This document shows positions 1 through 64,000 of a DNA stretch of 64,000 nucleotides, piece after piece (position 1 is the stretch's first letter; each line of letters starts with the position of its first letter). The notes beneath the pieces were generated by a model that worked only from the letters and a program-made list of their open reading frames with translations, was not told where the DNA came from and made no database searches. The stretch comes from Planctomycetota bacterium (GTDB lineage: Bacteria; Planctomycetota; JAJSAM01; JAJVHW01). Where the stretch lies: positions 407,979 through 471,978 of the forward strand of contig CBDFJG010000001.1 of the NCBI GenBank assembly GCA_965248445.1, in the 5' to 3' direction. Position numbers and translations under genes: made by a program.

Positions 1-2
1 AC

Positions 3-2438
3 GGCGACGCCAAGTCCGCGTTCGAGATCTACGAGCGCATTCACGAGTTCCTGCCGACCGACCTCTCGGCGGCGGACCGGATGATCGAGATCTACGCGAT
101 GAACCCGGACGGCCGGGAGTCGCGTGCGCCGGAGATGATCCGGCTGGGCACCGAGCTGGCGGAGATCTACACCGACCTCGCCCGCCCGAGCCGCGCGATC
201 CAGGTCCTGCACCGCGTCGTGTCCCTCAAGCCCGACGATGAGGCGCTGCGTCAGCGGCTCATCGACGTCTACATGGCCACGGGCATGACCGGCGAGGCGA
301 TCGCGGAGTACGAAGCGATCGCCGAGACCGCACTCGCGACCGGCAACGACAAGCACGCCGAAGCGGTGTTCCGCAAGGTGCTGTCGATCGACCGCGGACG
401 GGACGACATCAACGGGCGCCTCAACAGGATCCTGCTGAAGCGCACGCGCGCCAAGCGGTCGAAGCGGCGCGCGCTGCTGGTCATCCTGCTCATCGTGCTC
501 GGCGTGACCGCGAGCGCCGGTGCCTGGCACTTCTGGACGATCTACAGCACCAAACGCACGCAGCAGAGCGTGCAGGCCACGTCGCAGCTCGCGAAGGTCG
601 GAGAGCAGTACGCAGCCACGTTCGATGAACTGCGTGGCGAGGTCGCCAAGCTGGCGGCGCGACTGGGCGATCCGCCAGCGCTGCTCGAGCTGCGTCAGCA
701 GCGGAGCGGCGAGTGGACGGAGCTGGTCACGCGCGCAAATCAGGCCGCGCAGGCGTACCTGTCGGTCGCCGAGGAGTTCCCCGGCACCGAGGCGGGCGAG
801 CACGCACTCACCGAGGCGGAGGCACTGCGCAGCCACCTCGAGGGCGTCAAGGGCCTGGAAGCCGACGCGGAGGAACTGCTGACCGCACGGGCCAAGCAAC
901 TGCTCATGGACGCCGAACGACTCGATCGCGAGACGACGCCCACGCCTGCCCTGCTCGAGGCGTTCGAGGCCGCCCGCGCATACGCCGAGCACTGCCCTGC
1001 CTTCATCGCCACCGAGCGCGGGCAGCGTCTCATGGACTGGGAGAAGGACCTCCGCCACAACCTGGCGGCGTTCGAAAGCGCGAAGGAGACCGTCGAGGAC
1101 CTGATGGCAGGCGGCGATGCCGACGGCGCGTTCCAGCGCGCCATGACCTACCTGTCGAACTACCCGCCGATGGACCTGGCAGCCCAGGTCGGCATCCCCG
1201 TGAACGTGACGACGCTGCCTGCAGGGGCCAAGGTGCTCATCAACGGCGAGGAGCGCGGCTTCACGAACGGCTGGGTGCTGATCTCGCCCCGCGCAGACTC
1301 CAAGATCGAACTGAAGCGCTCGGGCTACGAGACCTTCGAGATCCAGCGCGACGCAATCACCGAGCCGAACCCAAGAGAACTGCGCAAGCTGATCGATAGG
1401 GAGATCACGGCGACGCTCCAGAAGAGCGTCGCGTTCCAGTCCGCACCCATCGGGGCGGAGCTGACGTCGGTGACCGTCATCGGCAACCGCGTGATCGTCG
1501 GGACGCGCGGGGACAAGCAGGAGATGATCCGCGTTCCGGGCGGTCAGTTCGAGTGGGCGCTCCGGACACCGAACCCCGGCGGCGTCGTCGCACGTCCTGC
1601 AGTGAGCGGGAGCGTCGTGGCGATCCCGGGCGTCGACGGCGTCGTGTACTTCTTCGACGTCGACTCTCGCGATCCGCTCGGCTCCGTGAAGGTCGAGGGG
1701 CAGATCTGGAGCGATCCGGTCCTCGCGAGCGGACGCCTGGTAGTCGCTGATCTGTCCGGGCGCGTGACCGGCATCGACATGGCGAGCCGCGAGGTGGCGT
1801 GGCGCTATCCCGCCGACGGCGCGGCGCCTGTCGGGGCGGGGTTCCGCGCAAGTCTCGTCGCGGTCGCGGACCACGTGTTCGCGGCAACGGTCGACGGCGA
1901 GGTACATGTCATCGACGCGCGCAGCGGGCGCCGCACCGAGCGCATCGATCTGGACCCGAAGGACGACGCGGGTGCGGTGCAGGGCATCGCCGTGACGTCT
2001 TCTCAGATCATCGCGGTGACGGACCGCGGCAACTTGGTTCGCGCAGAGCGCGGTACGGGACGTGACCTCGGCCGAGTGAGCCTCTCGATCGCGCCTCGTG
2101 GCGGACCGCTGCTACAGGGCGAGACGGTGTTCGTCGTCGGCCGCTCCGGCCGCGTACGGGCCATCTCGCTGGCGACCGGCGCGGTCCAGGCGTCCCGGGA
2201 TCTGGGCGCCGACGTGCGCGCGTCCGCGGCGATCCTGAACGGGCTGGTCGTGATCGGCGACGCCGCCGGTCGGCTGACGGCCCTGCAGTGCGCCGGCAAC
2301 CAGATCGAGCAGGTCTGGCAGTACAGCGTCCCGAGCCGGACCGGTGCGGCGATCGGGATCGTCACGACGCCCGTGCTCCACGGGGATCGGATCGTCTTCG
2401 GGGCGGCGGATCGCCGCGTCCACGCGATCTCGAGGTAG
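3..2438 (+). CDS. 5'-partial large membrane protein: N-terminal TPR repeats, one TM helix, PEGA domain, C-terminal PQQ/BamB-like beta-propeller repeats
   Basis: The reading frame is open from base 3; the ATG at 81 is internal, so the gene continues upstream of the window. TPR-like helical repeats. Hydrophobic stretch RRALLVILLIVLGVTASAGAW. PEGA-like motif (GWVLISPRADSKIELKRSGYETFEI). Repeated W/G beta-propeller blades in the C-terminal half. Confidence 0.6.
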   Translation, partial: GDAKSAFEIYERIHEFLPTDLSAADRMIEIYAMNPDGRESRAPEMIRLGTELAEIYTDLARPSRAIQVLHRVVSLKPDDEALRQRLIDVYMATGMTGEAIAEYEAIAETALATGNDKHAEAVFRKVLSIDRGRDDINGRLNRILLKRTRAKRSKRRALLVILLIVLGVTASAGAWHFWTIYSTKRTQQSVQATSQLAKVGEQYAATFDELRGEVAKLAARLGDPPALLELRQQRSGEWTELVTRANQAAQAYLSVAEEFPGTEAGEHALTEAEALRSHLEGVKGLEADAEELLTARAKQLLMDAERLDRETTPTPALLEAFEAARAYAEHCPAFIATERGQRLMDWEKDLRHNLAAFESAKETVEDLMAGGDADGAFQRAMTYLSNYPPMDLAAQVGIPVNVTTLPAGAKVLINGEERGFTNGWVLISPRADSKIELKRSGYETFEIQRDAITEPNPRELRKLIDREITATLQKSVAFQSAPIGAELTSVTVIGNRVIVGTRGDKQEMIRVPGGQFEWALRTPNPGGVVARPAVSGSVVAIPGVDGVVYFFDVDSRDPLGSVKVEGQIWSDPVLASGRLVVADLSGRVTGIDMASREVAWRYPADGAAPVGAGFRASLVAVADHVFAATVDGEVHVIDARSGRRTERIDLDPKDDAGAVQGIAVTSSQIIAVTDRGNLVRAERGTGRDLGRVSLSIAPRGGPLLQGETVFVVGRSGRVRAISLATGAVQASRDLGADVRASAAILNGLVVIGDAAGRLTALQCAGNQIEQVWQYSVPSRTGAAIGIVTTPVLHGDRIVFGAADRRVHAISR

Positions 2439-2540
2439 CCACGCTCTCGGCTCCGAAGGCAACCGGGGCCGAGCCTCGGGCGGGAGCCTGCGTGCTCCGA
2501 GCCTGGATCGAGCCTGGCACCGTTCTCGCGGCACTCTCAA

Positions 2541-3758
2541 GTGAACCGAGGCGGAATCCCGATGGATGAGCGTCCCGGATGTCGGGAAAGGAGGCGGGCT
2601 GCCGTGAACTTGCTCGAACGCATCAAGAGAGCGCGACAGATCCATACGCTGCGGCGTGCGGTCAAGCGCTCCCCCTCCCCCAAGACGTTCGGGACCCTGG
2701 CGGAGCGGTTCCTGGCACTCGGCGAGCCCGAGCGCGCCCTGACCGTCGCGCAGGAGGGCCTGAGCCACTTCCCGGACTCCGAGCGGCTGTTGCACGTCCG
2801 CCTGTTCGTGAAGAAGAAGTCGCTCGCAGACGACATCCGGAAGCTGCGCCGCGACATCGCGCGCCGCCCGAGCCCGCTCTCGTACACGCAGCTCGCGCAG
2901 ATCTACCGCGAGCTGGGTAACGAGGACGAGGCGCTCGAGATGGCGCACGAGTGCGCGGAGCGCTTCCCGCTGAACGAGAACCCGTACCTGATCCAGGCCG
3001 AGATCCGTCTGAGCCGCTTCCTCCGCGACCTGGTCGCCAAGGACGCGGTTCTCGCGGAGCAGGCGCTCCGCAAGGTCGTGCGGCTCAACCCGCACCACGT
3101 CGGCGCGCACCTCCTGCTCGCGCAGGTCTACTACCTGGTCGGCGGCGCCGGCGAGACCCGCCGGCAGCTGCGCGCCGTGCTCACGACGATGCCCACCGCG
3201 AAGGAGGTTCAGACCTTCTTACAGCGTCTGCACGTCACGGAGTCGGACCCCTCGGACACCACGCCGTTCGAGGAACTCGCCCGTGCCGTCGAGCAAGAGG
3301 GCGCGTTCGCAGCGGCGCCGGACTCCTTCCCCACTCTGCACCCGCAAGCGCCTTCGGTGCCCTCCCAGTCGGACGCACGCCTCGACATGGAGAACCTGAT
3401 GCAGGACGTCGCGCGCCTCGGCCGCGAGCCCGGCGTGCGCAACTCAATCCTGCTCGACCGTGACGGAGAGATCTTGGCGGACTTCTCCGACGCAATCGCC
3501 CTGTCGCGCCGTCAGTTCGCGGAGCTCATCCGCAGCATCCGCGAGGTGGCAGATGACGCCAGCAAGCGAATGGACGCGGGCGCGCTCGTGCGCGCCGAGA
3601 TCGAGGGTCCGGGCGGCAGCATCACAGTGGTGCGCGTTCGCTCACTGACCATTGCGCTCCTCTTCGGTGATCCCATGCGACCTGATCGCGCTTGGGAGCT
3701 GCTGCAGGGGTTCATCGCGCGGCATCTGAGGACCGGCAAGGAGACGATCCATGCGTAA
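2541..3758 (+). CDS. TPR-repeat protein fused to a C-terminal roadblock/LC7 (MglB-like) domain
   Basis: N-terminal TPR-like helices. The C-terminal ~110 aa (ILLDRDGEILADFSD...ITVVRVRSLTIALLFGD) match the roadblock/LC7 fold. Start is ambiguous (2541 or 2562). Confidence 0.55.
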   Translation: MNRGGIPMDERPGCRERRRAAVNLLERIKRARQIHTLRRAVKRSPSPKTFGTLAERFLALGEPERALTVAQEGLSHFPDSERLLHVRLFVKKKSLADDIRKLRRDIARRPSPLSYTQLAQIYRELGNEDEALEMAHECAERFPLNENPYLIQAEIRLSRFLRDLVAKDAVLAEQALRKVVRLNPHHVGAHLLLAQVYYLVGGAGETRRQLRAVLTTMPTAKEVQTFLQRLHVTESDPSDTTPFEELARAVEQEGAFAAAPDSFPTLHPQAPSVPSQSDARLDMENLMQDVARLGREPGVRNSILLDRDGEILADFSDAIALSRRQFAELIRSIREVADDASKRMDAGALVRAEIEGPGGSITVVRVRSLTIALLFGDPMRPDRAWELLQGFIARHLRTGKETIHA

Positions 3759-4104
3759 CATCCTCAAGCGCCTCAACGACGTCCCGGGAGTGAAGGGCAG
3801 CCTTGTCGTCACGAAGGACGGCATGGTGATCGCCGCACACGTCACCCGGAACCTCGAGGAAGACCTCGTGGCCGCCATGGCCGCGGGAGTCATCCAACAG
3901 ACGCGTCGCGCACTCGAGAAGTACGGGCAGCGGCACTTCGTTCGCTTCACGCTCGTCGCGAGTCACGGGAAGCTCATTCTCACGGACGCTGGTCCGGCGT
4001 ACCTCGTTGCGCTGATGGACCGGAACGTGGAACTGGGACCGGTCGAGATCGAGATCGAGTCGGCCGCCATGCGGATCCGCAATCAGGGAGAGATCCGCAT
4101 CTAG
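3751..4104 (+). CDS. mglB: MglB-like roadblock/LC7 protein (GTPase-activating partner of MglA)
   Basis: 117 aa with a roadblock signature (KGSLVVTKDGMVIAAH...LVALMD). AAGGAG RBS upstream. Sits immediately upstream of the MglA gene; its start overlaps the previous gene by 8 nt. Confidence 0.7.
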   Translation: MRNILKRLNDVPGVKGSLVVTKDGMVIAAHVTRNLEEDLVAAMAAGVIQQTRRALEKYGQRHFVRFTLVASHGKLILTDAGPAYLVALMDRNVELGPVEIEIESAAMRIRNQGEIRI

Positions 4105-4122
4105 CGGTTCGGAGACAAAGAC

Positions 4123-5289
4123 ATGGTTCAAATCAACTTCGCGCTCCGAGAGGTCAACTGCAAGGTCGTGTACTACGGTCCGGGCATGAGTGGCAAGACC
4201 ACCAACCTCGAGATCGTGCACCAGAAGGCACCTGAGTCGAACAAGGGCGAACTCACCTCCATCGCAACGGAAGGTGACCGCACGCTGTTCTTCGACTTCA
4301 TGCCGCTCGACCTCGGGACGATCGCGGGCATGCGCACGCGGTTCCAGCTGTACACGGTGCCGGGTCAGGTCTACTACAACTCGACTCGCAAGCTGGTGTT
4401 GCAGGGCGTTGACGGCGTCGTGTTCGTCGCCGACTCCTCCGCGAGCAAGATGGACGAAAACCTCGAGTCGCTCGAGAACCTCAAGAACAACCTCGCCGAG
4501 TACGGCAAGGACATTCGCGAGCTCCCGATCGTCATCCAGTGGAACAAGCGCGACCTGCCGGACGCGCTCCCCGTCGAGCAACTGAACGCGAAGATCAACT
4601 CGTGGGGCTGCCCCACGTTCGAGGCCGTCGCGATCACCGGCGAGGGCGTCTTCCCGACACTCAAGTGCCTGTCCGGGATGGTCCTCGAGACCTTGAACCG
4701 CGATCAGCGCGAGGCGCCCGGCGCCCCGGGCCGGCCTCAGGCGACGAAGCTCGCCGCGCCGGCCGCCCAGGCGGCTCCTGCAGCCCCCGCGGTCATCGCC
4801 GCACCAGCGCCTGTGGCGCCGGTCGCGGCGCAGCCGGCGGTCGCAGCCGCTTCGGCGGCCTCCCCCATCCGGCAGGGCTTCGGTAACACCATGGGCGGTT
4901 CTCCGCCTGCTCCGCCGGTCGGCGTACCCAGTCGCGCGGGGCGGTTCGGTGGCGGCGGAGGCAGCGTATTCGATGAGATCAACGAGCAGGCCGCAGAGCA
5001 GCCGGCGCGCCCGGCCGCGTCCCCCGGCCTCGTCGGTGGTGAAAACGAAGGACCCTGGCAGCAGCAGCAGCAGAAGCAGAAGCAGCAGCGGCGCCAGGTA
5101 GACGCTTCGCCGCTCGAGACGTCGACCATTCGCACCACGCCCAAGAGCTCGGCGGGTGACGCACGGCCGCATCTGCGTATCAAGCAGGAGAAGTCGGTCC
5201 CGTGGGTGGCGGTCACACTCGGAGCACTCATCGTCATCGCGGTCGGCATCATCCTCTTCACGACCGGGCTCGTGAGCCTGCCTGTTTAG
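4123..5289 (+). CDS. mglA: MglA-family Ras-like GTPase with ~190-aa low-complexity C-terminal extension ending in a TM helix
   Basis: Residues 1-195 align closely with M. xanthus MglA (INCKVVYYGPG-MSGKTTN P-loop, RTLFFDF, TVPGQ switch II, NKRD). The extension is Ala/Pro-rich, contains a QQQQQKQKQQ run and ends in the hydrophobic stretch WVAVTLGALIVIAVGIILFTTGLV. Confidence 0.8.
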   Translation: MVQINFALREVNCKVVYYGPGMSGKTTNLEIVHQKAPESNKGELTSIATEGDRTLFFDFMPLDLGTIAGMRTRFQLYTVPGQVYYNSTRKLVLQGVDGVVFVADSSASKMDENLESLENLKNNLAEYGKDIRELPIVIQWNKRDLPDALPVEQLNAKINSWGCPTFEAVAITGEGVFPTLKCLSGMVLETLNRDQREAPGAPGRPQATKLAAPAAQAAPAAPAVIAAPAPVAPVAAQPAVAAASAASPIRQGFGNTMGGSPPAPPVGVPSRAGRFGGGGGSVFDEINEQAAEQPARPAASPGLVGGENEGPWQQQQQKQKQQRRQVDASPLETSTIRTTPKSSAGDARPHLRIKQEKSVPWVAVTLGALIVIAVGIILFTTGLVSLPV

Positions 5290-5309
5290 GCCCGTATCGG
5301 AGTTAAGTC

Positions 5310-5825
5310 ATGGACAGCCACACACTGCGAAATGACCGCCTTGTCTTCTACGAAGACCTGATTCGCGACGTCAACCGGCTGCTTCGGGAGTTCCTGAAGC
5401 TGTCCGGCGCGAACTGCGTCTTCCTCGTGGACAAGGAAGGTCACATGGTCACCCGTCAGGGCGTGACCCGCGACATCGACATGGACACCATCTCCGCCCT
5501 CGTCGCCGGCTCGTTCGCCGCGACGAAGGAGATGGCGCGCCTGCTCGGCGAAGACGAGTTCTCCGTCCTGTTCCACCAGGGCAAGACGGACAACATCCAG
5601 CTCTCGCTGGTGGGCGACAGAACCCTCCTGACCGTGATCTTCGACGAGGCCACCACGGTCGGCATGGTCCGCCTGTACGCGGCCGAGACCGCGAAGCGAC
5701 TCGGCGAGGTCTTCCGCAAGCACGAGATGGAACAGCGCCGCAACCCGAACAAGACGAACCCGGAGCTCGCTCAGGGCTTCGTGGGCAGCGCCAAGGACAA
5801 GCTGGACGACCTGTTCGGCGGCTGA
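5310..5825 (+). CDS. roadblock/LC7 domain protein (MglC/MglB-like)
   Basis: 171 aa with a roadblock core (ANCVFLVDKEGHMVTRQG...LTVIFD). GGAG RBS. Followed by a strong hairpin terminator. Confidence 0.6.
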   Translation: MDSHTLRNDRLVFYEDLIRDVNRLLREFLKLSGANCVFLVDKEGHMVTRQGVTRDIDMDTISALVAGSFAATKEMARLLGEDEFSVLFHQGKTDNIQLSLVGDRTLLTVIFDEATTVGMVRLYAAETAKRLGEVFRKHEMEQRRNPNKTNPELAQGFVGSAKDKLDDLFGG

Positions 5826-5848
5826 TCCAAGACGACGACGACATCCAC

Positions 5849-5879
5849 GAGCGGGCCGGCCGATAAGGCCGGCCCGCTC
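5849..5879 (+). terminator. intrinsic-terminator-like hairpin (13-bp perfect stem, gataa loop)
   Basis: gagcgggccggcc-gataa-ggccggcccgctc, located directly after the stop of the 5310..5825 gene. The trailing sequence is U-poor, so it is an atypical terminator. Confidence 0.5.
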
Positions 5880-5916
5880 TGATTCCAGTGCTGCGGTTCC
5901 TGTACGATTCGGCTCC

Positions 5917-8900
5917 ATGCGACGGATCGCCACCGCGCTTCTCCTGCTCCTCTCCGGCATCGCGCACGCCGGAGGAGGCCCGTCCGACACTGTCGTGCTC
6001 GTCAACGACGACAGCCCCGACGGACAACGGGTCGCGGCGCACTACCTCGTCGCGCGCGACATCCCCCCCACTCACCTGTGCCGCGTGCGGTCTTCGACCG
6101 ACGCAACCGTTCCCGTCGCCGACTTCGTGCGGGACGTGGTCGATCCCCTGCGCCGCTTCCTGGCCGAGCGGCAGCTCGAGGACCGAGTCCGGTTCCTCGT
6201 CCTCACCCAGGGCCTGCCGATCCGGCTGCGCGCACCCGGCGGCATGGTCTCGAGCGCCGCCGCGCTGGAGCTGTTGGACACGCCCATCTGCGGCAGCGAC
6301 GGCGCGCGTATGCCGCGGTATCAGAACGCCTACCTGTCGGGCGCCGCGCCGCGGACGACTCTCGACGAGTCCGGCCGGCTGATCCTGGTCACTGCCCTCA
6401 TCTCCTCCACCGCCGACGAGGCGATCGCGCTCATCGACCGCAGCGTCGCCGCCGACGGGACGGCGCCGAAGAAGACACTCTTCGTGTTCCAGGATGCGCG
6501 GGGCAACGCGGCGAACCGGAACCCGGGCTACGACCCGGCGCGCGCGGAACTCGAGAAGCTCGGGCACAAGTCCGAGCACGTGCCCGCCGGCGCCGACGAG
6601 GTCCGTGAGCGAAAGCGTGTGATGGGCTACATGTCGGGAGGCTCGTACTCCCGCCTCTCGGTCGCCGGAGTGGACGACAACGAGTATCTGCCGGGCGCGC
6701 TCTGCGACATGCTCCAGAGCTTCGGCGCGGTGCCGGCGAACTTCGTTCCCGGGGGGAAGGGCAAACAGTTCCCGATCACGCACATGATCCGCGCGGGAAT
6801 CACCGGAGTGCACGGCGCGGTGGCAGAGCCGTACAACATCACATTCCCGTCGGCGGATCTGTTCACGCCGTACGTCCACGGCTTCACGCTGGCCGAGACG
6901 TTCCACCAGAAGCTGCCGTTCCGCTACTGGATGAATCTCGTCCTCGGCGATCCGCTCTGCGCTCCGTACGCCAAGCGGCCGAAGGTCGTGGTGTACGGAG
7001 CTCCCCGCACGGGCTGGAGCGGAGAGGTCTCGTTCGTGGCCCGTGCGAAGGGCGCCGAGAGCATGGCCGTGTTCGTAGACGGCGTTCCGGTGACGGAGGG
7101 AGCGGGCGACGAGCTGAACGTCGTGATCGATACCGCGCGGTTCCAGGGCGGCAAGCGCCACGTCCTGATCGAGGCGACCGGTGCCGGCGAGGCGGAGCCG
7201 CGGGGCTGGACAGTCTTGCAGCCAACGTTCGTCAACGAGAACGTCGGAGTGGATCAGCCCGCATCCGCACCTCTGCCCGCCGGACTGCGGCTCGAGGTAC
7301 CGGACCAAGTGCAGGCCGGCGAGAGCTTCGAGGTGCGCCTCGTCGCGCTTTCAGAAGACGGGACGCCCTTCGCCCCAGGCGCACCGACGGCGTGGCTGTC
7401 CTCGGCGAAGCCGCCGGTGCGATGGGCCCGCGGCATCCCGGTGGACGGTACGCCCCACACACTGCGCCTGGTCAAGTCCGGAGACGTGACGTTCCGCGCG
7501 CAGATCCCCGGCGCGCACGCGGTCGCGGATGCGGTCGTGCGGGTCGCGTCGGCGGAGATGCTGAACGTGACCACACCGGTGTCCCGCGTCGCGCTCGGGC
7601 AGGTGTCGGACCTGCCGCTCCAGGCGGTCGACCGGTTCGGCAACATCGCGGAGGACTACTCCGGTCCGGTGCGCGTTGAAGCTCCCGGCAATCCCGGGGC
7701 CGACGTGGGCCGGACGGCGGAGATGGTGCGCGGAAGGGGCGTGATCCGAGACGTTCTGATCACGCACAGCGGACCGCGGCGTCTGGTGTTCCGGGACGGC
7801 GGAGGAGCGACCGTCTCCGGTGCGCAGGAGGGGATCCGCGTCGCGCGAGGAGCCGTGCGTGCGTGGGTGGTGTCGCAACCGTCGCGCGGCGACGACGCCG
7901 CGGCGCTCTTCAAGTCGGGGGCCAAGCTGCTGCCGCAGCGCCACGGCGACGTCGTGGACGGCACACTGTTCGTGCGCCATCGGGACGGAGACGACCAGAT
8001 CGATCTCTCGACCGGGTTGCGCGACGGTGATTCCGTCGTCGCCGTCGCGTTCGTGCACGCGCTCGCGGACACGGACGTGAAGGTCAACCTCGCCGCCAAG
8101 GGCCGGGTCGTGGTCGCCCTCGACGGGAAGATCGTGCACGACGGCGTCGTGGACGGCAGCGACCCAGCCAACACGAAGAAGCGCTCGACCGTCGCGAAGC
8201 TGAAGATCTCGAAGGGACGCCACCGGCTCTCCGTGATCACGGAGCGGCGCGGGCGGGCTGCGTTCGCGTTGGAACTGCAGGGCGGCGGCGAAGAGGGGCG
8301 GCTCGTGCGGATCGTTGCGGACATGGACGAGGAGCCGTCGACGATGTGTCTCTCCGGCCGGGTGCTGCGCCCCGCCGGCGCCCGCGGCGCGGCGGGCGTA
8401 TCCGTCGAACTGGCCGTCGGCGACGCGAAGCACACGACGAAGAGCGACGCGGCGGGGCTCTACTGGTTCGCGGACGTGCCGGCGGGTGCGGCGGTAGTGA
8501 CCGCTGGCAGCGCACCGGTCCGCACCGTCACGGTGGACGACGCGAACGTCACGGGCGTCGACATCCGTCTGCCCGATACGAAGGAGCCGACGGTTACGCT
8601 GCCCGCCGGGAGCGACGGCAGGCACGTCGGCTCGCTCCTTGTGCTCACCGCGGACGTGAAGGACGACGGCAAGGTGCGGCAAGTCCGTCTCCTTCTCGGT
8701 GGAGACGAAGCCGCGCCCCCACTCACCGCTCCGCCGTGGCGCTTCGAGGTCGATGTCGCGGGGCGCGACCGCGGTCCGCTCGCACTCGAGGTCCGCGCGA
8801 GCGATGCGTCCGGCAAGGAAGGCACGAGCGGCGAGATCAAGGTGCGCCTGGTCAACGACAAGAGCGGGCCGAAGGTGACGCTCTCCGGTCTCTCCGCGAA

Positions 8901-9132
8901 CGCGCTGCTCAGGAAGACCGCAAGGCTCGTTGCGAAGGTGAGCGATCCGATCGGCGTACGGAGCGTCTCGTTCTCGGTGGACGGCGCGCCGGGCGACACG
9001 CTGACCGCGGCGCCCTACGAGATCGCGCTGAACCCCGCCGCGTTCGAGAAGGGGAAGCACCTGGTCGAGATCGTGGCGAGGGACACGGACGGACACGAGA
9101 CAAAGAAGAAGCTGCCATTCCGCGTCCGGTGA
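5917..9132 (+). CDS. large secreted protein (signal peptide; TIGR03790-like N-terminal region; Ig-like/Big and carboxypeptidase-regulatory-like domains)
   Basis: 1071 aa. N-terminal signal peptide MRRIATALLLLLSGIAHA. CarboxypepD_reg-like segment (SGRVLRPAGARGAAGVSVELAVGDAKHTTKSDAAGLYWF). Repeated beta-rich segments. Confidence 0.6.
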   Translation: MRRIATALLLLLSGIAHAGGGPSDTVVLVNDDSPDGQRVAAHYLVARDIPPTHLCRVRSSTDATVPVADFVRDVVDPLRRFLAERQLEDRVRFLVLTQGLPIRLRAPGGMVSSAAALELLDTPICGSDGARMPRYQNAYLSGAAPRTTLDESGRLILVTALISSTADEAIALIDRSVAADGTAPKKTLFVFQDARGNAANRNPGYDPARAELEKLGHKSEHVPAGADEVRERKRVMGYMSGGSYSRLSVAGVDDNEYLPGALCDMLQSFGAVPANFVPGGKGKQFPITHMIRAGITGVHGAVAEPYNITFPSADLFTPYVHGFTLAETFHQKLPFRYWMNLVLGDPLCAPYAKRPKVVVYGAPRTGWSGEVSFVARAKGAESMAVFVDGVPVTEGAGDELNVVIDTARFQGGKRHVLIEATGAGEAEPRGWTVLQPTFVNENVGVDQPASAPLPAGLRLEVPDQVQAGESFEVRLVALSEDGTPFAPGAPTAWLSSAKPPVRWARGIPVDGTPHTLRLVKSGDVTFRAQIPGAHAVADAVVRVASAEMLNVTTPVSRVALGQVSDLPLQAVDRFGNIAEDYSGPVRVEAPGNPGADVGRTAEMVRGRGVIRDVLITHSGPRRLVFRDGGGATVSGAQEGIRVARGAVRAWVVSQPSRGDDAAALFKSGAKLLPQRHGDVVDGTLFVRHRDGDDQIDLSTGLRDGDSVVAVAFVHALADTDVKVNLAAKGRVVVALDGKIVHDGVVDGSDPANTKKRSTVAKLKISKGRHRLSVITERRGRAAFALELQGGGEEGRLVRIVADMDEEPSTMCLSGRVLRPAGARGAAGVSVELAVGDAKHTTKSDAAGLYWFADVPAGAAVVTAGSAPVRTVTVDDANVTGVDIRLPDTKEPTVTLPAGSDGRHVGSLLVLTADVKDDGKVRQVRLLLGGDEAAPPLTAPPWRFEVDVAGRDRGPLALEVRASDASGKEGTSGEIKVRLVNDKSGPKVTLSGLSANALLRKTARLVAKVSDPIGVRSVSFSVDGAPGDTLTAAPYEIALNPAAFEKGKHLVEIVARDTDGHETKKKLPFRVR

Positions 9133-9270
9133 GTCGCGGTCGTCAGTCCGATGGACCCGCGACTGAGGCGCCCCATACCGGCGTCGTCGTAGGGGCCGGG
9201 TTCCACCCCCGTCCGCGCGGGGACGCGTTCCGCACACACGAGAGGTCGGACGCAGAAGCCCGTCGAGCGG

Positions 9271-9903
9271 TCAGCCGCCGCGGCGATTGACCTGGTTGAT
9301 GACCTTGCGCGCCTTCTTCTTGCCGAGCGCATTCTGCAGCGCCTTGTCGCGCTCGCGCTTGAGGTCGCTCTGCAACTTGCTGTCGCCGTCGGTGCGCGCC
9401 TTCCAGCTCTTCGTGAACCAGTCCGTGAGGATCGGCGTGGCGGCGGCCTCTTCGTCCTCGGTCAGGTCGGATCCCTCGAACGCGCGGTCGAGCGCGCGCC
9501 GCTGCCAGGCCGCCAGAGGGTCCTCGTCCGGCTCATCGTCGGCTTCGTCGTTCTTCCCGTCGGCGCCGAGCGCCTTCTTCAGGTCCTCGCGCTCGCTCTC
9601 GGTCAGTTCTTCCGGCTTGATCGGCTTGAGCAGCGCTTTGGCGTCCTCCATGGCCTTCTCGAGGCGGTCGAGCATGGCCGTGTCGGGAGTCTCCGCACCG
9701 CGCTCCTTCTCGTAGGAGGCCTCGAGCGTCGTGAGGATCCGCTTGGTGCGCACCATGCGCAGCACGGGCTTCACCTTCACTGCAGGCGGTGCCTCGGCAG
9801 CCTCGTCCTCCGCGAGGAGCCCCTGAGAGAAGACCAGCGGGCCCGAGATCGCGAGCCAGGCTCCGAAGAGCAGTGCCGCAGAAATGGTGAGAGTGAGTCG
9901 CAT
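9271..9903 (-). CDS. secreted charged hypothetical protein
   Basis: ATG at 9903 with a GGAGG RBS 5 nt upstream. Signal peptide MRLTLTISAALLFGAWLAISG. The remainder is rich in E/K/D. Confidence 0.5.
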   Translation of the reverse strand: MRLTLTISAALLFGAWLAISGPLVFSQGLLAEDEAAEAPPAVKVKPVLRMVRTKRILTTLEASYEKERGAETPDTAMLDRLEKAMEDAKALLKPIKPEELTESEREDLKKALGADGKNDEADDEPDEDPLAAWQRRALDRAFEGSDLTEDEEAAATPILTDWFTKSWKARTDGDSKLQSDLKRERDKALQNALGKKKARKVINQVNRRGG

Positions 9904-10034
9904 CGTGGCCTCCGTGCGTTGTCCCGACTGGGTCTCGTTCGAGGTCAACCACCCCGCCCATCGTTCGGACGCCGTGAGGAACCGGGGTGTTCCAGCGGTC
10001 GTCCGTGGGCGGAGAAGGAGATATCCTCGCCGCC

Positions 10035-11825
10035 ATGCCCAAGCTGCACAAGACCGCCACGACCCTCTCGCTCCTGGCCCTCCTGCTGGCCTCGGGGCCG
10101 ACGATCGCCACCTCGATCGCCCGCGCCGACGGCAAGGGCTCCGACATCGGAGGCCCCGAACGCGCCGCGGTGCGCAATGACCGGACGCGCTTCGGACTCG
10201 ATCCCGCGGCGATGTCGGACACCGAGAAGGCGGAGCGACTGGCCTCCATCGAGGTGGAGTACGAGGGGCTGCGCCGCAACCAGGATCTCGTCCAGGTCCG
10301 CACCCGCCGCAACCGGATCACATTCGTCGGCGAGATGAAGTACCCACCGGCCGCGGAGTTCCTCAAGAAGGCGTTCACGACCGACCGCGACGTGCGTGCG
10401 CGAGCAGCGGCGATGGCGGCGGTCGGCAAGTGCGGCGATCCCGACGCGATCGAGTTCGTGGTCAAGAAGGTTCTCGCGAACGCGCGCAAGGATCCCGTGT
10501 ACGTCGCTCAACTCGGCCGGATGTTCGCCGAGGTCGAGAACCAGCAAGCCGCCGAGTGGATCGTCACGCGCCTGAGGCAAAAGGACCAGACGACCCTCGC
10601 GAACGTTGTCGAGGCCGTCGGCTACGGGGGCTCCCCCACGGCGGTGCCGGCGCTGGTGGCTCTGATCGAGAAGACCAAGAACGCGCCGGTCAAGTTCGAG
10701 GCGTTGCGCGCGCTCGGACGCTGCGGTAGGTCCGACGCGATCCCGACACTCCTGCTCTACATCGACGACTCCGACTGGCGCATGCGCATGGCAGCCGCCG
10801 AGGGTCTCGGGTACACGGAAGACGCGAACGTGATCGACCATCTCGCGCCGCTCATCGCGCGTCACGAGGAACCGATCGTGGTCGAGACGGCGGCCGAAGC
10901 CGTCGCGACGCTCGGGACCCCGGCGGCTGTCGAACCACTGATCAAGTGCCTCGACGTCGGGCGGCTCCGCGCGCGGCAGAAGGCACGCAAGGGCCTTGTG
11001 AACATCGCCCGCCGCGACTACCGCATGGACAAGGACTATCACGTCGATCCGAACGCGTGGAGATCGTGGTGGCGCAAGATCAAGAGCGGCATCGACCCCG
11101 ACGACCCGACGGTCTCGGGCCGCGACACCGCGTCCTACTTCACTTTCCCGGTGCACAGCGACCGCGTGCTCTTCATCCTGGACGTATCCGGATCGATGGA
11201 GTGGCCGAACGCGCCGCGGGCCGCCAACATCAAGCCATCCGCCTGGAGAGGCCGCCGCATCGACCTGGCGCACAGCGAGCTCTTCGCGGCACTGCGGGGG
11301 CTCGCCAAGCAGAACAAGGGCCGCATCAAGAAGAAGGGCAGCAAGGGCCGGACCGGCGACCTGCCGTACGCACCTGACGAGAACGGCGTGGAGCCGCCGA
11401 CCCTCTTCAACGTCGCCACGTTCGCCGGGCACGTCCCCTCCTGGCAGAAGGAGCCCGTCCTCGCCAGCGAGGAGAACGTCGAGGCCGCCATCAAGTGGCT
11501 GACTGTGCAGTTCCCGCGCGGCGGCACGAACACACACGGCGCGCTCGAGTTCGCGCTCGCGCAGCCCAACGTCGATACCGTGTTCTTCCTCTCCGACGGC
11601 GTGCCGTCGGTCGGCAAGATCGAGGAGCCGGAGCACATCCTCGCCGACGTGCGCCGCATGAACCGTTTCCGGCGCATCACGATCAACACCGTTGCGCTCA
11701 TCGTCGGTCGCTCCTCCATCGAGAAGGCGCTCAAGTACGAGGACCCCGAGGAGATGGCGGACTTCATGAACCGCATCGCCACGGAGAACTACGGGAAGTT
11801 CGCCGACGAGTCGCGGCCCCAATAG
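10035..11825 (+). CDS. secreted HEAT-repeat (PBS-lyase-like) protein with C-terminal von Willebrand factor A domain
   Basis: Signal peptide. Repeated HEAT-like units (e.g. AAAMAAVGKCGDPDAI). VWA core with MIDAS (LFILDVSGSM ... GGTNTHGALEFAL ... FFLSDGVPS). GGAGAAGGAG RBS upstream. Confidence 0.65.
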   Translation: MPKLHKTATTLSLLALLLASGPTIATSIARADGKGSDIGGPERAAVRNDRTRFGLDPAAMSDTEKAERLASIEVEYEGLRRNQDLVQVRTRRNRITFVGEMKYPPAAEFLKKAFTTDRDVRARAAAMAAVGKCGDPDAIEFVVKKVLANARKDPVYVAQLGRMFAEVENQQAAEWIVTRLRQKDQTTLANVVEAVGYGGSPTAVPALVALIEKTKNAPVKFEALRALGRCGRSDAIPTLLLYIDDSDWRMRMAAAEGLGYTEDANVIDHLAPLIARHEEPIVVETAAEAVATLGTPAAVEPLIKCLDVGRLRARQKARKGLVNIARRDYRMDKDYHVDPNAWRSWWRKIKSGIDPDDPTVSGRDTASYFTFPVHSDRVLFILDVSGSMEWPNAPRAANIKPSAWRGRRIDLAHSELFAALRGLAKQNKGRIKKKGSKGRTGDLPYAPDENGVEPPTLFNVATFAGHVPSWQKEPVLASEENVEAAIKWLTVQFPRGGTNTHGALEFALAQPNVDTVFFLSDGVPSVGKIEEPEHILADVRRMNRFRRITINTVALIVGRSSIEKALKYEDPEEMADFMNRIATENYGKFADESRPQ

Positions 11826-11841
11826 AGATGGCACAGTAGCG

Positions 11842-13365
11842 ATGCAGCCGCGATACGCAGGACCCCGCCAGATTCGCGGAGCCGGCGGCGCGCTCCTGAT
11901 CGCCGCCATCGCGAGCATCGCGCTCGCGGCGGACAGTCCCCGGTTCAAGGCGCTGAAGAAGGAGTACGGCGCGCTCAGTCGGAATCACGACGACGAGGCC
12001 AGCCGGGCCCGCCGGCTCGTCCTTCTCGAGATGTTCGACGTGCGCGAGGAGTCCGGCGCCCGCAAGCTGCTCAAGAAGGCGCTCGGCGACGAGAAGCGCA
12101 TCGACAACCGGGTGGCGGTCGTCCATCTGCTGGCGGGCTGCGGCGACCCGAAGGCGTTCACCAGCATGCTCTCCGGCCTGAAGAAGGAGCGCTTTCGCGC
12201 ACCGGTGCTCGCGATCGGGCGCGGACTCGGCTTCACCCCCGACGCCGCCCGCGCCGATGTCTCGACGGCGGCCCTGAAGGCCTTGAAGAGGGCGAAGGAG
12301 GATCTCCGTTCCGCCCTTCTCGAGGGCCTCGGAGAACTCGGAGCCGCCGAGGCGACACCCGCCCTGCTGGCCTACGAGCCGGACGATACGGTCGAGGGCT
12401 TCTACCGCAACCGCAGCATCGGACTGTGCAACGGTGAGGGCGCCGAAGCGTTCCTGCTGACGGAGTTGGACAACGCCTACCCCGCGTATCGCCGCGGGGC
12501 CGTGCAGGGCCTGGCCGCCATCGGCAGCGACACGGCGCTCGCGGCGCTGACCAAGACGGCGCTACACGATCTCGACTCGCGCGTCGTGCGCGCCGCCGCG
12601 GAGGCGCTGGCTGCCGCCGGCCACAAGGCCGCGGCCCCCGAGATGGCCAAGGAGCTGCATCGCTCCCACTGGCGGCGCACGCGCGAGGTCCTGCGTCAGT
12701 CACTGAAGACCCTGCTCGGCAAGGACCTCGGTTACGACGCCAAGAAATGGGAGGCCGCGGCCGCGGGCAAGCCCTCGACACCCGGCGAACTGCCGAAGCA
12801 ACCTGAGTTCTTCGGCGTCCCGGTCGCCACCAACTCGGTGCTCGTCATGCTCGACACGTCGCGCTCGGTCCAGTGGATGGGCCGCCTGGAGCGCGAGATC
12901 GAGGGGTGCCAGGAGTTCATCACGGGGCTCCCTGACGACGCGTTCTTCAGCGTCTGGAACGTGACCCGCAGCTCACAGAAGTACGAAGAGGGCATGGTCG
13001 CCGCCGAGTCCCACCGCGACAGCGCGATCGCGTGGCTCGGCGAACAGAAGTCCGGGCGGGGCTGGCTGTACGTCAAGCGGGCGCTCAAGGAGGCCGTCTC
13101 GGACCTGCCGACGGTGGACACGATCGTGTTCGCCACCGACTCGCATCCGTGGGGTGAGACCGCGGAAGAGACGTCCCTCGAGACGATCGAGACGTTCCGA
13201 CACCTGAACCGGGACACCGACGTCCGTCTCGTCATCGCTCTCGTCATGCCCGGCGGCCGCTTCGAGCAGAGCGAACGCAGCGAAGTCGAGATCGAGGAGC
13301 GCATCGAGTTCCTCACCCAGCTCGCCGAGGAGTCCGGCGGCACGTTCGTGCACGTAGACGAGTAG
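11842..13365 (+). CDS. paralogous HEAT-repeat + VWA-like protein
   Basis: Same architecture as the upstream gene: hydrophobic N-terminus, HEAT-like repeats, and a VWA-like domain with a DxSxS motif (LVMLDTSRS). 17-nt spacing from the previous gene. Confidence 0.6.
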   Translation: MQPRYAGPRQIRGAGGALLIAAIASIALAADSPRFKALKKEYGALSRNHDDEASRARRLVLLEMFDVREESGARKLLKKALGDEKRIDNRVAVVHLLAGCGDPKAFTSMLSGLKKERFRAPVLAIGRGLGFTPDAARADVSTAALKALKRAKEDLRSALLEGLGELGAAEATPALLAYEPDDTVEGFYRNRSIGLCNGEGAEAFLLTELDNAYPAYRRGAVQGLAAIGSDTALAALTKTALHDLDSRVVRAAAEALAAAGHKAAAPEMAKELHRSHWRRTREVLRQSLKTLLGKDLGYDAKKWEAAAAGKPSTPGELPKQPEFFGVPVATNSVLVMLDTSRSVQWMGRLEREIEGCQEFITGLPDDAFFSVWNVTRSSQKYEEGMVAAESHRDSAIAWLGEQKSGRGWLYVKRALKEAVSDLPTVDTIVFATDSHPWGETAEETSLETIETFRHLNRDTDVRLVIALVMPGGRFEQSERSEVEIEERIEFLTQLAEESGGTFVHVDE

Positions 13366-14715
13366 CTACTCGCCGTCCGACCGCAGCGTGAGCCTGCCCG
13401 GTCGGTCGGCGACGACGCGCGCCGCCCGGCTCCCCCACCATGCGGCGAACACGGCGGGCTCCCGCCCGAGAAGCGGCAGGAACTCCTCCGCCAAACCGTC
13501 GTCGAGGACGCGCGCGACGGCCTCGCGCACGTGCGCCTCCCGCTCCGGGGTGCGCCACACCTGATCGGCGGCGACGCGCAGCAGCGCGGGGTGGCCGGCC
13601 GCCGCGAGCGGAGGCAGCGCGTCGCGCACGGAGCGGGGAGCTCTCTCGGGACGCCCCTCGAATCCGCCGGGAACGGGCGCCGACAGGCGCTCCCACGCAG
13701 CGAGCACCAGCTCGGCGCGCGGGAAGGAGGGGCGGTGACCTGCGGCGAGGCCATGCAGCGGGCGAGCCGCATCCACGTTCGCGAGGGGCGCTACGGTCCA
13801 GAATGCCAGCTTCGTGGCGCGCGCCGACCGGGGCAGCGGCTTGCCGTCCTTGCGCGGTGCGAACCACGAGTTGCGCGCGTGGTAGTAGAGACCCGTGCTC
13901 GACGCCGACGATGAGGCGCGGGCGAGAACGAGCATCCGTGAAGGTCCGGCAGGCAGTCCCGCCGGGGCGTCGGCCGTGAGCTGCGCCGTCGTCTCCACGG
14001 GCACGAAGCCACGATCCGGCAGATGCACTTCGGCCAAGCGGTGGAACGTCGAGTCCACCGCCCGTCCGTTGTATCCGCCGCGCAAGAGGGTCCCGCCGGT
14101 CCACCGCGCCGGGATGCCCAGGCGCCGGCAGATGGCCACGAACGCGAACGTGCTCTCGCTGCACGAGCCTTCGCCCGCCAGGAGAACGTCGGGAGCGGAG
14201 CGCCAGCCGCCGTCCAGCTCGTAGCTGACCGATTGACGCACGTGCGCAAGCGCGGCGTAGGCCAGGGCGTGCGGCGAGTCGTCGTCGGCAGCCGCGCGCA
14301 CCGCCGTCGCCGCGGCGCGGACGGCGTCGTGGTCGAGCCCGAGGATCTCGTCGTCTGCGAGGCACGCCGCCAGCTCGGCCTGGCTCGGCGCGGCGGCGCC
14401 TGAGTCGTCGAACTCGATCTCCGCGAGCCACGCGAACGTGACCGCGTCCCCGGCAGCCAGCACATCGACCACGGCATGGGCCGTCCAGCCATCTCCGGCA
14501 CTGCGCCGCAGCTCGAAGTCATGCGGGGAGAGCCGGACCCAGTGCACGCGCTGGCCGTGCCCGGACTGCGGTAGGACGAGATCGCACGCGATGCGTCGCA
14601 GGGTCGCCGGCGCGTCGTTCCGGACCGTGTCCTCGAAGCGGACCAGGTAGCGCTCACCGGCGTGGCCGTGCGCCGTCAGGACAAGGAGTAGGGCAGCGGA
14701 CAGCGGCCAACGCAC
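13366..14715 (-). CDS. secreted transglutaminase-like cysteine protease superfamily protein
   Basis: GTG start. Signal peptide MRWPLSAALLLVLTAHGHA. Transglutaminase core motif GEGSCSESTFAFVAICRRLGIPARWTGG. Lies 9 nt downstream of the last mrp gene on the same strand. Confidence 0.6.
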   Translation of the reverse strand: MRWPLSAALLLVLTAHGHAGERYLVRFEDTVRNDAPATLRRIACDLVLPQSGHGQRVHWVRLSPHDFELRRSAGDGWTAHAVVDVLAAGDAVTFAWLAEIEFDDSGAAAPSQAELAACLADDEILGLDHDAVRAAATAVRAAADDDSPHALAYAALAHVRQSVSYELDGGWRSAPDVLLAGEGSCSESTFAFVAICRRLGIPARWTGGTLLRGGYNGRAVDSTFHRLAEVHLPDRGFVPVETTAQLTADAPAGLPAGPSRMLVLARASSSASSTGLYYHARNSWFAPRKDGKPLPRSARATKLAFWTVAPLANVDAARPLHGLAAGHRPSFPRAELVLAAWERLSAPVPGGFEGRPERAPRSVRDALPPLAAAGHPALLRVAADQVWRTPEREAHVREAVARVLDDGLAEEFLPLLGREPAVFAAWWGSRAARVVADRPGRLTLRSDGE

Positions 14716-14724
14716 ACATAGAGG

Positions 14725-16419
14725 CTACAGCGCGAGGTAGAGCACGTACGCCGCCAGCAGGACGGCCGCCCAGAGCGCGGTCGCGCCGCTGGACCAGGGC
14801 TCACCGAGCACGCCCTGCGGGCTGTGCAGCTTGCGAATGCGCGCTGCGAGCATGGCGAAGAGCGCGAGCGCTGCCGCGATCAGGGCGCTCCACACGCCGC
14901 CACCGACACGTCGGACGAAGCCGACGGTGTTCGGGAGCACGCGGCGATACGACCAGTCCGCGTCGAGGACAGTCGAGCGCAGTTCCGGCGGATACCGGCC
15001 GGAGAGGTTGAGCCAGACGAACGCCAGTGCGGAGAAGAAGAGGACCTGCAACTGCGTGATCACGTGCCCCGCCGTGTACGGCACGTAGTCGACCGCGTAC
15101 GGGACCATCTTGTAGAGGAACACCTCGGGGAAGCACCCGTTGAAGATGCACAGCGCCGCCGCGATGCTCATGGCGATGAGCATGTTGCGGGGCGCCTCCT
15201 TGCAGCGGATCCCCGAGTCGTGGGCGAAGAACGCGAAGAACGGGATCTTGATGCCCGCGTGGTGGAATACGCCGGCTGACGCAAACAGGAGTACCAGCCA
15301 CACGGCGATGTGGCCTTCGTGCATCGCGGCGGACATCACCATCGACTTGCTGACGAATCCGCTGAACAACGGGAACGCCGAGATCGAGCATGCACCGACG
15401 ATGCAGAGCGCCGCCGTCTTGGGCATGCTCTTGTAGAGCCCGCCGAGGTCGCTCCCGTTGATCTTGCCCGTTCTGTAGAGCACCGCGCCCATGGACATGA
15501 ACAGCAGGCCCTTGAACATCACGTCGTTGAACGCGTGCGCGACCGTGCCGTTGAGTGCCAGCTCGGTGCCGATGCCGATGCCGACCACCATGAAACCGAT
15601 CTGGTTGATCATGCTGTACGCGAGCACGCGCCGCAGGTCGTTCTCGATGACTGCGAAGAATATCGGGAAGCCGGCCATTCCGGCGCCGACGTAGATGAGC
15701 GCTTCCGTGCCCGCGAAACCACGCAGGAGCGCATACACCGCGACCTTCGTCGTGAACGCGCTCAGAAACACCGCGCCGCTCGGCGTCGACTCGGGGTACG
15801 CGTCCGTCAGCCAGTTGTGCAGCAGCGGGAACGCGCACTTGATGCCGAACGCAGCCAGGATGAGGTTGGTGCCCGGGGTTCCCGCGCCCAGGTGGTCGAA
15901 CTCGATCGAACCCGAGGCCTGGTAGTGGAGGATGATCCCCGCCAAGAGCAGCACGCCCGAGCCGACCTGAACGATCAGGTAGCGCATGCCGGAGCGGAAT
16001 GCGCGCTCGGTCCCGCTCGCCCAGACCAGGAACGCGGAGCTGACCGCGAGGATCTCCCAGAACACGAACAGGGTGACGAGGTCGCCCGCGAGGACCGCGC
16101 CGACGGCGCTCGCTCCGTAGATCAGCGCAGCCGGGTGTTCGACGCGGCTCTTCGCCCGCAGCGAGAAGATCAAGCCGACGAACACGGCGATGTGGAACAG
16201 GTATGCGAACAGGCGGCTCGTCCCGTCGACCCGCACGAGAGTGAACTCGTAGTCGAAGACGCTGATCTGTCCGAACTCGCCCTCGCCGAGGCTCCACAAG
16301 TACGCGCAACTGACGATCGGCAGGAGCAGCACGAACGCCGCGCGCAGCTTGCCGCGCAACGCCGGCACGAGCAGCGCGCCGAGGATCATGATGGCAGCGG
16401 GCGGGAGGCTACCGATCAT
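14725..16419 (-). CDS. Mrp/Mnh antiporter subunit D-like proton-conducting membrane protein (NuoL/M/N family), copy 3
   Basis: 564 aa polytopic protein with NuoLMN-family motifs (WLTDAYPESTPSGAVFLSAFTTKVAVYALLR). Confidence 0.75.
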   Translation of the reverse strand: MIGSLPPAAIMILGALLVPALRGKLRAAFVLLLPIVSCAYLWSLGEGEFGQISVFDYEFTLVRVDGTSRLFAYLFHIAVFVGLIFSLRAKSRVEHPAALIYGASAVGAVLAGDLVTLFVFWEILAVSSAFLVWASGTERAFRSGMRYLIVQVGSGVLLLAGIILHYQASGSIEFDHLGAGTPGTNLILAAFGIKCAFPLLHNWLTDAYPESTPSGAVFLSAFTTKVAVYALLRGFAGTEALIYVGAGMAGFPIFFAVIENDLRRVLAYSMINQIGFMVVGIGIGTELALNGTVAHAFNDVMFKGLLFMSMGAVLYRTGKINGSDLGGLYKSMPKTAALCIVGACSISAFPLFSGFVSKSMVMSAAMHEGHIAVWLVLLFASAGVFHHAGIKIPFFAFFAHDSGIRCKEAPRNMLIAMSIAAALCIFNGCFPEVFLYKMVPYAVDYVPYTAGHVITQLQVLFFSALAFVWLNLSGRYPPELRSTVLDADWSYRRVLPNTVGFVRRVGGGVWSALIAAALALFAMLAARIRKLHSPQGVLGEPWSSGATALWAAVLLAAYVLYLAL

Positions 16420-16696
16420 AGTAGTCCTCGTCGCGCATCAGCACCCTGCGCATCTGCTTCGAGACGAGCACCAGCACGACGCAGCCGATGAACCCGTAGA
16501 TCGCGTAGAAGCCCGGCAGGTTCTCCCACCAGTGCTCCGCGTGCCGCACGTCAGGTCCGCCGAAGTTGTGCCAGGCCACGATGACGATGTCGATCAGGAA
16601 CAGCAGCCCACACACGACGTAGAGCGCACGCAACAGCCGCTGCGTGTTGCGCGGGTCATCGAACATGTGCTTCTTGCCGTCGGGGTCAGGTGTCAT
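16409..16696 (-). CDS. small two-TM membrane protein within mrp cluster (MbhI-like position)
   Basis: 95 aa with two hydrophobic helices. Overlaps its upstream and downstream mrp genes by a few nt. Confidence 0.4.
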   Translation of the reverse strand: MTPDPDGKKHMFDDPRNTQRLLRALYVVCGLLFLIDIVIVAWHNFGGPDVRHAEHWWENLPGFYAIYGFIGCVVLVLVSKQMRRVLMRDEDYYDR

Positions 16697-16699
16697 GGA

Positions 16700-18190
16700 T
16701 CAACCTCCCCCCGCAATGGGCAGGAGCAAGTCGTAGACGTGCTCCGCGAAGAAGAACATCACGACGCAGCCGAGCGCGGTCACGCAGAGCGGCACGACGC
16801 ACAGCAGCGGCGCCTCGTGAATGCCGTCCGCGGGCGCGTGATGGTCGTCGTCCGCGTGCTCGACCGGCTTGACGGGCACGAAGAACGCCCGCCCCACCAC
16901 GGGCATCAGGTAGCCGATGCTCAGCAGCGAGCTGACCATGAACGCGGCGACGAACACCAGGTGGCCGGAATCGGCGGCGCCCAGCGCCAGGTACCATTTG
17001 CTCCAGGAACCGCCGAGTGGCGGCAGCCCGATGATGCTGAGCGACCCCACCAGGAACGCGATCATCGTGAACGGCATCGTGCGACCGATGCCGTCCATCT
17101 CGCTGATCTTCTTCTTGTGCGTCGCGACCATGATTGCGCCGGCACAGAAGAAGAGCGTGATCTTGCCCATCGCATGCATCGCGATGTGCATGCCGCCACC
17201 GATGGCAGCCTGGGGCGTCGCGAGCGCAGCGGCCAGAACGATGTACGCCAGTTGGCTGATCGTCGAGTACGCCAGCCGCGCCTTCAGGTTGTCCTTCGTG
17301 AGCGCGATCACGGACGCGCAGATCATGGTGAATCCGGCGGCGTACATGAGCCACACCGACGCGCCGGTCGTCGTCAGGAAGTCGGTCCCGAAGATGTACA
17401 CCGAGATCTTGAGCACTGTGAACACGCCGGCCTTCACGACGGCGACGGCATGGAGCAGCGCGCTCACCGGTGTGGGCGCGACCATCGCGGCCGGCAGCCA
17501 TTTGTGGAAGGGCATCAGCGCGGCCTTGCCCGTCCCGAACGCGAACAGGCCGAGCAGCACGGGGACGACCCAGCCCTCGGCCTTGCCCTCGAGAATGCCA
17601 CCCGGCGTGAACTCCACGGTGCCCGAGATCTGCCAGGTCCAGATCACGGCGAGCAACAGGAACGCGACCGAGGTGGAGACCAGGATGCCGAGGTACTTGC
17701 GGCCCGCCCGCTTGGCCTCCTCGTTGCCGTGGTGCGTGACCAGCGGGTACGTCGAGAACGTCAGCACTTCGTAGAAGACGAACAGCGTGAACAGGTTGCG
17801 TGAGAACGCGATGCCGAGCGCCGCGAAGATCGCGAGTGCGAAGCAGATGAAGAACCGTGTCTGGTTCTTCTCGTGGTGCCCGCGCATGTAGCCGAACGCG
17901 TAGAACGACGTGACCGGCCAGAGCCCGCCCGCCACGAGCGCGTAGACCATGCCGAGCGGCTCGACCTTGAACCCGAGCGTCAGACCGGGCAGCACGTCGA
18001 CCAGGTCGAGCACGGGACGCTCGCCGCCCGTGACCATCCCGGCGAGGTTGACGACGAAGAACAGGGTGATCGCACCGGCGACGATGGTCACCGTCTCGCG
18101 CACGTTCGGCCAGCGGCCGCACAGCGCGACACCGCACGCCCCGACTACCGGGGTCAGAAGAGCCAGGGCGATGGTCGTCCCCGGACTCAC
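16700..18190 (-). CDS. Mrp/Mnh antiporter subunit D-like (NuoM-like), copy 2
   Basis: Start inferred as the GTG at 18190, which overlaps the upstream TAG by 1 nt; the ORF-track N-terminus is out-of-frame shadow. Motifs: KAALMPFHKWLPAAMVAPTPVSALLHAVAVVKAGV. Confidence 0.7.
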   Translation of the reverse strand: MSPGTTIALALLTPVVGACGVALCGRWPNVRETVTIVAGAITLFFVVNLAGMVTGGERPVLDLVDVLPGLTLGFKVEPLGMVYALVAGGLWPVTSFYAFGYMRGHHEKNQTRFFICFALAIFAALGIAFSRNLFTLFVFYEVLTFSTYPLVTHHGNEEAKRAGRKYLGILVSTSVAFLLLAVIWTWQISGTVEFTPGGILEGKAEGWVVPVLLGLFAFGTGKAALMPFHKWLPAAMVAPTPVSALLHAVAVVKAGVFTVLKISVYIFGTDFLTTTGASVWLMYAAGFTMICASVIALTKDNLKARLAYSTISQLAYIVLAAALATPQAAIGGGMHIAMHAMGKITLFFCAGAIMVATHKKKISEMDGIGRTMPFTMIAFLVGSLSIIGLPPLGGSWSKWYLALGAADSGHLVFVAAFMVSSLLSIGYLMPVVGRAFFVPVKPVEHADDDHHAPADGIHEAPLLCVVPLCVTALGCVVMFFFAEHVYDLLLPIAGGG

Positions 18191-19662
18191 TACCCACCCC
18201 CCAGCAACTGCCGCGCGGCAGACGTCGCCACACCGACGGTCTGTTCCGTGAAGATCCCGAAGTAGAGCGTGCCACCGATGAGAATCCAGACCGGGACGAG
18301 CATGCTGAGCGGAGCTTCGCTGACCTCGCGGTCGTCCGCCGGCTTCTGGAAGTAGGCCACCTCGATCACGCGCCAGACGTAGATGACTGCGAGCAGCGAA
18401 CTGATGAGCGTCAGCGCCGCGACCGGATACCAGCCGCGCTCGAGCGCGCCGAGCACCAGGTACCACTTGCTCACGAAGCCGACGGTTCCCGGCACACCGA
18501 TGAGCCCGAGGCCGCCCACAACAAACGCGGCCATGGTGATCGGCATGCGCCGCCCCAGCCCGCGCATGTCCTCGATGCGCGATGAGCGGATGCGGAACGC
18601 AACGCACGCGACGACGAGGAACAATCCGCCCTTCATCAGCGCATGGTTGAACAGATGGACGATGCCGCCGGTCAGGCCGTCCACGTTGTGGAAGGACAGC
18701 CCGAGCGTCATGTAACCGATCTGCGCGATCGACGAGTACGCAAGCAGCCGCTTGATCTTCGACTGATAGATCGCCGCGGTCGAGCCGACGAACATCGCGG
18801 CCAGCGAGATCGGCACGAGCAGCCAGTGCAGACTCAGTTCGCCGAACACGAAGTCCTTCCCGAAGATCGAGAAGATCACCCGCAGCAGCACGTAGAACGC
18901 GACCTTGGTCGCCGTCGCGGCAAGGAAGGCCGAGATCTTCGGCGGCGAGTACGTGTAGGCGTTCGGCAGCCACTGGTGCAGCGGGAACACCGCGAGCTTG
19001 ATGCTCAGCCCCACGAACATGACGCCGAACGCGACCGAGAGGGTGCGCGTCGTCGTGACGTCGGGCAGGCGCTCGGACAGGTCGCCCATGTTGAGCGTGC
19101 CGGTCATCTGGTAGAGCAGCCCGGTGCCGATCAGGAAGAGCGCACCGCCGATGGTGCCCATGATCAGGTACGCGTACGCCGCCGTCAGAGCCCGGCGGCC
19201 GCGGCCCAGCGCGACCAGCGTGTACGCCGCCAGCGAGCTGATCTCGAGGAACACGTACACGTTGAAGAGGTCACCCGTCGCCGTCATGCCGAGCAGGCCG
19301 GTCAGGCACAGCAGATAGACCGCGTAGACGGCGTGCCGCTGGCCGCCCTCCAGATCGTCCCCCCGCGGCGCCGGTCCGAACGGCACCACGACCGAAGCGA
19401 TGAGCGAGATGATCACGGCCACGAACGCGTTGACCTGATCGAGGCGGTACTCGATCCCCAGCGGCGCCGGCCACCCGCCTACTTCGTAGGAGATCGTCCC
19501 CTCCGAGATCACGCGAGCGAGCAGCAGCGACGAGATGACCAGGCACGCGAACGACGCGATGCCGGCCAGCGGCCGTGCGAGTTGCGTGTTGCGCAGCAAC
19601 AGGCAGAACGGGGCCGCCACGAGCGGCAACGCGACCAGCAGGACGGGGAAATGCTCGCTCAT
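18190..19662 (-). CDS. Mrp/Mnh antiporter subunit D-like (NuoN-like), copy 1
   Basis: ATG at 19662 preceded by a GGAGGAG RBS. Motif FPLHQWLPNAYTYSPPKISAFL. Confidence 0.75.
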   Translation of the reverse strand: MSEHFPVLLVALPLVAAPFCLLLRNTQLARPLAGIASFACLVISSLLLARVISEGTISYEVGGWPAPLGIEYRLDQVNAFVAVIISLIASVVVPFGPAPRGDDLEGGQRHAVYAVYLLCLTGLLGMTATGDLFNVYVFLEISSLAAYTLVALGRGRRALTAAYAYLIMGTIGGALFLIGTGLLYQMTGTLNMGDLSERLPDVTTTRTLSVAFGVMFVGLSIKLAVFPLHQWLPNAYTYSPPKISAFLAATATKVAFYVLLRVIFSIFGKDFVFGELSLHWLLVPISLAAMFVGSTAAIYQSKIKRLLAYSSIAQIGYMTLGLSFHNVDGLTGGIVHLFNHALMKGGLFLVVACVAFRIRSSRIEDMRGLGRRMPITMAAFVVGGLGLIGVPGTVGFVSKWYLVLGALERGWYPVAALTLISSLLAVIYVWRVIEVAYFQKPADDREVSEAPLSMLVPVWILIGGTLYFGIFTEQTVGVATSAARQLLGGG

Positions 19663-19667
19663 CGCGC

Positions 19668-20036
19668 TCACTCCTCCGCCGCGTCCAGGGCGAAGATCTC
19701 GTCTTCCTCGGCGGTGCCGTAGGCCTCGCGGATGCGCACCACCAGCGCAAGCGCCACTGCGCTCGTGGCAACCCCGACCACGATGGCGGTCAGCATCAGC
19801 ACGTGCGGCAGCGGATTGCTGTAGAGCTGATCGGGCGGGGCGCCCTCGATGATGATCGGCGCGGTGCCGCCCCGCACCTTCCCCATCGCCACGTAGAACA
19901 TGATCACGGCGACCTGGAAAATGGTCAGCCCCATCAGCTTCTTGACGAGGTTGTCGCGCTCGATGACGACGTACAAGCCGATCATCATGAGCGTGATGCA
20001 CGCCCAGTAGTGCCACAGTCCCGGGAAGTTGCTCAC
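19668..20036 (-). CDS. mrpC: Mrp antiporter subunit C (NuoK-like)
   Basis: GTG start with a GTGA overlap onto the mrpB stop. About 122 aa; three TM helices; sequence resembles MnhC/NuoK (MGLTIFQVAVIMFYVAMG). Confidence 0.65.
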   Translation of the reverse strand: MSNFPGLWHYWACITLMMIGLYVVIERDNLVKKLMGLTIFQVAVIMFYVAMGKVRGGTAPIIIEGAPPDQLYSNPLPHVLMLTAIVVGVATSAVALALVVRIREAYGTAEEDEIFALDAAEE

Positions 20037-20503
20037 CGGTACGCGCGCCCCGCGAACAGGTAGAAGATCAGCGACATCCCGGACGTGACCGTGAACAGCA
20101 CGCCGGCCTCGACGATCATGATCCCGAGGTGCTGGCCGTGCACCCGCGCCTCCTCGAAGTGCGCGGGGTCGTTCGACGACAGCAGCGCTCCGTAATCGAG
20201 GAAGTTGCCGCCCGCCATCAAGGTCGCAACCGCGGTGCCGGCCCACAGCAGGACGCCGAGCGCCACGCCGGCTTCGAGTGCGCGCGGCGGGACGACCCGC
20301 TTGGCGGCGTCGAGCCCAAAGATCAGCGCATAGAGGATGATTCCCGCCGCGAAGATCACGCCTGCCTGGAAGCCGCCGCCGGGGCCGAAGTCGCCGTGGA
20401 ACTGCACGTACAACGCGAACAGGAAGAAGAAGGGGACGACCGCCTTGCCGACCACCCGGAGGATGATCTTGTCGCGCATGCGCATGTGTGTCCGCGTGCT
20501 CAT
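20033..20503 (-). CDS. mrpB: Mrp antiporter subunit B
   Basis: 156 aa. MnhB-like (FFFLFALYVQFHGDFGPGGGFQAGVIFAAG). Confidence 0.7.
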   Translation of the reverse strand: MSTRTHMRMRDKIILRVVGKAVVPFFFLFALYVQFHGDFGPGGGFQAGVIFAAGIILYALIFGLDAAKRVVPPRALEAGVALGVLLWAGTAVATLMAGGNFLDYGALLSSNDPAHFEEARVHGQHLGIMIVEAGVLFTVTSGMSLIFYLFAGRAYR

Positions 20504-21075
20504 GCCTCACCCGCGCCGTCGACCGGTCCAGCCTGATCTGCGCGGACGTCCGGGCTCACCGGGCGGCGCCCGGCCAGGAGGACGAACACGCCGACTGCCG
20601 CGGTGAACACGACCGTCGTCTCGCCGAAGGTGTCCCATCCGCGGTAGCTCGCGAGCACCGTCGTGACCACGTTGGGGATGCCGAGCGCGCGCGACCCGGC
20701 GATGAAGTCGGGAGCCACGTGGTGGTGGATCACCGACGCGGCGTCGCCGTAGCTCGGCATGTCGAGCGTTCCGAACACGAGAACAGCCCCCGTCACGACG
20801 ACGACGAGCGCGGGGAGCAGGCGCATCGGCCGTTGATTCTCACGACTTCCTGTGAGCGACAGCGCGCCGAGCATCAGGACCGTCGAGAGCCCGGCGCCCA
20901 CCGCGGCCTCCGTGAACGCCACGTCCACCGCGTCCATGAGCACGAACAGCCCGGCTGAGAGCAGGCTGAAGATGCCGGTCATCATCGCTGCGGCGAACAG
21001 GTCGCGCAGTCGCGCCACCACGACCGCCGTGACGATCAGCAACAGGAAGAGGAAGGCCTCGATGGGTACGTCCAT
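20500..21075 (-). CDS. DUF4040/MnhB-domain membrane protein (MrpA C-terminal-domain / MbhD-E-like)
   Basis: 191 aa polytopic protein. ATGA overlap with mrpB. Occupies the position of the split MrpA C-terminal region seen in Mbh-type clusters. Confidence 0.55.
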   Translation of the reverse strand: MDVPIEAFLFLLLIVTAVVVARLRDLFAAAMMTGIFSLLSAGLFVLMDAVDVAFTEAAVGAGLSTVLMLGALSLTGSRENQRPMRLLPALVVVVTGAVLVFGTLDMPSYGDAASVIHHHVAPDFIAGSRALGIPNVVTTVLASYRGWDTFGETTVVFTAAVGVFVLLAGRRPVSPDVRADQAGPVDGAGEA

Positions 21076-21079
21076 CGCG

Positions 21080-21403
21080 CTACTCCTCGGCGTCCCGGTT
21101 CACGCGCACGCCGTGGGCGTACGCCGCCTTGACCAGCGCGTGTGCCGCGGTCGGGCTGCTGATCAGGATGAACACCAACACGATCACGAGCTTGACCGTG
21201 ACGAGGCTGGCGCCGGAATGGAGGGCCAGGCCGACGAGGATGAGCCCCGCGCCGAGCGTGTCGATGATGGTCGCTGGGTGTGTGCGTGTGTAGAAGTCGG
21301 GCATGCGCAGAAGGCCGAGCGCACCGATCACACAGAAGACACTGCCGAGCACGAGCAGCGCGCCGCTCGCGATGACGAGGGGGTCGAGCATGCCGAGCAT
21401 CAC
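21080..21403 (-). CDS. mrpG: Mrp antiporter subunit G
   Basis: 107 aa with three TM helices. MnhG-like. Confidence 0.6.
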   Translation of the reverse strand: MMLGMLDPLVIASGALLVLGSVFCVIGALGLLRMPDFYTRTHPATIIDTLGAGLILVGLALHSGASLVTVKLVIVLVFILISSPTAAHALVKAAYAHGVRVNRDAEE

Positions 21404-21699
21404 TCGGCCGACCTCCGCTGCTCGTCCTTGACCCGCCGGTCATCGGCCAGTTCGCCGAAGCGCGCATATTTCGCGACGGCGATCGTCCCGGTGAAGTTGA
21501 CGATCGCGTACAGGATGGCGAGATCGAGCCACTCGGGCCGGCCGGTCAGGAACCCGGCAACAGCGATCAGGAGAATCGTCGCCGTGCCGAACGAGTTGGC
21601 GGCAAGCACGCGGTCGTAGACCGTGGGTCCCTTGATGGCGCGAACCAGCACGAGGGACATCGTGACCAGGACGCCGAACATCGCGACAGTGAACATCAC
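21400..21699 (-). CDS. mrpF: Mrp antiporter subunit F
   Basis: 99 aa. MnhF-like. ATGA overlap with mrpG. Confidence 0.6.
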   Translation of the reverse strand: MMFTVAMFGVLVTMSLVLVRAIKGPTVYDRVLAANSFGTATILLIAVAGFLTGRPEWLDLAILYAIVNFTGTIAVAKYARFGELADDRRVKDEQRRSAE

Positions 21700-22172
21700 T
21701 CACCGCCCTCGAGCGCCGCGCACTTGCGGTTCATGTCACCGCTGCGCAGACCGTCCGCCGCCTCGTCCGTGAGCGCGTGCACCAGGAACGTGCCGTCGCG
21801 GCAATCGAGTGTGATCGTGCCGGGGGTCAGCGTGATCGAGTTGCCGTAGACCACCTGACCGACCTCGGTCTTCTGGTCGGACGGCACGCGAAGCAGGTGC
21901 TCCTGGATCGGCAGGCCGGGCGTCAGCACGACCTTCGCGACCTGCAGGTTCGCCTTGACGATCTCCCACGCCAGCCACGGCACGTAGAAGAGTGGCCGGA
22001 CGCCGAGCGTGTAGTTCTCCGCGGCGCCGTCAACACTGTCCATGCGGCGCATGAGTAGGACCACGATCAGCGAGGACACCGCGCCGAACGTCATCAGCAT
22101 CGGCGTGTAGATCCCCGAGAGCAGGAGCCACGTCCCGAAGAGCGCCACGAACGCGGTGATCGAGCGAATCAC
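21696..22172 (-). CDS. mrpE: Mrp antiporter subunit E
   Basis: GTG start inferred at 22172. MnhE-like (FVALFGTWLLLSG...). First gene of the cluster; the stop overlaps the mrpF start. Confidence 0.55.
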   Translation of the reverse strand: MIRSITAFVALFGTWLLLSGIYTPMLMTFGAVSSLIVVLLMRRMDSVDGAAENYTLGVRPLFYVPWLAWEIVKANLQVAKVVLTPGLPIQEHLLRVPSDQKTEVGQVVYGNSITLTPGTITLDCRDGTFLVHALTDEAADGLRSGDMNRKCAALEGGE

Positions 22173-22427
22173 CGGGCTGCTCCGGCCTCCGGCCGGCCCG
22201 TAGCGGGGACACAACGCCAGATCGCAGCGGTCATCCCACCTCCGAGCGGATCCACCCCGGGTGCCCGGGGATCCGCGTGCCTTCCTTCGTCCACCTCGCC
22301 GCGCCTGCCCTGCGCTGCGGAGTCTCCTTCCCGGAGCGCGCCAAATGTGGCCTCTGCCCCGCCGCGGGTCAACGAACGCAGGGGCGCGGACGAGGCAGAC
22401 GTGGCCGCCGCAGGGCGGGGGGTGAGA

Positions 22428-23138
22428 ATGAGCCGCGTGAGCGAACGTCCGAGCGCAGTGGCCCTCCTCTCCGGCGGCCTGGATTCCGCCGTGGCGGCGG
22501 CCTCGGCCCAGGCGGAGGGGCTTCTGGTTCACGGGCTCACGGTCGACTACGGACAGCGCTGCCGCGCCGAGATCGGCGCCGCCGCCAAGCTCGCGGATCG
22601 CATGGGTCTCGTGACGCACCGCGTGGTCGGCGTCGACCTTCGCGCTGTGGGCGGAAGCTCGCTCACCGGCTCAACCGCGGTTCCACGGGACCGCAGTGAC
22701 GCTGAGATGGGCCAGGGCGTCCCCAACACGTACGTCCCCGCACGCAACACGGTCCTCCTCGCGGTGGCGCTCGGTCTCGCCGAGGTCGTCGGCGCCCGGA
22801 CGCTGGTCATCGGCGCGAACGCGCTCGACTACTCGGGATACCCCGACTGCCGCGGACCGTTCCTCCGCGCCTTCGAGGAGCTCGCATCGCTCGCGACGGC
22901 GGCAGGCACGGAGGAGGGTGCGCGATTCCGCGTCTCGGCACCGCTGCTCGAGATGTCCAAGGCCGAGATCGTGCTGCGGGGCGTCGAGCTGGACGTGCCG
23001 CTCGTGCTGACGGTGTCCTGCTACGTGCAGGAGGGCCTCACCGCATGCGGCAAGTGCGACGCCTGCGCCCTGAGAACGAAGGGGTTCCGCGAAGCGGGAG
23101 TCGTCAACCCCACTGTCCAGGACGGGGGCCGGCTGTGA
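22428..23138 (+). CDS. queC: 7-cyano-7-deazaguanine synthase
   Basis: SGGLDS PP-loop motif and a C-terminal Zn-binding Cys cluster (CGKCDAC). Confidence 0.85.
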   Translation: MSRVSERPSAVALLSGGLDSAVAAASAQAEGLLVHGLTVDYGQRCRAEIGAAAKLADRMGLVTHRVVGVDLRAVGGSSLTGSTAVPRDRSDAEMGQGVPNTYVPARNTVLLAVALGLAEVVGARTLVIGANALDYSGYPDCRGPFLRAFEELASLATAAGTEEGARFRVSAPLLEMSKAEIVLRGVELDVPLVLTVSCYVQEGLTACGKCDACALRTKGFREAGVVNPTVQDGGRL

Positions 23139-23839
23139 ACCGGACGGAGTCCGCCGCCGAGGTCGCCGCGACGCTCCCGGAGCCGCGCAGTGACTCTCTG
23201 CTGCTCACGGAGACGTACACGAGCATTCAGGGCGAATCGACGTTCGCCGGCCTGCCGTTCGTGCTCGTGCGCACCGCGCGCTGCAATCTGCGTTGCGTCT
23301 GGTGCGACTCCGAGTTCACGTTTCGGGGCGGCGAGCGGAGGCCGGTCGCCGACGTGCTCGCAGAGATCCGAGCGAGCGGTCTCACGCACGTGCTCGTCAC
23401 GGGTGGCGAGCCGCTGCTCCAGCCTGCGGTGCTGCCGTTCATGGCGACGCTCTGCGACGAGGGCTTCACGGTGCTGCTCGAGACAGGCGGCTCGCTCGAC
23501 ATCGCGAGCGTGGACCCACGTGTGCACCGGATCGTGGACGTCAAGTGTCCCGCGAGCGGTGAGAGCGCGCGGAACCGCCTAGAGAACCTCGTGCACCTCG
23601 GCGAACGGGACGAGGTGAAGTTCGTAGTGGCGGATCGCGCCGACTACGAGTGGGCGAAGGAGGTCGTCGCACGAGAGCACCTCGCGGAGCGGGCCGGCGC
23701 GGTCCTGTTCTCCCCGGTGGCGGGCGATGAGACACTGCGCCAGGCCATGGCCGGGTGGCTCGTCGAGGACCGGCTTCCCGTCCGCCTCCAGATCCAGTTG
23801 CACAAGATCGTCTGGCCGGCAGAGGAGCGTGGACGATGA
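23135..23839 (+). CDS. queE: 7-carboxy-7-deazaguanine synthase (radical SAM)
   Basis: GTG start with a GTGA overlap onto the queC stop. Radical-SAM CNLRCVWCD motif. Confidence 0.8.
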   Translation: MNRTESAAEVAATLPEPRSDSLLLTETYTSIQGESTFAGLPFVLVRTARCNLRCVWCDSEFTFRGGERRPVADVLAEIRASGLTHVLVTGGEPLLQPAVLPFMATLCDEGFTVLLETGGSLDIASVDPRVHRIVDVKCPASGESARNRLENLVHLGERDEVKFVVADRADYEWAKEVVAREHLAERAGAVLFSPVAGDETLRQAMAGWLVEDRLPVRLQIQLHKIVWPAEERGR

Positions 23840-24228
23840 GCGACGGCGGTCCGAGAGTCTTGCTGATCGAAGACGAAGCCGAGCTCCGCGCGATGATCGC
23901 CGCGATGCTCGCCGCCGACGGTTACCGCGTTGCCGACTTCGGCGACGCCGAGGCGGCGATGGCGCACGCGGACTCGCTCGCGAAGGCGCCGCGACTGGTC
24001 GTCACGGACGCGGGCCTCCCCGGCATGAGCGGACAGGACCTGATTCGAACCCTCGACGGGAAGTTCCCGGGGCTCGCTGCACGCTCGCTGCTGATCACCG
24101 GCGACGACATCGGCCCGGAACTCGAGCGCTTCTCCACCGAGGTTGGCTGCGGACTGCTGGGCAAACCGTTCCGCATGGACACCTTCCTGCGTCGCTGCCG
24201 CGAGATCCTGCGCGACGAACTCCGATAG
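23836..24228 (+). CDS. stand-alone response-regulator receiver (CheY-like) protein
   Basis: ATGA overlap with the queE stop. Receiver-domain residues (LLIEDE ... VVTDAGLPGMSG ... K). Confidence 0.7.
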   Translation: MSDGGPRVLLIEDEAELRAMIAAMLAADGYRVADFGDAEAAMAHADSLAKAPRLVVTDAGLPGMSGQDLIRTLDGKFPGLAARSLLITGDDIGPELERFSTEVGCGLLGKPFRMDTFLRRCREILRDELR

Positions 24229-24255
24229 CCTGGACCGCGACAACGGGAGGTTCGG

Positions 24256-24732
24256 ATGACTGCAGCGAAGTCGGGCGCGCTCGGAGCTGCGTTGATCGGC
24301 GCGATCGCCGGGGCGCTGGCGGGATCGTTTGTCACGATGGCACTGCGACCGTCGACTGGCAGCACAGAGACCTCCCCCGCCACCGTCGACCTCGACGAGC
24401 GGGTGCTCGCCAGGGCGATCGCATCGGCCAACGAGCCGCTGCGCGAAGAGCTGCGACAGCTCCGCGCGTCGCTCGCGAGAGCGCGGGCCGTCCCGGGAGC
24501 GGAGGTCGCGGGAACGACCGCCGACGGCGAATCGAGGGCTGCCGCGCCTGAGCGTCCCGGCCGAGTGACCGCTCGCGCCGAGGCGGCGCTGTGGCGCGGG
24601 ACCAGGGCGTCCGGCGACGACGTGCGTGGCGGTGTCGAGTTGACGCCGAAGCCCGACCGCGCGCGGTTGCGCCGGGTGCGTGACTTCGATGACAACTCGC
24701 TGACCCGTCGTCGCTACCTGTTCAGTTCATGA
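24256..24732 (+). CDS. hypothetical membrane-anchored protein
   Basis: GGGAGG RBS. N-terminal glycine-rich TM helix. Confidence 0.4.
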   Translation: MTAAKSGALGAALIGAIAGALAGSFVTMALRPSTGSTETSPATVDLDERVLARAIASANEPLREELRQLRASLARARAVPGAEVAGTTADGESRAAAPERPGRVTARAEAALWRGTRASGDDVRGGVELTPKPDRARLRRVRDFDDNSLTRRRYLFSS

Positions 24733-24932
24733 CCGAACGCGACGCGCTCGCGTGGTTCGGGTCGCCGGGCACGATCTACGCCGGGGAGGGCGGCGAGGAG
24801 TACTGGAACTACGAAGTCGTCGTCGGGACCGACGACGACGGCGATGAGGTCACACAGGACTTCTCGCTGAAGTTCCAGCGGGGGCGGCTGGTCTATGCGT
24901 CAGGCGACGACGATCCCGAAGACGACGAGTAG
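24729..24932 (+). CDS. small acidic hypothetical protein
   Basis: 67 aa. ATGA overlap with the upstream gene. Confidence 0.3.
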   Translation: MTERDALAWFGSPGTIYAGEGGEEYWNYEVVVGTDDDGDEVTQDFSLKFQRGRLVYASGDDDPEDDE

Positions 24933-24935
24933 CCG

Positions 24936-25445
24936 TCAGCGTTTGCGGAGGTAGCGCACGATCTGTACGCGCTCCAGGCTCTCGCGTGACTCCTCGCGCC
25001 AGTCGGCCCGGTCCCACTCAGGGAAGTACACGTCGCCGCCGCCGACCTCGGGGATCTCGGTGAGGAGCAGTTCGTCCGCGTGCGGGAGTGCGAGTCCGTA
25101 CACAACTCCCCCACCGGCGACGAACAGGTTGTCGTGCCCGAGCGCGGCCGTCATGCTGACGGCCCCGTCGAGCGTCGCGGCGCCGCCGACCCCCATCCAG
25201 CGAGCTTCGGCCTCGCGCGGCTTGCGCGTCAGCACGAGCGTCGTGCGTCCGGGGAGTGGCCGGCGCACGGACTCCATCGTGCGCGTGCCCATCAGCACGA
25301 CTGCGCCGGTGGTCAAGCGCTTGAAGTGCTTGAGGTCCTCCGTGTAGTGCCACGGGAGACCGCCGTCCCGTCCGATCGTTCGGTCGCGCGCGATGCCGGC
25401 GACGAGAACGACGCGAACCGCGTCGCGCGCGCTCACACCGCCCAT
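24936..25445 (-). CDS. folA: dihydrofolate reductase
   Basis: DHFR motifs (IGRDGGLPWH, LMGTRT). Confidence 0.8.
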   Translation of the reverse strand: MGGVSARDAVRVVLVAGIARDRTIGRDGGLPWHYTEDLKHFKRLTTGAVVLMGTRTMESVRRPLPGRTTLVLTRKPREAEARWMGVGGAATLDGAVSMTAALGHDNLFVAGGGVVYGLALPHADELLLTEIPEVGGGDVYFPEWDRADWREESRESLERVQIVRYLRKR

Positions 25446-25446
25446 C

Positions 25447-26286
25447 TCAAACTGCTACGGCAAAGTCGAGCTTCTGGCAGGGCTCGTAGCCCTCGACCCT
25501 GAAGTCCTCGAACGTCAGTTCGTCGAGGGGCTTCTTGGCGATGTGCAGTTGTGGCAGCGCGCGGGGCTCCCGTTCGAGCTGCTCGAGCAGACCCGGCACG
25601 TGGTCGTACTCAGCCATCGAGCCGTCGCGCTTCTTCGTGTAGATGTGCGCGTCCACGATGAAGTGGCTGAACACGCCGGGCTCCAGGCCGACGTCCTGCG
25701 CGACCGCCATCGTGAGCGCGGAGTACGCCGCCAAGTTGAACGGGATGCCGAGGGCGATGTCTCCGGAGCGCTGGTTCAGGTGGCAGTTCAGGCGGCCGTC
25801 GAGCACGTTGAACGTGAACGTGTAGTGGCACGGCGGGAGCTTGCTCGTCGTCGCGTTCCCCGGTTCCCACGCCGTGACGACCATGCGCCGGCTGTCGGGC
25901 TGATTGCGAAGCTGGTCGAGAACGTACTGGATCTGATCGACCTCACGGACGTGCCACTTGCCGTCGCCGTTCTTCTGCGCGGACGGGAAGCGCCGCCAGT
26001 AGTAGCCGTATGCGGTGTCGAGGTTCCCGTCCTCGTCGGCCCACGCGTCCCAGATCTTGGTCTTGCCGCGAAGGTTGCGGATGTGGTCGTCGCCGCTGAG
26101 GTACCAAAGGAGTTCGTGCAGCATGGACTTCCAGTACATGCGCTTGGTGGTCAGGAGCGGGAAGCCCTCGGCCAGGTCCACCTTGTAGTGGCAGCCGAAG
26201 CAGGCGATCGTGTCGACCCCCGTTCGGCTCGTCTTGCGACGGCCGTGCTCGAGGACATGACGGACCAGATCGAGATACTGCTTCAT
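25447..26286 (-). CDS. thyA: thymidylate synthase
   Basis: Close match to ThyA (MKQYLDLVRHVLE..., catalytic-Cys region PPCH, ...LPPCHYTFTF). Confidence 0.9.
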   Translation of the reverse strand: MKQYLDLVRHVLEHGRRKTSRTGVDTIACFGCHYKVDLAEGFPLLTTKRMYWKSMLHELLWYLSGDDHIRNLRGKTKIWDAWADEDGNLDTAYGYYWRRFPSAQKNGDGKWHVREVDQIQYVLDQLRNQPDSRRMVVTAWEPGNATTSKLPPCHYTFTFNVLDGRLNCHLNQRSGDIALGIPFNLAAYSALTMAVAQDVGLEPGVFSHFIVDAHIYTKKRDGSMAEYDHVPGLLEQLEREPRALPQLHIAKKPLDELTFEDFRVEGYEPCQKLDFAVAV

Positions 26287-26361
26287 GGTGCCGCTCCTTC
26301 CCGTGGGTCTGACGCTTCCCGTGGGGCGACGAGGCTACCCAGCATCGAGGACACTCGCCCC

Positions 26362-26973
26362 GTGGACGACGAACTCCCCACGCTGCCAGCGATCCTGCTC
26401 GCCGCGGGATCCGGGACCCGCCTCGGAAGACCCAAGGCGCTCCTCGACGTGCGCGGCCGCAGCGCTGTGGCGCACGTCTCGGAGGTCCTCCGCATGGGTG
26501 GCGCCGGCCCGGTGATCGCCGTGACCGGTGCTGCGGCGGCCCACGTCGAGCCGGAGGCGCAGCGCGGCGGCGCCCGGGCCGTGCATTGCGCTGGCTGGGA
26601 GGGTGGCCGCACGGCCTCACTCCAGGCCGGGCTCGCCGCCGTGCCCGACGGCGCGCCGGCCGTGCTCGTTGCGCTGGTGGACATGCCCCTCGTGACCACC
26701 GGAACCGTTGGGGCGCTGATCTCCGCGTGGACCTGCGCGCCGGACGGCACCGAGGTCATCGTCCCCTCCCACGAGGGACGGAGGGGCCATCCGATCGTGC
26801 TCGCGCGTTCGCTCTTCCCGGCGCTCGCGGCTCTCGGACCCGACACTCCTCTCCGCGATGCGCTGCGCACGGCCCGCCGCCTGGTCGTCGACGTCGACGA
26901 TCCCGGCGTCCTGGTGGATCTCGATACGCCGGAGGATCTGGCGCGTCATGGTCTCGATCCTTCCAATCGCTGA
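26362..26973 (+). CDS. MobA/MocA-like nucleotidyltransferase family protein
   Basis: GTG start inferred. NTP-transferase motif LLAAGSGTRLG. Confidence 0.55.
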   Translation: MDDELPTLPAILLAAGSGTRLGRPKALLDVRGRSAVAHVSEVLRMGGAGPVIAVTGAAAAHVEPEAQRGGARAVHCAGWEGGRTASLQAGLAAVPDGAPAVLVALVDMPLVTTGTVGALISAWTCAPDGTEVIVPSHEGRRGHPIVLARSLFPALAALGPDTPLRDALRTARRLVVDVDDPGVLVDLDTPEDLARHGLDPSNR

Positions 26974-27056
26974 TCTGTGGTTGGTGTTGCTGTAGCGGCG
27001 GGGCGCTGCCCCGCGATCCGGCGAACCCCAACTCGTGCTCGGTTACCCTCACGGCC

Positions 27057-28001
27057 GTGAAGATCTACCTCGCCTCCCCCCGCGGCTTCTGCGCCGGAGT
27101 CGATTACGCGATCGAGATCGTCGAGCGCGCCCTTGAGCGCTTCGGCGACCGCGTCTACGTGCGGCACGAGATCGTGCACAACGAGCACGTCGTCGACCGG
27201 CTCCGCGAGAAGGGGGCGATCTTCGTCGATGAACCGGGCGAGATCCCCGAGGGCGAGACGGTCATCTACTCGGCCCACGGCGTGTCACCGCAGGTGCGCG
27301 CGGAGAGCCGGCAGAAGGGGCTCCGGGAGATCGACGCCACCTGCCCGCTCGTGCGCAAGGTCCACGACGAAGCAGTGCGCCTCGCGGCCGAGGGGTACGA
27401 CATCCTGCTGATCGGCCACGCCGGTCACGTGGAGGTCGAGGGGACGATGGGTGAGGCTCCCGAGCGCATCCGCGTCATCGAGACGCTCGAGGACGCCGAG
27501 GTCATCGAGGTCGCGGATCCGTCGCGGGTCGCCTACCTGACGCAGACCACTCTGTCGGTGGACGACACGGCAAGGATCGTCGACCAGCTACGCGAGCGGT
27601 TCCCCGACATCGTCGGTCCGAAGAAGGACGACATCTGCTACGCCACGCAGAACCGGCAGAACGCGGTCAAGGAACTGTGCAAGCACGTCGATATCGTGCT
27701 GGTCGTCGGAGACCCGCACTCGAGCAACAGCAACCGCCTGGTGGACGTGGCGCGCGGACAGGGCAAGTTCGCGCATCTGCTGCGCGACGCCGACCAACTG
27801 GAGGCGCTGATCGAGGAGGCGCGCGGCTGCCTGGGCCGCCCCATCGCCGCCGTCGGCCTGACCGCCGGCGCGAGCGCCCCGGCGGACCTGATCGACAACG
27901 TCTTGGAGACGCTCGTTCAACTCGGCGGCGAGCTCGCGGACGAGATCGTCACCGCGCGGGAGCGAATCCACTTCGCGCTGCCGCCCGCGCTGCGCGACTG
28001 A
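27057..28001 (+). CDS. ispH: 4-hydroxy-3-methylbut-2-enyl diphosphate reductase
   Basis: GTG start. Characteristic IspH N-terminus (KIYLASPRGFCAGVDYAIEIVE) and the conserved Cys ligands. Confidence 0.85.
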   Translation: MKIYLASPRGFCAGVDYAIEIVERALERFGDRVYVRHEIVHNEHVVDRLREKGAIFVDEPGEIPEGETVIYSAHGVSPQVRAESRQKGLREIDATCPLVRKVHDEAVRLAAEGYDILLIGHAGHVEVEGTMGEAPERIRVIETLEDAEVIEVADPSRVAYLTQTTLSVDDTARIVDQLRERFPDIVGPKKDDICYATQNRQNAVKELCKHVDIVLVVGDPHSSNSNRLVDVARGQGKFAHLLRDADQLEALIEEARGCLGRPIAAVGLTAGASAPADLIDNVLETLVQLGGELADEIVTARERIHFALPPALRD

Positions 28002-28017
28002 TGGGTCCGGGGGCCTG

Positions 28018-28863
28018 ATGGACACAGGACTGGCGGAGCGCAGCGTCCTGGTCACCGGCGCCTCGGGCGGCATCGGCCGCGCCGTCGCCGAAGAGCTGGC
28101 GGCCGAAGGAGCGCACGTCGCCCTGCACGGCAACGCGGCGTTCGACGAGATGACGGCCTGGCTCGCGCAGCAGCCGTGGAAGGAGCGCGCGCTCGCGGTG
28201 CGCGGGGACGTGCGTGATCCGGACGCCATGCAAGCGTGTTGCGACGAGGCCGTGCACCGTTTCGGCCGTCTCGATCACTGCGTGGCGAACGCCGGCCGTT
28301 GGAAGCAGGCGCCGGAGCGCCTCGACGAGATGGACCCCGCCCGCTTCGAGGACTCCGTGGCCGTGAATCTGCTCGGTGCCGCGTGGACCGCACGCGGGTT
28401 CCTGCAAGCGCTCGGGTCAACGGGGCCGCGGGAGGGTGAGGGCGCCTCACTCGTGTTCGTCGGGTCGACGGCCGGTCGCTTCGGCGAGCGGCACCACGCC
28501 GACTACGCCGCGGCCAAGGCGGGCTTGCACGGCCTCTCGCAGAGCCTCAAGAACGAGATCGTGCTGATCGATCCCTTCGGCCGCGTGAACGTGGTCGAGC
28601 CGGGCTGGACGGTCACGCACATGGCTCGCAAGGCGATCGACACGCCGGGCAGCGTCGAGCGCGCAGTCCGCACGATGGCGCTGCGGCAACTGGCCCGCGC
28701 GAAGGACATCGCGCGAACGATCGTCACGCTGCTCTCACCTCGCCTCTCCCGGCACGTGACGGGCCAGGCCATCACCGTCGCGGGCGGCATGGAAGGCCGT
28801 CTGCTCTGGGATGCCGACGCCGTCGACGAAGACGCCATCCGCGCCCGCGCCCGCAGCGACTGA
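28018..28863 (+). CDS. SDR-family oxidoreductase
   Basis: TGASGGIGRAVA Rossmann motif and a YxxxK catalytic motif. Confidence 0.75.
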   Translation: MDTGLAERSVLVTGASGGIGRAVAEELAAEGAHVALHGNAAFDEMTAWLAQQPWKERALAVRGDVRDPDAMQACCDEAVHRFGRLDHCVANAGRWKQAPERLDEMDPARFEDSVAVNLLGAAWTARGFLQALGSTGPREGEGASLVFVGSTAGRFGERHHADYAAAKAGLHGLSQSLKNEIVLIDPFGRVNVVEPGWTVTHMARKAIDTPGSVERAVRTMALRQLARAKDIARTIVTLLSPRLSRHVTGQAITVAGGMEGRLLWDADAVDEDAIRARARSD

Positions 28864-30684
28864 TCACTCCAGCGAGCGCAGGAACCCGCGCACACGGTCG
28901 GCCCCAACGCCATCGGGCGTGATTTCGAGCGCCCTCTCGTACGCGCGGCGCGCCTGTTCCCGGTCGCCCTCCGCCTGGAGTGCGCGGCCCACCTGTGCGA
29001 AGAAGCGGAAACTCTCGCCCTCGTCGAGTTCCATTCCGGCGCGGTCCGCAGCGTGCATCGCCGCGGCCGCCTCACCCGGACGGCGGAGCCGCAGGAGAGA
29101 CCAGGCGCGGTTGTAGTGCCCCTCCCCCGAGTCCGGACGGATGGCGAGAGCCTCGTTCGCGTACGCGAGCGCGTCTTCGTGACGCCCCAGTGCAATGGCG
29201 ACATTGGACGCATTCACAAGAGGGACCGACGCGACGTGGTACTGCGGAGGCCACGGATCGATCTGGCGTTTCCATCCTTCAATTGCGGCGTCGAGGTGCC
29301 ACAGAGCGCCGTTGAACGCTACGACGGACATGTGGCGCCATGCCTCGGCCTCCGCCGCGTCGTCCGCTTCGCGGGCGCGTCTGCGCAGCGCCCAGCCGCG
29401 TTCCCGTTGCTGATTGCCCGCCCACGTGTGGGCGCGCACGCTGTCGTGCTGCTCGAGCGTCTCGGTGTAGATCGTCGCGTCGTCCCGCCAGTCCGGCACG
29501 CGCTGGGCGGCGATCGCCCCCATGGCGAGCGCCGCCATCCAGACGGCCGCGAGCGCCGCGCGGCTGCCCACTCTCGCGACGCCGGCGCCGACGAGGAGGA
29601 CGAGGCCCACCAGCGGCACGTAGAGGAAGCGCTCCGTCGTCGGGATGCCGAGATCGAACGGCCAGTTCGCGACCGGCAGGAGCGCCCCGTAGAACAGCAG
29701 CACGCCCGCGAGCGGCACACAGCGGCCGCGACGGTAGAGCACGGCCGCACCCGCCACGACTCCGAGGTGCACAGCCAACCACGCCAGTGCCACGGGATCG
29801 GCGAGCGTCCGGCTGACGGGCAAGTACCAGTCGTAGGCGGGAGCGACCGGAAGGGCGGCAAACGTCAGGTACGCGCCGAACCCCTTGAACATCGTCGCGA
29901 ACACACCCGCGACGCCACCGCCGATGCGGTACCCGACGTGACTGTCCGCTCCCTCGATCAGCCCGAAGCGGTAGACGGCGTAGAGCACAGCGACGGCCAC
30001 GTACGGCAGCGCGGCCCGCGCTGCCGAAGCAAGCGGCCGACGCCCGTCGCGCGGCCGAACCAGCAGGACGGCGAACACCAGGAGCGGCAGCACGATCGCC
30101 GTCTCCTTCCAGAGCATGGCGAGCACCGCGCCAGCGAGCGCAAACGCCAGCCAGCGGTCGCGGCCGTTCGAACGCAGCGCGCAATAGAGCGTCGCGGCCG
30201 CGAACGCCCCCATGGCGACGTCTGCGCGGAACCCGATCGCGGCGACCGGCTCGACGTGCATCGGATGCAGCGCCCACACCGCCGCTCCGGCAAGCGCGGC
30301 ACGCGCATCGCCGAGCAGCCGTCGGAGGAGACTCAGCACCAGCACGCAAGCGAGTGCGTGCCAGACGACCGAGTGCCAGTGGAAGATCGCGGCCCCTGCG
30401 CCGAGCGCCCGGTCGAAGCGATACTCGAGAGTCCGCAGGGGGCGCACGATGCCGCCGTCGTCCCGGGCATCCACGGTCATGGGATCGACGAACGCCCGCC
30501 ACCACTCGCCCTCTCCGCTGACGAACGGGTTCTCGAGGATGAAACGGCTGTCATCGACCGCGAAGCCATTGGTGGCGGCGCCGTATCCGTAGACCGCGAC
30601 GACGAGCGCGGTGAGAAGGAGAGCCCCGGCGGCCGGGTGACCCAGAGCGCTTGCGGCCGTCGTGGGCACGACGTCGTCGCTCAC
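28864..30684 (-). CDS. polytopic GT-C/PMT-like glycosyltransferase-fold membrane protein with C-terminal TPR repeats
   Basis: About 11 TM helices followed by TPR-like repeats (YNRAWSLLRLRRPGEA...). Confidence 0.5.
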   Translation of the reverse strand: MSDDVVPTTAASALGHPAAGALLLTALVVAVYGYGAATNGFAVDDSRFILENPFVSGEGEWWRAFVDPMTVDARDDGGIVRPLRTLEYRFDRALGAGAAIFHWHSVVWHALACVLVLSLLRRLLGDARAALAGAAVWALHPMHVEPVAAIGFRADVAMGAFAAATLYCALRSNGRDRWLAFALAGAVLAMLWKETAIVLPLLVFAVLLVRPRDGRRPLASAARAALPYVAVAVLYAVYRFGLIEGADSHVGYRIGGGVAGVFATMFKGFGAYLTFAALPVAPAYDWYLPVSRTLADPVALAWLAVHLGVVAGAAVLYRRGRCVPLAGVLLFYGALLPVANWPFDLGIPTTERFLYVPLVGLVLLVGAGVARVGSRAALAAVWMAALAMGAIAAQRVPDWRDDATIYTETLEQHDSVRAHTWAGNQQRERGWALRRRAREADDAAEAEAWRHMSVVAFNGALWHLDAAIEGWKRQIDPWPPQYHVASVPLVNASNVAIALGRHEDALAYANEALAIRPDSGEGHYNRAWSLLRLRRPGEAAAAMHAADRAGMELDEGESFRFFAQVGRALQAEGDREQARRAYERALEITPDGVGADRVRGFLRSLE

Positions 30685-31496
30685 GCGTCCGATTCAGTTC
30701 CGGTCAGGTGTTCGCGCATACGTTCAGCCAGCCACGAGGGGCGCTCGACGGCGACGGTGTGACCGCAGCGCTCTACCTCGAGGAAGTGCGTGTCCGGGAG
30801 CAGGTCCACGAGTTCGTCGTTCAAGAAACGCGGCACGAGCGGGTCGTCCACTCCGCGAATCACGAGAGCAGCGGCGCGTACAGACTTCAGCTCTTCCCCG
30901 AAGTCGCCACCCGGGAGAAGCGTGTCGAGCAGCATGCGCCGCATGCTCTCCGGATCGTTCCGCCGCCGGAACGCGCGCAGCATCTGCTCGCGCATCTGCT
31001 CGTTCTCGCGCAGCCATTCTTCCCCCACCACGTCCGGGGTGACGACCTGGAACAGGAGGTCCTGACCCCCCGCGTCCAGCGCGTCGAGCCAGCCCTGCAC
31101 GATCCAGCGCCGCAGCGCGGTCTCGCGGTGGGCACAGCCGATGAGGACCAGCCGCCGCACGCGCTCGGGCGCCGCGAGAACAACCCGGAGCGCCACACGC
31201 GATCCGAACGAGAAGCCGACGAGATCAACCTGATCCAGTTCGAGCGTGTCGAGCAGGTGGAGCAGGTCGCGACCGTGGTCAGCGGTGCGGGAGCCCTCCG
31301 GTGGCGGATCGCTCTTGCCCTGGCCGGACGCGTCGTACAGCAGGACGTCACGAACTCCGCGCAGCCGCTTCACCTGCAGGCCCCACGCGATGGTGGTCTG
31401 CGAGAGTCCGTTCAGGAACACGACCACCGGGCCGCCCCCCTGGCGGCGCAGCTCGTAGCGGAGCCGGCGGCCGTCGGGAAGTGCGTGGACCTTCAT
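30681..31496 (-). CDS. alpha/beta hydrolase
   Basis: GFSFGS nucleophile elbow. ATGA overlap with the upstream gene. Confidence 0.7.
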   Translation of the reverse strand: MKVHALPDGRRLRYELRRQGGGPVVVFLNGLSQTTIAWGLQVKRLRGVRDVLLYDASGQGKSDPPPEGSRTADHGRDLLHLLDTLELDQVDLVGFSFGSRVALRVVLAAPERVRRLVLIGCAHRETALRRWIVQGWLDALDAGGQDLLFQVVTPDVVGEEWLRENEQMREQMLRAFRRRNDPESMRRMLLDTLLPGGDFGEELKSVRAAALVIRGVDDPLVPRFLNDELVDLLPDTHFLEVERCGHTVAVERPSWLAERMREHLTGTESDA

Positions 31497-31574
31497 CGCG
31501 TTCAGAGAATCGCACGATTCCCGCCGCGGGCCGAACGATGTAGGCTCTCGGGACGAACACCCCGGAGGTCACCA

Positions 31575-31658
31575 TGCCGAGCTGGCTCATCTTCGCAATC
31601 GGCGCCGTCGCGGGACTGGTGCTCATCACCATCCTCAAGGGCGGAGGCGGCGGCTGAG
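31575..31658 (+). CDS. 27-aa hydrophobic micro-peptide (MPSWLIFAIGAVAGLVLITILKGGGGG), not in ORF track
   Basis: GGAGG RBS 5 nt upstream of the ATG. Single TM-like helix. Followed by a bidirectional hairpin. Confidence 0.3.
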
Positions 31659-31659
31659 G

Positions 31660-31697
31660 CTAGCCCTCACGCCGTCCGTCGGACGGCAGCTAGCCCT
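31660..31697. terminator. nested palindrome between convergent genes (gctag...gccgtc-cgtcg-gacggc...ctagc)
   Basis: Inner 6-bp stem and outer 5-bp stem sit between the end of the micro-ORF and the topA stop. Confidence 0.35.
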
Positions 31698-34344
31698 TCT
31701 TCGCGCTCTTCTTCGTGCTCTTCGTGGCGGTCTTCTTCGCCGCCTTCTTGCGCGTTGTCTTCTTGCGGGTCGTCTTCTTGGTGCCCTTGCGTCCGCCACC
31801 CGAGGCGACGCGCTTCTCGATGAGGTCGACGGCCTCCTCGACGGTCAACGCCGCGGGGTCCGCGTAGTCCCTCGGCAGCGATGCGTTGATCTCGCCGTCG
31901 GTGACGTAAGGACCGTACCGGCCCTTCAGGAGTCGGATGTCGGCGCCACCTCGCGCTTCGACCTTCTCGAACGTCTTGATCGGTTCGACCGTCCGCCGAG
32001 TGCGCTTCTCTTTCGCGAACAGCTCGAGCGCTCGAGGCAGTCCGACCGTCAGCACGCCGTCCGTCGCTTCGAGGCTGCGGTACTCCTTCTCGCGCTTCAC
32101 GAAGGGGCCGTAGCGCCCGACACCGGCCTCGATCACGCGGCCCTCGGCATCCACGCCCAACGGCCGCGGCAGCGAAAGCAGTTCCAGCGCGACGTCGAGT
32201 GTGACGGAGTCCGGCGCCATGCCCTTGAGCAACGAGACCATCTTGGGCTTCTCTTCGGACTCGTCCTTTGTGCCGAGCTGGACATACGGTCCGAAGCGCC
32301 CGTTCTTCACGAAGACCGGCTTGCCGTTCTCCGGGTGCTCGCCGATGGGCGTGTCGCCCTTGCGCACCGTCTCGAGCATCTCGATCGCCTTGTCGAGCGA
32401 GAGCTCGTCGGGCGGCGTCTTTTCGGGAACGCGCGCGGTGTCATCACCGCGTGAGATGAACGGACCGTACCGCCCGACACGAATCGCGACCGGCGTGCCG
32501 TCCGCGTCGACCCCGAGGGGGATCGTGCAGACCGTGCGCGGATCGATCTCCTCCGCCTTCGTGTCGAGCGTGTTGCGGAGTCCGCGCTCGCCACGATAGA
32601 AGTCGTTCAGGTAGGCCAGCGTCTGTTCCTCGCCCCGCGCGATCGCGTCCAGGCGATCTTCCATGCGCGCAGTGAAGTCGAGATCGATGAGCGCGGTCAG
32701 GTGCTCGCGCATCAGGCGGACGACGGCGAACGCCGTGAACGTCGGGACCAGGGCGTTGCCCTTCTTGAACGTGTACTCGCGCCGCTGGATCGTGTCGATG
32801 ATCGACGCGTAGGTGCTCGGACGGCCGATGCCCGACTCCTCGAGCAGCTTGACGAGCGTGGCCTCGGTGAGGCGGGCCGGCGGCGACGTCGTGTGGGACT
32901 CGGACTCGAGCCCGCCGAGTGTCAGCGGGTCGCCCTCCGCGAGCGCCGGGAGCAGGACGTCCTTGTCGGCCAGCGCGGCCTCGGGGTCATCGGATCCCTC
33001 GACGTATGCCCGCAGGAAGCCCGGGCGGTCGATCACCGTGCCGCCTGCGTGGAACACGGCGAGCTTGCCGTTCGCACTGCCGCCGACGCGAAGAACCATG
33101 CGCCGACCGACGGCGTCCCGCATCTGGCACGCCATCGTGCGTTTCCAGATGAGCTCGTAGAGGCGCGCCTCGTCATCGCCGAGCTTCGCACGCACGTCGC
33201 TGACCGTGCGAACGTGCGAGCCGGCCGGGCGGATGGCCTCGTGGGCCTCCTGCGCGTTCTTGACCTTGTTCTTGTACTGGCGCGGGTTCGGCGGCAGTTC
33301 GTCCTCGCCGTAGGTCTTCGCGATCGCCTGGCGGGTCATCCGGATCGCGTCGCCGGAGAGCGCGACCGAGTCCGTTCGCATGTAGGTGATGTAGCCGTTC
33401 TCGTACAGCTTCTGCGCCGCACGCATCGTTCGGCGAGCGTCGAAGCGCAGCTTGCGGTTGCCCTCCTGCTGCAGCGTCGAGGTCGTGAACGGCGCGGCAG
33501 GCCGGCGGACGTAGGGCTTTTCCTGTGCGTCGGTCACGGAGAACGACGCGGAGCCGAGCGCGTCGGCGAGACCGCGTGCGTCGTCCCCGCCGAGCAGGGC
33601 TACCTTCGCGTTCTTCAGCTTGCCCGTGTCGGCGTCGAAGTCCTTCCCCGTCGCGATGCGCGCGCCGTCGAGTTCGATCAGGCGAGCCTGGAATGCCGCG
33701 CCGTCCTTCGTCTTGAAACTGGCGAGCAGATCCCAGTAAGTCGCTTCGTGGAAACGCATGCGCGCCTGCTCGCGCTCGACGATCACTCGGGTGGCGACGC
33801 TCTGCACGCGGCCGGCGGACAAGCGCGGCGCGATCTTGCGCCAGAGGATCGGCGAGACCTCGTAGCCGTACAGGCGGTCGATGATGCGCCGTGTCTCCTG
33901 CGCCTCGACGAGGTTCTTGTCGATCTCGCGGGTCTCGCCGACGGCCCTCTCGATGGCCTGGCGGGTGATCTCGTGGAACACCATGCGGTGGACCGGGACC
34001 TTGGGAGCGAGCAGCTGCACGATGTGCCAGCTGATCGCCTCGCCCTCGCGGTCCTCATCGGTCGCGAGGTAGATCGAGTCGACCGTTTTCGCCAGTTTCC
34101 GGAGCGCCGCGATGCGGTCCTTCTTGTCTGGCTGAATGACGTAGAGCGGCTTGAAATCGTCGTCGACGTTCACGCCGAGCCTGGCCCACTTCTCCTTCTT
34201 GTACTTCGCCGGTATCTGCGCAGCGTTGCCGGGCAGGTCCCGCACGTGACCCACGGTCGCTTCCACGATGTAGTCGTCGCCCAGGAAACGGCGCAGGGTG
34301 CGCGCCTTGGTCGGCGACTCGACGATGACGAGGTGCTTGGCCAT
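31690..34344 (-). CDS. topA: DNA topoisomerase I
   Basis: Toprim and catalytic domains, C-terminal GRYGP repeats, and a lysine-rich tail. ATG at 34344. Confidence 0.9.
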   Translation of the reverse strand: MAKHLVIVESPTKARTLRRFLGDDYIVEATVGHVRDLPGNAAQIPAKYKKEKWARLGVNVDDDFKPLYVIQPDKKDRIAALRKLAKTVDSIYLATDEDREGEAISWHIVQLLAPKVPVHRMVFHEITRQAIERAVGETREIDKNLVEAQETRRIIDRLYGYEVSPILWRKIAPRLSAGRVQSVATRVIVEREQARMRFHEATYWDLLASFKTKDGAAFQARLIELDGARIATGKDFDADTGKLKNAKVALLGGDDARGLADALGSASFSVTDAQEKPYVRRPAAPFTTSTLQQEGNRKLRFDARRTMRAAQKLYENGYITYMRTDSVALSGDAIRMTRQAIAKTYGEDELPPNPRQYKNKVKNAQEAHEAIRPAGSHVRTVSDVRAKLGDDEARLYELIWKRTMACQMRDAVGRRMVLRVGGSANGKLAVFHAGGTVIDRPGFLRAYVEGSDDPEAALADKDVLLPALAEGDPLTLGGLESESHTTSPPARLTEATLVKLLEESGIGRPSTYASIIDTIQRREYTFKKGNALVPTFTAFAVVRLMREHLTALIDLDFTARMEDRLDAIARGEEQTLAYLNDFYRGERGLRNTLDTKAEEIDPRTVCTIPLGVDADGTPVAIRVGRYGPFISRGDDTARVPEKTPPDELSLDKAIEMLETVRKGDTPIGEHPENGKPVFVKNGRFGPYVQLGTKDESEEKPKMVSLLKGMAPDSVTLDVALELLSLPRPLGVDAEGRVIEAGVGRYGPFVKREKEYRSLEATDGVLTVGLPRALELFAKEKRTRRTVEPIKTFEKVEARGGADIRLLKGRYGPYVTDGEINASLPRDYADPAALTVEEAVDLIEKRVASGGGRKGTKKTTRKKTTRKKAAKKTATKSTKKSAKKG

Positions 34345-34515
34345 CTGTGGTGCGGGATTCTCCGGTTCGGCGGGCGTTCGTGGACTCGCGGCGCACGCCT
34401 CCATGGGTGGCGCGAGCGGAAAGGGTTACCCGAGATTCGCGGGTCGGACCATGATCTTCCCGGGCGGCAACACCGCTCGCCCCGCGTGCTCCGTAGGAGC
34501 AGAGGAGTCGAGAAA

Positions 34516-34752
34516 GTGGCAGTTGACGAGTTTCTCCTCGGACTTCTGGCCTGCCCCGAGTCACGGGCGCCGCTCGTGCTGGTCGAGGACGGCGAGGCGA
34601 CATGGCTAGTCTCGACCGACGCTGCCACGCGGCGGCGGTACGCCGTGCGCGACGGCATCCCGATCCTGCTGATCGACGAGTCCGAGCAACTGGACGAAGA
34701 GACCTGGCGCGCCCAAGTGGCGGCCGGTCGCGCAGCCTCAGGCGCAGCGTAG
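34516..34752 (+). CDS. Trm112/UPF0434 family small protein
   Basis: GTG start with an AGGAG RBS. LLACP...RDGIPILLIDE motif. Confidence 0.6.
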   Translation: MAVDEFLLGLLACPESRAPLVLVEDGEATWLVSTDAATRRRYAVRDGIPILLIDESEQLDEETWRAQVAAGRAASGAA

Positions 34753-34761
34753 GGAGAGATC

Positions 34762-35433
34762 GTGCAGGCCTATAAGGGTGAGTTCATCGAGTTCATGGTG
34801 CGTGCCGGGGTCCTTCTCTTCGGGGACTTCGTCACGAAGAGTGGCCGGCGGACCCCGTACTTCGTCAACACGGGCAAGTACCGCACCGGCGAGCAGCTTC
34901 GGGCGCTCGGCGGTTACTACGCCGAGTCGATGATCGAGCACTTCGGTGACGGCTTCGACGTCCTGTTCGGGCCCGCCTACAAGGGCATCCCGCTCGTGAC
35001 CGCCGCTGCGCTGGCCTTGGCGGATCGCGGCCGCGACGTGGCGTACTGCTTCGATCGCAAGGAGCGCAAGGCCCACGGAGAGGGTGGCGTGATCGTCGGC
35101 CACCAGCCCGCGGACGGCGACCGCGTGCTGATCGTCGAGGACGTCACGACGGCAGGCACGTCGATCCGCGACACGGTCCCCAAGCTCCGCGCCGCCGCGG
35201 ACATCTCGCTCGCGGGACTCATCATCTCCGTGGACCGCCGGGAGCGCGGCCCCACCGGCCGCGGGGCTCTCGAGCAACTGGCCGACGAGTTCGACATGCG
35301 CTGCCACGCCATCGTGACCATCCATGAGGTCATCGAGCACCTGCACGGCCGAGAAGTCGACGGCACGGTCCACATCGACGACGAGGCTCGTGAGCGGATC
35401 GCGGGCTACCTCTCCGAGTACGGCGTCGACTGA
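34762..35433 (+). CDS. pyrE: orotate phosphoribosyltransferase
   Basis: GTG start. PRPP-binding motif VLIVEDVTTAGTS. Confidence 0.85.
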   Translation: MQAYKGEFIEFMVRAGVLLFGDFVTKSGRRTPYFVNTGKYRTGEQLRALGGYYAESMIEHFGDGFDVLFGPAYKGIPLVTAAALALADRGRDVAYCFDRKERKAHGEGGVIVGHQPADGDRVLIVEDVTTAGTSIRDTVPKLRAAADISLAGLIISVDRRERGPTGRGALEQLADEFDMRCHAIVTIHEVIEHLHGREVDGTVHIDDEARERIAGYLSEYGVD

Positions 35434-35446
35434 CGCCGCGAAGCGT

Positions 35447-38047
35447 TCATCGCCGCAGATGGTCGAGGATCTCTCGGACGGCCTCGCGGAGCGTCAGGGG
35501 CTGCGCCCCACGGCGGCGGTTCTCCGCAGCGATCCGGAACGCGATGCGCCACTGCTCGAAGAGCACCCGATACGCCTCGACCAGGCCGTGCCTCGGGTCG
35601 TAGATGTGCGCCGCCTCGGAGGTGAGGCCGTTGAGTTCGAGGATGCGGAACCCCTCTCCGCGGCGAAACACGTCGAGATCGGTCGCCCGAACGTCGTACC
35701 GGCCGAAGTAGAAGCCGCCGAACGCGCGGCTGATGCGGTCGAACGCGTCCTCGAGCGCCGGAGTGCGGAACGCCTCCCCGTCCAGGAACACAGCGCCCAG
35801 GGAATGCGTGCCGATCTCCGCGATCGGCGCCTCCGCACCCACCGCGGGCACGGTGCGCAGTCGCGAGGCGTTCGTGCGGAGGTACACCGGCGCCATCCGC
35901 ACGGCACGGGCGTCGTCGAGAATCAGCCGTTCCAGCGTGCGGACGCCGTCGCCCGTGAGCGTCGGGAGCCGCTTCTCCGCGATCGAGAACACGCACCCGC
36001 GCTCCTCGCCGGGAATGCGGTAGTAGAAGACACCGAACTCGTGCCCATCGGCGTACTCCTGCACGATCGTGTCCCGCGTCGCGGCGGCGAGGTACGTACC
36101 GAGTTGCGCGTCGTCCCGGACGATGCTGACGCCCTCGCCGCGCTCTCCGACATCCGGTTTCAACACGACGGGGTACGAGAGTTCGTGGTCACGCAGAAAC
36201 GCGTTCGCCGCGGCGACGCGCTCAGCTGCGCCGAGGTTCGCGCCGACCGTCCGCAGCGCGGGCACCGGAGCCCCACTGGCGCGGAGGGCCTCCAGAATCT
36301 CGCTCTTCGACTCGCCGACGAGACCACCGCCTCGGATCGCCGGGTTCACGGCCGTCACGAGTGAGAGGCTGCGGTGCCGCAGCGCCAGCCACACGACGTA
36401 CGCCGTGACGGGGGCGTAGAAGACCCAGCGTGGCCAGAACTCGAAGTGACGAACGCGCCCGAACGAGCCAACGAGGAGACGCCGACCACGGTGGCTCAGC
36501 AGCTTCAGGCCGACGCGCTCGACGAAGAAGATCGCGGCGATGAGGATCAGCGCGGCGGGCAGCCCCCACCTGCCCAGTTGCTCGAGAGAGTCGTACGCTC
36601 GGGTGCCGACCAACGCGGAGAATCCCACGATGATGGGTGTCCAGATCGCGCAGGCGAGTGCGAAGTAGAGAGTGCACACCGCCAGGTTCGTGCGCAGGAC
36701 GCCGGCCGCGACGTAGGTCGGCAGGCGTAATCCGGGGACGAAGCGAGAGACGAAGATCGCACGAGCGCTGCGCGCGCCGAACCACGCAGCGGCCGCGTCG
36801 ACACGGTCCCGTGGGATGAACCAGCGCAGCGGAGCGCGAGAGAGAACCGGACGACCCAGCCAGCGTCCAGCGACGTACAGCGCGAGGTCGCTCAGGAAGT
36901 TGCCCAGCCAGCACGCGAGGATCGCTGCGACGAAGTCCATCCGACCCTGTGCGACCAGCAGGCCGGCACCGATGCAGGTCAGATCCTCCGAGACGAACGC
37001 CGACGCGATCAGGAGTCCCATCAGAACGAGCAGAGCGAGGCCCGAGAGCGGCGCGACGTCGTCGATGGCGAACGGCGTGGCCGCCGCCGCGACGCGCTCC
37101 GGAGCGGCCCCGGCGCGGCCAGACACCCGCCCGAGTTCGACCCGATCGAGGAAGCCGCCGACGACATCTGCGACCTCGTCCGTGCGGCTGAAGAGGACGA
37201 GATGCCCCTCCGGCAGCCATTGCAGTTCGCTCTGCGCAACGATCCGGTGGTGCTCGATTGCGACCTCCGGAGGGACGAGCGCATCCTCCCGTCCGTGCAC
37301 GATGAGCATCGGGCCGGCATGGCGCTCGAGCATGGCGCGCAGCGGGCGCTGATCGGTGTCGAAGAAGTTCCGCGCATACGGCACGCCGAACGCCGCGTCG
37401 TCGAACGCGCCGAAGTGCGGAAACCCCCAGTCGATCGCGCGAATCATCGCGAGCTGCATGCCGTGCACCACGTGGTTCATGCGGTACGAGCCGAACAGCT
37501 CGAGCTCTTGGACGCCGATAGCAGAGATCATGGAGACGGAACGGATTCGGTCGGGCGCCCGGTCCGCCGCGCGGACCGCCGCGCCGCCCGCCATGCTGAA
37601 CGCCACGAGGTGGGCACTCTCGCGTCCCAGTTCGTCGAGCAGCTGCTGGACGTACAGGGAGTGGGCGTCGGTCGAGTAGTCCGGCACGTGCCGTTCGGAG
37701 TGCATGAAGCCGGGTAGGTCCGGCACGAAGACGTCGTATCGCTCGCCGAGACGAGCGCCCATCGCGCCGAAGTCCTGGATGCTGCCCGGGCTGCCGTGGA
37801 GCAGCACCACGGCCGGAGCATCCGGCCGTCCACCGGGCGGGAAGCGCCGATAGACGACGCGGACGGACTGCGCAGTGAGTTCACCGCCGTCCACTGCACG
37901 CAGATGCGCCACTTGCTGACCCGGAAGAAGAGGCCTCTTGTCGCTCCGGGCCGCCGCCACGAGGTGCGAGACCACCAGAACGAGCACGTAGGCGATCAAG
38001 AGACGGACTGGCCAGCGTCTACGCGGCCGGGCGATCTCCGCGTCCAT
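35447..38047 (-). CDS. tripartite fusion: alpha/beta hydrolase + DedA/SNARE-associated membrane domain + ATP-grasp ligase
   Basis: 866 aa. N-terminal hydrolase with an FSMAGG nucleophile. Central DedA-like polytopic segment. C-terminal ATP-grasp (YPVVLKPDVGERGEGVSIV ... EFGVFYY). Confidence 0.65.
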   Translation of the reverse strand: MDAEIARPRRRWPVRLLIAYVLVLVVSHLVAAARSDKRPLLPGQQVAHLRAVDGGELTAQSVRVVYRRFPPGGRPDAPAVVLLHGSPGSIQDFGAMGARLGERYDVFVPDLPGFMHSERHVPDYSTDAHSLYVQQLLDELGRESAHLVAFSMAGGAAVRAADRAPDRIRSVSMISAIGVQELELFGSYRMNHVVHGMQLAMIRAIDWGFPHFGAFDDAAFGVPYARNFFDTDQRPLRAMLERHAGPMLIVHGREDALVPPEVAIEHHRIVAQSELQWLPEGHLVLFSRTDEVADVVGGFLDRVELGRVSGRAGAAPERVAAAATPFAIDDVAPLSGLALLVLMGLLIASAFVSEDLTCIGAGLLVAQGRMDFVAAILACWLGNFLSDLALYVAGRWLGRPVLSRAPLRWFIPRDRVDAAAAWFGARSARAIFVSRFVPGLRLPTYVAAGVLRTNLAVCTLYFALACAIWTPIIVGFSALVGTRAYDSLEQLGRWGLPAALILIAAIFFVERVGLKLLSHRGRRLLVGSFGRVRHFEFWPRWVFYAPVTAYVVWLALRHRSLSLVTAVNPAIRGGGLVGESKSEILEALRASGAPVPALRTVGANLGAAERVAAANAFLRDHELSYPVVLKPDVGERGEGVSIVRDDAQLGTYLAAATRDTIVQEYADGHEFGVFYYRIPGEERGCVFSIAEKRLPTLTGDGVRTLERLILDDARAVRMAPVYLRTNASRLRTVPAVGAEAPIAEIGTHSLGAVFLDGEAFRTPALEDAFDRISRAFGGFYFGRYDVRATDLDVFRRGEGFRILELNGLTSEAAHIYDPRHGLVEAYRVLFEQWRIAFRIAAENRRRGAQPLTLREAVREILDHLRR

Positions 38048-38059
38048 GAAGGCTTCCCC

Positions 38060-38794
38060 TCACCGGGGCGCCGCGCGCACAACGCGACGCGGGAGGCTCA
38101 GTACGGGGCCGGCGGGGGTCCGGCACGGCGGGCCCGGTGTGTGGCGCAGCTCCACCGTGACCGGCCCGACGTCGATGCGCGTCATGCTGCGCGTTGCGGC
38201 GTCCTCGCGATGCATGCACGGCGAGTACGGTCCGCGACCACCGGCGTGGCCGCGGTGGAACGCCTCCACGTGGTCGGGGGTTCGTTCAGCGAGTTCCCGG
38301 AACGCGGCGCTTCGGCGGACACGCACATCGCTCTGGCTGAACGCTGAGGAGATGAGTGGGACACGCCGGTCGGCGCGGCGGTCCTCGAGCCGTGACTGCC
38401 CGTCCCACTCGACGACGAGCGCTTGCGCGGCGGGAGTGAGCGCCGCGAGCACGAACGGGCGGTATGCGCTCAGGTCGGCCGCGGAGAGTCGTGTTGAGAC
38501 CGCCTCCACCGAAGACGCGTCCGCCAGTGACGATACGAGCAGCCCGCGACTCGTGAACTCATGCTCCGCGTGATTGGGCCGGCCGTATCCGTTCAGGATG
38601 CACACCGTCAGTCCCAGCTCGTTCGTGGCAATCCACGTCCCGCCGAAGTCCGCGTCCTGCGGGGCCAGAATGCGGACACCGCGAGACTCGTGAACAGAAG
38701 GCCCGATCTCCGGGCCGCGCGTCCGCCGTTCATCCCGGTTGAAGAAGAGGTGGTACCCCGCGTCACGTGCGGGCAGCCAGCTCACGGTGCACAT
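38060..38794 (-). CDS. NRDE-family (DUF833/TANGO2-like) protein
   Basis: MCTVSW N-terminus and an FFNRDE motif. Confidence 0.65.
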   Translation of the reverse strand: MCTVSWLPARDAGYHLFFNRDERRTRGPEIGPSVHESRGVRILAPQDADFGGTWIATNELGLTVCILNGYGRPNHAEHEFTSRGLLVSSLADASSVEAVSTRLSAADLSAYRPFVLAALTPAAQALVVEWDGQSRLEDRRADRRVPLISSAFSQSDVRVRRSAAFRELAERTPDHVEAFHRGHAGGRGPYSPCMHREDAATRSMTRIDVGPVTVELRHTPGPPCRTPAGPVLSLPRRVVRAAPR

Positions 38795-39318
38795 GTGCGG
38801 CTCTCCTGCCAGCTGTGCAGCGTGGATGGCGCAACGCCGAATTCCCGCCCCGGATCGTGGCCGGCGACGCGCAGGATCATGGCGACGACTGCGAAGTGAT
38901 GGACTGTGTGGCTGATCAGTGACTGGAGTTCCCGATCGAGCGAAGACGTCGTCCAGGGAACCTCGTCAGAGCCGGTTTGGGCGGCGTCCAGGCGGACCAC
39001 GAGCGGCCGGGGCACACCAGCGCCACGCATCCCGCGAAGCCGCGACTTCACGTCCCGGAGCCGCTGGATCACCGCGCTGCAGCTCCGTTCCAGGCGCACG
39101 TCGCGCTCTCGCGCGTCGTAGTTCACGCGGCCGTCCACCAGCCCGGCGAAGAGGCACTCGTAGAAGTCGATGCAGTGGCGCACATGGCTGCCGACGCCGC
39201 TCGACGCCAGGCGCGGCTCCGAACGCGCGTATGTCGCGTCATCGAGTCTCTCGATAACGCGAATGCCCTCGTCGAGTATCCGAACGTTGCTGCGGATGAG
39301 CGCTTCTCGCTGACTCAT
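38782..39318 (-). CDS. DinB-like/four-helix-bundle metalloprotein family (putative)
   Basis: His-containing motifs HCIDFYE and HTVHHF. Assignment is tentative. Confidence 0.35.
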   Translation of the reverse strand: MSQREALIRSNVRILDEGIRVIERLDDATYARSEPRLASSGVGSHVRHCIDFYECLFAGLVDGRVNYDARERDVRLERSCSAVIQRLRDVKSRLRGMRGAGVPRPLVVRLDAAQTGSDEVPWTTSSLDRELQSLISHTVHHFAVVAMILRVAGHDPGREFGVAPSTLHSWQESRTCAP

Positions 39319-39358
39319 GACGTCTCCGGATGATGAACGACCACGCGTCTCGACATGC

Positions 39359-40120
39359 CTAACCGAGGACCGGTGTGAATTGTGCCTGGACCGACCGATG
39401 CGCCGCGCGCGCCAGCGCCTTGCGGTCCCCGTCCACCACGGGGTTGGCGCCGAACGCCACTCTCGCGCGCACGGAGGGTATCTGGAGCAGCCCGTACAGG
39501 TGCCGCCCGAACGTCATGTCGCCCCACCAGCAAACCGACGTACTCGGTGGATGGGCGGCGCTACCGGTCTGGTACGAGAGGCTCGCGCACCACACCGGGC
39601 GTCCCGTCCTCGCTGGAACCTCGAAGATCGACGGCTTGAAGTGCAGCACCTCCGAACCCGCGGTGCTCGTGCCCTCCGGGAAGACCACGACGCCCACGTC
39701 CTCGGCCAGCGTTCGTTCGACCTCCGCGATCGCGCGCCGCAGATCCGCCTTCCGTTCCCGGTCGACGAAGAGGGTGCCGGACGTCCGCGCCAAGAGCCCG
39801 ATGACAGGCCACCGCGCGACATCCGACTTCGCAACGAACACGCAGTCCGCCAGCGTCAGCAGCACGACGATGTCGAGGTACGACAAGTGGTTGCAGACGA
39901 GGAAGAACGGAGCTTGCGGTGCGTGTCCGACGGTCTCGGTGCGCACGCCGAGCAACCACGCGACACCGCGCGCCCAACTGCGCTTGACCCAGATCCGCGC
40001 CCGCGTACCGAGGCGGGGCGCGACCAGAGCCAGTACGCGCGCAGCCACCAGCGCGACGAACCACACGAACGTGTGAATGCAGAGCGCAGCAGCTCGGACC
40101 CCAGCCCTCAGGTGTCCCAT
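39359..40120 (-). CDS. olsA: lysophospholipid/lyso-ornithine-lipid O-acyltransferase (PlsC family)
   Basis: NHLSYLD (HX4D) and FPEGTS motifs. Directly downstream of an OlsB-like gene. Confidence 0.6.
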   Translation of the reverse strand: MGHLRAGVRAAALCIHTFVWFVALVAARVLALVAPRLGTRARIWVKRSWARGVAWLLGVRTETVGHAPQAPFFLVCNHLSYLDIVVLLTLADCVFVAKSDVARWPVIGLLARTSGTLFVDRERKADLRRAIAEVERTLAEDVGVVVFPEGTSTAGSEVLHFKPSIFEVPARTGRPVWCASLSYQTGSAAHPPSTSVCWWGDMTFGRHLYGLLQIPSVRARVAFGANPVVDGDRKALARAAHRSVQAQFTPVLG

Positions 40121-40151
40121 GTCGTGTCGATCCGTGCTCTCGGCGAGTCGC

Positions 40152-40943
40152 TCACCGCGTGAAGGTCCGGAACGTCCGCTCGTCCATCGCGGCGACGTCG
40201 AGAATCGTGAGGAAGTCGATCGTGCCGAAGAAGCGGTCGAGAGCCGGCTCGCTGGCCACCTTGGCTCCATAGCGCAGGTAGGTGCTGAACAGCGTAGGGA
40301 TGGGTGCGTCCTCGCGACTCGGCACGTAGTCGTCCACGACACACGCGTAGCTCGGCAGCACGGGCACGAGCCAATCCGGGTGCGCGTGTCCCATGCGCCG
40401 CAGCTGATCGTGGAAGCGGAGGCCCTCGAGCGGGTCCTGGCTCGTCAGTGACGAGCATCCGAAGAAGTAGCGCTTCCTGTTCCACAGCACATATGAGGCG
40501 AGCCCCTTCCAGAGCAGGAACAGGACGGTGCGGTTGCGATGCTCCTTCGCGATGCACGCGCGACCGAGCTCGATCGACTGCGCGACGACTTCCGCAGGGA
40601 GGCCCGAGAGATCGAACTCGGTTTCCGCGTAGAAACCGTTCGCACGCTCGGCAGACTCGGCCACCTGCATCCGGTAGGTGCCGATGGTGCTGTCGCTCTC
40701 GTCGTCGATCACCATGACGTGCTCGCATTGTGCGTCGAAGCGGTCCGAGTCCCTGCCGGTGTCGAACGACTCTTCTAGTCCCTCCCCCATCTCGAGGTTG
40801 AACACCTCGAAGCGCATGCGAAACACGGCATCGAGGTCGGCCTCCGACCGCGCGAAGCGGACCCGGTACCGGCCGCGAACGTGATCGAGGTCCGGCGTCA
40901 GAGCTGTGAGTGCCGACCGACGGGCGTGGACGGTGTCGGACAT
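40152..40943 (-). CDS. olsB: ornithine N-acyltransferase-like (GNAT-fold putative-hemolysin family)
   Basis: OlsB family architecture of about 260 aa. Paired with a PlsC-family gene. Confidence 0.55.
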   Translation of the reverse strand: MSDTVHARRSALTALTPDLDHVRGRYRVRFARSEADLDAVFRMRFEVFNLEMGEGLEESFDTGRDSDRFDAQCEHVMVIDDESDSTIGTYRMQVAESAERANGFYAETEFDLSGLPAEVVAQSIELGRACIAKEHRNRTVLFLLWKGLASYVLWNRKRYFFGCSSLTSQDPLEGLRFHDQLRRMGHAHPDWLVPVLPSYACVVDDYVPSREDAPIPTLFSTYLRYGAKVASEPALDRFFGTIDFLTILDVAAMDERTFRTFTR

Positions 40944-40952
40944 GACGCTCTC

Positions 40953-41708
40953 CTACTCGAGTCTCCTATACGTCCCCGGATCGGCGTAGAGCACGAGCTG
41001 ATCGCCCGCTCGACGCAGCGTGCCGGTGACTTCGAGTGGCTCGGCCACCATGTCGAGCACCTCGCTGTTCACGGTGCGGCCCTCGGACGAGACGAGAAGG
41101 TAGTACGTCGCGATCCCCGATGCGTCGCGGGCCAGCAGGACCGGCGGGATCCCACCGCTGATGCAGCGGGTCGCACACGCGCGGTGCGGCTTCAGATTTC
41201 CGGGCTTCATCACTCCGAGGAAGCACTTGCTGTCGACGATCTCACCTCGGATCGTCTGCCGTCCCAGATCCTCAATCACGGACGAAGGCGGCGGCCCCGC
41301 CCCGGCGACCTGCTCGATCGTCCCGTCCGCGATCTCGATCATGGTGCGGTGATCGCGGTAGACCAGCGTGCCATCGAGGCGAACGCGCTGTCCGTCCAGT
41401 CCACTGACGGCATCGCCGGCGCCGTGTTTCCCGAACACGACGAGCAGGTAGCGCGACGTGCCCGCTCCGGTACCCGGACGCTCGACGATCAGCGTCGGAT
41501 AGGGCTTCGCCTCGATCCAGCCCTCGAACGAACGCACCGTGCCGAACTCGAAGTTCGATTGCGCGAACGGTCTCTGACTCGCGGAGAACACGGCCGCAAG
41601 TGCGACGCACGCGACGAGCACGATCAGGAGCCGGCCGCGGACGAACCGCGCCAGCGATGCGGGCGCGTCGGGCTTGTACCCGACGTAGAAGTCGCCGTCG
41701 TCAGCCAT
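40953..41708 (-). CDS. membrane-anchored hypothetical protein
   Basis: N-terminal TM helix. No recognisable domain. Confidence 0.4.
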   Translation of the reverse strand: MADDGDFYVGYKPDAPASLARFVRGRLLIVLVACVALAAVFSASQRPFAQSNFEFGTVRSFEGWIEAKPYPTLIVERPGTGAGTSRYLLVVFGKHGAGDAVSGLDGQRVRLDGTLVYRDHRTMIEIADGTIEQVAGAGPPPSSVIEDLGRQTIRGEIVDSKCFLGVMKPGNLKPHRACATRCISGGIPPVLLARDASGIATYYLLVSSEGRTVNSEVLDMVAEPLEVTGTLRRAGDQLVLYADPGTYRRLE

Positions 41709-42768
41709 CGTTCACCACCTCGGACGCGCCGGGGATCGCCGCCGGCGTAACGTGAGTGCCGGCGGCCAGCGGCTGCGGGTGGACGAGGACTCGCCCGTCC
41801 TCGACGCGCACGCGGAACGTCGGCACCTTCTCCGTGAACGGCTCGGGCGATCGCCCGCAGTCCGGCTTGTACTCGTAGCCGTGCCACGGGCAGACGACGC
41901 ACCCATTGACGATTCGCCCTTCGCCCAGCGGACCGTTCTGGTGCTGGCACGCGTTCGAGAGAGCGGAGACCTTCCCGTCGTACCGGAAGACCGCGACGCG
42001 ATCTCCGGAGAGGGCGAACGTGCGCCCGCGACCCTCTCTGAGATCGCCGACCGCGCAGAGGTCCACGAACCCTTCGTCCCGTGTTGCCGGGCGCGCCGGT
42101 TCCGCGTCCCGGCGCCGCTCCCGCAGGCCCGCAACGAGGTGCAACCCGAGCACCCAGGCCATGCCGACACCGAGGGCGCCGGCCAGGATCGGACTCGTCT
42201 CGGCCTGCAACACGCCGAGAACCACGTGCATGACGATCAGTCCGTACGCGAGATACACGAGCATGTGCAGCGCCTTCCAGAGCGGCGCCGTCAGGTTCGC
42301 GAGCCAGAAGTCATGGCTTGTGGCCGCCATGAGAAACAGGATGCCGAGAGCGATCAGACCGAGCGGTTGGAACGGGAACTGCGCGATGCTCTCGAACCGC
42401 GTGTTGGAGACCAGCACACTGACGAGGGGGTTCACATCGCCCAGTGCGTGGAACTGTACGAGCGAGAACCCGCCGTGCAGCAGCGCCACGAAGAACATCG
42501 AGACGCCCAGGTGCCTGCGGTTGTAGAGCAGCGGCAGGAAGCGGCGATCGAGGCGGCACAGCGGACCGATCGACAGGACCACGTGGAGCATCAAGAACGC
42601 GCAGGTGCCGAGCGCCCGGATGAGCATGGTCTCGGCCGTCGCCTCCGGGTGGATCGCGAACCCCGCCCCCACGAAGATGGCGAGATACCCGACCACGCCG
42701 ACCGCGATGACCTTGTCGTAGATCTTCTTCTGGCGATTCCAGCCGACAGCCTTGTAGGTGAGACTCAT
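41701..42768 (-). CDS. polytopic membrane protein with C-terminal Rieske [2Fe-2S] domain
   Basis: ATG at 42768 with an ATGA overlap onto the upstream gene. About 6 TM helices. Rieske ligands CQHQNGPLGEG...CPWHGYEY. Confidence 0.6.
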   Translation of the reverse strand: MSLTYKAVGWNRQKKIYDKVIAVGVVGYLAIFVGAGFAIHPEATAETMLIRALGTCAFLMLHVVLSIGPLCRLDRRFLPLLYNRRHLGVSMFFVALLHGGFSLVQFHALGDVNPLVSVLVSNTRFESIAQFPFQPLGLIALGILFLMAATSHDFWLANLTAPLWKALHMLVYLAYGLIVMHVVLGVLQAETSPILAGALGVGMAWVLGLHLVAGLRERRRDAEPARPATRDEGFVDLCAVGDLREGRGRTFALSGDRVAVFRYDGKVSALSNACQHQNGPLGEGRIVNGCVVCPWHGYEYKPDCGRSPEPFTEKVPTFRVRVEDGRVLVHPQPLAAGTHVTPAAIPGASEVVNDG

Positions 42769-43241
42769 CGCGCTGCTCCGACGTCGGCGCGTCCGACGAT
42801 CTCCTGGTGCGCCAGGCTGTAGAGCACAAGGTCGCCCGTGTCCCGCCGGCCTTCCGGGACATCGAAGCGGTGCAAGCCCGAGCCGCCGACCGTGCCCAGC
42901 AGATACGCGTCCGCCGGAATCCCATCGCCCTCGACTCCCGACAGCGACCAATAGAGCAGCAGGTCCGGCCGGCGCAGATCGTCGCCCACCTCGAGTTCGA
43001 TCGAGTTGCCGCCCGGCGGCGGGCCGCCGGCCAGGCGACGCGTCACGATCGGCAGCTCGCCCCACAGCGTCGCCGACTCCCATAGGAGGTGACCGGACTG
43101 CACCACGGACTGTCCCGGCGCAGGGCCGTCGGTGCTGGGAATCTCCGTGCGCGCGAGCAGCCCGGCGGCGAAGCCCACCGGTAGCAACAGAGCAAGCGCG
43201 GCCAGGACACGGAGGTGGCGCGAGCGGAGGCGGCTGATCAC
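42765..43241 (-). CDS. secreted hypothetical protein
   Basis: GTG start with a GGAGAG RBS. Signal peptide. Confidence 0.4.
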   Translation of the reverse strand: MISRLRSRHLRVLAALALLLPVGFAAGLLARTEIPSTDGPAPGQSVVQSGHLLWESATLWGELPIVTRRLAGGPPPGGNSIELEVGDDLRRPDLLLYWSLSGVEGDGIPADAYLLGTVGGSGLHRFDVPEGRRDTGDLVLYSLAHQEIVGRADVGAAR

Positions 43242-43501
43242 GTGAGGCTCTCCGCTGCATCTCGGTGCGCGGATCGCTCCGTCGGCGGAGCCGCGTCCCG
43301 GCGGGCCCAGCGCAGCAGGAGGTACGGCCACAGGGCCGCGGCGCCCGGCAGGATCAACAGTTTGAATCCCCAGGTGCTGCCGGCAGCAACCGGATCGATC
43401 CGGCGCGCGCCAACGCTCGCAAACGCGATTGCGAACAGCAGTCCGATGCCCGCATAGAGCAGCAGCGCCAGGACGATCGCCTCCGCTGTCCCGTGAGACA
43501 T
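43238..43501 (-). CDS. small two-TM membrane protein
   Basis: GGAGGGGAAGG RBS. 87 aa. Confidence 0.45.
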   Translation of the reverse strand: MSHGTAEAIVLALLLYAGIGLLFAIAFASVGARRIDPVAAGSTWGFKLLILPGAAALWPYLLLRWARRDAAPPTERSAHRDAAESLT

Positions 43502-43677
43502 TCAGCCTTCCCCTCCGTGCGCGACCTCGAATGGCCCAACGCGGTAGGCTCTCCGAACCGAGACCCACGTCTCCCCATTCCGTCCCTGCACGATTTTGCC
43601 GTACCTCGTCTCCGGGCCGTGCAGAGGAATATGAGGAGCTACCGGAGGGTTCGACAGGCTCGACAGCAGGGGGAAGC

Positions 43678-45306
43678 ATGGGGAACGTGTCCGTTGCGCG
43701 CTGGGATGAACTGGAGGACCGCGCTCCGGCGCATGCTCTGGTCGAGGGTGTCGACCTCGTGGTCGTCCGCTACGACGACAGTGTGTCCGTTTTCTACGGA
43801 CGCTGTCTGCACCGCGGGGCACTGCTCTCCGACGGCTTCGTGCGCGGCCAGGATCTGATCTGCGGCGTCCACGACTGGGACTACCGGCTGGACAGCGGGG
43901 TCAGCGCGTACAAGAACGACGAGGTGCTCCCTCGCTTCCGCTCCTGGCGCGAGGACGGCAACGTCCTGGTGGATGACACCGAGATCGCCGCGTGGGCGCT
44001 CGAGCATCCGCAGCCGTTCAACCGGGCGGCGTTCCAGGGCGCGTATCAGGACATCCACGGCACTCCGGACGAGCCCCGCACCAAGCTGATCCAGAAGCTC
44101 GCAGCGAAGGGCATCGAGGGCGTCGGGCACCACGGCCCGGTGGCGGCCATGGGAGTACCGGCACCGAACCTCCCTCGGTGGGACGACATCCAGTTCGTGA
44201 CAGCGCAGCTCTGGAAGGTCCCCCAGCTCGATGAGGTGCCGGTCGCCAGCGAGGTGGTGATCGGGCCGGGGGCAAAGAAGCCACTGCGGCTCGATATCCC
44301 GCTCTTCGTATCGGACATGAGCTTCGGCGCGCTGTCCGAGGAGGCGAAGGTGTCGCTCGCGATGGGCGCGGAGCTCGCCGGGACCGGGATCTGTTCCGGC
44401 GAGGGCGGGATGCTGCCCGAGGAGCAGGCCGAGAACTCGCGCTACTTCTACGAGCTCGCATCCGCCCGCTTCGGCTTCTCCATGGACAAGCTGCGACGCG
44501 TGCAAGCGTTCCACTTCAAGGGCGGTCAGGGTGCGAAGACCGGCACCGGAGGCCACCTGCCGGGGTCGAAGGTGAAGGGCAAGATCGCGGAGGTGCGCCA
44601 GCTCCCCGAGGGGCAACAGGCGGTCTCGCCGGCTCGGTTCCCCGAGTGGGACTCTCTCGAACCGTTCAAGGAGTTCTCCCACGCCGTGCGCGAGGAGACC
44701 GGGGGGATCCCGATCGGGTTCAAGCTCTCGGCCCAGCACGTGGAGAAGGACATCGACGCCGCCCTCGAGATCGGCGTCGACTACATCATCCTGGACGGCC
44801 GCGGCGGCGGCACCGGTGCGGCACCGCTCATCTTCCGCAACAACATCTCCGTGCCGACCATCCCGGCGCTGGCGCGCGCGCGGCGCCACCTTGATCGCTG
44901 TGGCGCGGACCAGGTGTCGCTCGTCATCACCGGCGGCCTGCGCGTACCGGACGACTTCGCGAAGGCGTTGGCGCTCGGCGCCGACGCGGTCGCGGTGTCG
45001 AACGCCGCCATGCAGGCGATCGGCTGCATCGCGATGCGCGCGTGCCACACCAACAACTGCCCTGTCGGGATCGCGACACAGAAGAAGCACCTGCGCGAGC
45101 GCCTCCCGGTGAACGAAGCAGCCAAGCGGCTGCACCGGTTCTTCCACGCATCGACGCACCTCATGCAGGTGCTGGCGCGAGCCTGCGGGCACACGCGCCT
45201 CGATCAGTTCAACGTCGACGACCTGACGACCTGGAAGCGCGACATGGCGCACCTCGCGGGCATCCGCTACGCGGGCGTGGGGTCGGTACAGGGAGAGGAC
45301 CGGTGA
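43678..45306 (+). CDS. Rieske [2Fe-2S] domain fused to glutamate-synthase-type FMN domain (GltS central-domain-like)
   Basis: Rieske ligands CLHRG...CGVHDWDY. GltB FMN-domain motifs (GEGGMLPEE, FKGGQGAKTGTGGHLPG, ILDGRGGGTGAAP). Confidence 0.7.
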   Translation: MGNVSVARWDELEDRAPAHALVEGVDLVVVRYDDSVSVFYGRCLHRGALLSDGFVRGQDLICGVHDWDYRLDSGVSAYKNDEVLPRFRSWREDGNVLVDDTEIAAWALEHPQPFNRAAFQGAYQDIHGTPDEPRTKLIQKLAAKGIEGVGHHGPVAAMGVPAPNLPRWDDIQFVTAQLWKVPQLDEVPVASEVVIGPGAKKPLRLDIPLFVSDMSFGALSEEAKVSLAMGAELAGTGICSGEGGMLPEEQAENSRYFYELASARFGFSMDKLRRVQAFHFKGGQGAKTGTGGHLPGSKVKGKIAEVRQLPEGQQAVSPARFPEWDSLEPFKEFSHAVREETGGIPIGFKLSAQHVEKDIDAALEIGVDYIILDGRGGGTGAAPLIFRNNISVPTIPALARARRHLDRCGADQVSLVITGGLRVPDDFAKALALGADAVAVSNAAMQAIGCIAMRACHTNNCPVGIATQKKHLRERLPVNEAAKRLHRFFHASTHLMQVLARACGHTRLDQFNVDDLTTWKRDMAHLAGIRYAGVGSVQGEDR

Positions 45307-47232
45307 CCGCACCGCAGGCCGGGAGCACCGAGAGCCGCACCGTCTGGCACCGCGCCCTCGCGCCCGAAGAGTTGCCGGAGGGGCGTGTCACCTCCGTCAC
45401 CTGCGGACTGAAGACGCTCTGCGTGACGCACTTCGGTGGCGAGTACGCGGCGCTCGACAACCGTTGCCCTCACCAGGGTGGCCCGCTCGGCGAAGGCTCC
45501 ATCGAGAAAGGACTGTTGCGCTGCCCCTGGCACGGCTGGGACTACCACCCGACCACGGGCAAGGCGCCCGGCTTCGACGACGGTGTGGAGACGTTCCCGA
45601 TACAGGTTCGCGAGGACGGCGTCTACGTGGGCCTCGAAGAGGAGCAGCCGCACGTCACCACGGTCTCCGACGTGATGGTCGAGACGATGGTGAACTGGGG
45701 TGTCACGTCGGTGTTCGGCATCGTGGGACACAGCAACCTCGGGCTCTCGGACGCCGTCCGCGTCCAGGCCGAGGGCGGCGGACTGCAGTACTTCGGGGTT
45801 CGTCACGAGGGCGCCGCGTCGTTCGCCGTGTCCGCCTACGGCAAGCTCACCGGGCGGCCTGCCGCATGCCTTGCAATCGCGGGTCCCGGCGCGACGAACC
45901 TGCTCACGGGACTGTGGGACGCGAACGTGGACCGCGCACCGGCGCTGGCACTGACCGGTCAGGTCGACACCCAGGTCCTCGGCCCCGGCGCGTTCCAGGA
46001 AGTGGACCTCGTCGCGGCATTCGGCCGTGTAGCGCAGTGGGCACAACCGGTGCTGCACACGAGCAGACATTCGGAACTCGTGAATCTCGCGTGCAAGAGC
46101 GCGATCCTGAATCGCGGGGTGTCGCACCTGATCTTCCCCGACGAGGTGCAGGTGCTGCCCGCGCCCGCCGGAGCGAAGGCGGGCGGACCGGCTGGGCGGC
46201 TGCCCGCTCGCGAGATCGCACCGGCTGCGGAGGCACTTGATGAGGCTCTCGCGCTGCTGCGCCGGTCCAAGCGCCCGCTGATCATCGTCGGCCACGGCGC
46301 GCGCTTCCACATGGACGGCGTGATCGCGTTGGCGGAGCGACTGGGCGCCGCGGTCGCCACCACGTTCAAGGGAAAGGGCCTGATCGCAGACGACCACGAG
46401 CTCGCGTGTGGTGTGCTCGGGCGCAGCGGGACCCCCATCGCCAGACACGGGGATCACACCCAAGAGGCCGACCATCCAGGTCGACTTCGACGCGATGACG
46501 CTGGGCAAGTTCCACGCCGTGGACGTGCCCGTGCTGGGCGAGATCGGCGTCACGACAGGGCTTCTGAGAGAGCGCCTGACTGACGGCGACCTCTGGGTCG
46601 ACCAGCGGTCGGATGTGGCGGCCCGTTGGACGATCTGGCGCGCAGAGAAGACCCGTCGCGAACAGGACGACTCCGGCAGCGGCATCAACTCGGCGGCCAT
46701 CTTCGCTGCGCTGAACAGGACGCTGCCCGCGGACGCGATCATCGCCGTCGACGTCGGCAACAACACCTACTCGTTCGGACGCTACTTCGAGCCGCGGCAA
46801 CAGGCCGTGCTGATGTCGGGTTACCTGGGTTCGATCGGATTTGCCCTGCCGGCGGCGATGGGTGCATGGGCCGCGACGCAGGAAGACGATCCACGCTTCA
46901 AGGGCCGCACCGTGGTCTCCATCTCGGGCGATGGCGGGTTCGGCCAGTACATGGTCGAACTGCTCACAGCGGTGAAGTACGGCATGAACATCACACACGT
47001 CCTGCTGAACAACAGCGAACTGGGGAAGATCAGCAAGGAGCAGCGCGCCGGCAAGTGGCACGTCTGGCAGACATCACTGCACAACCCCGACTTCGCGGAG
47101 TACGCCCGCATCTGCGGCGCACACGGGGCGCGCGTGACCGAGAAGAGCGACCTGGATGCCGCGCTCTCGGCTGCCCTGGCGTACGACGGCCCGGCGCTGG
47201 TCGAGATCGTCTCCGACGCGCTGCTCGTGTAG
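45303..47232 (+). pseudogene. Rieske [2Fe-2S] domain fused to thiamine-pyrophosphate enzyme (ALS/POX-like); reading frame switches 0 to +1 near 46440-46470 with about 40 expected residues missing
   Basis: GTGA overlap with the upstream stop. Rieske CPHQGGPLGEG...CPWHGWDY. TPP N-terminal and central domains end at GVLGRSGTPIA; the TPP-binding C-terminal domain (GDGGFGQYM) continues in the +1 frame. Confidence 0.5.
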
Positions 47233-47250
47233 CAGACGCAGGCGAGCCGT

Positions 47251-47295
47251 TCAGTACACGATGCGGTCGGGCTCGACGGCGGGCGTGAGGCGCCG
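47251..47295. repeat. direct repeat copy A (22/22 nt identical, ~45 nt similar) duplicating the 3' end of gene 47910..50114
   Basis: tcagtacacgatgcggtcgggc is identical at 47251 and 47910. On the minus strand copy A encodes ...TPAVEPDRIVY* versus ...TPALVPDRIVY* at the intact gene end. Confidence 0.7.
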
Positions 47296-47439
47296 TCGAT
47301 CGTCGCCTGCCGTGGTAGGTTCTCGCTGCGTTCGATGGTCACCCGAGCACAAGCGATCGAAAGCCGCGGCGTTGTCCGCGCCGCGAGAGCACATCCCGGA
47401 GACTGAGATGCAGAAGAGCCCCGTCACGGGGTCGGACCA

Positions 47440-47796
47440 ATGCCGCACGAGCTAACCGTTGCGGTCGAATGGGTCGTCCACGCGATCAACATCGTCACCA
47501 TCCTGGTGCTCGTCTGGGGCGTTGCGCGCGGATTCGTGCAGTTCGTCGCGTGCGAGCTGCGCCGCGTCGGTTCGGCCGCGCGCGCCGCCGCGCAGGCGAG
47601 GCTGCGCCGGCAGGTCGGGTTCTACCTGCTCTTCGGCCTCGAACTGTTGATCGCCGGCGACGTGATCGAGACCATGATCAAGCCAAGCCTGGAGCAACTG
47701 GCGATCCTCGCAGGAGTTTCGGCGATCCGTATCGTCACTGGGTACGCCCTCGGGCGCGAGTTGAGTGCAGAACACGAGGGCGTTTCGAACGCCTGA
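47440..47796 (+). CDS. DUF1622 family membrane protein
   Basis: 118 aa with two TM helices. Sits between the two direct-repeat copies. Confidence 0.55.
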   Translation: MPHELTVAVEWVVHAINIVTILVLVWGVARGFVQFVACELRRVGSAARAAAQARLRRQVGFYLLFGLELLIAGDVIETMIKPSLEQLAILAGVSAIRIVTGYALGRELSAEHEGVSNA

Positions 47797-47909
47797 TGGC
47801 AGCTCGCTTCGATGCATAGCGCCGCCGGACCCGACGAACTGCCCCGTCGTCCCCGCTACGCGGGCGCGGGTTCGGTGCACGGAGAGCACCGATGAAGGTG
47901 CGTTGACCG

Positions 47910-47954
47910 TCAGTACACGATGCGGTCGGGCACGAGCGCCGGGGTGACCTCGGC
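47910..47954. repeat. direct repeat copy B (native 3' end of CAP/P-domain gene)
   Basis: See copy A. Confidence 0.7.
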
Positions 47955-50114
47955 CTCGCCGTAGAACTCCCCGAGCCAGAGCGAGATGCGGATCCGCCCG
48001 TCCGCGTCGAGCACGCTGTGGGCGCCGTCGAGGATCGCCTTGAACGTGTTGCGCCGCGGGTTGAGGACCAGCTTGCGGACCCTGTTGTTGCGCCCGTACT
48101 GGATGCGCGTCTCCTCGAGCACGTCGGCCAGTCCGCGCCAGAGTGCCGCCACGTCGCCGACCCGCAGTTCAGCGAGCGGCGGGATCGGCGGCAACCCGCG
48201 TCCCAGGTAGCGGCCCTTGATGACGGTCTTTCGTCCCGTTGCGCCCGCTCGCTTGCTCGTGACGGCGTCGATGCGCAGGCCCTCGCCGAGCGGCGGGGTG
48301 CGCCGGCCGCGGTAGACACCCTTCTTTGCGCGCACGTCCTCTGTCAGGAACGCGTCGCCGGCGAGCAGTTCCACACGCAGTTCGCTCCCGACGACCGGGA
48401 GGTCTGTACGGACGAGCTTCGCGGTCACGCGCGCCTTCGAGGTGCCGCGCACGGAACCGTCCACTCTCGCGGTCAGGGTGCCGTTCGCGGTCGCCACTTC
48501 GCCGCCCGCGGCGAGCGCCGCGCCGACGTCCAGCCGCACGACCTCCGCCAGCCCGTCCAGGTCGCGCAGCACGATCTCCATCGGTCCAGTCGTGTCGAGC
48601 CCGCCGCCGGTCTCGGCGTCGAGGGAGACCGCGACCGAGTCCCGTCCGACCTTCTTGCGGTCCTTGACCTTGAGCTTGGTGACGAAGAGCTGCACGCTGC
48701 GTGCGAAGACCGGACCCTCGTAACGCGGACGGATGTGGAGTCGCGCCGACACGAGGTTGCCCGCCTGGCCGGACGTGTCCGCGATCACGAGCGTCCACGT
48801 ACCGAGCCACGGCTCGCCGATGAAGCTGTCGAGCGACTCGTGGGGCCGCAGAGATGCGTCGAAGGTCCCGGCGAGATCAGCGCCGCTTGCGTCCGCCTCC
48901 CACACCTTGACCTCGGTGCCGCTCGGCGAACGCAGTGTGACGCCGACCTGGCCGCGCTCGGGGTGCGCGAAGTCGATGTCCAGATCGACGTCGCCCACCA
49001 GGGTTCGCAACGGGTGGACATCCGATACAGCGAACGGGAACTCCGTCGATCCGAGCGCGGGAACCGCGCCCGGCACCGCGTCGAACGCCGCCGCAGCCGG
49101 CGGCGCGACCCGGTCCTGCAGGCGGAAGTCTGCCTTGATGTTCCCGGCGCGTCCGAACTGGAGAGTGCTGCCCGTCGTGGACTGCGCCGTGAAGAGTTCG
49201 GACACGGTGCCCGCGACGCCGGTGGCGCGAATTGTCACTGCGCCGGCAAACCCGTCCACCGGCACGGCGTAACCGCCGCTCGATGAAGAGATCGCATAGC
49301 TGCTCGAACGGTTGACGTCGATGCGCACGCCCGGCAGTCCCTCGCCCGGATCCCACATCTGGTCGAAGTCCTTGTCCTCGTACACAACACCTGTCACGTA
49401 GCGCAGGTTGGCGCCTGCGCGCGTGCCGAGGACCAGGGTCGCGACCAGCGGGCCGACTCCGCCGGGCGGCGGGTTGTCACGCCGCACAAAGCCCGGCCCG
49501 ACCTCCACGAAGTCGAGGAACGCCTGGTTCTGGTGGTTGATGATCGCCGCGCGATTCCACAGCCCCGGACGCCCGGTCGTCGGGTCGAGCACCTGGCCCC
49601 AGTCCACGGCCCAGGACGCGTACGCCGTCAGCACGTCGGCGGCGTAACCGTTCACGAGCTGTCCGGACCAGAACGCGGGGTACCCGTTCTGCCCCATGCG
49701 CGTCAGCAGGCCCGGCTGCCCCGGCAGCGTCTGCGCCTGGCGGTCGGCGGAGCGCATCGCGATGGACCACTGGTTCCCGACGAGTGCGAGGTTCTGGTTG
49801 AAGACGAGCGGCGGCTCCTGCGAGTACGTCCTCCAAGCCGCCTGGGACTCCGCGCGGGTCCAGTGCAGGGGATCGGCGGCCAGCGCGCCGTCGTACTCGA
49901 ACTTGACGCTCGCGGAGTTGTAGTCCGCGGCGATGCGGTCCCCCTCGCCCGACGGATCCGAGCGGGCCCGGTTGATGAGTTCCACCATGTGCTGCTGGTC
50001 GTCGGTCGGATCGCCGTGCTCGTAGAGCAGCGTCCCGGGCACCTCTTGCGCCGCCGCGGTAGCTGCGAACGCGACGCCCGCCAGAATCGCCCCAACTCGC
50101 GTGAAGTGCCTCAC
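47910..50114 (-). CDS. secreted CAP/SCP (PR-1-like) domain protein with proprotein-convertase P-domain
   Basis: Signal peptide. CAP motif region (HMVELINRARSDP). P-domain-like segment (GVTLRSPSGTEVKVWE...GTWTLVIADTSGQAGNLVSARLHI). Confidence 0.55.
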   Translation of the reverse strand: MRHFTRVGAILAGVAFAATAAAQEVPGTLLYEHGDPTDDQQHMVELINRARSDPSGEGDRIAADYNSASVKFEYDGALAADPLHWTRAESQAAWRTYSQEPPLVFNQNLALVGNQWSIAMRSADRQAQTLPGQPGLLTRMGQNGYPAFWSGQLVNGYAADVLTAYASWAVDWGQVLDPTTGRPGLWNRAAIINHQNQAFLDFVEVGPGFVRRDNPPPGGVGPLVATLVLGTRAGANLRYVTGVVYEDKDFDQMWDPGEGLPGVRIDVNRSSSYAISSSSGGYAVPVDGFAGAVTIRATGVAGTVSELFTAQSTTGSTLQFGRAGNIKADFRLQDRVAPPAAAAFDAVPGAVPALGSTEFPFAVSDVHPLRTLVGDVDLDIDFAHPERGQVGVTLRSPSGTEVKVWEADASGADLAGTFDASLRPHESLDSFIGEPWLGTWTLVIADTSGQAGNLVSARLHIRPRYEGPVFARSVQLFVTKLKVKDRKKVGRDSVAVSLDAETGGGLDTTGPMEIVLRDLDGLAEVVRLDVGAALAAGGEVATANGTLTARVDGSVRGTSKARVTAKLVRTDLPVVGSELRVELLAGDAFLTEDVRAKKGVYRGRRTPPLGEGLRIDAVTSKRAGATGRKTVIKGRYLGRGLPPIPPLAELRVGDVAALWRGLADVLEETRIQYGRNNRVRKLVLNPRRNTFKAILDGAHSVLDADGRIRISLWLGEFYGEAEVTPALVPDRIVY

Positions 50115-50218
50115 GACCGGAGTCTAGCGGAGCCTGCCCGCGCGGGAACCCGGCCGCGCCCCGACGCCCGGAGGCTCACCATCGTCGACCCGGTCCGGCT
50201 TGCTCTACGATCGCGGCG

Positions 50219-50941
50219 ATGACGAAGCCCTACATCGGCCCCGACGTGCGACTGGGCGAGAACGTGAAGGTCCACCCGTTCGCCTACATCGAGGGGCACA
50301 CGACGATCGGGGACGGCTGCGAGATCTTCCCCCACACGGCGATCGGCACACCGCCGCACGACGTGTCCTACAAGGGCGCCCCGACGCGTCTCGAGATCGG
50401 CGCGGAGTGCGTGATCCGCGAGGGCGTCACGATCCACCGCGGCAGCGAGAAGGAGGACGGCGTGACCCGCGTCGGGTCCCGCTGCTACCTCATGGCCGGC
50501 TCCCACGTCGGCCACGACTGCCGTGTGGGCGACGACGTGATCGTGACGAACGCGTCGACGCTCGGCGGTCACGCGGTCGTGGAGGAGAAGGTCCTGATCT
50601 CGGCCCTCGCAGCCGTCCATCAGTTCACCCGCGTAGGAACGATGGCGATGGTCGCGGGCGGCGCCATGGTGGTTCAGGACGTTCCGCCGTACTGCTTGGC
50701 ACACGGCGACCGCGCGCGTCTGGTCGGCCTGAACGAAGTCGGACTCGACCGCCGGGGAGTCCCCACCGACTCGGTCCACGCCCTTCGACGGACGTACCGC
50801 CTCGTGTTCCGCTCCGGCCACCCGCGCGACGAGGCCGTCGACCTCGCCCGCGCCGAATGGGGTGAGGTGCCCGAGGTCGAGCGCATGCTCTCCTTCATCG
50901 AGTCCTCGAGGCGCGGCGTGGCGCGACACGGCCGGAAGTAG
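50219..50941 (+). CDS. lpxA: acyl-ACP--UDP-N-acetylglucosamine O-acyltransferase
   Basis: Hexapeptide-repeat left-handed beta-helix. Aligns closely with E. coli LpxA along its length, including the C-terminal helical domain. Confidence 0.75.
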   Translation: MTKPYIGPDVRLGENVKVHPFAYIEGHTTIGDGCEIFPHTAIGTPPHDVSYKGAPTRLEIGAECVIREGVTIHRGSEKEDGVTRVGSRCYLMAGSHVGHDCRVGDDVIVTNASTLGGHAVVEEKVLISALAAVHQFTRVGTMAMVAGGAMVVQDVPPYCLAHGDRARLVGLNEVGLDRRGVPTDSVHALRRTYRLVFRSGHPRDEAVDLARAEWGEVPEVERMLSFIESSRRGVARHGRK

Positions 50942-51042
50942 CGCCGACGTTCGCGAGAGTGGCTCCGGGGGCGCCGGAACGGGCTTGCGCAGCACCGTGG
51001 GTTGCGGGCAATCTGGGCGGCACACCGCTCGGGGAGGGGAAC

Positions 51043-52185
51043 ATGAGACGCCACGGATTCGGACAGCCGGTCATCTTCGCGGGAACGCTGATCGCAGCAC
51101 TCGCATCAAGCGCAGCCGCAGGGACGATCGTCGTCACGCCGGATGGTGACAAGACGATCCAGCAGGCGGTCGACGAGGCGCTGCCAAACGACGTCATCGA
51201 ACTGCGCGGCGGCACGTTCTTCGAGTCCGTGATGCTCTCTTCGAGATCGAACATCTCCATCGTCGGCAAGCGCGGAGCCAAGATCGATGCCGGGCAGATC
51301 GGAGACGGCATTCACCTCGACCACCAGTGCAGCGACATCACGATCTCGAAGGTCCACATCGTCGGCGCCTCGATGACCGGCTTCCGCGTGATCGACTCCC
51401 AGGACGTGCTCATCGAGAAGTGCAACATCAGCGCGATCGGCACGTTCGCAGTCCTCGTTCGCGGGAGCTCACGCGTCACGCTGTCTCGAGCGAAGATCTC
51501 GGGCGTCGGGTCCGACGCCGTCAACTTCGGCGGCCAGGAAGAGCAGGAGGCTCTCGCCCCCGCGCCCTGCCAAGACTGCACGATCGAACGCTGCAAGATC
51601 AGTCAGGTGGGCCGCGACGGGGTCGAGTACGCCGGCACGGGCAACCTCGTCTCGCGATGCAAGATCAAGGAACTGGGCGGCCGCGGCATCACCCACGACG
51701 GCTCCGACACGGGAACCGGCAACATCGTGGACAGGAACAAGATCAGCGACCTCGGCGTCGGTATCCGCCTTGCCGGCAGTTCCGACACGGCATCGAACAA
51801 CAGGATCTCGAAGACCGGAGCGGACGCGATCCGCGGCGAGGGCACCGGCGGCCACACGATCGAGGGCAACAAGATCAAGTCACTCGTTGGCTCGGCGGAC
51901 GGGATCGAGGTCGAGACGGGCTCGGACGGTTGCCTCGTCAAGGACAACAAGATCACCAAGCCCGGGGGTGACGGCATCGAGTGCGACGCCGACGGCGCCA
52001 CGATCGACGGCAACAAGATCCGGAAGGCCGGCAACCAGGGCGTCCGCATCCAGGGCACGGGCTGCACCATCCAGAACAACAACGTCAAGAAGAGCGGCGA
52101 CGTCGACCTGCGAGACACGACCGGCGGCGGATCGAACGTCTACGGGAAGAACAAGTTCGGGACCGAGAACCTCGATCCCGAATAG
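51043..52185 (+). CDS. secreted right-handed parallel beta-helix repeat protein (NosD/pectate-lyase-like)
   Basis: GGGGAGGGG RBS. Signal peptide. Repeated ~22-aa G-x-x-I/V-x-G-N units. Confidence 0.6.
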   Translation: MRRHGFGQPVIFAGTLIAALASSAAAGTIVVTPDGDKTIQQAVDEALPNDVIELRGGTFFESVMLSSRSNISIVGKRGAKIDAGQIGDGIHLDHQCSDITISKVHIVGASMTGFRVIDSQDVLIEKCNISAIGTFAVLVRGSSRVTLSRAKISGVGSDAVNFGGQEEQEALAPAPCQDCTIERCKISQVGRDGVEYAGTGNLVSRCKIKELGGRGITHDGSDTGTGNIVDRNKISDLGVGIRLAGSSDTASNNRISKTGADAIRGEGTGGHTIEGNKIKSLVGSADGIEVETGSDGCLVKDNKITKPGGDGIECDADGATIDGNKIRKAGNQGVRIQGTGCTIQNNNVKKSGDVDLRDTTGGGSNVYGKNKFGTENLDPE

Positions 52186-52196
52186 CCCGCTCGAGG

Positions 52197-53279
52197 TCAG
52201 TACCGCCTGAGCTTGACGTCGACGACGCTCTCGCGGTCCGCACCCAGCTCGACAGCCGGGACGCGGGCGGCCCAGTACTCGGTCCCGGTGCCCACGCGGG
52301 CGTCGATCTCATAGTAACCGGGGTCAGCGAGGAAGAGACCGACTTCACGTCGGTTGTGGCGCAGTTCGTGGAAACTGGCGTCGAGTGCAGCCCCGGGTCG
52401 GCGCAGTTCACAGGCGATCCACGGTGCATTGATCGTGATCGGAGCGCCGGTCGTCTCGTCGAGCAGGCGGAGAGTGACGGCGAACATGGGCCGGGCGACG
52501 AGCCGCACGTCTCGCGCGTGGGCACTCACCGCGGTCAGGCGCGCGCCCAGCGGCGCGGTCTTCGATCCGCTTGCCGGATCGACGCGCGCGTATACCTCGT
52601 AGCGGTACGGACCGACCGCGTTGAACGTGAATCTGCCGTCCTCGTCCGTGACCATGGACCCGAGCGTCCGGCAGTCGAGGTCGCTCGACAGCAGCGTAAC
52701 GCGCGCGCCGGCGACCGGCTCACCCGATTCGTCCACGACGACGCCGGCGATGGTCCCGGCCGGCGCGAGGCGGATGTCGCCGAGATCGGCAACGTCCGAG
52801 TCGTCCTGCGGATAGTCGAGGCGGACGCGAGCGCCGTCGGGTTGCAGAGCGATCAGGAATCCGCGCCGGCCGCGCGGCTGGCGCAGAACGAGTCGTCCGT
52901 CGGCGTCGCTCGTGGCACCGTGCATCCGCACGCCCGCCGCGGGCAGCCCCGCCATCAGGAAGCGCGCGCGCACGGTCTTGATCTCGGCGGCGCTCTCCCG
53001 CTCCGGGGAGTTCACAACGGAACTGCGCCCGGCGGCGGCCGAAGAGCCGGACGTCCCTCCCGCCGTCGTCGGCTCCCCCGCGCTCGGGACCGGCGCCTCC
53101 GCAGCGGCGGCGCGGACGTGGACCCGACTGCGTCGCCGCGGCGGCTCTTGCGGCGGCGTGACGTCGGACGGCGCCACAGCATGCCGAGCGGGACCATCGA
53201 CGCTGCTGACCCACAGAACGCCGACGACGCCAGCAAGCACAAGAAACACCACTGCGGCACGGACGCCCCGGGACTTCAT
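52197..53279 (-). CDS. membrane-anchored protein with carboxypeptidase-regulatory-like beta-sandwich domains
   Basis: N-terminal TM helix. Two CarboxypepD_reg-like segments (GVVVDESGEPVAGARVTL, DEDGRF). Confidence 0.45.
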   Translation of the reverse strand: MKSRGVRAAVVFLVLAGVVGVLWVSSVDGPARHAVAPSDVTPPQEPPRRRSRVHVRAAAAEAPVPSAGEPTTAGGTSGSSAAAGRSSVVNSPERESAAEIKTVRARFLMAGLPAAGVRMHGATSDADGRLVLRQPRGRRGFLIALQPDGARVRLDYPQDDSDVADLGDIRLAPAGTIAGVVVDESGEPVAGARVTLLSSDLDCRTLGSMVTDEDGRFTFNAVGPYRYEVYARVDPASGSKTAPLGARLTAVSAHARDVRLVARPMFAVTLRLLDETTGAPITINAPWIACELRRPGAALDASFHELRHNRREVGLFLADPGYYEIDARVGTGTEYWAARVPAVELGADRESVVDVKLRRY

Positions 53280-53382
53280 GGCGCCACGATCCTAGCCGCG
53301 CAGGGCTTCGTGCGCGCTCGTCCACGCTCCGGCTACGGGAACGCGGCCGGGGGCAGGCCGGGCGCGGTACCATCCGCCCCGC

Positions 53383-54354
53383 ATGATCAAGCGCATCCTC
53401 GTGACCGGCGGCGCCGGCTTCCTCGGCTCCCACCTCTGCGAGCGGCTCGTCGAGGCCGGGCAAGACGTCATCTGCCTCGACAACCTGTTCACGAGCCAGA
53501 AGGCCAACATCGAGCACCTGCTCGGGCGGGCGAACTTCGACTTCATTCGCCATGACGTGACGCACCCGATCTGGCTCGAGGTCGACGAGGTCTACAACCT
53601 CGCGTGCCCGGCGGCGCCCGGCCACTACCAGTACAACCCGATCAAGACGATGAAGACGTCGGTGATCGGCGCGATCAACGTCCTCGGGATGGCCAAGCGG
53701 GTCGGCGCGAAAGTGCTGCACGCGTCCACGAGCGAGGTCTACGGCGACCCCGCAGTGCACCCGCAGCCGGAGAGTTACCACGGCAACGTCAACCCGATCG
53801 GGCCGCGCGCGTGCTACGACGAGGGAAAGCGCGCCGCCGAGACGCTGATGTTCGACTACCACCGCTCGAACGGGGTCAACATCCGCGTCGTACGGATCTT
53901 CAACACCTATGGACCGCGCATGCATCCGTACGACGGCCGCGTCGTCAGCAACTTCATCCGGCAGGCGCTCGCCGGCGAGGACATCACGCTGTACGGCGAC
54001 GGCTCGCAGACGCGCGCTTTCTGCTACCGCGACGACCTGATCGACGGGATCCTGGCGATGATGTCCGCGCCGGACGACTTCACCGGCCCCGTGAACCTCG
54101 GCAACCCCGAGGAGTTCACCATCCGTCAGCTGGCGGAACTGGTCGTCGAACTGACCGGATCGGGGTCCGAGATCGTGCTCGCCCGGGCCCTGCCCGACGA
54201 CGATCCGCAGAGGCGGCGACCGGAGATATCGCTCGCGCGCGAGCGCCTGGGCTGGGAGCCGACGGTCGAGCTCCGCGAGGGTCTGGGCCGGACCATCGAC
54301 TGGTTCCGATCGGTGGACCTCTCGGCCTTCCGCGCCCCGACCCCGAACTACTGA
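53383..54354 (+). CDS. UDP-glucuronate decarboxylase (UDP-xylose synthase)-like NAD-dependent epimerase/dehydratase
   Basis: GAGFLGSHL Rossmann motif, YxxxK, and high similarity to the UXS family. Confidence 0.75.
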
Positions 54355-54512
54355 CCGGATCGAGCGTGAGCGAGCCTGGCAGGGCGAGCCCCGCAGTCTC
54401 GCGCTCAACTCCAGGCACCCAGATGGCCGATTTTCGAACTGGGTCCGCCCCCGGCCGACCCCGGGCTCCTTCCCGCACGGGGTGATGCCGGGCGATCCGT
54501 GAGGAGATCGAC

Positions 54513-56015
54513 ATGTCGAAGTGCTTGGAGTGCGGTGCCGCCGTCGCCGCGGAAGACGGCTTCTGCGTGGTCTGTGAGTTCGTCCCCGGCGACGACGACG
54601 ACCAGTTCTTGGAAGGCAACGCACCTCCTGCCACAGCGCAGGAGACCGCGTCGCTTCTCGTCCCGATCGCGGGGGCGCCCGGCAAGGCGCCCGCGGATCA
54701 GCTGGACGCCATGGCGCCCGGCAATGACGTGTCCGTGCTCCCGCCGACCGCCGCGGCGGACGAGCGGTGCGAGGTCGACATCGCCGTGACTTCCACCTTC
54801 GATCACTGGACGGCCCCCGCCGACGCGTCCCCGACCGTGCACGCACTGCTCGAGCTGGACCCCTCCGGACCGGCGCTCCGTGCCAGCGACGGCGAGGTCC
54901 TCTCGCACGTGATCCTGGCGCTGGACGTGTCCGCCAGCATGAACCACCCGGACAAGTACCCCGTCCTCACGAACGCCCTGGAGCGCATGCTGACCGAACT
55001 CCGATACGCGCCGGGCGGCGAGGTGCTGATCAGCATCGTCCTGTTCGCGTACGGCTCGGAGGTCATGATCCGCGACGCGCGGGCGTCCGAGCTGGATCCT
55101 CGCGAGGTGGTGCGGATGATCGACGCGTCGCAGCTCCGCTTCACGCGCTACACCGACTTCGCCGGCGCCATGTCGCGCGCCGGACGCATCGCGTTCGACG
55201 CGCACAGCACGGACCGTCGGCTTCCGATCCGGATCTATGCGCTGACGGACGGAAGGCCCCAGGACATCGCCCGCGCGTCGACCGTTATGCAACGCGTGGA
55301 GCGCCTGCCCGTGGACGTGCACGGCCTGGCGTTCGGCGCCGACGCCGACGTGGTCGCGCTGAAGTCGCTCATCGCGGGCAAGCGGGGCGGAACCGTGAAG
55401 CACGTGCGGCCCGACAACCTCGAGAGTGCGTTCTCGCGGATCGCCGCCGTGGCGACGGACGTCGTCGCGAAGCGCTGCCTGGTGGACGTGCAGCTCGCAC
55501 CTGGTGTGGCCGGCGGCTCCGTCTACCGCTTCCGCCCCGGACGTTATGCGTACGGCGACGACGCGTACGGGCTGGACCGCGACTTCCGCACCGATCTGGG
55601 CATCCTGGAAGCGGGCCGCAAGTACTCGCTGCTACTGGAGTTCGTCCTCCCCCCCACCGTGCAGAAGCAATTCAGCGTCGGCACGGTCACGATGCGCATA
55701 CCCGGCGAGGGCGGCCCGCGCTCGTTCGAACACCTCATGGTGGTCCTGCGACATCCCGGTTCCTCACTCGCGACCGCGGATCCGATGGTCACCGAAGCGG
55801 TCGACATCGTCACCGCGGACAGAACGGGAGATCCCGCCGCCACGCTGCGCGCACTGCGCGCCCGCAAGCGCCTCTACGAGGAGGAGCGTCGGGACCCGGC
55901 CCTGGTGGAACTCGTCACACGTGCCATTGCCGAGCTCGAGGAGCAGGGCAGTCTGGACGCGATGTCGAAGGCAGATCGAGCCGCGCTGGTCGCGCACACG
56001 CACTCCGCTCGTTGA
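54513..56015 (+). CDS. zinc-ribbon + von Willebrand factor A domain protein
   Basis: N-terminal CLECG...CVVC ribbon. VWA domain with MIDAS (ILALDVSASM). GAGGAG RBS. Confidence 0.65.
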   Translation: MSKCLECGAAVAAEDGFCVVCEFVPGDDDDQFLEGNAPPATAQETASLLVPIAGAPGKAPADQLDAMAPGNDVSVLPPTAAADERCEVDIAVTSTFDHWTAPADASPTVHALLELDPSGPALRASDGEVLSHVILALDVSASMNHPDKYPVLTNALERMLTELRYAPGGEVLISIVLFAYGSEVMIRDARASELDPREVVRMIDASQLRFTRYTDFAGAMSRAGRIAFDAHSTDRRLPIRIYALTDGRPQDIARASTVMQRVERLPVDVHGLAFGADADVVALKSLIAGKRGGTVKHVRPDNLESAFSRIAAVATDVVAKRCLVDVQLAPGVAGGSVYRFRPGRYAYGDDAYGLDRDFRTDLGILEAGRKYSLLLEFVLPPTVQKQFSVGTVTMRIPGEGGPRSFEHLMVVLRHPGSSLATADPMVTEAVDIVTADRTGDPAATLRALRARKRLYEEERRDPALVELVTRAIAELEEQGSLDAMSKADRAALVAHTHSAR

Positions 56016-56040
56016 GCGGCGGTCACACCGGGGCATCGGC

Positions 56041-57264
56041 ATGACGACACGGGCAACACGCCTCGAGTCAAGTCCGCGCGAGCGTCGCGTCATCCGCCGG
56101 ATGGAGGCGCGCGGCGAGAGCGGGCTGGAAGATGCTCTGCTCACGTTGCGCGGCACCGTCGCGTCTGCGCGCTACCTGCTGACACGTCTCTACGCCGTCG
56201 GCGGCGAGGGTGCGGTGTACGAGTGCAAGGACATCCTCAATCCGCGCGGCCGGCGACTCGTCGCCAAGCTGCCGTTGCACTCCTACCACCGCCCGGCCCG
56301 ACTACAGGGCGACCGCATCCGGGAGATGCGCCGCGCACTCCAGATCGAAGCGAGCCACCTGCTCGGGAACTGCACGCAATTCATGGCGGAGGGAATCGGC
56401 CTGTTCGAGTTCCAGAATCTTCTGCTCGATCCGTGCCGCGGCGGCGCGTTCGCCGAACGCGAGCCGCTCCTGGTCATGGAGAAGCTACCGGGACACGATC
56501 TGGACCGCTGGCTCGCGCGGGCGCACCGGTCGGGCAAGCCGCCCGAGCTCATGCGGCGTACGCTGGACCGCGTCGTGGTCGTGCTCCTGCAAGCGCTCAC
56601 GGACCTGCGCAGCCGAGGCCTGATCTACGCGGACCTTCGGCCCGGCAACATCCGCATGATCGGCCGGCCGAGCCGGCGCATCCGGTTGATCGACGCCGGG
56701 AGCCTGGTCAGTGTGGACGACGACAGCGGCCGCTTCCCGCACGTCCCGGCATACCTCCCTTGCGACCTTTTCGCCGATCGCCTCTCCGGCAAACCGATCC
56801 GCGCCACCGACGAGGTGCAGGCGATCATGGCCGGACGGACCCTGTTCGAAGTCGCGACCGGGCGCGTGCCACGGCCGGGCAGCGAACCCGACCTCTGGTG
56901 GCTCGACAGGAGCGACGTGTCACCTCCCGTCGCGGGTGTGATCACGGGTCTCCTGGACGGGCAGTTCCCGAGCGCGAAGTCAGCCCTCGCGTGGCTGGCC
57001 CGCCGGGCACGTCGCCGCGTGCCGGGAGGAAACGCGGTGAACCGTCCTACACAGCCGGCGGCCGTTGCGGTCGCGCCGAAGGCCGCCCCGCCGCGGAACT
57101 CCCAGGAAGGTCAAGGACTGGCGTGGACGTCTACAGCGCCGTCCGTGTCGGCGCAGCGCACGCAGCCGGCGGCGGAGAAGCGTTCTCAGAACGCGCGTGC
57201 GGCGCAGCGCAAGCGATCCGGCCTCCGGGGCGTCGTGCGCCGGTTGCTGCGCCGCCGCGACTAG
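56041..57264 (+). CDS. Ser/Thr protein-kinase-like protein with basic C-terminal tail
   Basis: Gly-rich loop GGEGAVYEC, VAK lysine, catalytic-loop-like YADLRPGNI, and DAG in place of DFG. Confidence 0.55.
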   Translation: MTTRATRLESSPRERRVIRRMEARGESGLEDALLTLRGTVASARYLLTRLYAVGGEGAVYECKDILNPRGRRLVAKLPLHSYHRPARLQGDRIREMRRALQIEASHLLGNCTQFMAEGIGLFEFQNLLLDPCRGGAFAEREPLLVMEKLPGHDLDRWLARAHRSGKPPELMRRTLDRVVVVLLQALTDLRSRGLIYADLRPGNIRMIGRPSRRIRLIDAGSLVSVDDDSGRFPHVPAYLPCDLFADRLSGKPIRATDEVQAIMAGRTLFEVATGRVPRPGSEPDLWWLDRSDVSPPVAGVITGLLDGQFPSAKSALAWLARRARRRVPGGNAVNRPTQPAAVAVAPKAAPPRNSQEGQGLAWTSTAPSVSAQRTQPAAEKRSQNARAAQRKRSGLRGVVRRLLRRRD

Positions 57265-58814
57265 ACCGTCCAGAACGGTTTGGCCGCAGCCGCTTCCGCG
57301 ACGCGCTTCTCGAGTCGGTCCGCGTCGGCATCCGCGGCGTGGGCGCACCAGCCCTCGACGATGCCGGCCGCACGATCCAGCTCGCGCGCTGCGGCGGGAT
57401 CGGACGGGCGTCCGATGCGCTCCATGAGAGTGCCCGCCACGTACACGTCGTTCAGGCGGCCCAGTCCATCCTGCAGACGCGATAGGCGCCGCGCGAATCG
57501 GGCGGCCGGACGGCGCTTGTACAGCGAGCCGAAGAACTCGACGCCGTAGCGCAGTTTCTTGACGTCGATCCGGAGCGCGTGTCGTTCCTCCGGCGGCGCC
57601 GTCGGGAAGCGCTTGGCCTTTTTGCGCAACTTGGCGAACAGGCGGCCGAGCAGTTGAGCGCCGAGCTCACGGGCGGGCACGAACAACCGCGCGGAGTCGG
57701 CCGAGAGCTCCTGACGCCGCCAACCGCGGGTCGCGATCCACTCGCCGAAGACCAGCACGGTGTCCGTGAACATCGGATCCGAGACCGCCTGTCGAGCGTT
57801 GGCCCGCGCCCGTGTCCGCGCTTCGCCGAGAGCTGCCACCAGGTGCGACAGCGACTCCTCGGACGGCAGTGCACGCACGATGGGCGCGACGAGTTCGTCG
57901 ACGACGACATCGAGGTCGCGGATGGGGCCGAGTCGCGCACCCAGTGCCTTGAGCAGCGCGTTCATGCGGCCGTGCTCTGTGGCCGGAAGCACGCCCTTGA
58001 ACGTCGAGAGCACAGATCGGGCGCGGCGGCAGCCGACGCGCATCTGATGAACACCCTCGACGTCGTCGTTCTGCATCAGCGGGCGCTCGTTGGCCACGAT
58101 CTGCTCGAGGGCGGAACCGAAGATCGCGACCAGCGCGTCGTCCACGGTGGAGTCGCGATCGAGTTCGACGGCCCGCGCGCGCACCGGCTCCGGGAGCACG
58201 CCGTCCGTCAGCCGATATCCGCGCGCCGCCTTCGAGTCGACGGAGACGCGCAGCGGGACGGACGCGCGGATCTCACGGGCGATCTCGTAGATCGCCTCCG
58301 GAGCACCTCGCACGAGTTCGAGTTCAACCTCGCAGATCGGCTCGCGGCGATCGCCTGAGACGACCTCGCCGACATCGATGTCGAGGCTGATCGCTCCGTC
58401 CGCGACGCCGGTGCTCAGCTCGCGGGACGACCGGCGGATGTCCGTCCGGAACAGAGGCACGAGCGGTCGTTCCCCCACGGCGGCCTGCACTCTGGCTCGC
58501 AGGACGATGTCAGGGATCGCATTTATGTCCGGCTGGAGCCCCGGCACGCGGATCTCGCTCTCGACGCGCACCAGGATGCCACCCGCTGAGGCGGCGTCCG
58601 TCTTGGCGCACTGGATGTGCGTCCTGCCGCGGCGCCGCACGCGCAGGGCGATCCCCCGCCGCCGCAGATCCTGGCCGGGCGTGTCGTAGTAGACGCTGAG
58701 CAGGTGCAGGTGCCGTGGGCGCCCTGACGCCCGGGCACGCAACTCCGGGATGCGCCGCAGCCTGTTGACCTGCGTCGCGTCGGCCAGGAGTTTCAGTTCG
58801 ATCTCATTCGCCAT
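57261..58814 (-). CDS. CYTH domain + CHAD domain protein
   Basis: N-terminal EIELK (ExExK) CYTH motif. C-terminal helical CHAD region. Confidence 0.65.
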   Translation of the reverse strand: MANEIELKLLADATQVNRLRRIPELRARASGRPRHLHLLSVYYDTPGQDLRRRGIALRVRRRGRTHIQCAKTDAASAGGILVRVESEIRVPGLQPDINAIPDIVLRARVQAAVGERPLVPLFRTDIRRSSRELSTGVADGAISLDIDVGEVVSGDRREPICEVELELVRGAPEAIYEIAREIRASVPLRVSVDSKAARGYRLTDGVLPEPVRARAVELDRDSTVDDALVAIFGSALEQIVANERPLMQNDDVEGVHQMRVGCRRARSVLSTFKGVLPATEHGRMNALLKALGARLGPIRDLDVVVDELVAPIVRALPSEESLSHLVAALGEARTRARANARQAVSDPMFTDTVLVFGEWIATRGWRRQELSADSARLFVPARELGAQLLGRLFAKLRKKAKRFPTAPPEERHALRIDVKKLRYGVEFFGSLYKRRPAARFARRLSRLQDGLGRLNDVYVAGTLMERIGRPSDPAAARELDRAAGIVEGWCAHAADADADRLEKRVAEAAAAKPFWTV

Positions 58815-58932
58815 TCCTGCTCCCGATCTCCGGCGCCCCGACCCCGAGCGCCCTGCTGGATGTTCGCACACCGGGCTCCGAGACCCGATTCTGGTCGGCA
58901 CGCGCAGGCGTAGCGTTAGCGTTGCGCTTGCA

Positions 58933-59517
58933 GTGAGTGAGTCAGCACAACCGTTCGTGACCGTGGTCACCGGCGTGCCCAGATCGGGCACGTCGATGAT
59001 GATGCGGATGCTCGAACAGGGCGGGCTGCCGCCGCTCACCGACACGCTCCGGACGGCGGACCGGGACAACCCGAACGGATACTACGAGTTCGAACCCGTC
59101 AAGCGCCTCCCGGACGACACGTCCTGGCTGCCGGACGCGGAAGGGCATGCCGTCAAGATGGTCTACGCGCTGTTGCGCCATCTACCGCTCGACCGCCCGT
59201 ACCGGGTCGTTCTGATGACGCGCAACCTGGACGAAGTCGTCCGCTCGCAGAACCGGATGCTCGAACGCCTAGGTCGCCCACCGCGGAAGATCGCCGACGA
59301 GAAGGCGGTGGCAATGTTCCGCTCGCACCTGGTGGACACCGAACGGTGGCTTGACGCCGCGCCGAGCGTCACGTGGCGCAAGCTCGACTACAACGACCTG
59401 CTGCGCGACCCGGGCGCGGTGCTCGCTACACTGAACGAGATGTTCGGTGGATCTCTTGACGTCCCGACCATGAGCGCAGTCGTCGATCCGGCTCTCTATC
59501 GCAACCGCATCGAGTAA
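58933..59517 (+). CDS. sulfotransferase family protein
   Basis: GTG start inferred. PAPS-binding-like TGVPRSGTS motif. Confidence 0.5.
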   Translation: MSESAQPFVTVVTGVPRSGTSMMMRMLEQGGLPPLTDTLRTADRDNPNGYYEFEPVKRLPDDTSWLPDAEGHAVKMVYALLRHLPLDRPYRVVLMTRNLDEVVRSQNRMLERLGRPPRKIADEKAVAMFRSHLVDTERWLDAAPSVTWRKLDYNDLLRDPGAVLATLNEMFGGSLDVPTMSAVVDPALYRNRIE

Positions 59518-59549
59518 CCGCACGGCGTTGCCGCGCTGCGTAGCCGCGC

Positions 59550-59888
59550 CTACTCGAACGAGGCGATCGCGTCGTCGACCGTGGGGTGCACGGCGAACAC
59601 CTCGAGGAGGCCGAGTGTCGAGAAGCACTTCTGAATGAGCGGGGGTGGCGCGGCGATCGCGAACCCGCCGCCGCTCTTCTGCGCAGCCTTGTGCGCCTCG
59701 AGCAAGAGGACGATGGAGCCCGAGTCGAGGAAGGACGTCTTGGCGAGGTCCAGCACGATGCGGCTACCCGCCTCGTCGATGACGCGCGTGAACGCGCCGG
59801 GAGTCGCTTCCATCGCGCCTCGATCGAAGTCGCCCTCGACTCGCACGACAGTCACGTCTCCGCGCTCGTCACTCAAGATGCGCAGCAT
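59550..59888 (-). CDS. STAS-domain anti-sigma-factor antagonist (SpoIIAA-like)
   Basis: 112 aa with a typical STAS fold sequence (FLDSGSIVLLLEAHK). Confidence 0.7.
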   Translation of the reverse strand: MLRILSDERGDVTVVRVEGDFDRGAMEATPGAFTRVIDEAGSRIVLDLAKTSFLDSGSIVLLLEAHKAAQKSGGGFAIAAPPPLIQKCFSTLGLLEVFAVHPTVDDAIASFE

Positions 59889-59924
59889 CGCGTCTCCGCT
59901 CCGGTTCCGTTCCCCTACCCGCCC

Positions 59925-60942
59925 TTATGACGAGGCGAGCCCCTGCAGCAGTTCCCCGGCCTTGAAGATCAGTTTCAGCGACTTCTCGACCTGCTTGTTC
60001 ACGGCCTTGGGCGGCTTTCCGCCGTCCAGCTTCGAGCGCGCCTTCTCCCGCGCGCGCTTCCCGCCTCCGAGCATACCGAGCGCGCGCGCCTCCGGGGGCT
60101 TCCGCTTCGTCGGAATCGCCGTCTCGACCTGAGCAGCCGCGTTCTCGATGTGCTCGATCGCCGCGGCAATCTCCACCCGGGCCTGGGCTCGATCCGGCGC
60201 GTCCTTCTCCAGCCGGTAGAGGGCGGAGAGCCCGTCATCCCCGGCCAGGAACGTCTCGTGCAGGGCGTGCTCGAACCCACCGACGCAGACGGCCGCCGTC
60301 TGCACGACGCGCAGGTCGTCGAACACCACCTTGCCGGGCTTCGTGACCTGGAACACCCCGAGCGTCGGGTAGACGGGGAACGTCTGTCCCGCGGCCGCCA
60401 CCTCGCCGACGAGGGTCCAGGGGGCCGACTCCGAGGCCCGGGCCTGGAACGTCACGATCGAACCACTGTGGTCGATGGCGACGTACAGCAGGTTCGCCCC
60501 CGCGAAGAACTCGTCGCCGACGGCGGACCCCGACAGGTGCGTGGCACCGAACGTCTGGAGTCCCCCGGCAGTGCGCAGCACGACCGACGAGTAGAACTCG
60601 GTGGGCGGTCGGGCACCGGGGAGGGCCATCTCGATCGAGAAGCGACCGTTGTCCTCGAGCTTCGCGGCCGCCTTGTCGTCGTTCGCGCCGAGACACGCCT
60701 CCACGCGGAACGGCGGATAGAGCGGCCGTTCGTAGACGAGCGAGCCGGCCGCCTGCGGCCCCTCGGGATCGAGGGGGCCCTTGAGCTTGCTCGCCGCCTC
60801 GACAAAGCGGTCGCCCTTCTTGCTCTTGATCTTCCACTTGATGTCGTTGCCGCGCTGCGAGACCTTCCCCCCGACGAGTGCGCATCCCGGAAGCACCCAC
60901 AGTGCGATTGCGAGCGCGGCGATCGTGGCCGTGATCCTCAAC
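59925..60942 (-). CDS. lipoprotein, hypothetical
   Basis: TTG start inferred, with a GGAGG RBS 7 nt upstream. Lipobox LPGC. Confidence 0.45.
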
Positions 60943-62221
60943 TCTCCACCTCCGATCCCCAGGATACGCCACGGCCTCCGCGGTGCGTCACGCTCAACGC
61001 AAACCACGCGACCAGCGTGGCCGCTGTCATCACCCCGCCCACGACCAGGAGCACCGGGTGGAAGCCGTGGGCATCGACGCCCGCCCCGATGAAGGGGGCC
61101 ATTCCGAAGAAGCACAGGCGGAAGATCAGGCTGCTGAGGGACAGGTAGCCAGCCCGGTCCTCGGATGGGACGCGCATCTGCTCCTCGTGCAGGAGCGCAG
61201 GCGAGCGAACGCCGCGCAGGAACGTCAGGGCGAAGTACCAGACGAACCCGAACAGCCCAAACGAGAGGGCCATGCCGCCGTACCCCACGCCCACCAGCAC
61301 CACGCACCCGAGCAGCGCGGGCAGGAGTCCGATGCGCGTGATGATGCGGTCGCTCCCGAGCGCGGCGAACGCGACTGTGAAGTTGGCGACCGCCCAGATC
61401 GGTCCGATCCACGCGTCGGGCACGCCGGCTTCACGCGCGTAGAGCGGGAGCATCCAGACCGGGACGAACGTCGCGAGACCGAACGCGGTGCTCGCGAAGA
61501 CGATCGCCGCCAGCTTGCGATCGCCGCCGAACACGCGCCCGAGCATTCGCACCATCTGCAGCATGTGTCCGCCCGAGGGCGGCTTCGGCCGCCGTGGCTC
61601 GACCAGCCGCAGCACGACGAAGAACGCCGCGATCCAGGCGACGACCTGCATCACGAACGGGAGCCGTGGCCACGCCGCATACAGCAGGCCCGCTGAGAGC
61701 GCGGCGACGGCCTCCGAACTCTGTCCGAAGAACCGCCTCCGTCCGTCCCACTTGCGGAACGAGCGTTCCTGTCCCGCCTCCCGCAGTGATTCGAACAGGA
61801 GCGCGACGTCGCAACCGGAGATCAGCGCGAGGCCCGCACCGAGGATGATCTCCGCCAGCAGTGCGATGGCGAAGTCGTTCGCCACGACGTAGACGGACCA
61901 GCCCACCACCTGGAGACACACGGCGAGTAGCAGCGTGCGGCGGTACCCCAGCCGGTCCGCCACATAGCCGGACGGGAACTCGAGCGCCGCAACCGAGACC
62001 CCGAACAGACCCTGCAAGAGGAAGATCTCGCGCATCGACATGCCGAGTGCGTCTTGCCAGAAGAGCGTGACGATGGCGACCGGGAAGAGCGCCATCATCA
62101 GCGCCTGGAACGCCATCAGGAGACGCGGGTTGCGGCTTGAGTCGTTCACGCCGCCGAGGGTCGGCCGTGGGCACGGGCCGGGCGAGTTCTGCTCGCGCGC
62201 GCCGGCGAGACAGAATGCCAT
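60938..62221 (-). CDS. MFS transporter
   Basis: 12-TM pattern. The true start is possibly the ATG at 62116. Confidence 0.6.
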   Translation of the reverse strand: MAFCLAGAREQNSPGPCPRPTLGGVNDSSRNPRLLMAFQALMMALFPVAIVTLFWQDALGMSMREIFLLQGLFGVSVAALEFPSGYVADRLGYRRTLLLAVCLQVVGWSVYVVANDFAIALLAEIILGAGLALISGCDVALLFESLREAGQERSFRKWDGRRRFFGQSSEAVAALSAGLLYAAWPRLPFVMQVVAWIAAFFVVLRLVEPRRPKPPSGGHMLQMVRMLGRVFGGDRKLAAIVFASTAFGLATFVPVWMLPLYAREAGVPDAWIGPIWAVANFTVAFAALGSDRIITRIGLLPALLGCVVLVGVGYGGMALSFGLFGFVWYFALTFLRGVRSPALLHEEQMRVPSEDRAGYLSLSSLIFRLCFFGMAPFIGAGVDAHGFHPVLLVVGGVMTAATLVAWFALSVTHRGGRGVSWGSEVES

Positions 62222-62224
62222 CGC

Positions 62225-62989
62225 GTGCGCGACCTGCTCTCCCGGCCGATACGACTCTCACTCGTCCTCGCGATCCTGGTCGCGGCGACCGGCGCAGTCT
62301 GGTCGTTCGGGCCGATCCCTCAAGACCAGGCGTACCACGCGTTCGCCGACACGCGCACCTGTCTCGGCTGCAGCAACTGCGGCGACGTGTTCTCGAACTT
62401 GCCGTTCTTGCTCGTCGGGTTCTTCGGCCTGCGCGCACTCTTGGCAGGACGCGTGGTCGTGCGGGCCCCGTGGGAGCGGCGCGCCTGGGGCGTCTTGTTC
62501 GCCGGCATTGCCCTCACAGCGTTCGGATCGGCGTACTACCACCTGGCACCGGACGACGCGCGACTGGCGTGGGACCGGTATCCGATGACGCTCGTGTTCA
62601 CGTCACTGACAGCGCTGCTGGTGGGCGAGCGCGTCAGCCCGTGGCTGGGCAAGCACCTGCTCTGGCCGCTCATCATCGCCGGAGTCGGAAGCGTGGCGCT
62701 GTGGCGCTACGGCAACGGCGATCTGCGGCTCTACGCGACCCTGCACTACGTCCCGCTCGCGGGCGTGCCGCTGCTGCTCTGGCTCTTCCCCCGCCGGTAC
62801 ACCCGCGCCCTCGACCTGCTCGTCTGCGGCGTGCTGTACGGCATCGCCAAGGCGACCGAGGCGCTCGACCACGAGGTCTTCGAGGCGCTCGGCATCGTCA
62901 GCGGCCACACGCTGAAGCACCTGTTCGCAGCCGCGTGCACCGCGATGCTCGTCGTGCATGCGGTCCGCCGCGAGCGGATCAGCGACTGA
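62225..62989 (+). CDS. ceramidase-like polytopic membrane protein (putative)
   Basis: 7-TM protein. Resembles the alkaline ceramidase family. Confidence 0.4.
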   Translation: MRDLLSRPIRLSLVLAILVAATGAVWSFGPIPQDQAYHAFADTRTCLGCSNCGDVFSNLPFLLVGFFGLRALLAGRVVVRAPWERRAWGVLFAGIALTAFGSAYYHLAPDDARLAWDRYPMTLVFTSLTALLVGERVSPWLGKHLLWPLIIAGVGSVALWRYGNGDLRLYATLHYVPLAGVPLLLWLFPRRYTRALDLLVCGVLYGIAKATEALDHEVFEALGIVSGHTLKHLFAAACTAMLVVHAVRRERISD

Positions 62990-63047
62990 CCGCGCGTGCG
63001 GTAGGCTGTCCCACTGTCCATCGCGACTGGAACCCGGAGAACCTCAG

Positions 63048-63473
63048 ATGAGCAGCAAGAAGGTCCTGATCGGCGCGGCGGTGCTGATCGTCGGCGTCGT
63101 CGGCTACGTGTCGGTGTTCATGGGTCACTCCGCCGCGTCCCTGACGCCCGTGGAGGCCGGCAGTACGGCCAAAGCCGGGTTGATCTCGTCCGGCGAAGCG
63201 GTGGATCTCGCAGCCCACGCGCGGGCACAGGGGCTGACCGTCTTCGAATTCATGTCGCCCATGTGAATGGGCTGCAAGGTGCTCGCGCCTCGGGTCGAGG
63301 CGCTCGTGAACGGCCGGGACGACGCGACGCTGCGGGTCATCAACATCGGGGGCGGCAGTTCCGCCGTGGTCAACCAGTACCAGGTGCCGTCGGTCCCCTA
63401 CCTCGTGCTCTACGAGGACGGCGTCGAGGTCGCGAGGGGCCGCGAAGAAGTGCTCGCCCGCCTGGGCGACTGA
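63048..63473 (+). CDS. membrane-anchored thioredoxin-fold protein with in-frame TGA at active site (candidate selenoprotein, U-M-G-C motif)
   Basis: ATG at 63048 with a GGAGA RBS. Single N-terminal TM helix. The track ORFs 62958..63266 and 63267..63473 are in one frame, separated only by the TGA at 63264-66. Their concatenation aligns with thioredoxin (TVFEFMSPM-U-MGCKVLAP ... VPYLVLYEDGVEV). Confidence 0.6.
63285..63303 (+). promoter_or_regulatory. candidate bacterial SECIS hairpin (7-bp GC stem, GGGUC loop) 19 nt 3' of the UGA
   Basis: gcgcctc-gggtc-gaggcgc has perfect complementarity. Its position and G-containing loop are compatible with bSECIS. Confidence 0.45.
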
Positions 63474-63938
63474 TCAGTCCGCGGGCAGCACCCTGCGCAG
63501 CGGGTCGAGGGCCCGCGCCCGTGCGAGCAGCGCCTCCCGAACGTCTGCATCATCGGTGCGTCGCGCCGCGGCGTGGACCAGCGCGGCACGCAGGTGCGCC
63601 GGCAGCCGCACCTCGCGGGCCGGGAGCTGCGGCAGATCGTCGAGCAGTTCTCGCTTGAGGCTCGTCCTGGCAAACCCGGAGAGTCCGTTGAAGAGGATGT
63701 CCACGAGCGCGGTGTCGCCGCTCCGCACGAACTCGGCAGCGAGCTGGACCTTCGTCAGGTCACCCAACTGAACGAGCGGCTCCGGACCCGCCGACACCAG
63801 CGCTCGCGCCGCCGCGACCGCAGAATCCAAGTCCTGCGCCGTCAAGACGGTGATCTCGATGAGAGCGCGCGGCTCGTCCTCCAGCTCCGCCGCAAGCTCC
63901 CTGGCCACGGCCGCGTCTCCGCCCTCCGCCGCGAGCAT
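63474..63938 (-). CDS. hypothetical protein (may extend beyond window end)
   Basis: 154-aa ORF with no recognisable domain. Confidence 0.3.
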   Translation of the reverse strand: MLAAEGGDAAVARELAAELEDEPRALIEITVLTAQDLDSAVAAARALVSAGPEPLVQLGDLTKVQLAAEFVRSGDTALVDILFNGLSGFARTSLKRELLDDLPQLPAREVRLPAHLRAALVHAAARRTDDADVREALLARARALDPLRRVLPAD

Positions 63939-64000
63939 CGCCCGCCCCCACGTCGAGAACGCTGCATCGCTGCCTTCCGGCGGCAGGAACGCGCTGACGG

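Follow-up and report, generated by a model that had tools for sequence, protein, structure and literature searches.

Organization of the mglA Locus

The window, that is, the whole 64-kb stretch of DNA analysed, carries a gene for a putatively tail-anchored MglA (MglA-TM), which is the fourth gene of a five-gene cassette encoding a bitopic TPR/beta-propeller protein, a TPR-Roadblock protein, a Roadblock protein, MglA-TM and MglB:

81–2438, + strand: bitopic membrane protein, 785 aa (Pfam PQQ_2, 1.9e-23; TPR_19; PEGA)
2541–3758, + strand: TPR and Roadblock/LC7 fusion, 405 aa (Pfam TPR_14, 6e-13; Robl_LC7, 2.3e-6, residues 289–371)
3751–4104, + strand: single-domain Roadblock/LC7 protein, 117 aa (Pfam Robl_LC7, 6e-15)
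4123–5289, + strand: tail-anchored MglA, ATG start, 388 aa plus stop
5310–5825, + strand: MglB, Roadblock-type GTPase-activating partner, 171 aa, starting 20 nt past the MglA stop

The 785-aa protein is predicted to consist of a cytoplasmic N-terminal TPR part, a basic stretch (KRTRAKRSKRR), one TM helix (131–149, the single hydrophobic segment) and, beyond the membrane, a periplasmic coiled region, a PEGA domain and a PQQ_2/BamB-like beta-propeller. The 3′ end of the TPR-Roadblock gene overlaps the start of the next gene by 8 nt. The 117-aa product of the latter gave only generic Roadblock matches in the PDB. MglB matched Myxococcus MglB (6izw_B) over its full length in the PDB search (E 2.7e-26) and the NCBIfam MglB model at 4e-27, a score below the model's equivalog cut-off.

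Orthologues were collected from 80 species-representative Planctomycetota loci, of which 66 contained a complete MglA. All the tail-anchored Planctomycetota orthologues occurred within one conserved cassette. The TPR-Roadblock gene was found at the equivalent position in 78 of the 80 loci and the single-domain Roadblock gene in 77, its members forming a single ORF family that covers 79 of 81 sources; mglB lay directly downstream of MglA-TM in all loci reaching far enough. At the threshold used, at least 31 of the 80 loci had the C-terminal part of the beta-propeller protein immediately upstream of the cassette. The recurrent neighbours outside these genes were housekeeping genes (MetRS and acyl-CoA dehydrogenase), so the cassette is self-contained. 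MetRS and acyl-CoA dehydrogenase were rejected as members of the system, and several of the linked "families" proved to be antisense shadows of MetRS. The gene for a large secreted Big_7/CarboxypepD_reg protein (5917–9132) was also placed outside the core, since its conservation does not extend past the seven closest loci. A scan for promoters and terminators yielded no signal above chance and left the operon ends undefined. Rfam showed no RNA gene in the window from which its taxonomic position could be read, and no second, soluble MglA is encoded within its 64 kb.

The G Domain

The first half of MglA-TM is a Group 1 MglA G domain with the following elements:

4123–4701, + strand: G domain, residues 1–193 (PDB matches at E 1e-72 to 1e-73)
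4177–4200, + strand: P-loop GPGMSGKT, residues 19–26, matching GxxxxGK[ST]
4276–4284, + strand: R53/T54 of D52-R53-T54, the arginine finger (R53) and the conserved G2 Thr (T54)
4354–4368, + strand: TVPGQ, T78-V79-P80-G81-Q82 (G3 motif, replacing DxxGQ)
4543–4554, + strand: NKRD, N141-K142-R143-D144 (G4 NKxD motif)

Residues 1–193 matched Thermus MglA (3t12_A, E 1.6e-73) and Myxococcus MglA (6h17_A, E 2e-72) over the entire length in the PDB search, with 63–65% identity to these two proteins. In an alignment of 118 homologues (A2), G19, G21, G24, K25 and T26 of the P-loop were invariant, and the residues of R53/T54, TVPGQ and NKRD were likewise unchanged. An intrinsic arginine finger beside the conserved G2 Thr corresponds to R53-T54 in M. 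xanthus MglA (PMC4316618). The original prediction of a complete, apparently active MglA thus holds, as judged from the end-to-end PDB match and the full set of catalytic motifs. As in Group 1, mglB is located within four genes, here 20 nt downstream. No N-terminal signal peptide was found in the 388-aa protein. Since Group 1 proteins are single-domain, soluble and about 195 aa long (under 240 aa), whereas this one, at 388 aa, includes a linker and a TM helix, we treat it as an architectural variant with a Group 1 G domain at its base.

The identity of the G domain and the true MglB alongside it would suit a local version of the Myxococcus/Thermus polarity module, running type IV pili or polar motility, with an anchor of little consequence. 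The TPR proteins of the cassette point the same way, as TPR proteins are known partners of MglA in Myxococcus (SgmX) and Bdellovibrio (Bd2492). However, there are no pilus, gliding or chemosensory genes in the cassette or its conserved neighbourhood, and the anchor is strictly conserved across species, which argues that it matters. We consider this explanation unlikely.

The Linker and Its Motifs

Downstream of the G domain, the same reading frame encodes a linker, a membrane-spanning segment and a short C-terminal end:

4702–5205, + strand: low-complexity linker, residues 194–361, 168 aa, Ala/Pro/Gly/Gln-rich, with no predicted structure
4942–4986, + strand: weak linker motif RFGGGGGSVFDEINE, residues 274–288, "IRxGSxhDQM" in relatives (alignment A1)
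5058–5089, + strand: (CAG)n/AAG trinucleotide repeat encoding QQQQQKQKQQ, period 3, 10.7 copies (Tandem Repeats Finder)
5092–5133, + strand: short linear motif RQVDASPLETSTIR, residues 324–337, clade consensus [RK]x[VI][DE]A[TSQ]PL (RxVDAxPL)
5164–5205, + strand: basic juxtamembrane segment RPHLRIKQEKSVPW, residues 348–361, W361 invariant (alignment A1)
5206–5262, + strand: transmembrane helix VAVTLGALIVIAVGIILFT, residues 362–380, kept in 64 of the 66 complete orthologues
5263–5286, + strand: uncharged 8-residue tail TGLVSLPV, C-terminal to the helix and predicted to be extracytoplasmic

The linker is composed largely of A (20%), P (14%), G (11%) and Q (10%), and the tail lacks any cysteine. 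AlphaFold2 gave the linker a pLDDT of about 40 and zero secondary structure; a low pLDDT alone is weak proof of disorder, and together with the composition it upholds the predicted disordered, low-complexity tail. Among orthologues, the linker varies from 88 to 323 aa, its sequence is hypervariable, and the linkers cannot be aligned between clades. The CAG/AAG repeat noticed in the original prediction is real. The corresponding poly-Q/K run is absent from 19 close homologues in alignment A1, where WQPP or WQQQ occurs instead; by this alignment, the repeat is an insertion unique to this genome. Its absence from those homologues gives circumstantial support to the further proposal that it is a site of slippage and length variation.

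Two motifs persist inside the otherwise drifting linker of the close clade. The RxVDAxPL motif was present in 56 of 57 close-clade proteins, 33–41 residues before the juxtamembrane Trp, and A328, P330 and L331 of RQVDASPLETSTIR were invariant in alignment A1. A loose pattern for the "IRxGSxhDQM" region matched 41 of the 57 proteins, which is weak evidence. These motifs raise the question of whether the disordered tail is itself the working part, whether by serving as a multivalent scaffold, by forming condensates, by binding polyanions or acidic lipids, or by folding back on the G domain to inhibit it, with the helix merely fixing it in place. The wider-clade linkers, which are strongly basic (median net charge of +0.15 per residue), and the Fibrobacterota relatives, in which another conserved motif ("FFTSVNTDR...PVNPK") precedes the membrane motif, are consistent with this reading. 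On the other hand, linker sequence and charge differ between clades, with just +0.03 per residue in the window protein; the RxVDAxPL motif was found in none of the 58 wider-clade proteins; and the AlphaFold2 model built from 118 sequences, of low confidence, docked no tail segment on the G domain. A working tail seems to us rather improbable as the main explanation, and it is compatible with, not exclusive of, a tail-anchored MglA.

The Predicted Membrane Anchor

The tail anchoring of MglA is indicated by hydropathy, AlphaFold2 and conservation, on which the helix call rests. Residues 362–380 form the only segment with a Kyte–Doolittle 19-mer mean of at least 1.6 (mean 2.75), and AlphaFold2 placed a helix at 361–380 with a pLDDT of 93–96. 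The C-terminal transmembrane anchor proposed earlier is supported by these three lines. A first AlphaFold2 run with 20 near-identical sequences yielded a mean pLDDT of 50 and a poor G domain; a second run with 118 sequences reached 62, with overall confidence low and the switch regions still low. The juxtamembrane Trp was present in all 57 close-clade proteins. Across 66 proteins, the 12 residues preceding the helix had a median net charge of +2 and those following it a median of 0; the charge before exceeded the charge after in 55 of the 66, in line with the positive-inside rule. The protein has the layout of a tail-anchored protein: one hydrophobic helix lies within about 30 residues of its C-terminus, and there is neither a signal peptide nor a further TM segment.

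Planctomycetota employ several C-terminal sorting signals, and these are likewise hydrophobic helices at the extreme C-terminus. It could thus be supposed that the hydrophobic end is a sorting or cleavage signal (PEP-CTERM, GlyGly-CTERM or LPXTG-like), or is removed after targeting, and is not a permanent anchor. Sorting signals, however, belong to exported proteins with an N-terminal signal peptide, whereas the N-terminus of MglA is the G domain itself. They also comprise a signature motif before the helix and a terminal basic cluster, while MglA-TM ends in the uncharged TGLVSLPV and has its basic residues before the helix, and so lacks the PEP-CTERM-type combination of signal peptide, motif, helix and basic cluster. 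The NCBIfam scan found no sorting-domain match at E ≤ 0.01. A sorting signal is very improbable here.

Distribution and Conservation

The design of G domain, linker and TM helix was found in 64 of the 66 complete orthologues, each from the genome of a different Planctomycetota species, and is shared by about 108 of the best 120 database homologues. The two deviant orthologues were L075, whose Arg/Pro-rich tail is what a shift out of an Ala-rich frame typically gives, and L060, which ends at 207 aa close to a contig end. The suggestion that the extension may be lineage-specific was right, if understated: it is the rule across a large set of uncultured Planctomycetota. The idea that a frameshift, missed stop or chimeric join fused an mglA of about 195 aa to an unrelated downstream membrane-protein gene draws on the long spurious ORFs of high-GC genomes (e.g., a 486-aa antisense ORF at 3712–5172) and on the two damaged-looking orthologues, and it is effectively refuted by an ORF that runs from 4123 to 5289 with no stop or frame break (none near 4710, where one had been suspected), a GC3 along the tail that is highest in the coding frame (0.80), an mglB beginning 20 nt past the MglA stop as in relatives, and the recurrence of the fusion in independent assemblies, which also speaks against the C-terminal part being a separate gene.

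A TM-helix end was found in 44 of the other 149 among the best 150 cluster representatives at 50% identity. About 45 ended instead in a basic amphipathic motif, "KKGFFxRLF". These relatives belong to Fibrobacterota and have a linker similar to that of the window protein; the hydrophobic-moment values of their MinD-like motifs were low, being uninformative on such short peptides, and the likeness is one of sequence only. The putative anchors seen were a TM helix (Planctomycetota and Ca. Schekmanbacteria), a MinD-like amphipathic motif (Fibrobacterota), and an ion channel or FliN domain (other lineages). All the named hosts of the tail-anchored form were metagenome-assembled genomes, the Ca. Schekmanbacteria sequence included, and database searches with further extended MglA queries returned only such genome names and no cultivated host.

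An anchor that is kept while the length and sequence of the linker drift follows the selection pattern expected of a tether. Independently, the occurrence of TM-helix ends in some relatives and of a MinD-like amphipathic motif in the Fibrobacterota ones suggests that membrane tethering is the selected function.

Proposed Mode of Action and Significance

MglA is the textbook bacterial polarity GTPase, and in the accepted mechanism the soluble protein departs one pole and rebinds at the other. Based on the above results, we think it likely that MglA-TM is a genuine tail-anchored, membrane-confined form of this GTPase acting in an MglA/MglB switch, its function being inferred. We suggest the following scheme. 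The helix would insert with its N-terminus in and its C-terminus out, leaving the G domain in the cytoplasm on a flexible leash at the inner membrane; a G domain that depends on nucleotides would have to be cytoplasmic as well. By analogy with other MglA/MglB pairs, MglB would serve as the GAP in the GTPase cycle, and the cassette's other two Roadblock proteins are candidates for an exchange factor or scaffold. There would be no cytosolic relocation; where the protein sits would depend on its lateral diffusion within the membrane and on capture there. The GTP form would recruit or activate partners at the membrane only. The cassette's TPR proteins are plausible partners, and the bitopic protein would extend the reach of the GTP form to a periplasmic or envelope component. 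One of these partners probably docks on the RxVDAxPL motif, which lies about 35 residues from the membrane. It is reasonable to infer that tethering alters the MglA localisation cycle. For the extra Roadblock proteins and the beta-propeller protein, the roles given are guesses based on synteny and on the domains they contain.

From the sequence data, the predicted membrane-anchored MglA is a real and so far undescribed variant and no assembly error. We found no description of a membrane-anchored MglA in the literature searched; most subscription journals lay outside its coverage, and such absence is not proof. A census of prokaryotic small GTPases dropped all sequences over 240 aa (Wuichet & Søgaard-Andersen 2015, PMC4316618), which is probably why the class went unnoticed; the Group 1 MglA lineages of that census do not include Planctomycetes. 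A conserved membrane-bound MglA would place the same switch in another spatial regime, that of two-dimensional diffusion and permanent membrane residence, in a phylum with unusually elaborate membranes. The conserved five-gene cassette provides a defined set of candidate partners.

More tentatively, membrane-tethered MglA proteins may form a widespread, overlooked class of small GTPases with several origins or exchanges, and the Planctomycetota cassette a transmembrane signalling platform, a bacterial functional counterpart of the eukaryotic Rab-HVR or Rag/Ragulator systems; we regard this broader picture as possible though doubtful. If it were true, the platform would consist of a periplasmic beta-propeller receptor and a Roadblock set controlling a membrane-fixed GTPase, and the GTPase design of a disordered tail plus membrane anchor would predate eukaryotes or have arisen independently.

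Comparison with Known Systems

Like Group 1 MglA, the window protein has R53, T54, TVPGQ with the Q82 numbering, NKRD and an adjacent mglB. Canonical MglA, however, is soluble, has a single domain and is about 195 aa long; the window protein adds 195 residues of linker and TM anchor, and the Planctomycetota cassette differs from Group 1 in having the order mglA then mglB and two extra Roadblock genes upstream.

The Rab/Ras/Rho proteins, with their HVR and prenyl anchor, likewise carry a small G domain on a disordered, fast-evolving C-terminal extension with a hydrophobic anchor. In MglA-TM, the anchor is a peptide helix and not a lipid, the linker is 3–8 times longer, and the C-terminus (...GLVSLPV) has no CaaX, CC or CxC motif. 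No GDI-type extraction is expected, and attachment should be permanent; the likeness is one of analogy, not homology. According to a 2024 study of Asgard Rab proteins, such C-terminal extensions arose during eukaryogenesis (PMC10933270), a claim on which our findings bear in that bacteria would hold an analogous solution.

The predicted topology itself, in which the functional domain lies on the cytoplasmic side, a single helix is near the C-terminus and a signal peptide is lacking, is that of tail-anchored proteins. Known examples are ElaB, YqjD, DjlC and Flk of E. coli and, in eukaryotes, the Miro GTPase. For a small Ras-like bacterial GTPase with this topology, we found no description in the literature searched.

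SR-beta is also a membrane-anchored, Arf-like GTPase, and its partner SR-alpha contributes a longin/Roadblock-like domain, SRX. It is a eukaryotic protein whose anchoring helix is N-terminal, whereas the anchor of MglA-TM is C-terminal, and it has neither the arginine finger nor the TVPGQ of MglA. SR-beta, the JGI pipeline name for many homologues, was rejected as an annotation artefact; the Pfam SRPRB model gave no match to the window protein at E ≤ 0.01. Rag/Ragulator, with its LAMTOR Roadblock heterodimers, likewise brings together a small GTPase at a membrane and several Roadblock-fold proteins, and the cassette has three Roadblock domains. In that system, the lipid anchor is on the scaffold LAMTOR1 and not on the GTPase, and the Rags carry their own Roadblock domain, so that the likeness is conceptual only.

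Finally, the "KKGFFxRLF" end of the Fibrobacterota relatives closely resembles the membrane-targeting sequence of E. coli MinD, KGFLKRLFGG. Compared with such MinD/FtsA-type amphipathic sequences, MglA-TM has a full TM helix, and its membrane binding should be irreversible rather than reversible.

MglA Gene and Protein Architecture

The gene (window 4123-5289, + strand) is an unbroken ORF of 388 codons with an ATG start and a stop at 5287-5289. The following elements were recognized in its product:

residues 19-26: P-loop GPGMSGKT, a Group 1 feature
residue 53: intrinsic arginine finger R53, beside T54, a Group 1 feature
residues 78-82: TVPGQ, a Group 1 feature
residues 141-144: NKRD, a Group 1 feature
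residues 194-361: linker of 168 aa (Ala 20%, Pro 14%, Gly 11%, Gln 10%; net charge +5)
window 5058-5089, inside the linker: period-3 DNA repeat, 10.7 copies, encoding QQQQQKQKQQ
residues 274-288: looser IRxGSxhDQM-like motif, RFGGGGGSVFDEINE
residues 324-331: motif [RK]x[VI][DE]A[TSQ]PL, here RQVDASPL
residues 362-380: TM helix VAVTLGALIVIAVGIILFT, the sole strongly hydrophobic stretch of the protein (Kyte-Doolittle mean 2.75)

Solved MglA structures matched residues 1-193 end to end, with E 1.6e-73 for 3t12_A (Thermus thermophilus) and E 2e-72 for 6h17_A (Myxococcus xanthus), and the next solved matches were eukaryotic Arl, Arf and Sar1 (E ~1e-5). Every feature by which the census of prokaryotic small GTPases (PMC4316618) defines Group 1 MglA was found in Myxococcus numbering, and an alignment of 118 homologues showed no variation at the P-loop, R53/T54, TVPGQ and NKRD positions. 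The end-to-end alignment and the retained motifs confirm the original prediction of a complete MglA in the first ~195 residues. An N-terminal signal peptide is absent, the N-terminus being the first MglA strand, and the window contains no second MglA.

An AlphaFold2 model built on the 118-sequence alignment gave a well-formed G-domain core (pLDDT 75-95 over residues 91-200), an unstructured region at residues 201-349 (pLDDT ~40), save for a weak helix across the poly-Q/K run, and a helix at residues 361-380 (pLDDT 93-96). The hydrophobic stretch is followed by eight uncharged residues; its insertion-scale sum after Hessa (residues 361-379) was about -3 kcal/mol, a rough figure that rests on approximate scale values. 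Composition and model support the disordered low-complexity tail and the C-terminal transmembrane anchor proposed from the sequence, and the period-3 repeat corresponds to the CAG/AAG repeat noted there.

The tail architecture is not an assembly artefact. Across the linker junction, where a frameshift had been suggested as a possible source of the tail, the ORF is unbroken, and GC at third codon positions through the tail stays highest in the annotated frame (0.80). The extension also recurs in homologues. Nearly all of the 120 best database homologues are 300-400 aa long, and in about 108 of them a hydrophobic helix lies 2-11 residues short of the C-terminus, most exceptions being fragments. 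When one genome per species was scanned, 403 relatives emerged, and the best-scoring 80 all came from Planctomycetota metagenome-assembled genomes. These 80 loci include 66 complete gene copies, and in 64 of the 66 the product is 306-538 aa long and has a C-terminal helix. The only complete orthologues without an anchor, in the related loci L075 (6001-6909) and L060 (6001-6624), both resemble products of assembly frameshift or truncation: the L075 tail is Arg/Pro-rich, as expected for an Ala-rich GC region read out of frame, and L060 is truncated close to a contig end. Among the names returned, all named carriers of the tail-anchored form were uncultured MAGs.

Most of the MglA gene is overlapped by a 486-aa antisense ORF (window 3712-5172, - strand). 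The translated sequence is rich in Arg, Leu and Gly, and relatives of this ORF group solely as antisense shadows; it is a high-GC artefact and not a gene.

Evolution of the Tail

The G domain is nearly invariant among 20 close homologues, with linker length and sequence free to differ. Across 66 proteins, the linker spans 88-323 residues, has a median Ala/Pro/Gly/Ser/Gln/Thr content of 73%, and shifts from about neutral in the window's clade to strongly basic in the wider clade, while the anchor is kept throughout. The median net charge is +2 in the 12 residues before the helix and 0 after it, and the charge before exceeds that after in 55/66 proteins, a pattern that fits a predicted N-in/C-out orientation.

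Two conserved islands lie inside the close-clade linker. The motif [RK]x[VI][DE]A[TSQ]PL was found in 56 of 57 close-clade proteins, where a fixed spacing of 33-41 residues separates it from a downstream Trp that is invariant and marks the membrane boundary, and in none of the 58 wider-clade proteins; the looser motif matches 41/57 close-clade proteins. The poly-Q/K run is inserted in the window genome only, relatives having WQPP or WQQQ in its place, which agrees with repeat slippage without proving it. In two related loci, L009 (6001-7443) and L024 (3991-5607), very long linkers are made of near-perfect peptide repeats ('AAPAHPVPGVPAT' repeated many times in L009), which indicates that linker length in the family changes by repeat expansion.

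When the G domain alone was searched against 1.84 billion cluster representatives, each of the best 150 matches exceeded canonical MglA in length (207-936 aa) and had the G domain at its N-terminus. Canonical MglA of Thermus and Myxococcus scored ~250 bits, just under this list, so the list does not imply that every MglA is extended. By a strict test, 44 of the other 149 representatives have a C-terminal TM helix. A relative of the TM type was found in Ca. Schekmanbacteria. In ~45 others, a Pro/Ala/Gln-rich linker ends in a basic amphipathic 'KKGFFxRLF' motif, which we take to be much like the MinD membrane-targeting sequence. This type belongs to Fibrobacterota (P0172, P0181, P0203, P0232 and ~40 more database relatives outside the window), whose proteins also share a 'FFTSVNTDRxRKxxRPVNPK' motif. 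Two unlike membrane-binding devices end equally variable linkers in different phyla, and in our view no other evidence at hand speaks as strongly for membrane attachment as the function for which the tail is selected.

The Fibrobacterota MglA proteins (Chitinivibrionales, Chitinispirillaceae and Fibrobacter MAGs) reach 430-760 aa. In the phagocytosis-like planctomycete Ca. Uabimicrobium amorphum, a 936-aa protein (P0226) has an MglA G domain (62% identity with that of the window) fused to pentapeptide repeats and an Ion_trans_2 channel domain. Among the database relatives P0241, P0159, P0193 and P0125, this G domain is instead joined to FliN (a C-ring domain; FliMN_C match 5.7e-23), a SurA_N-like region or TPR_20.

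Gene Cassette

The MglA gene lies within a tight same-strand cassette, which also includes:

81-2438, +: 785-aa bitopic protein with cytoplasmic TPR repeats, a basic stretch, one TM helix (131-149) and periplasmic PEGA and BamB-like beta-propeller
2541-3758, +: TPR + Roadblock fusion
3751-4104, +: Roadblock protein, its 5' end overlapping the 3' end of the preceding gene by 8 nt
5310-5825, +: MglB (E 2.7e-26 to Myxococcus MglB, full length)

The order TPR-Roadblock, Roadblock, MglA, MglB is kept in essentially all 80 loci, and in at least 31 of them, at the threshold used, the beta-propeller protein was detected as the immediate upstream neighbour. Recurrent genes beyond the cassette are housekeeping ones (MetRS, an acyl-CoA dehydrogenase), and no pilus, gliding or chemosensory genes were linked to it.

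The gene directly 3' of mglB (5917-9132, +) encodes a secreted protein of 1071 aa that has Big_7 and CarboxypepD_reg domains. Only the seven closest loci (L003-L007 and neighbours) keep it there, so it is probably an addition of this clade or no more than a neighbour. Further on are two tandem paralogous HEAT-repeat + VWA proteins (9987-11825, + and 11842-13365, +), followed on the opposite strand by a transglutaminase-like protein (13366-14715, -); related loci revealed no tie between these genes and the cassette.

Proposed Mechanism

What is established is the architecture and its conservation, together with the cognate MglB and the cassette, and we hold the architectural claim with high confidence; to the functional model we give even chances. 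The helix would serve as a tail anchor that leaves the G domain in the cytoplasm. The GTPase would cycle like other Group 1 MglA, with MglB as its GAP. On the analogy of RomR/RomX, MglC or Ragulator, the two extra Roadblock proteins may act as an exchange factor or scaffold. The GTP form could recruit TPR-containing partners at the membrane, the RxVDAxPL motif being a candidate docking site, and the bitopic protein might couple the switch to the periplasm or envelope. Because the transmembrane helix is not released, relocation would occur inside the membrane plane and not through the cytosol.

Comparison with Known Systems

The JGI label 'SR-beta' carried by homologues was not supported by a Pfam domain search. 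The small-GTPase census left out sequences > 240 aa, and Planctomycetes are missing from its Group 1 lineages (PMC4316618). A 2024 paper argued for eukaryogenesis as the time when small GTPases acquired C-terminal anchoring extensions (PMC10933270). No description of a membrane-anchored MglA was found in the full-text literature searched, which leaves out most subscription journals.

In function the protein is similar to the hypervariable region and lipid anchor of eukaryotic Rab and Ras and to tail-anchored GTPases such as Miro, but in neither case is the tail homologous. The protein is a Group 1 MglA by its G domain and MglB coupling, but departs from the description 'single-domain, under 240 aa, soluble', and we therefore class it as a new architectural variant of Group 1 MglA.

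Follow-up and report, generated by a model that had tools for sequence, protein, structure and literature searches.

The 866-aa product of a single reverse-strand open reading frame (35447..38047, including the stop codon) is a real, widely conserved three-part membrane protein that joins an alpha/beta-hydrolase, a DedA domain, and an ATP-grasp domain in one chain, and its gene belongs by conserved linkage to an ornithine-lipid (olsB/olsA) gene cluster. Positions are those of the window, i.e., the whole 64,000-nt stretch of DNA that was analyzed. The best reading of this architecture, given slightly less than an even chance, is that it would carry out an ATP-dependent change of an aminolipid headgroup, followed by DedA-mediated flipping and then by periplasmic hydrolysis.

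Reading Frame and Conservation of the Fusion Protein

The gene was delineated from the ORF and its translation, from homologs, and from an AlphaFold2 model. Its start codon is an ATG located 12 nt past the stop codon of the upstream gene and preceded by a purine-rich stretch (GAGGGGAAG). The original prediction described one ORF uniting a serine hydrolase (motif FSMAGG, residues 150–155) with DedA and ATP-grasp domains, and this description proved genuine. The proposed search for the same fusion in other genomes retrieved about 120 full-length homologs of 850–930 aa (46–55% identity over 92–100% of the query), and relatives occur in at least 540 GTDB species genomes; the ATP-grasp module matched 1529 clusters at 50% identity (E ≤ 1e-30). 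The full-length homologs were drawn from many samples and phyla and have the same uninterrupted domain order and length, and all three domains lie within one confident single-chain model (pLDDT 89.8, pTM 0.72 for the whole protein). The possibility that a sequencing or assembly frameshift had merged three separate genes, for which no support was found, is therefore excluded.

Residues S151, D255, and H282 of the hydrolase, E354, D355, R435, and R441 of the DedA domain, and K630, Q663, E804, and N806 of the ATP-grasp domain show no variation among 120 sequences. Far from being rare, the architecture is common in metagenomes, where it is annotated just as "alpha/beta fold hydrolase." Neither full-text searches nor reviews of DedA proteins and of ornithine lipids yielded a description of it, in line with the original prediction.

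Hydrolase Domain

The first 33 residues (37949..38047, reverse strand) comprise, according to hydropathy and the model, an arginine-rich cytoplasmic tail (RPRRRW) and an N-terminal membrane anchor (model helix 12–33). The alpha/beta-hydrolase domain (residues 44–305; 37133..37918, reverse strand), predicted to be periplasmic, was recognized by Pfam, by its triad, and by fold. The match to Abhydrolase_1 (PF00561) covers residues 78–176 (E = 4.5e-23; 82.6 bits vs. a cut-off of 25.8). The triad consists of S151 (37595–37597), D255 (37283–37285), and H282 (37202–37204), with S151 situated in the nucleophile elbow AFSMAGG, which reads GFSMGGG in most homologs. The oxyanion motif HGSPG occupies residues 84–88, where G85 never varies and at least 90% of the 120 sequences retain H84. 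The modeled fold matched esterases and lipases with target-normalized TM scores of 0.6–0.73. The Pfam cut-off, the triad, and the fold together mark the domain as a serine hydrolase of the alpha/beta-hydrolase fold, with predicted activity.

Among the matched structures is PlaF, the membrane phospholipase A1 of P. aeruginosa (PDB 6i8w; 24% identity over approximately 319 aligned columns). Both proteins have a single N-terminal anchor followed by a periplasm-facing alpha/beta-hydrolase, the periplasmic side being predicted for the fusion. PlaF, however, is a stand-alone protein with glycerophospholipids as substrates, whereas the fusion hydrolase runs on into the DedA and ATP-grasp domains and has an invariant block of its own, YARNFxDxDQRPLR.

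DedA Domain

The DedA/VTT membrane domain (residues 334–516; 36500..37048, reverse strand) was assigned by the Pfam VTT_dom and NCBIfam UptA matches, by alignment with E. coli YqjA, and by the model. Its secondary structure and charge distribution fit a predicted layout of two re-entrant hairpins and three membrane helices, with the N-side periplasmic and the C-side cytoplasmic. The first hairpin (residues 336–366) contains E354 and D355; it is followed by a membrane helix (372–402), cytoplasmic helices (407–434), a second hairpin that holds R435 and R441 (SRFxPGxRxP), and a long helix (455–516) read as two membrane helices.

In its hairpin-plus-helix layout and in passing the Pfam VTT/DedA cut-off (PF09335; residues 361–477, E = 1.4e-14, 55.1 bits vs. 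33.9), the domain resembles DedA proteins of the COG0586 type, such as E. coli YqjA/YghB and B. subtilis UptA. It shares the GRWLG motif with YqjA and conserves three of its residues, D355 corresponding to D51, R435 to R130, and R441 to R136. On the other hand, M343 occupies the position of YqjA E39, and an invariant glutamate is found instead at E354, adjoining D355. The best DedA match in NCBIfam was UptA (E = 2e-18), with a score of 67 bits that lies far below the equivalog cut-off of 250; orthology to this undecaprenyl phosphate transporter is not supported on that ground. The domain further differs from the COG0586 type in being joined to enzymes on both sides. The domain fusions named in a 2023 survey of DedA proteins are those with rhodanese, PAP2, and pyridine-nucleotide oxidoreductase.

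ATP-Grasp Domain

Two conserved stretches make up the C-terminal part of the protein: juxtamembrane helices seen in the alignments (RGRRLL...RWEFWP...; residues 519–557, 36377..36493, reverse strand) and a predicted cytoplasmic ATP-grasp ligase domain (residues 560–866; 35450..36370, reverse strand), assigned by profile comparison with solved structures, AlphaFold2, and Foldseek. The check by domain HMMs that had been suggested was passed by the hydrolase and DedA domains, whereas the third domain fell under the cut-offs of all Pfam ATP-grasp models (ATP-grasp_3, RimK, CPSase_L_D2, and TTL; E about 4e-3), the best being ATP-grasp_3 (17.8 bits vs. 23.2), with RimK at 17.1 vs. 21. Nevertheless, profile search, predicted fold, and the conservation of the ATP- and Mg-binding residues confirmed the assignment. 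The family profile matched the solved ATP-grasp enzymes 7ta5 (E = 1.7e-6), cyanophycin synthase (1e-5), Ddl, GshAB, and RimK. The model of residues 560–866 (pLDDT 88.8, pTM 0.85) gave 485 Foldseek matches in the PDB at E ≤ 0.001, headed by the G domain of cyanophycin synthetase CphA1 (7wae; probability 1.00, E = 7e-12, TM 0.60) and followed by GshF, CphA2, and many Ddl structures. The ATP-grasp fold is thus confirmed despite the sub-threshold Pfam scores, and ligase activity is predicted.

The key residues are K630 (36158–36160), Q663/E664, R783/D785, E804 (35636–35638), and N806 (35630–35632). Besides those listed above, R783 and D785 are invariant in the 120 homologs, and E664 is found in at least 90% of them. 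By homology, K630, Q663, E664, E804, and N806 would bind ATP and Mg; the motifs VVLKPDxGxRGxGV (K630) and ELNG (E804, N806) align with the corresponding motifs in 7ta5 and 7wac.

The closest solved relatives (the CphA1 G domain, GshF, CphA2, RimK, and Ddl) share the fold and the conserved ATP-/Mg-binding residues, and each of them activates an amino acid or peptide at its alpha-carboxylate. The fusion domain differs from these peptide ligases in its approximately 20% identity to them and in a seemingly reduced N-terminal subdomain, the usual substrate domain, with a membrane-interface helix ahead of it. The substrates of these ligases are soluble amino acids and peptides, whereas that of the fusion is probably membrane-bound. 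The juxtamembrane helices accompany the ATP-grasp domain always, even in the stand-alone proteins P0147 and P0161, where they are N-terminal, and this persistence of the RWEFWP helix supports a membrane-resident substrate. No ATP-grasp enzyme is known to act on a membrane lipid.

Membrane Topology and Variant Architectures

Several independent lines judged from sequence (charge bias, comparison with YqjA, resemblance to PlaF, and natural variants) predict a periplasmic hydrolase and a cytoplasmic ATP-grasp domain. The flanks of the anchor in the 120 homologs contain on average 3.65 K+R residues on the N-side vs. 1.88 on the C-side (the N-side is richer in 85 proteins and the C-side in 14), which by the positive-inside rule suggests an N-terminus inside. 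Loops rich in K/R are located at residues 395–440 and 515–545. For YqjA, an experimentally supported topology puts the N-terminus in the periplasm and the C-terminus in the cytoplasm. The predicted layout accordingly comprises an arginine-rich cytoplasmic tail, one anchor, a periplasmic Ser-Asp-His hydrolase, a YqjA/UptA-like DedA domain, the interfacial RWEFWP helix, and a cytoplasmic ATP-grasp domain.

Other forms of the family include two-domain (DedA–ATP-grasp), DedA-less, and stand-alone ATP-grasp proteins. In the two-domain proteins just 10–16 residues precede the SEDL motif, too few for a membrane span. The hydrolase is absent in about a third of representatives. DedA is lost or degraded in approximately 5% of the best representatives, which retain the hydrolase and ATP-grasp domains, so that flipping by the DedA domain would not always be needed; in one variant class a single hydrophobic segment (approximately 33 residues in P0149) takes its place between the hydrolase and the ATP-grasp domain. 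Stand-alone ATP-grasp relatives are found in unrelated gene contexts, away from ols genes.

Gene Neighborhood

The fusion is the last (3′) gene of a reverse-strand run with the order olsB–olsA–DinB-like–TANGO2–fusion. The neighbors named in the original prediction (NRDE/TANGO2, DinB-like, and olsBA) were all recovered by Pfam and NCBIfam matches, but its placement of the fusion at the head of the operon was wrong: these genes lie on the same reverse strand at higher coordinates, and the fusion is at the tail. Directly upstream is a 244-aa TANGO2/NRDE-family gene (38060..38794; Pfam TANGO2, E = 2.5e-8), whose product starts with MCTVSW (Cys2) and carries FNRDE. It is preceded by a 178-aa DinB-superfamily gene (38782..39318) from a family in which DinB_2 matched 11 of 12 members (best E = 8.6e-10) and H48, H137, H140, and H141 are invariant. 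Farther upstream are the olsA-like lyso-ornithine-lipid O-acyltransferase (39359..40120; likely start at the ATG at 40120, the longest ORF reaching 40342) and the olsB-like ornithine N-acyltransferase (40152..40943), detected by Pfam (Acyltransferase and Acetyltransf_5, respectively) and NCBIfam. The best NCBIfam matches were OlsA (E = 2.6e-41) and OlsB (E = 1e-39; GlsB just 4e-5). Both lie under the equivalog cut-offs, and hence the lipid might contain an amino acid other than ornithine.

Two more reverse-strand genes are located upstream of olsB. A 251-aa membrane-anchored protein (40953..41708) matched no Pfam or NCBIfam family and is a possible upstream member of the run; it occurs in 13 of 80 loci, in most of them upstream of olsB. 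Next to it, a ferric-reductase-like (MsrQ-like) membrane domain is fused to a Rieske domain (41701..42768; Pfam Ferric_reduct and Rieske). The likely start of this gene is Met165 of a long ORF, at 42768; tBLASTn covered approximately 348 aa of it at 57–69% identity in 13 loci.

Loci with more than 3.5 kb of upstream flank were treated as informative (n = 59). Same-strand upstream genes in these loci were olsB (42 loci), olsA (39), DinB-like (37), and TANGO2 (19), and 6 of the 59 had none of the partner genes nearby. In five further loci olsB is located directly downstream of the fusion. The linkage to ornithine-lipid genes goes well beyond what a single window could reveal. Among two-domain loci, TANGO2 was upstream in three of four and the DinB-like gene likewise in three of four; the latter is the most constant partner of the DedA–ATP-grasp module. 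The five-gene order recurs in Acidobacteriota, Gemmatimonadota, Planctomycetota, and other phyla, including the cultured planctomycete Engelhardtia mirabilis Pla133, where the arrangement is complete. The DinB-like and TANGO2 (Cys-Ntn hydrolase-like) proteins, both cytoplasmic, probably have accessory enzymatic roles in the same pathway.

Proposed Pathway and Alternative Explanations

In the favored pathway, OlsB and OlsA would produce an aminolipid on the cytoplasmic leaflet. The ATP-grasp domain, held at the membrane surface, would phosphorylate a carboxylate and join an amine (an amino acid, taurine, or ammonia) to it, giving a headgroup-extended, more cationic lipid; the most plausible target is the alpha-carboxylate left free in the headgroup by N-acylated ornithine, which is chemically like a peptide C-terminus. 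The DedA domain would then carry this lipid to the periplasmic leaflet, with D355/E354 as proton sites and R435/R441 as anion sites, and the periplasmic hydrolase would strip the added group or an acyl chain, setting the steady-state level. Several observations count against this pathway. The arginine pair of the undecaprenyl-phosphate type (COG0586) is kept in the DedA domain, whereas ornithine lipid itself carries no phosphate, and the solved ATP-grasp relatives use soluble amino acids and peptides. Further points are the family members that lack a functional DedA domain or the hydrolase, the stand-alone ATP-grasp relatives in other contexts, the 6 informative loci devoid of partner genes, and the sub-threshold scores of OlsB and OlsA.

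The substrates of DedA proteins are still debated; UptA-type members of the family presumably transfer lipid inward, out of the outer leaflet and into the inner one. Such a direction would suit an inward salvage, an improbable alternative in which ornithine lipid or a phospholipid is deacylated by the periplasmic hydrolase, the resulting lyso-product or fatty acid is flipped to the cytoplasmic leaflet by DedA, and ATP-grasp re-ligates it with ATP; the lysophospholipid repair system LplT-Aas offers a comparison. The olsBA linkage fits salvage equally well, and the hydrolase resembles PlaF, a lipid-remodeling phospholipase. However, the closest ATP-grasp relatives couple amino-acid carboxylates and amines, not fatty acids and lipids, and since hydrolase-less two-domain forms are common, a hydrolase-first pathway cannot be general.

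An alpha/beta-hydrolase, OlsI, serves as the O-acyltransferase of the third ornithine-lipid pathway (OlsH/OlsI), and the fusion hydrolase might likewise O-acylate, in the periplasm, a lyso-aminolipid flipped by DedA, with a phospholipid as donor and a separate or regulatory ATP-grasp domain. Both proteins have the alpha/beta-hydrolase fold and are encoded in ornithine-lipid operons, and in four loci (L025, L033, L037, and L050) olsB is present while olsA was not found in the flank. We give this explanation only a small chance: a normal olsA is present in 39 of 59 loci, and the invariant ATP-grasp active site would be left without a role. OlsI, moreover, replaces OlsA and acted in E. coli cell-free protein extracts, whereas the fusion hydrolase usually has olsA beside it and is predicted to be periplasmic.

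Similarly slight is the chance that the ATP-grasp domain makes a soluble product (a dipeptide or modified ornithine) for OlsB or for export, while DedA and the hydrolase handle this product or an unrelated lipid. The soluble substrates of all solved relatives and the stand-alone ATP-grasp forms away from ols genes would agree with it; the membrane-interface helix, always ahead of an ATP-grasp domain that is usually fused to membrane domains, and the seemingly reduced substrate domain of the model speak against it.

Least probable among the functional alternatives is a role in undecaprenyl-phosphate-linked cell-wall precursors, with DedA flipping undecaprenyl phosphate, ATP-grasp adding an amino acid, and the ols neighbors incidental. 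A precedent for such an addition is D-aspartate ligase (Asl), whose substrate is a lipid-linked precursor. UptA is the best DedA match, a Mur ligase gene adjoins one two-domain locus, and the conserved arginine pair is typical of COG0586, where it presumably serves as the binding site for the phosphate group of undecaprenyl phosphate. Nonetheless, olsB/olsA synteny is kept across several phyla, the UptA score is far too low, and YqjA E39 is not conserved.

Comparison with Known Systems

The original prediction saw in the fusion a membrane-embedded ligase-flippase with an editing or hydrolytic domain, all putative activities, and called it loosely analogous to MprF. The analogy gains from the predicted topology and from its correspondence to the LpiA-AcvB module, whereas homology is absent: no MprF flippase or aminoacyl-tRNA-dependent synthase domain was found among the Pfam and NCBIfam matches of the fusion. 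Agrobacterium LpiA and AcvB are an operon-encoded, interacting pair of a synthase-flippase and a periplasmic alpha/beta-fold hydrolase (PMC13197417), which jointly set the level of a cationic lipid (PMC8131360, PMC13197417). Like MprF/LpiA with AcvB/PA0919, the fusion would bring together three elements: an enzyme that modifies headgroups in the cytoplasm, a membrane translocator, and a serine hydrolase of the alpha/beta fold in the periplasm. It appears to copy the same logic with unrelated parts. Ligation by ATP-grasp would take the place of transfer from aminoacyl-tRNA, the translocator is a DedA domain instead of the MprF flippase, and all three functions would lie in one chain. The fusion also differs in its linkage to olsBA, which makes an aminolipid a more probable substrate than phosphatidylglycerol.

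The ATP-grasp domain, as proposed here, would amidate the alpha-carboxylate of ornithine at the expense of ATP, a reaction type with a counterpart in cerilipin formation in Gluconobacter/Gluconacetobacter cerinus, where taurine is transferred to the carboxyl group of ornithine lipid by an ATP-dependent activity with no gene assigned so far (PMC12971839). Reviews of ornithine lipids list five modifications only, the taurine transfer being the one without a gene, and neither "flip" nor "transport" appears in the 2026 review. The amine in cerilipin is taurine, no Acetobacteraceae members of the fusion family were seen among the loci examined, and the link to the fusion is a lead only.

Implications

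Ornithine lipids are widespread, and a conserved operon partner that unites ligase, lipid-transporter, and periplasmic hydrolase domains (all predicted) is a candidate for a missing step in their metabolism. Flanked by two enzymes and linked to a particular lipid pathway, the DedA domain of the fusion gives a handle on DedA substrate and direction. The function of human TANGO2 is contested between heme trafficking, acyl-CoA binding, and Cys-Ntn amide hydrolysis; the bacterial homolog of this operon keeps Cys2 and the NRDE residues and adjoins N-acyl-amino-acid lipid genes. The cultured carrier E. mirabilis Pla133 (locus L046) makes the five-gene arrangement testable.

That one polypeptide runs a full cycle on a phosphorus-free aminolipid, i.e., cytoplasmic amine ligation by ATP-grasp, flipping by DedA, and periplasmic removal of the added group, is a bolder claim, which we regard as rather unlikely in this complete form. 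If true, this DedA domain would be the first to which a defined aminolipid substrate can be assigned, and the long-known, gene-less ATP-dependent carboxyl amidation of ornithine lipids would gain an enzyme type. Bacterial TANGO2 homologs would be tied to N-acyl-amino-acid lipid metabolism, and ornithine lipids with extended headgroups would form an undescribed class spread over Acidobacteriota, Gemmatimonadota, Planctomycetota, and other phyla.

Identification and conservation of the fusion protein

The minus-strand ORF at 35447..38047, in a part of the window with ~66-70% G+C, has an ATG start that lies 12 nt past the stop codon of the upstream gene, is preceded by a purine-rich stretch, and encodes an 866-aa fusion protein. 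Long ORFs on the opposite strand, e.g., 35324-36364 (+), were dismissed as by-products of the high G+C content; the clustering of their antisense counterparts between loci simply reflects conservation of the real gene. Searching 5.8 billion proteins gave 1288 matches, and nearly all of the best 120 are 850-930 aa long, with 46-55% identity and 92-100% query coverage. Their source names are limited to "alpha/beta fold hydrolase" or "pimeloyl-ACP methyl ester carboxylesterase / DedA." In alignments of 24 and 120 sequences all three domains are conserved, the invariant residues including S151, D255, and H282 in the hydrolase, E354, D355, R435, and R441 in DedA, and K630, Q663, R783, D785, E804, and N806 in the ATP-grasp domain. 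With each GTDB species represented by a single genome, relatives were detected in at least 540 genomes, among them members of Acidobacteriota (Blastocatellia, Pyrinomonadaceae, Thermoanaerobaculia), Gemmatimonadota, Planctomycetota, KSB1, Calditrichota, Opitutales, Desulfobacterales, and Rhodothermia, including the cultured Engelhardtia mirabilis Pla133. The tripartite ORF of the original prediction is thus confirmed and recurs in other genomes, and a frameshift artefact is ruled out by the full-length homologues, the alignments, and the species scan.

Domain assignment

Two of the three predicted domains are significant in Pfam, namely Abhydrolase_1 (residues 78-176, E 4.5e-23; the FSMAGG motif occupies residues 150-155) and VTT/DedA (residues 361-477, E 1.4e-14), whereas the ATP-grasp_3, RimK, CPSase_L_D2, and TTL models at approximately residues 580-673 are all below the cut-off. 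Profile and fold searches were therefore added for the third domain. The profile of residues 560-866 matches, among solved structures, cyanophycin synthetase 2 (7ta5, E 1.7e-6) from the Lys strand to the E-x-N motif, followed by cyanophycin synthetase 1 and then Ddl, GshAB, and RimK; the ATP-grasp part of cyanophycin synthetase is also matched in NCBIfam (E 5e-7). The AlphaFold2 model of the same residues (pLDDT 88.8, pTM 0.85) has the G domain of CphA1 as its top fold match (E 7e-12, TM 0.60), with GshF, CphA2, and dozens of Ddl structures next. By profile and predicted fold, the third domain is an ATP-grasp ligase, with ligase function as a prediction. In enzymes of the CphA1, GshF, CphA2, and Ddl types, the alpha-carboxylate of an amino acid or of a peptide terminus is phosphorylated and then joined to an amino group. 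The model has only ~65 residues, with a single strand, ahead of the ATP-binding strand, so the usual N-terminal subdomain seems reduced in the fusion.

The full-length model is likewise confident (pLDDT 89.8, pTM 0.72). The hydrolase is a generic esterase/lipase-type alpha/beta-hydrolase of predicted activity, and its matches include the membrane phospholipase PlaF (6i8w; 24% identity over ~319 columns), which is anchored in the membrane at its N-terminus and whose catalytic domain has been shown to lie on the periplasmic side (PMC9132575). For DedA, the E. coli YqjA sequence from the K-12 genome was aligned to the fusion: D355, R435, and R441 are equivalent to YqjA D51, R130, and R136, the GRWLG motif is present in both, and YqjA E39 is not conserved, although the neighboring E354 is invariant. 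Such acidic and basic residues of the COG0586 subfamily are thought to bind protons and the anionic group of the lipid (PMC10127716). Transport of undecaprenyl-phosphate-linked substrates is a less likely alternative for this domain: the NCBIfam model of the undecaprenyl phosphate transporter UptA matches residues 341-507 with E 2e-18, at a score below the model's cut-off, and the fusion is not a UptA orthologue.

Gene neighborhood and synteny

The fusion had been placed at the head of an operon, but it is the last gene of a minus-strand run. In transcription order, the run comprises a ferric-reductase-like/Rieske fusion (41701-42768), a membrane-anchored, Cys-containing 251-aa protein (40953-41708), an olsB-like (40152-40943) and an olsA-like (39359-40120) gene of ornithine-lipid synthesis, a DinB-superfamily 178-aa protein (38782-39318), a TANGO2/NRDE homologue (38060-38794), and the fusion itself (35447-38047). 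A convergent phosphoribosyltransferase gene (34762-35433, +) ends 13 nt beyond the fusion stop, and is followed on its far side by a topoisomerase I gene (31690-34404, -) whose product carries four Toprim_C_rpt repeats at its C-terminus; both are ordinary-looking. No terminator-like hairpin was found between the phosphoribosyltransferase gene and the fusion, and a promoter and terminator scan of 34400-44000 yielded nothing exceeding shuffled expectation; the operon limits therefore rest on gene spacing and synteny.

Synteny was assessed in 59 informative loci from other genomes, each with more than 3.5 kb of upstream sequence. Same-strand upstream genes include olsB in 42, olsA in 39, the DinB-like gene in 37, and TANGO2 in 19 of the 59 loci; olsB is directly downstream in 5 further loci, and just 6 loci have none of the four. 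De novo clustering of neighbors recovered the same four families and no other frequent ones. The fusion combines three intact catalytic or transport modules of predicted function with a conserved linkage to aminolipid synthesis genes. We are highly confident that this membrane enzyme is real, conserved, and associated with an ornithine-lipid operon.

The TANGO2 homologue begins with MCTVSW (Cys2) and contains FNRDE, matching Cys2, Asn25, Arg26, and Asp27 of human TANGO2, which a 2026 crystal structure interprets as a Cys-Ntn amide hydrolase akin to bile-salt hydrolase, acid ceramidase, and NAAA. The Met-Cys-Thr motif (MCTVSW, MCTVTW, MCTCSW, or MCTLSW) is present in all 12 sampled homologues from related loci, either N-terminally or behind a probably spurious upstream ORF extension. 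The conserved place of this gene between the aminolipid genes and the fusion suggests an N-acyl-amide lipid as its substrate. In the DinB-superfamily protein, H48, H137, H140, and H141 are invariant; it had no close match among solved structures (best 3dka, E 0.026).

Other genes of the region were noted in passing. Three Rieske-domain fusion proteins cluster at 40953-46583: a ferric-reductase/MsrQ-like membrane domain with Rieske (41701-42768, -), Rieske with a glutamate-synthase FMN domain (43429-45306, +), and Rieske with TPP-enzyme domains (45042-46583, +; probably with a later true start). The 41701-42768 and 40953-41708 genes precede olsB in ~10 of the 59 other loci, and their products could be a further lipid-modifying redox pair. 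A small membrane protein of ~139 aa, absent from the window, recurs near the fusion in 15 related loci (e.g., L006:6904-7497 and L024:6679-7095), mostly immediately downstream on the same strand; it is possibly DoxX-like, judging from its sequence appearance and a weak DoxX_2 match of a 139-aa gene in an unrelated locus, L082.

Variant architectures

A search of 1.84 billion representatives with the ATP-grasp module profile gave 3811 matches (1529 at E<=1e-30), and the best 150 were assigned to architecture classes by domain profiles and Pfam: hydrolase-DedA-ATP-grasp (~66), DedA-ATP-grasp (~51), ATP-grasp alone, some being fragments (~25), and hydrolase-ATP-grasp with DedA absent or degenerate (~8). 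The RWEFWP helix before the ATP-grasp domain is kept in all architectures. Each of four two-domain (DedA-ATP-grasp) loci lacks olsBA and has DinB-like, TANGO2, or both directly upstream: DinB-like then TANGO2 in L081 and L088, TANGO2 in L087, and DinB-like in L086. Whether or not olsBA are present, the DinB-like gene is the neighbor that most constantly accompanies the DedA-ATP-grasp module. One stand-alone ATP-grasp protein (P0147) is encoded in unrelated surroundings, beside an ECF sigma factor. From these variants and loci, the constant core is a membrane-tethered ATP-grasp enzyme with DedA, DinB-like, and TANGO2 as frequent partners; a large subset has the hydrolase and olsBA in addition. 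At L087 alone, a Mur-ligase-family gene (L087:2380-3711) lies directly 3' of the two-domain gene; cyanophycin synthetase, the nearest relative of the ATP-grasp domain by structure, pairs an ATP-grasp domain with a Mur-ligase-like domain.

In P0125, P0131, P0132, and P0148, the DedA region between hydrolase and ATP-grasp is degenerate, having lost SEDL and SRFxPGxRxP but retained hydrophobic helices. P0149 has one ~33-residue hydrophobic segment instead of DedA; P0237, of similar length and also without DedA, probably has the same replacement. Transport by DedA is therefore dispensable in some lineages.

Membrane topology

Five lines of evidence agree, and from them we infer that the two enzymes sit on opposite membrane faces, the hydrolase being periplasmic and the ATP-grasp domain cytoplasmic. 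The N-terminal anchor has a mean K+R of 3.65 on its N side vs. 1.88 on its C side (net charge +4.1 vs. -0.1), with the N side richer in 85 sequences and the opposite in 14, which places the N-terminus inside and the hydrolase outside. Loops 395-440 (9 K/R) and 515-545 (7 K/R) of the fusion should be cytoplasmic. The experimentally supported YqjA layout runs from periplasmic N-terminal helices through an outer hairpin, a membrane helix, a cytoplasmic region, an inner hairpin, and two membrane helices to a cytoplasmic C-terminus. Natural two-domain proteins begin just 10-16 residues ahead of SEDL, too short for a membrane-spanning helix, so the preceding segment would form the initial arm of the outer hairpin. 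With a single segment between them in P0149, the two enzymes must lie on either side of the membrane, and the ATP-dependent one has to be in the cytoplasm. A cytoplasmic hydrolase with an extra N-terminal membrane helix, as in a TMEM41B-type layout with both ends cytosolic, is unlikely, being rejected by the anchor charge bias and contradicted by both the two-domain forms and the single-segment variants.

Proposed function

The ATP-grasp domain would act on a membrane lipid, most plausibly by activating the N-acyl-ornithine headgroup at its free alpha-carboxylate and adding an amine; a soluble product is a less likely alternative. A precedent for this reaction type is the ATP-dependent transfer of taurine onto the ornithine-lipid carboxyl group, for which the gene is unknown (PMC12971839). 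DedA would then flip the product, inward salvage being a less likely alternative, and the periplasmic hydrolase would take off the added group or an acyl chain; less probably, it has an acyltransferase role like that of the alpha/beta-hydrolase OlsI. We put forward this specific mechanism of ligation, flipping, and hydrolysis as a whole tentatively, at slightly less than an even chance.

The same logic of cytoplasmic synthase, flippase, and periplasmic alpha/beta-fold Ser hydrolase operates in MprF/LpiA with AcvB; LpiA and AcvB are encoded in a single operon, bind each other, and together determine how much Lys-PG is present (PMC8131360, PMC13197417). The fusion does not belong to the MprF family. 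As originally supposed, the architecture appears undescribed: full-text searches, ornithine-lipid reviews, the OlsH/OlsI paper, and the DedA subfamily survey contained no description of it or of the olsBA link, though one may exist outside the literature covered. The survey names DedA fusions to rhodanese, PAP2, and pyridine-nucleotide oxidoreductases, and the word "hydrolase" is absent from it (PMC10127716). The literature searched held nothing useful on the lipids of the carrier phyla.

The original interpretation is a plausible prediction, now strengthened. The setting of the TANGO2 homologue is relevant to the dispute over what human TANGO2 does. All three domains of the fusion belong to known superfamilies; together they would form a lipid-modifying synthase-translocator-hydrolase module of a known kind, but with other components and a different class of lipid.

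Follow-up and report, generated by a model that had tools for sequence, protein, structure and literature searches.

Three Rieske [2Fe-2S] domains are encoded within 5.5 kb (positions 41701-47232) of the analysed 64,000-nucleotide stretch of DNA from a Planctomycetota bacterium, hereafter called the window. Two belong to predicted soluble flavoenzymes encoded on the plus strand, Rieske::GltS-FMN and Rieske::TPP, and the third to a predicted membrane heme protein encoded on the minus strand, FRD::Rieske. Their PF00355 scores are 45.5, 59.3 and 59.5 bits, respectively, against a Pfam cut-off (gathering threshold) of 20.3 bits. A cluster of three Rieske proteins had been predicted from the DNA alone, and this part of the original prediction holds, as do the domain assignments: Pfam matches to Rieske, Glu_synthase and TPP_enzyme_N/M/C were all found. 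Two of the predicted gene models had to be revised, however, as the TPP enzyme is not encoded by a single ORF spanning 45303-47232 and the minus-strand ORF had been drawn too long. The cluster also extends further than the predicted 5.5 kb, reaching at least to the gene p251 (Table 1).

The two plus-strand genes are linked by the predicted GTGA overlap (GTG at 45303-45305, TGA at 45304-45306). An SD-like AGGGGGA is found upstream of the ATG of Rieske::GltS-FMN, and Rieske::TPP, starting at GTG 45303, is preceded by the SD-like GGGAGAGG at 45291-45298. Searches of the divergent intergenic region for a sigma-70 consensus and for Rfam families found neither. The gene for a DUF1622 protein may encode an accessory part, as it is a recurrent neighbor: homologues adjoin the FRD::Rieske module in three other loci (L120, L146 and L157) and follow Rieske-TPP in a fourth (L038).

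Table 1 Features of the Rieske cluster and its flanks, in window positions
Feature	Position	Strand	Description
OlsA-like acyltransferase	39359 to ~40135		After OlsB-like gene; Pfam Acyltransferase 78 bits
OlsB-like N-acyltransferase	40152-40943	-	9 nt downstream of p251; Acetyltransf_5 104.6 bits
p251	40953-41708	-	Single TM helix; N-in topology and ~200-aa periplasmic domain predicted
FRD::Rieske membrane protein	41701-42768	-	355 aa; Ferric_reduct 49.4 bits
s155	42765-43241	-	158-aa membrane-anchored protein; GTG start overlaps s87 stop (GTGA)
s87	43238-43501	-	87-aa small membrane protein; first gene of minus-strand operon
Divergent intergenic region	43502-43677		176 bp between the two operons
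Rieske::GltS-FMN oxidoreductase	43678-45306	+	542 aa, intact; Glu_synthase 302 bits
Rieske::TPP, 5' part	45303-46442	+	Frame 3; Rieske, TPP_enzyme_N, first half of middle domain
Deletion/frameshift junction	46443-46445	+	~56 nt missing relative to homologues, from sequence reading and alignment
Rieske::TPP, 3' part	46444-47232	+	Frame 1; end of middle domain and TPP_enzyme_C with GDG...NN; Pfam TPP_enzyme_C 122 bits
DUF1622 three-TM protein	47440-47796	+	Downstream of TPP gene; Pfam DUF1622 64.5 bits

Plus-strand Rieske fusions

The cluster ligands of all three proteins follow the pattern CxH...CxxH with 15-17 intervening residues, are invariant across homologues and align among the three (CLHRG...CGVH, CPHQGG...CPWHG and CQHQNG...CPWHG), identifying the predicted motifs as Rieske ligands. 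Between the TPP enzyme and FRD::Rieske, the Rieske domains share 41% identity. As read from the motifs, none of the three carries the additional disulfide-forming cysteines typical of bc1-type Rieske proteins; motifs of this kind are established markers of low-potential ferredoxin-type clusters, which would therefore be predicted here. With regard to Rieske non-heme iron oxygenases, no mononuclear-iron oxygenase domain was found in the three proteins or their neighbors, and no alpha subunit or reductase is encoded nearby.

Rieske::GltS-FMN, which has an exact database match (P0001), consists of a Rieske domain (approximately residues 1-105), a linker and a GltS-type FMN TIM barrel (PF01645) that aligns with GltS alpha residues ~856-1152. 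The Rieske ligands C43, H45, C62 and H65 are invariant in 44 homologues. The 3Fe-4S motif C450-x5-C456-x4-C461 (Cx5Cx4C) is also invariant and aligns with the cluster cysteines of GltS. In the AF2 model (pTM 0.65), linker pLDDT values are 39-55, and where the Rieske domain sits with respect to the 3Fe-4S site is not fixed. In two active-site motifs the enzyme departs from true GltS (QGAKTGTGGH for QGAKPGEGGQ, SPARFPEW for SPPPHHDI), so that the substrate may not be glutamate. It keeps the QGAK lysine and the EVR arginine, presumably involved in 2-oxoglutarate binding. Assignment as a full GltS large subunit was rejected, PF01645 being found alone and NCBIfam PRK11750 reaching 137 bits where the cut-off is 1047. 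Some homologues are labelled methylamine-glutamate N-methyltransferase subunit C by JGI.

The 5' part of Rieske::TPP, in which TPP_N scores 103.8 bits and the TPP_M match covers just positions 1-72 of 137, shares 75% identity with intact homologues (654-672 aa). The 3' part is similarly conserved (74%) and lies in a different frame. The conserved 20-residue middle-domain segment SWFMNESDCLLVLGASFSNH is missing, the alignment to homologues has a 19-column gap between the conserved GTPIA and TGITPK, and frame 3 continues past the junction to a stop at 46581-46583. Together, this points to a frameshifting deletion of ~56 nt (3n+2), making the gene either a pseudogene or the result of an assembly error. 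Intact homologues contain TPP_N/M/C, the catalytic Glu (RHEGAA) and GDG...NN. The best NCBIfam match of one of them (P0125) is pyruvate oxidase PRK08611, and the pyruvate oxidase/PoxB equivalog was rejected for the same protein (PRK08611, 371 vs 742 bits; PRK09124, 295 vs 792). The alignment with PoxB stops at PoxB residue ~528 of 572, just 4 residues short of the query end, indicating that the C-terminal lipid-binding/membrane peptide is absent from Rieske::TPP. From family resemblance, the enzyme probably binds FAD, which would accept electrons from hydroxyethyl-TPP.

Neither fusion is rare. Searches returned more than 8000 full-length homologues of each (~72-76% identical among the best matches) across many bacterial phyla, with haloarchaeal copies at ~60% identity, and both families are large and already catalogued, albeit annotated only generically. 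Mis-called start codons do not explain the fusions, as each ORF is continuous across its Rieske and catalytic parts and all full-length homologues listed share the same architecture.

The minus-strand membrane module

FRD::Rieske exceeds the Pfam threshold of PF01794 (28 bits) and has six TM helices by hydropathy. A two-heme b motif is predicted from the His pairs H86/H98 (12 residues apart) and H168/H181 (13 apart), and positive-inside flanks predict a cytoplasmic C-terminal Rieske domain. A membrane Rieske protein on the minus strand had been correctly predicted; the 519-aa ORF assigned to it (41701-43260) is over-extended, however, homologues being 349-374 aa long. The gene has an ATGA overlap with the gene upstream, and 42765-43501 holds two more small genes, s155 and s87, which together with FRD::Rieske and p251 form one tight operon. 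Neither s155 nor s87 had a Pfam match. s87 is 58% identical to a 113-aa gene of locus L002, is present in 29 of 34 p251-anchored loci and also sits between TPP and FRD::Rieske in alphaproteobacterial operons. s155 shows weak homology to a 167-aa gene of L002 and to genes in L010 and L019, and is present in 24 of the 34 loci.

p251 is the constant partner of FRD::Rieske, adjoining it in almost all loci with enough sequence. It has 3813 homologues and no Pfam or NCBIfam match. The periplasmic domain is modeled by AF2 as two OB-like beta-barrels (pLDDT 87), with C162, H175, C178 and C182 being invariant; the best Foldseek PDB match, a tandem-OB SSB, is weak (TM-score 0.23). The FRD-plus-Rieske architecture has been catalogued as model M4 (PMC3591440). 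MsrQ was rejected as the identity of FRD::Rieske, which scores 41 bits against an equivalog cut-off of 130 and whose neighbor p251, having no Pfam domain, is not MsrP.

Gene neighborhoods and the role of the Rieske domains

All three proteins belong to conserved families that are widespread and unstudied and whose genes repeatedly lie together in many phyla; literature searches found no paper characterizing any of them. Synteny was counted in 35 Rieske-GltS loci with full 10-kb flanks. Rieske-TPP is adjacent in 13-14 of these (~37%), FRD::Rieske and p251 are near in 12 (~34%), both TPP and the membrane module are present in 6-7, and no partner is found nearby in 14. Adjacency of the flavoenzymes (module A) and the membrane module (module B) recurs in Alphaproteobacteria, Gammaproteobacteria, Acidobacteriota, Thermoanaerobaculia, Phycisphaerales and sponge symbionts, with varying gene orders and orientations. 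These include single-strand operons, all components being encoded on one strand with short gaps in three Roseibium loci (L071, L072 and L076) and two metagenome contigs (L093 and L102). We tentatively propose that substrate-oxidizing flavoenzymes are wired via Rieske domains to a transmembrane heme conduit. The dedicated electron-transfer arrangement put forward in the original prediction gains from the cross-phylum neighborhood, from operons such as L072, L093 and L102 and from the domain swap described below.

The two flavoenzymes could instead form a self-contained pair, in which Rieske::TPP oxidizes pyruvate or another 2-oxoacid and hands the electrons on, Rieske to Rieske, to the GltS-type enzyme for reductive amination of 2-oxoglutarate. 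The result would be a pyruvate-driven glutamate synthase independent of NAD(P)H and ferredoxin, the membrane module being unrelated or an optional sink. 2-oxoacid oxidation has a very low potential and could drive reductive amination. TPP most often directly follows Rieske-GltS, in many cases with ORFs that overlap, as in the GTGA arrangement here, or almost abut, and many loci, as well as a haloarchaeon, have the pair but no membrane module. K+/H+ antiporter-like neighbors (27 of 80 loci) and an MscS channel, together with the marine and halophile distribution, would fit K-glutamate osmoadaptation. However, Rieske-GltS is found without TPP but with FRD::Rieske and p251 in six loci (L010, L017, L022, L027, L048 and L069) and alone in the 14 counted above, while Rieske-TPP occurs without Rieske-GltS within 9 kb in L086 and lies directly upstream of the membrane module in L096. 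As the donor is also broken in the window and the acceptor intact and conserved, we consider such a pair rather unlikely.

Most p251-anchored loci have no flavoenzymes within 10 kb and place p251 beside olsB/olsA lipid genes instead, indicating that the link between modules A and B is facultative. At least 15 metagenome loci have olsB next to p251, as does the syntenic relative L084, which retains module B and the lipid genes (s87-s155-FRD::Rieske-p251-OlsB-OlsA-...-Abhydrolase/VTT) with an ABC transporter upstream in place of Rieske-GltS. Such loci would be expected if there were no coupling in this genome, with three independent Rieske enzymes using generic redox partners, the head-to-head operons being a lineage-specific accident and the membrane module belonging with the downstream aminolipid/lipid-remodelling genes. 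This is unlikely given that adjacency of the modules across many phyla, in varied orders and orientations, is hard to explain by inheritance alone and that the Rieske domain type common to the modules argues against independence.

The Vibrio fortis homologue of Rieske::GltS-FMN has a 67% identical catalytic domain (residues 129-533), with a tandem CDGSH 2Fe-2S module replacing the Rieske domain; zf-CDGSH was matched in this homologue and not in the window protein. The Vibrio architecture is known as 'type 5 CISD', a tandem CDGSH fused to the GltS FMN domain (Lin et al. 2011, PMC3174974). Exchange of Rieske and CDGSH on a like catalytic domain suggests that the N-terminal module is an interchangeable 2Fe-2S carrier and supports its role as an electron port. 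However, CDGSH/NEET clusters have often been discussed as sensors or cluster donors (PMC3174974), and the Rieske domains might likewise be redox, O2 or NO sensors, or assembly/dimerization modules regulating the flavoenzymes, in which case the FMN enzyme could be redox-neutral like N-methylglutamate synthase. The JGI labels of some homologues and the loose tethering of the Rieske domain in the AF2 model are in line with this. We nevertheless find a sensory or assembly role very unlikely: the four Rieske ligands are invariant, the kept 3Fe-4S motif points to an electron path, the same domain is found on a transmembrane electron carrier with predicted hemes, and no MgsA or MgsB partner domain is encoded in the neighborhood.

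Proposed electron flow and related systems

In the proposed wiring of flavoenzymes to a heme conduit, module A would consist of two soluble flavoenzymes whose translation is coupled. The GltS-type FMN/[3Fe-4S] enzyme would interconvert an amino acid and its 2-imino/2-oxo acid, in the simplest case glutamate and 2-oxoglutarate plus ammonia, and the PoxB/pyruvate-oxidase-like TPP (probably FAD) enzyme would catalyze oxidative decarboxylation of a 2-oxoacid. The N-terminal Rieske domain would act as a one-electron port, replacing external ferredoxin/GltD in GltS and the quinone-facing membrane tail in PoxB. Module B (s87, s155, FRD::Rieske and p251) would form a six-helix, two-heme b transmembrane conduit with the cytoplasmic Rieske domain as entry point and a Cys3His site supplied by periplasmic p251. 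Electrons would flow from substrate to flavin, to [3Fe-4S] in the GltS-type enzyme only, to the enzyme Rieske and the FRD Rieske, and onward via the inner and outer heme to p251 or a periplasmic acceptor. The whole would resemble a split NOX/FRE/MsrQ-like system with substrate-specific dehydrogenases standing in for the NADPH domain. The domain content, the ligands, the conserved synteny and the Rieske/CDGSH swap were observed directly; which cofactors are loaded, which substrates are used, which way electrons flow and that they pass from one Rieske domain to another are inferred. All characterized FRD-family proteins pass electrons from the cytoplasm to the outside (PMC3591440); flow could run either way, the Rieske-GltS couple being roughly isopotential with glutamate/2-oxoglutarate. 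As sequenced, the three-part chain cannot be complete here, the TPP enzyme being inactivated by the deletion, and only the GltS-type enzyme could feed it.

The original interpretation is thus partly supported: domain assignments and Rieske ligand alignment stand, while a C-C or C-N biosynthetic transformation was not supported by any test. Judging from the closest relatives, PoxB and the FMN/3Fe-4S domain of GltS, redox chemistry of 2-oxoacids and amino acids is indicated. The window places side by side two conserved modules with one putative wiring element in common, a low-potential-type Rieske [2Fe-2S] domain.

The closest sequence models of the Rieske domains are AndAb, HcaC and NirD, that is, NirD and the Rieske-type ferredoxins of ring-hydroxylating dioxygenases, whereas here the domains are fused to flavoenzymes or a heme membrane protein. 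Rieske::GltS-FMN shares with GltB (PDB 1EA0, 2VDC, 1OFD, 7MFM) the PF01645 barrel, MSFGALS, QGAK...GG...LPG and the Cx5Cx4C ligands, but lacks the glutaminase (Ntn), central and GXGXG domains and the GltD partner, and has an N-terminal Rieske fusion and changed KTGTGGH and SPARFPEW motifs. Like type 5 CISD, it places a [2Fe-2S] module N-terminal to the GltS-FMN domain, and both proteins are functionally uncharacterized; type 5 CISD has a tandem CDGSH (3 Cys + 1 His) where Rieske::GltS-FMN has a Rieske fold (2 Cys + 2 His). E. coli PoxB (pyruvate:ubiquinone oxidoreductase, PDB 3EYA/3EY9) is nearest to the TPP part (237 bits), and PoxB and Lactobacillus pyruvate oxidase share its TPP_N/M/C three-domain fold, aligned end to end. 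Rieske::TPP differs by an N-terminal Rieske domain of ~110 aa, and the window copy is frameshifted. The FRD superfamily (MsrQ/YedZ, bacterial FRE/NOX, STEAP) shares with FRD::Rieske the PF01794 six-TM core and heme-ligating His pairs, and the arrangement of MsrQ with MsrP resembles that here in that an extracytoplasmic partner, p251, is encoded next to FRD::Rieske. However, MsrP is a molybdoenzyme and p251 a tandem-OB Cys3His protein, two extra small membrane subunits are present here, and where electrons enter NOX through FAD/NADPH and MsrQ from quinol/Fre, the entry domain of FRD::Rieske is a Rieske cluster.

Gene models and Rieske domains

The plus-strand genes Rieske::GltS-FMN and Rieske::TPP are here called module A, and the minus-strand genes s87, s155, FRD::Rieske (a membrane protein combining a ferric-reductase domain with a Rieske domain) and p251 (a periplasmic OB-fold partner) module B. 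The module B genes are linked by GTGA, ATGA and 8-nt overlaps, and the GTGA overlap originally noted between the two fusion genes is indeed present. The 519-aa minus-strand ORF, previously read as a single membrane protein, proved to be over-extended. The G+C content of the window is about 68%, LpxA, TopA and ThyA are encoded nearby, and the chromosome is of the Gram-negative type. No riboswitch or other RNA element was detected in 38000-50000 at E ≤ 0.1, and a promoter and terminator scan of 43100-47900 yielded nothing over background.

Features in and around the Rieske gene cluster
Feature	Position	Strand	Remarks
OlsB-like, OlsA-like acyltransferase, 178-aa ORF, TANGO2-like, 866-aa Abhydrolase_1+VTT/DedA fusion	35447-40943	-	Downstream of p251
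p251	40953-41708	-	Downstream of FRD::Rieske
FRD::Rieske	41701-42768	-	Gene bounds from homologues of 349-374 aa
s155	42765-43241	-	Small membrane-protein gene, upstream of FRD::Rieske
s87	43238-43501	-	Small membrane-protein gene, upstream of FRD::Rieske
Rieske::GltS-FMN	43678-45306	+	542 aa; exact match to database protein P0001; N-terminus agrees with homologues
Rieske::TPP	start GTG 45303	+	GTG overlaps upstream TGA as GTGA; SD-like GGGAGAGG just upstream
DUF1622 three-TM protein	47440-47796	+	3' of the TPP gene
Large secreted-type protein with proprotein-convertase P-domain, NosD/beta-helix and CarboxypepD_reg proteins	47910-50114 (-) and 50959-53279		Beside lpxA
lpxA	50219-50941

Profile searches (Pfam) confirmed a Rieske domain in each of the three proteins encoded within 41701-47232, which scored 59.5, 45.5 and 59.3 bits, respectively (cut-off 20.3 bits). 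The predicted CxH...CxxH ligands are canonical in all three domains, which can be aligned with each other, and are invariant among homologues. All three lack the additional disulfide cysteines of bc1/b6f-type proteins. Rieske proteins without these cysteines are ferredoxin-type, low-potential centres, and the three centres are therefore assigned to this type. Their closest curated models are dioxygenase ferredoxins and NirD. A Rieske oxygenase system was considered and rejected because neither an oxygenase nor a reductase component is present. Mis-called starts were likewise rejected as the origin of the fusions, which are genuine given continuous ORFs and thousands of full-length homologues.

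Rieske::TPP, originally taken to be one intact gene, is broken further downstream, its halves lying in different frames. TPP_enzyme_M is matched only at positions 1-72 of 137 and TPP_enzyme_C in another frame (Pfam). Alignment with six intact homologues showed that the conserved SWFMNESDCLLVLGASFSNH is missing from the window between GTPIA and TGITPK; by estimate, about 56 nt (3n+2) would be missing at 46443-46445. The original frame meets a stop at 46581-46583. Homologues resemble both halves to the same degree (75% and 74% identity), and the lesion is thus either recent or an assembly error. There is no second intact TPP copy within the window.

Family distribution and genomic neighborhoods

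The fusions turned out to be common elsewhere. Searches returned at least 8000 homologues for each, and each family comprises over 8000 clusters when grouped at 90% identity. Among the best 120 matches listed for each fusion, the architecture is identical throughout; the Rieske::GltS-FMN proteins are 532-555 aa long and the Rieske::TPP proteins 653-677 aa. The best matches listed, at about 72-76% identity, come from Acidobacteriota, Gemmatimonadota, Myxococcota, Planctomycetota, Alpha- and Gammaproteobacteria, Nitrospinota, Poribacteria and one cyanobacterium, and the nearest loci belong to Acidobacteriota and Thermoanaerobaculia MAGs. Rieske::GltS-FMN is also found on haloarchaeal megaplasmids at 59-63% identity, in one case with a 661-aa Rieske::TPP nearby. 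On this Salinirubellus plasmid (NZ_CP147842.1, locus L087, 3618-8677), one small gene separates the latter from a 567-aa Rieske-GltS protein, a pair whose presence on a haloarchaeal megaplasmid implies inter-domain transfer; a TauE exporter and merA are located near it. Both families are large and unusually conserved, yet their members carry only generic database names, and no NCBIfam equivalog reached cut-off for any of the proteins. The interest rests with the families more than with this locus, one further member of lesser significance whose TPP gene is defective.

To compare gene neighborhoods, ORFs were clustered across 80 genome loci anchored on Rieske-GltS, 35 of them with full 10-kb flanks. 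A TPP enzyme adjoins Rieske-GltS in 13-14 of the 35 full-flank loci, mostly directly downstream; FRD::Rieske and p251 are found in 12, together with the TPP enzyme in 6-7, and 14 contain none of the recurrent partners. In Roseibium (L071, L072, L076) all lie on one strand in the order GltS, TPP, s87, FRD::Rieske, p251. A second set, anchored on p251, consisted of metagenome contigs. Module B is nearly universal in this set: of the 34 loci spanning at least 7 kb, s87 is present in 29, s155 in 24, FRD::Rieske in 32 and p251 in 33. Flavoenzymes adjoin module B in five p251-anchored loci only (L090, L093, L096, L102, L109). Based on these counts, the cluster is a composite of two modules whose link is recurrent but facultative. 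That the modules are merely juxtaposed by accident is unlikely, with the facultative link on its side and the recurrence of the partners against it.

Further genes accompany each module. A K+/H+-antiporter-like CPA gene lies directly upstream of Rieske-GltS in 27/80 loci (L001, L021, L036, L062 and 23 others; e.g. L021:8677-10008), in many cases with an overlap at the Rieske-GltS start. The curated model closest to the CPA protein is that of a K+/H+ antiporter, with a score below cut-off. An MscS channel is encoded upstream in L085. DUF5996 (about 285 aa) occurs beside Rieske-GltS or Rieske-TPP in 11/80 loci (e.g. L021:13648-14502, L080:11618-12466, L086:8120-9004). Both the CPA antiporter and DUF5996 are absent from the window. 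A Nitrosomonas MAG (L037:2527-7716) encodes Rieske-GltS, a GltS-FMN paralogue with two N-terminal TM helices and a Rieske-less TPP enzyme, in this order, and so contains a GltS-FMN/TPP pairing without Rieske domains. The aminolipid genes olsB and olsA and an Abhydrolase-VTT gene are frequent neighbors of the p251 module, also in the window and in L084, where the gene order downstream of p251 is repeated; in at least 15 metagenome loci, olsB adjoins p251. These arrangements suggest that the FRD::Rieske module is linked to aminolipid or membrane remodeling. A DUF1622 homologue immediately precedes s87 in L120, L146 and L157, and in L038 one follows Rieske-TPP. The P-domain, NosD/beta-helix and CarboxypepD_reg genes appear unrelated to the Rieske cluster.

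Proposed electron flow

In a Vibrio fortis homologue, the catalytic domain is 67% identical to that of the window's Rieske::GltS-FMN, and tandem CDGSH [2Fe-2S] motifs occupy the position of its Rieske domain. This tandem CDGSH::GltS-FMN architecture corresponds to the 'type 5 CISD' of Lin et al. 2011 (PMC3174974). Two unrelated 2Fe-2S folds thus occupy one position on the same core, and of all the evidence at hand this speaks most strongly for an N-terminal domain that carries electrons. A competing explanation, in which the Rieske domains act as sensors or in assembly, is very improbable.

We tentatively hypothesize, with somewhat less than even confidence in the mechanism as a whole, including its cofactors, substrates and direction, that electrons flow from the flavoenzymes to FRD::Rieske and on to p251. 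In the cytoplasm, the FMN/3Fe-4S site of Rieske::GltS-FMN would oxidize an amino acid and the TPP site of Rieske::TPP a 2-oxoacid, single electrons leaving each enzyme via the Rieske domain fused to it. At loci that include module B, electrons would pass to the cytoplasmic Rieske domain of FRD::Rieske, across the membrane via two haems and to p251. The outward direction agrees with every characterized FRD family member and with membrane-potential polarity. This mechanism accounts for all three adjacency patterns, namely GltS with TPP, GltS with FRD, and all together. The proposed wiring, if correct, would give a role to the long-catalogued 2Fe-2S::GltS-FMN proteins (the type 5 CISDs and the Rieske proteins related to them), and many bacterial proteins with a ferric-reductase domain would, as a class, gain a physiological source of electrons. 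The families have cultured carriers (Roseibium, Hoeflea, Ahrensia, Halorubrum) in which the proposal is directly testable. The main rival, in which the TPP enzyme supplies the electrons that the GltS-type enzyme uses for reductive amination, accounts for the tight GltS-TPP pair and the osmotic-type neighbors; however, it leaves the loci combining GltS and FRD unexplained and is rather unlikely.

A stronger version of the electron-flow mechanism, which we regard as decidedly doubtful, would make the six genes a transmembrane electron-export machine of a new type, a split NOX/FRE analogue. Amino-acid- and 2-oxoacid-oxidizing flavoenzymes would feed the two-haem FRD conduit through Rieske-to-Rieske contacts, and a metal or thiol centre on p251 would be reduced. 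Its output could be the reduction of ferric or cupric ions, repair in the periplasm or, in marine bacteria, the production of extracellular superoxide. Metabolites of central carbon and nitrogen metabolism would then be coupled directly to redox chemistry in the periplasm, independently of NAD(P)H and quinones.

Comparison with known systems

Databases already contain these architectures. Two related architectures, FRD+Rieske and CDGSH+GltS-FMN, are catalogued in the literature, in which no functional study of these families was found. FRD+Rieske was listed in 2013 with no function given (PMC3591440). FRD::Rieske has a six-TM ferric-reductase domain with the His pairs H86/H98 and H168/H181, and positive-inside flanks place its Rieske domain, by prediction, in the cytoplasm. 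No known domain was matched in p251. The protein is anchored N-in, two OB-like barrels are predicted in it with confidence (pLDDT 87), and C162/H175/C178/C182 are invariant; its structural matches are generic OB folds only.

The FMN/3Fe-4S synthase domain of the GltS alpha subunit aligns with Rieske::GltS-FMN, including the Cx5Cx4C cluster ligands. In contrast to GltS, the glutaminase, central and GXGXG domains are absent and active-site motifs are altered. These defining features being absent, membership was rejected, and the protein is a relative of the GltS FMN domain and not a glutamate synthase. An AF2 model (pTM 0.65) leaves the linker and cofactor loops too uncertain for Rieske-3Fe-4S geometry and does not fix the position of the Rieske domain. 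The catalytic part of Rieske::TPP is closest to E. coli PoxB, followed by pyruvate oxidases. Like PoxB, the family retains the catalytic Glu and the GDG...NN motif; unlike PoxB, it ends ahead of the membrane-binding tail, and identity with bona fide PoxB was rejected, its defining features being incomplete. If the proposed wiring holds, a PoxB-like enzyme would pass its electrons to an iron-sulfur domain in place of quinone.
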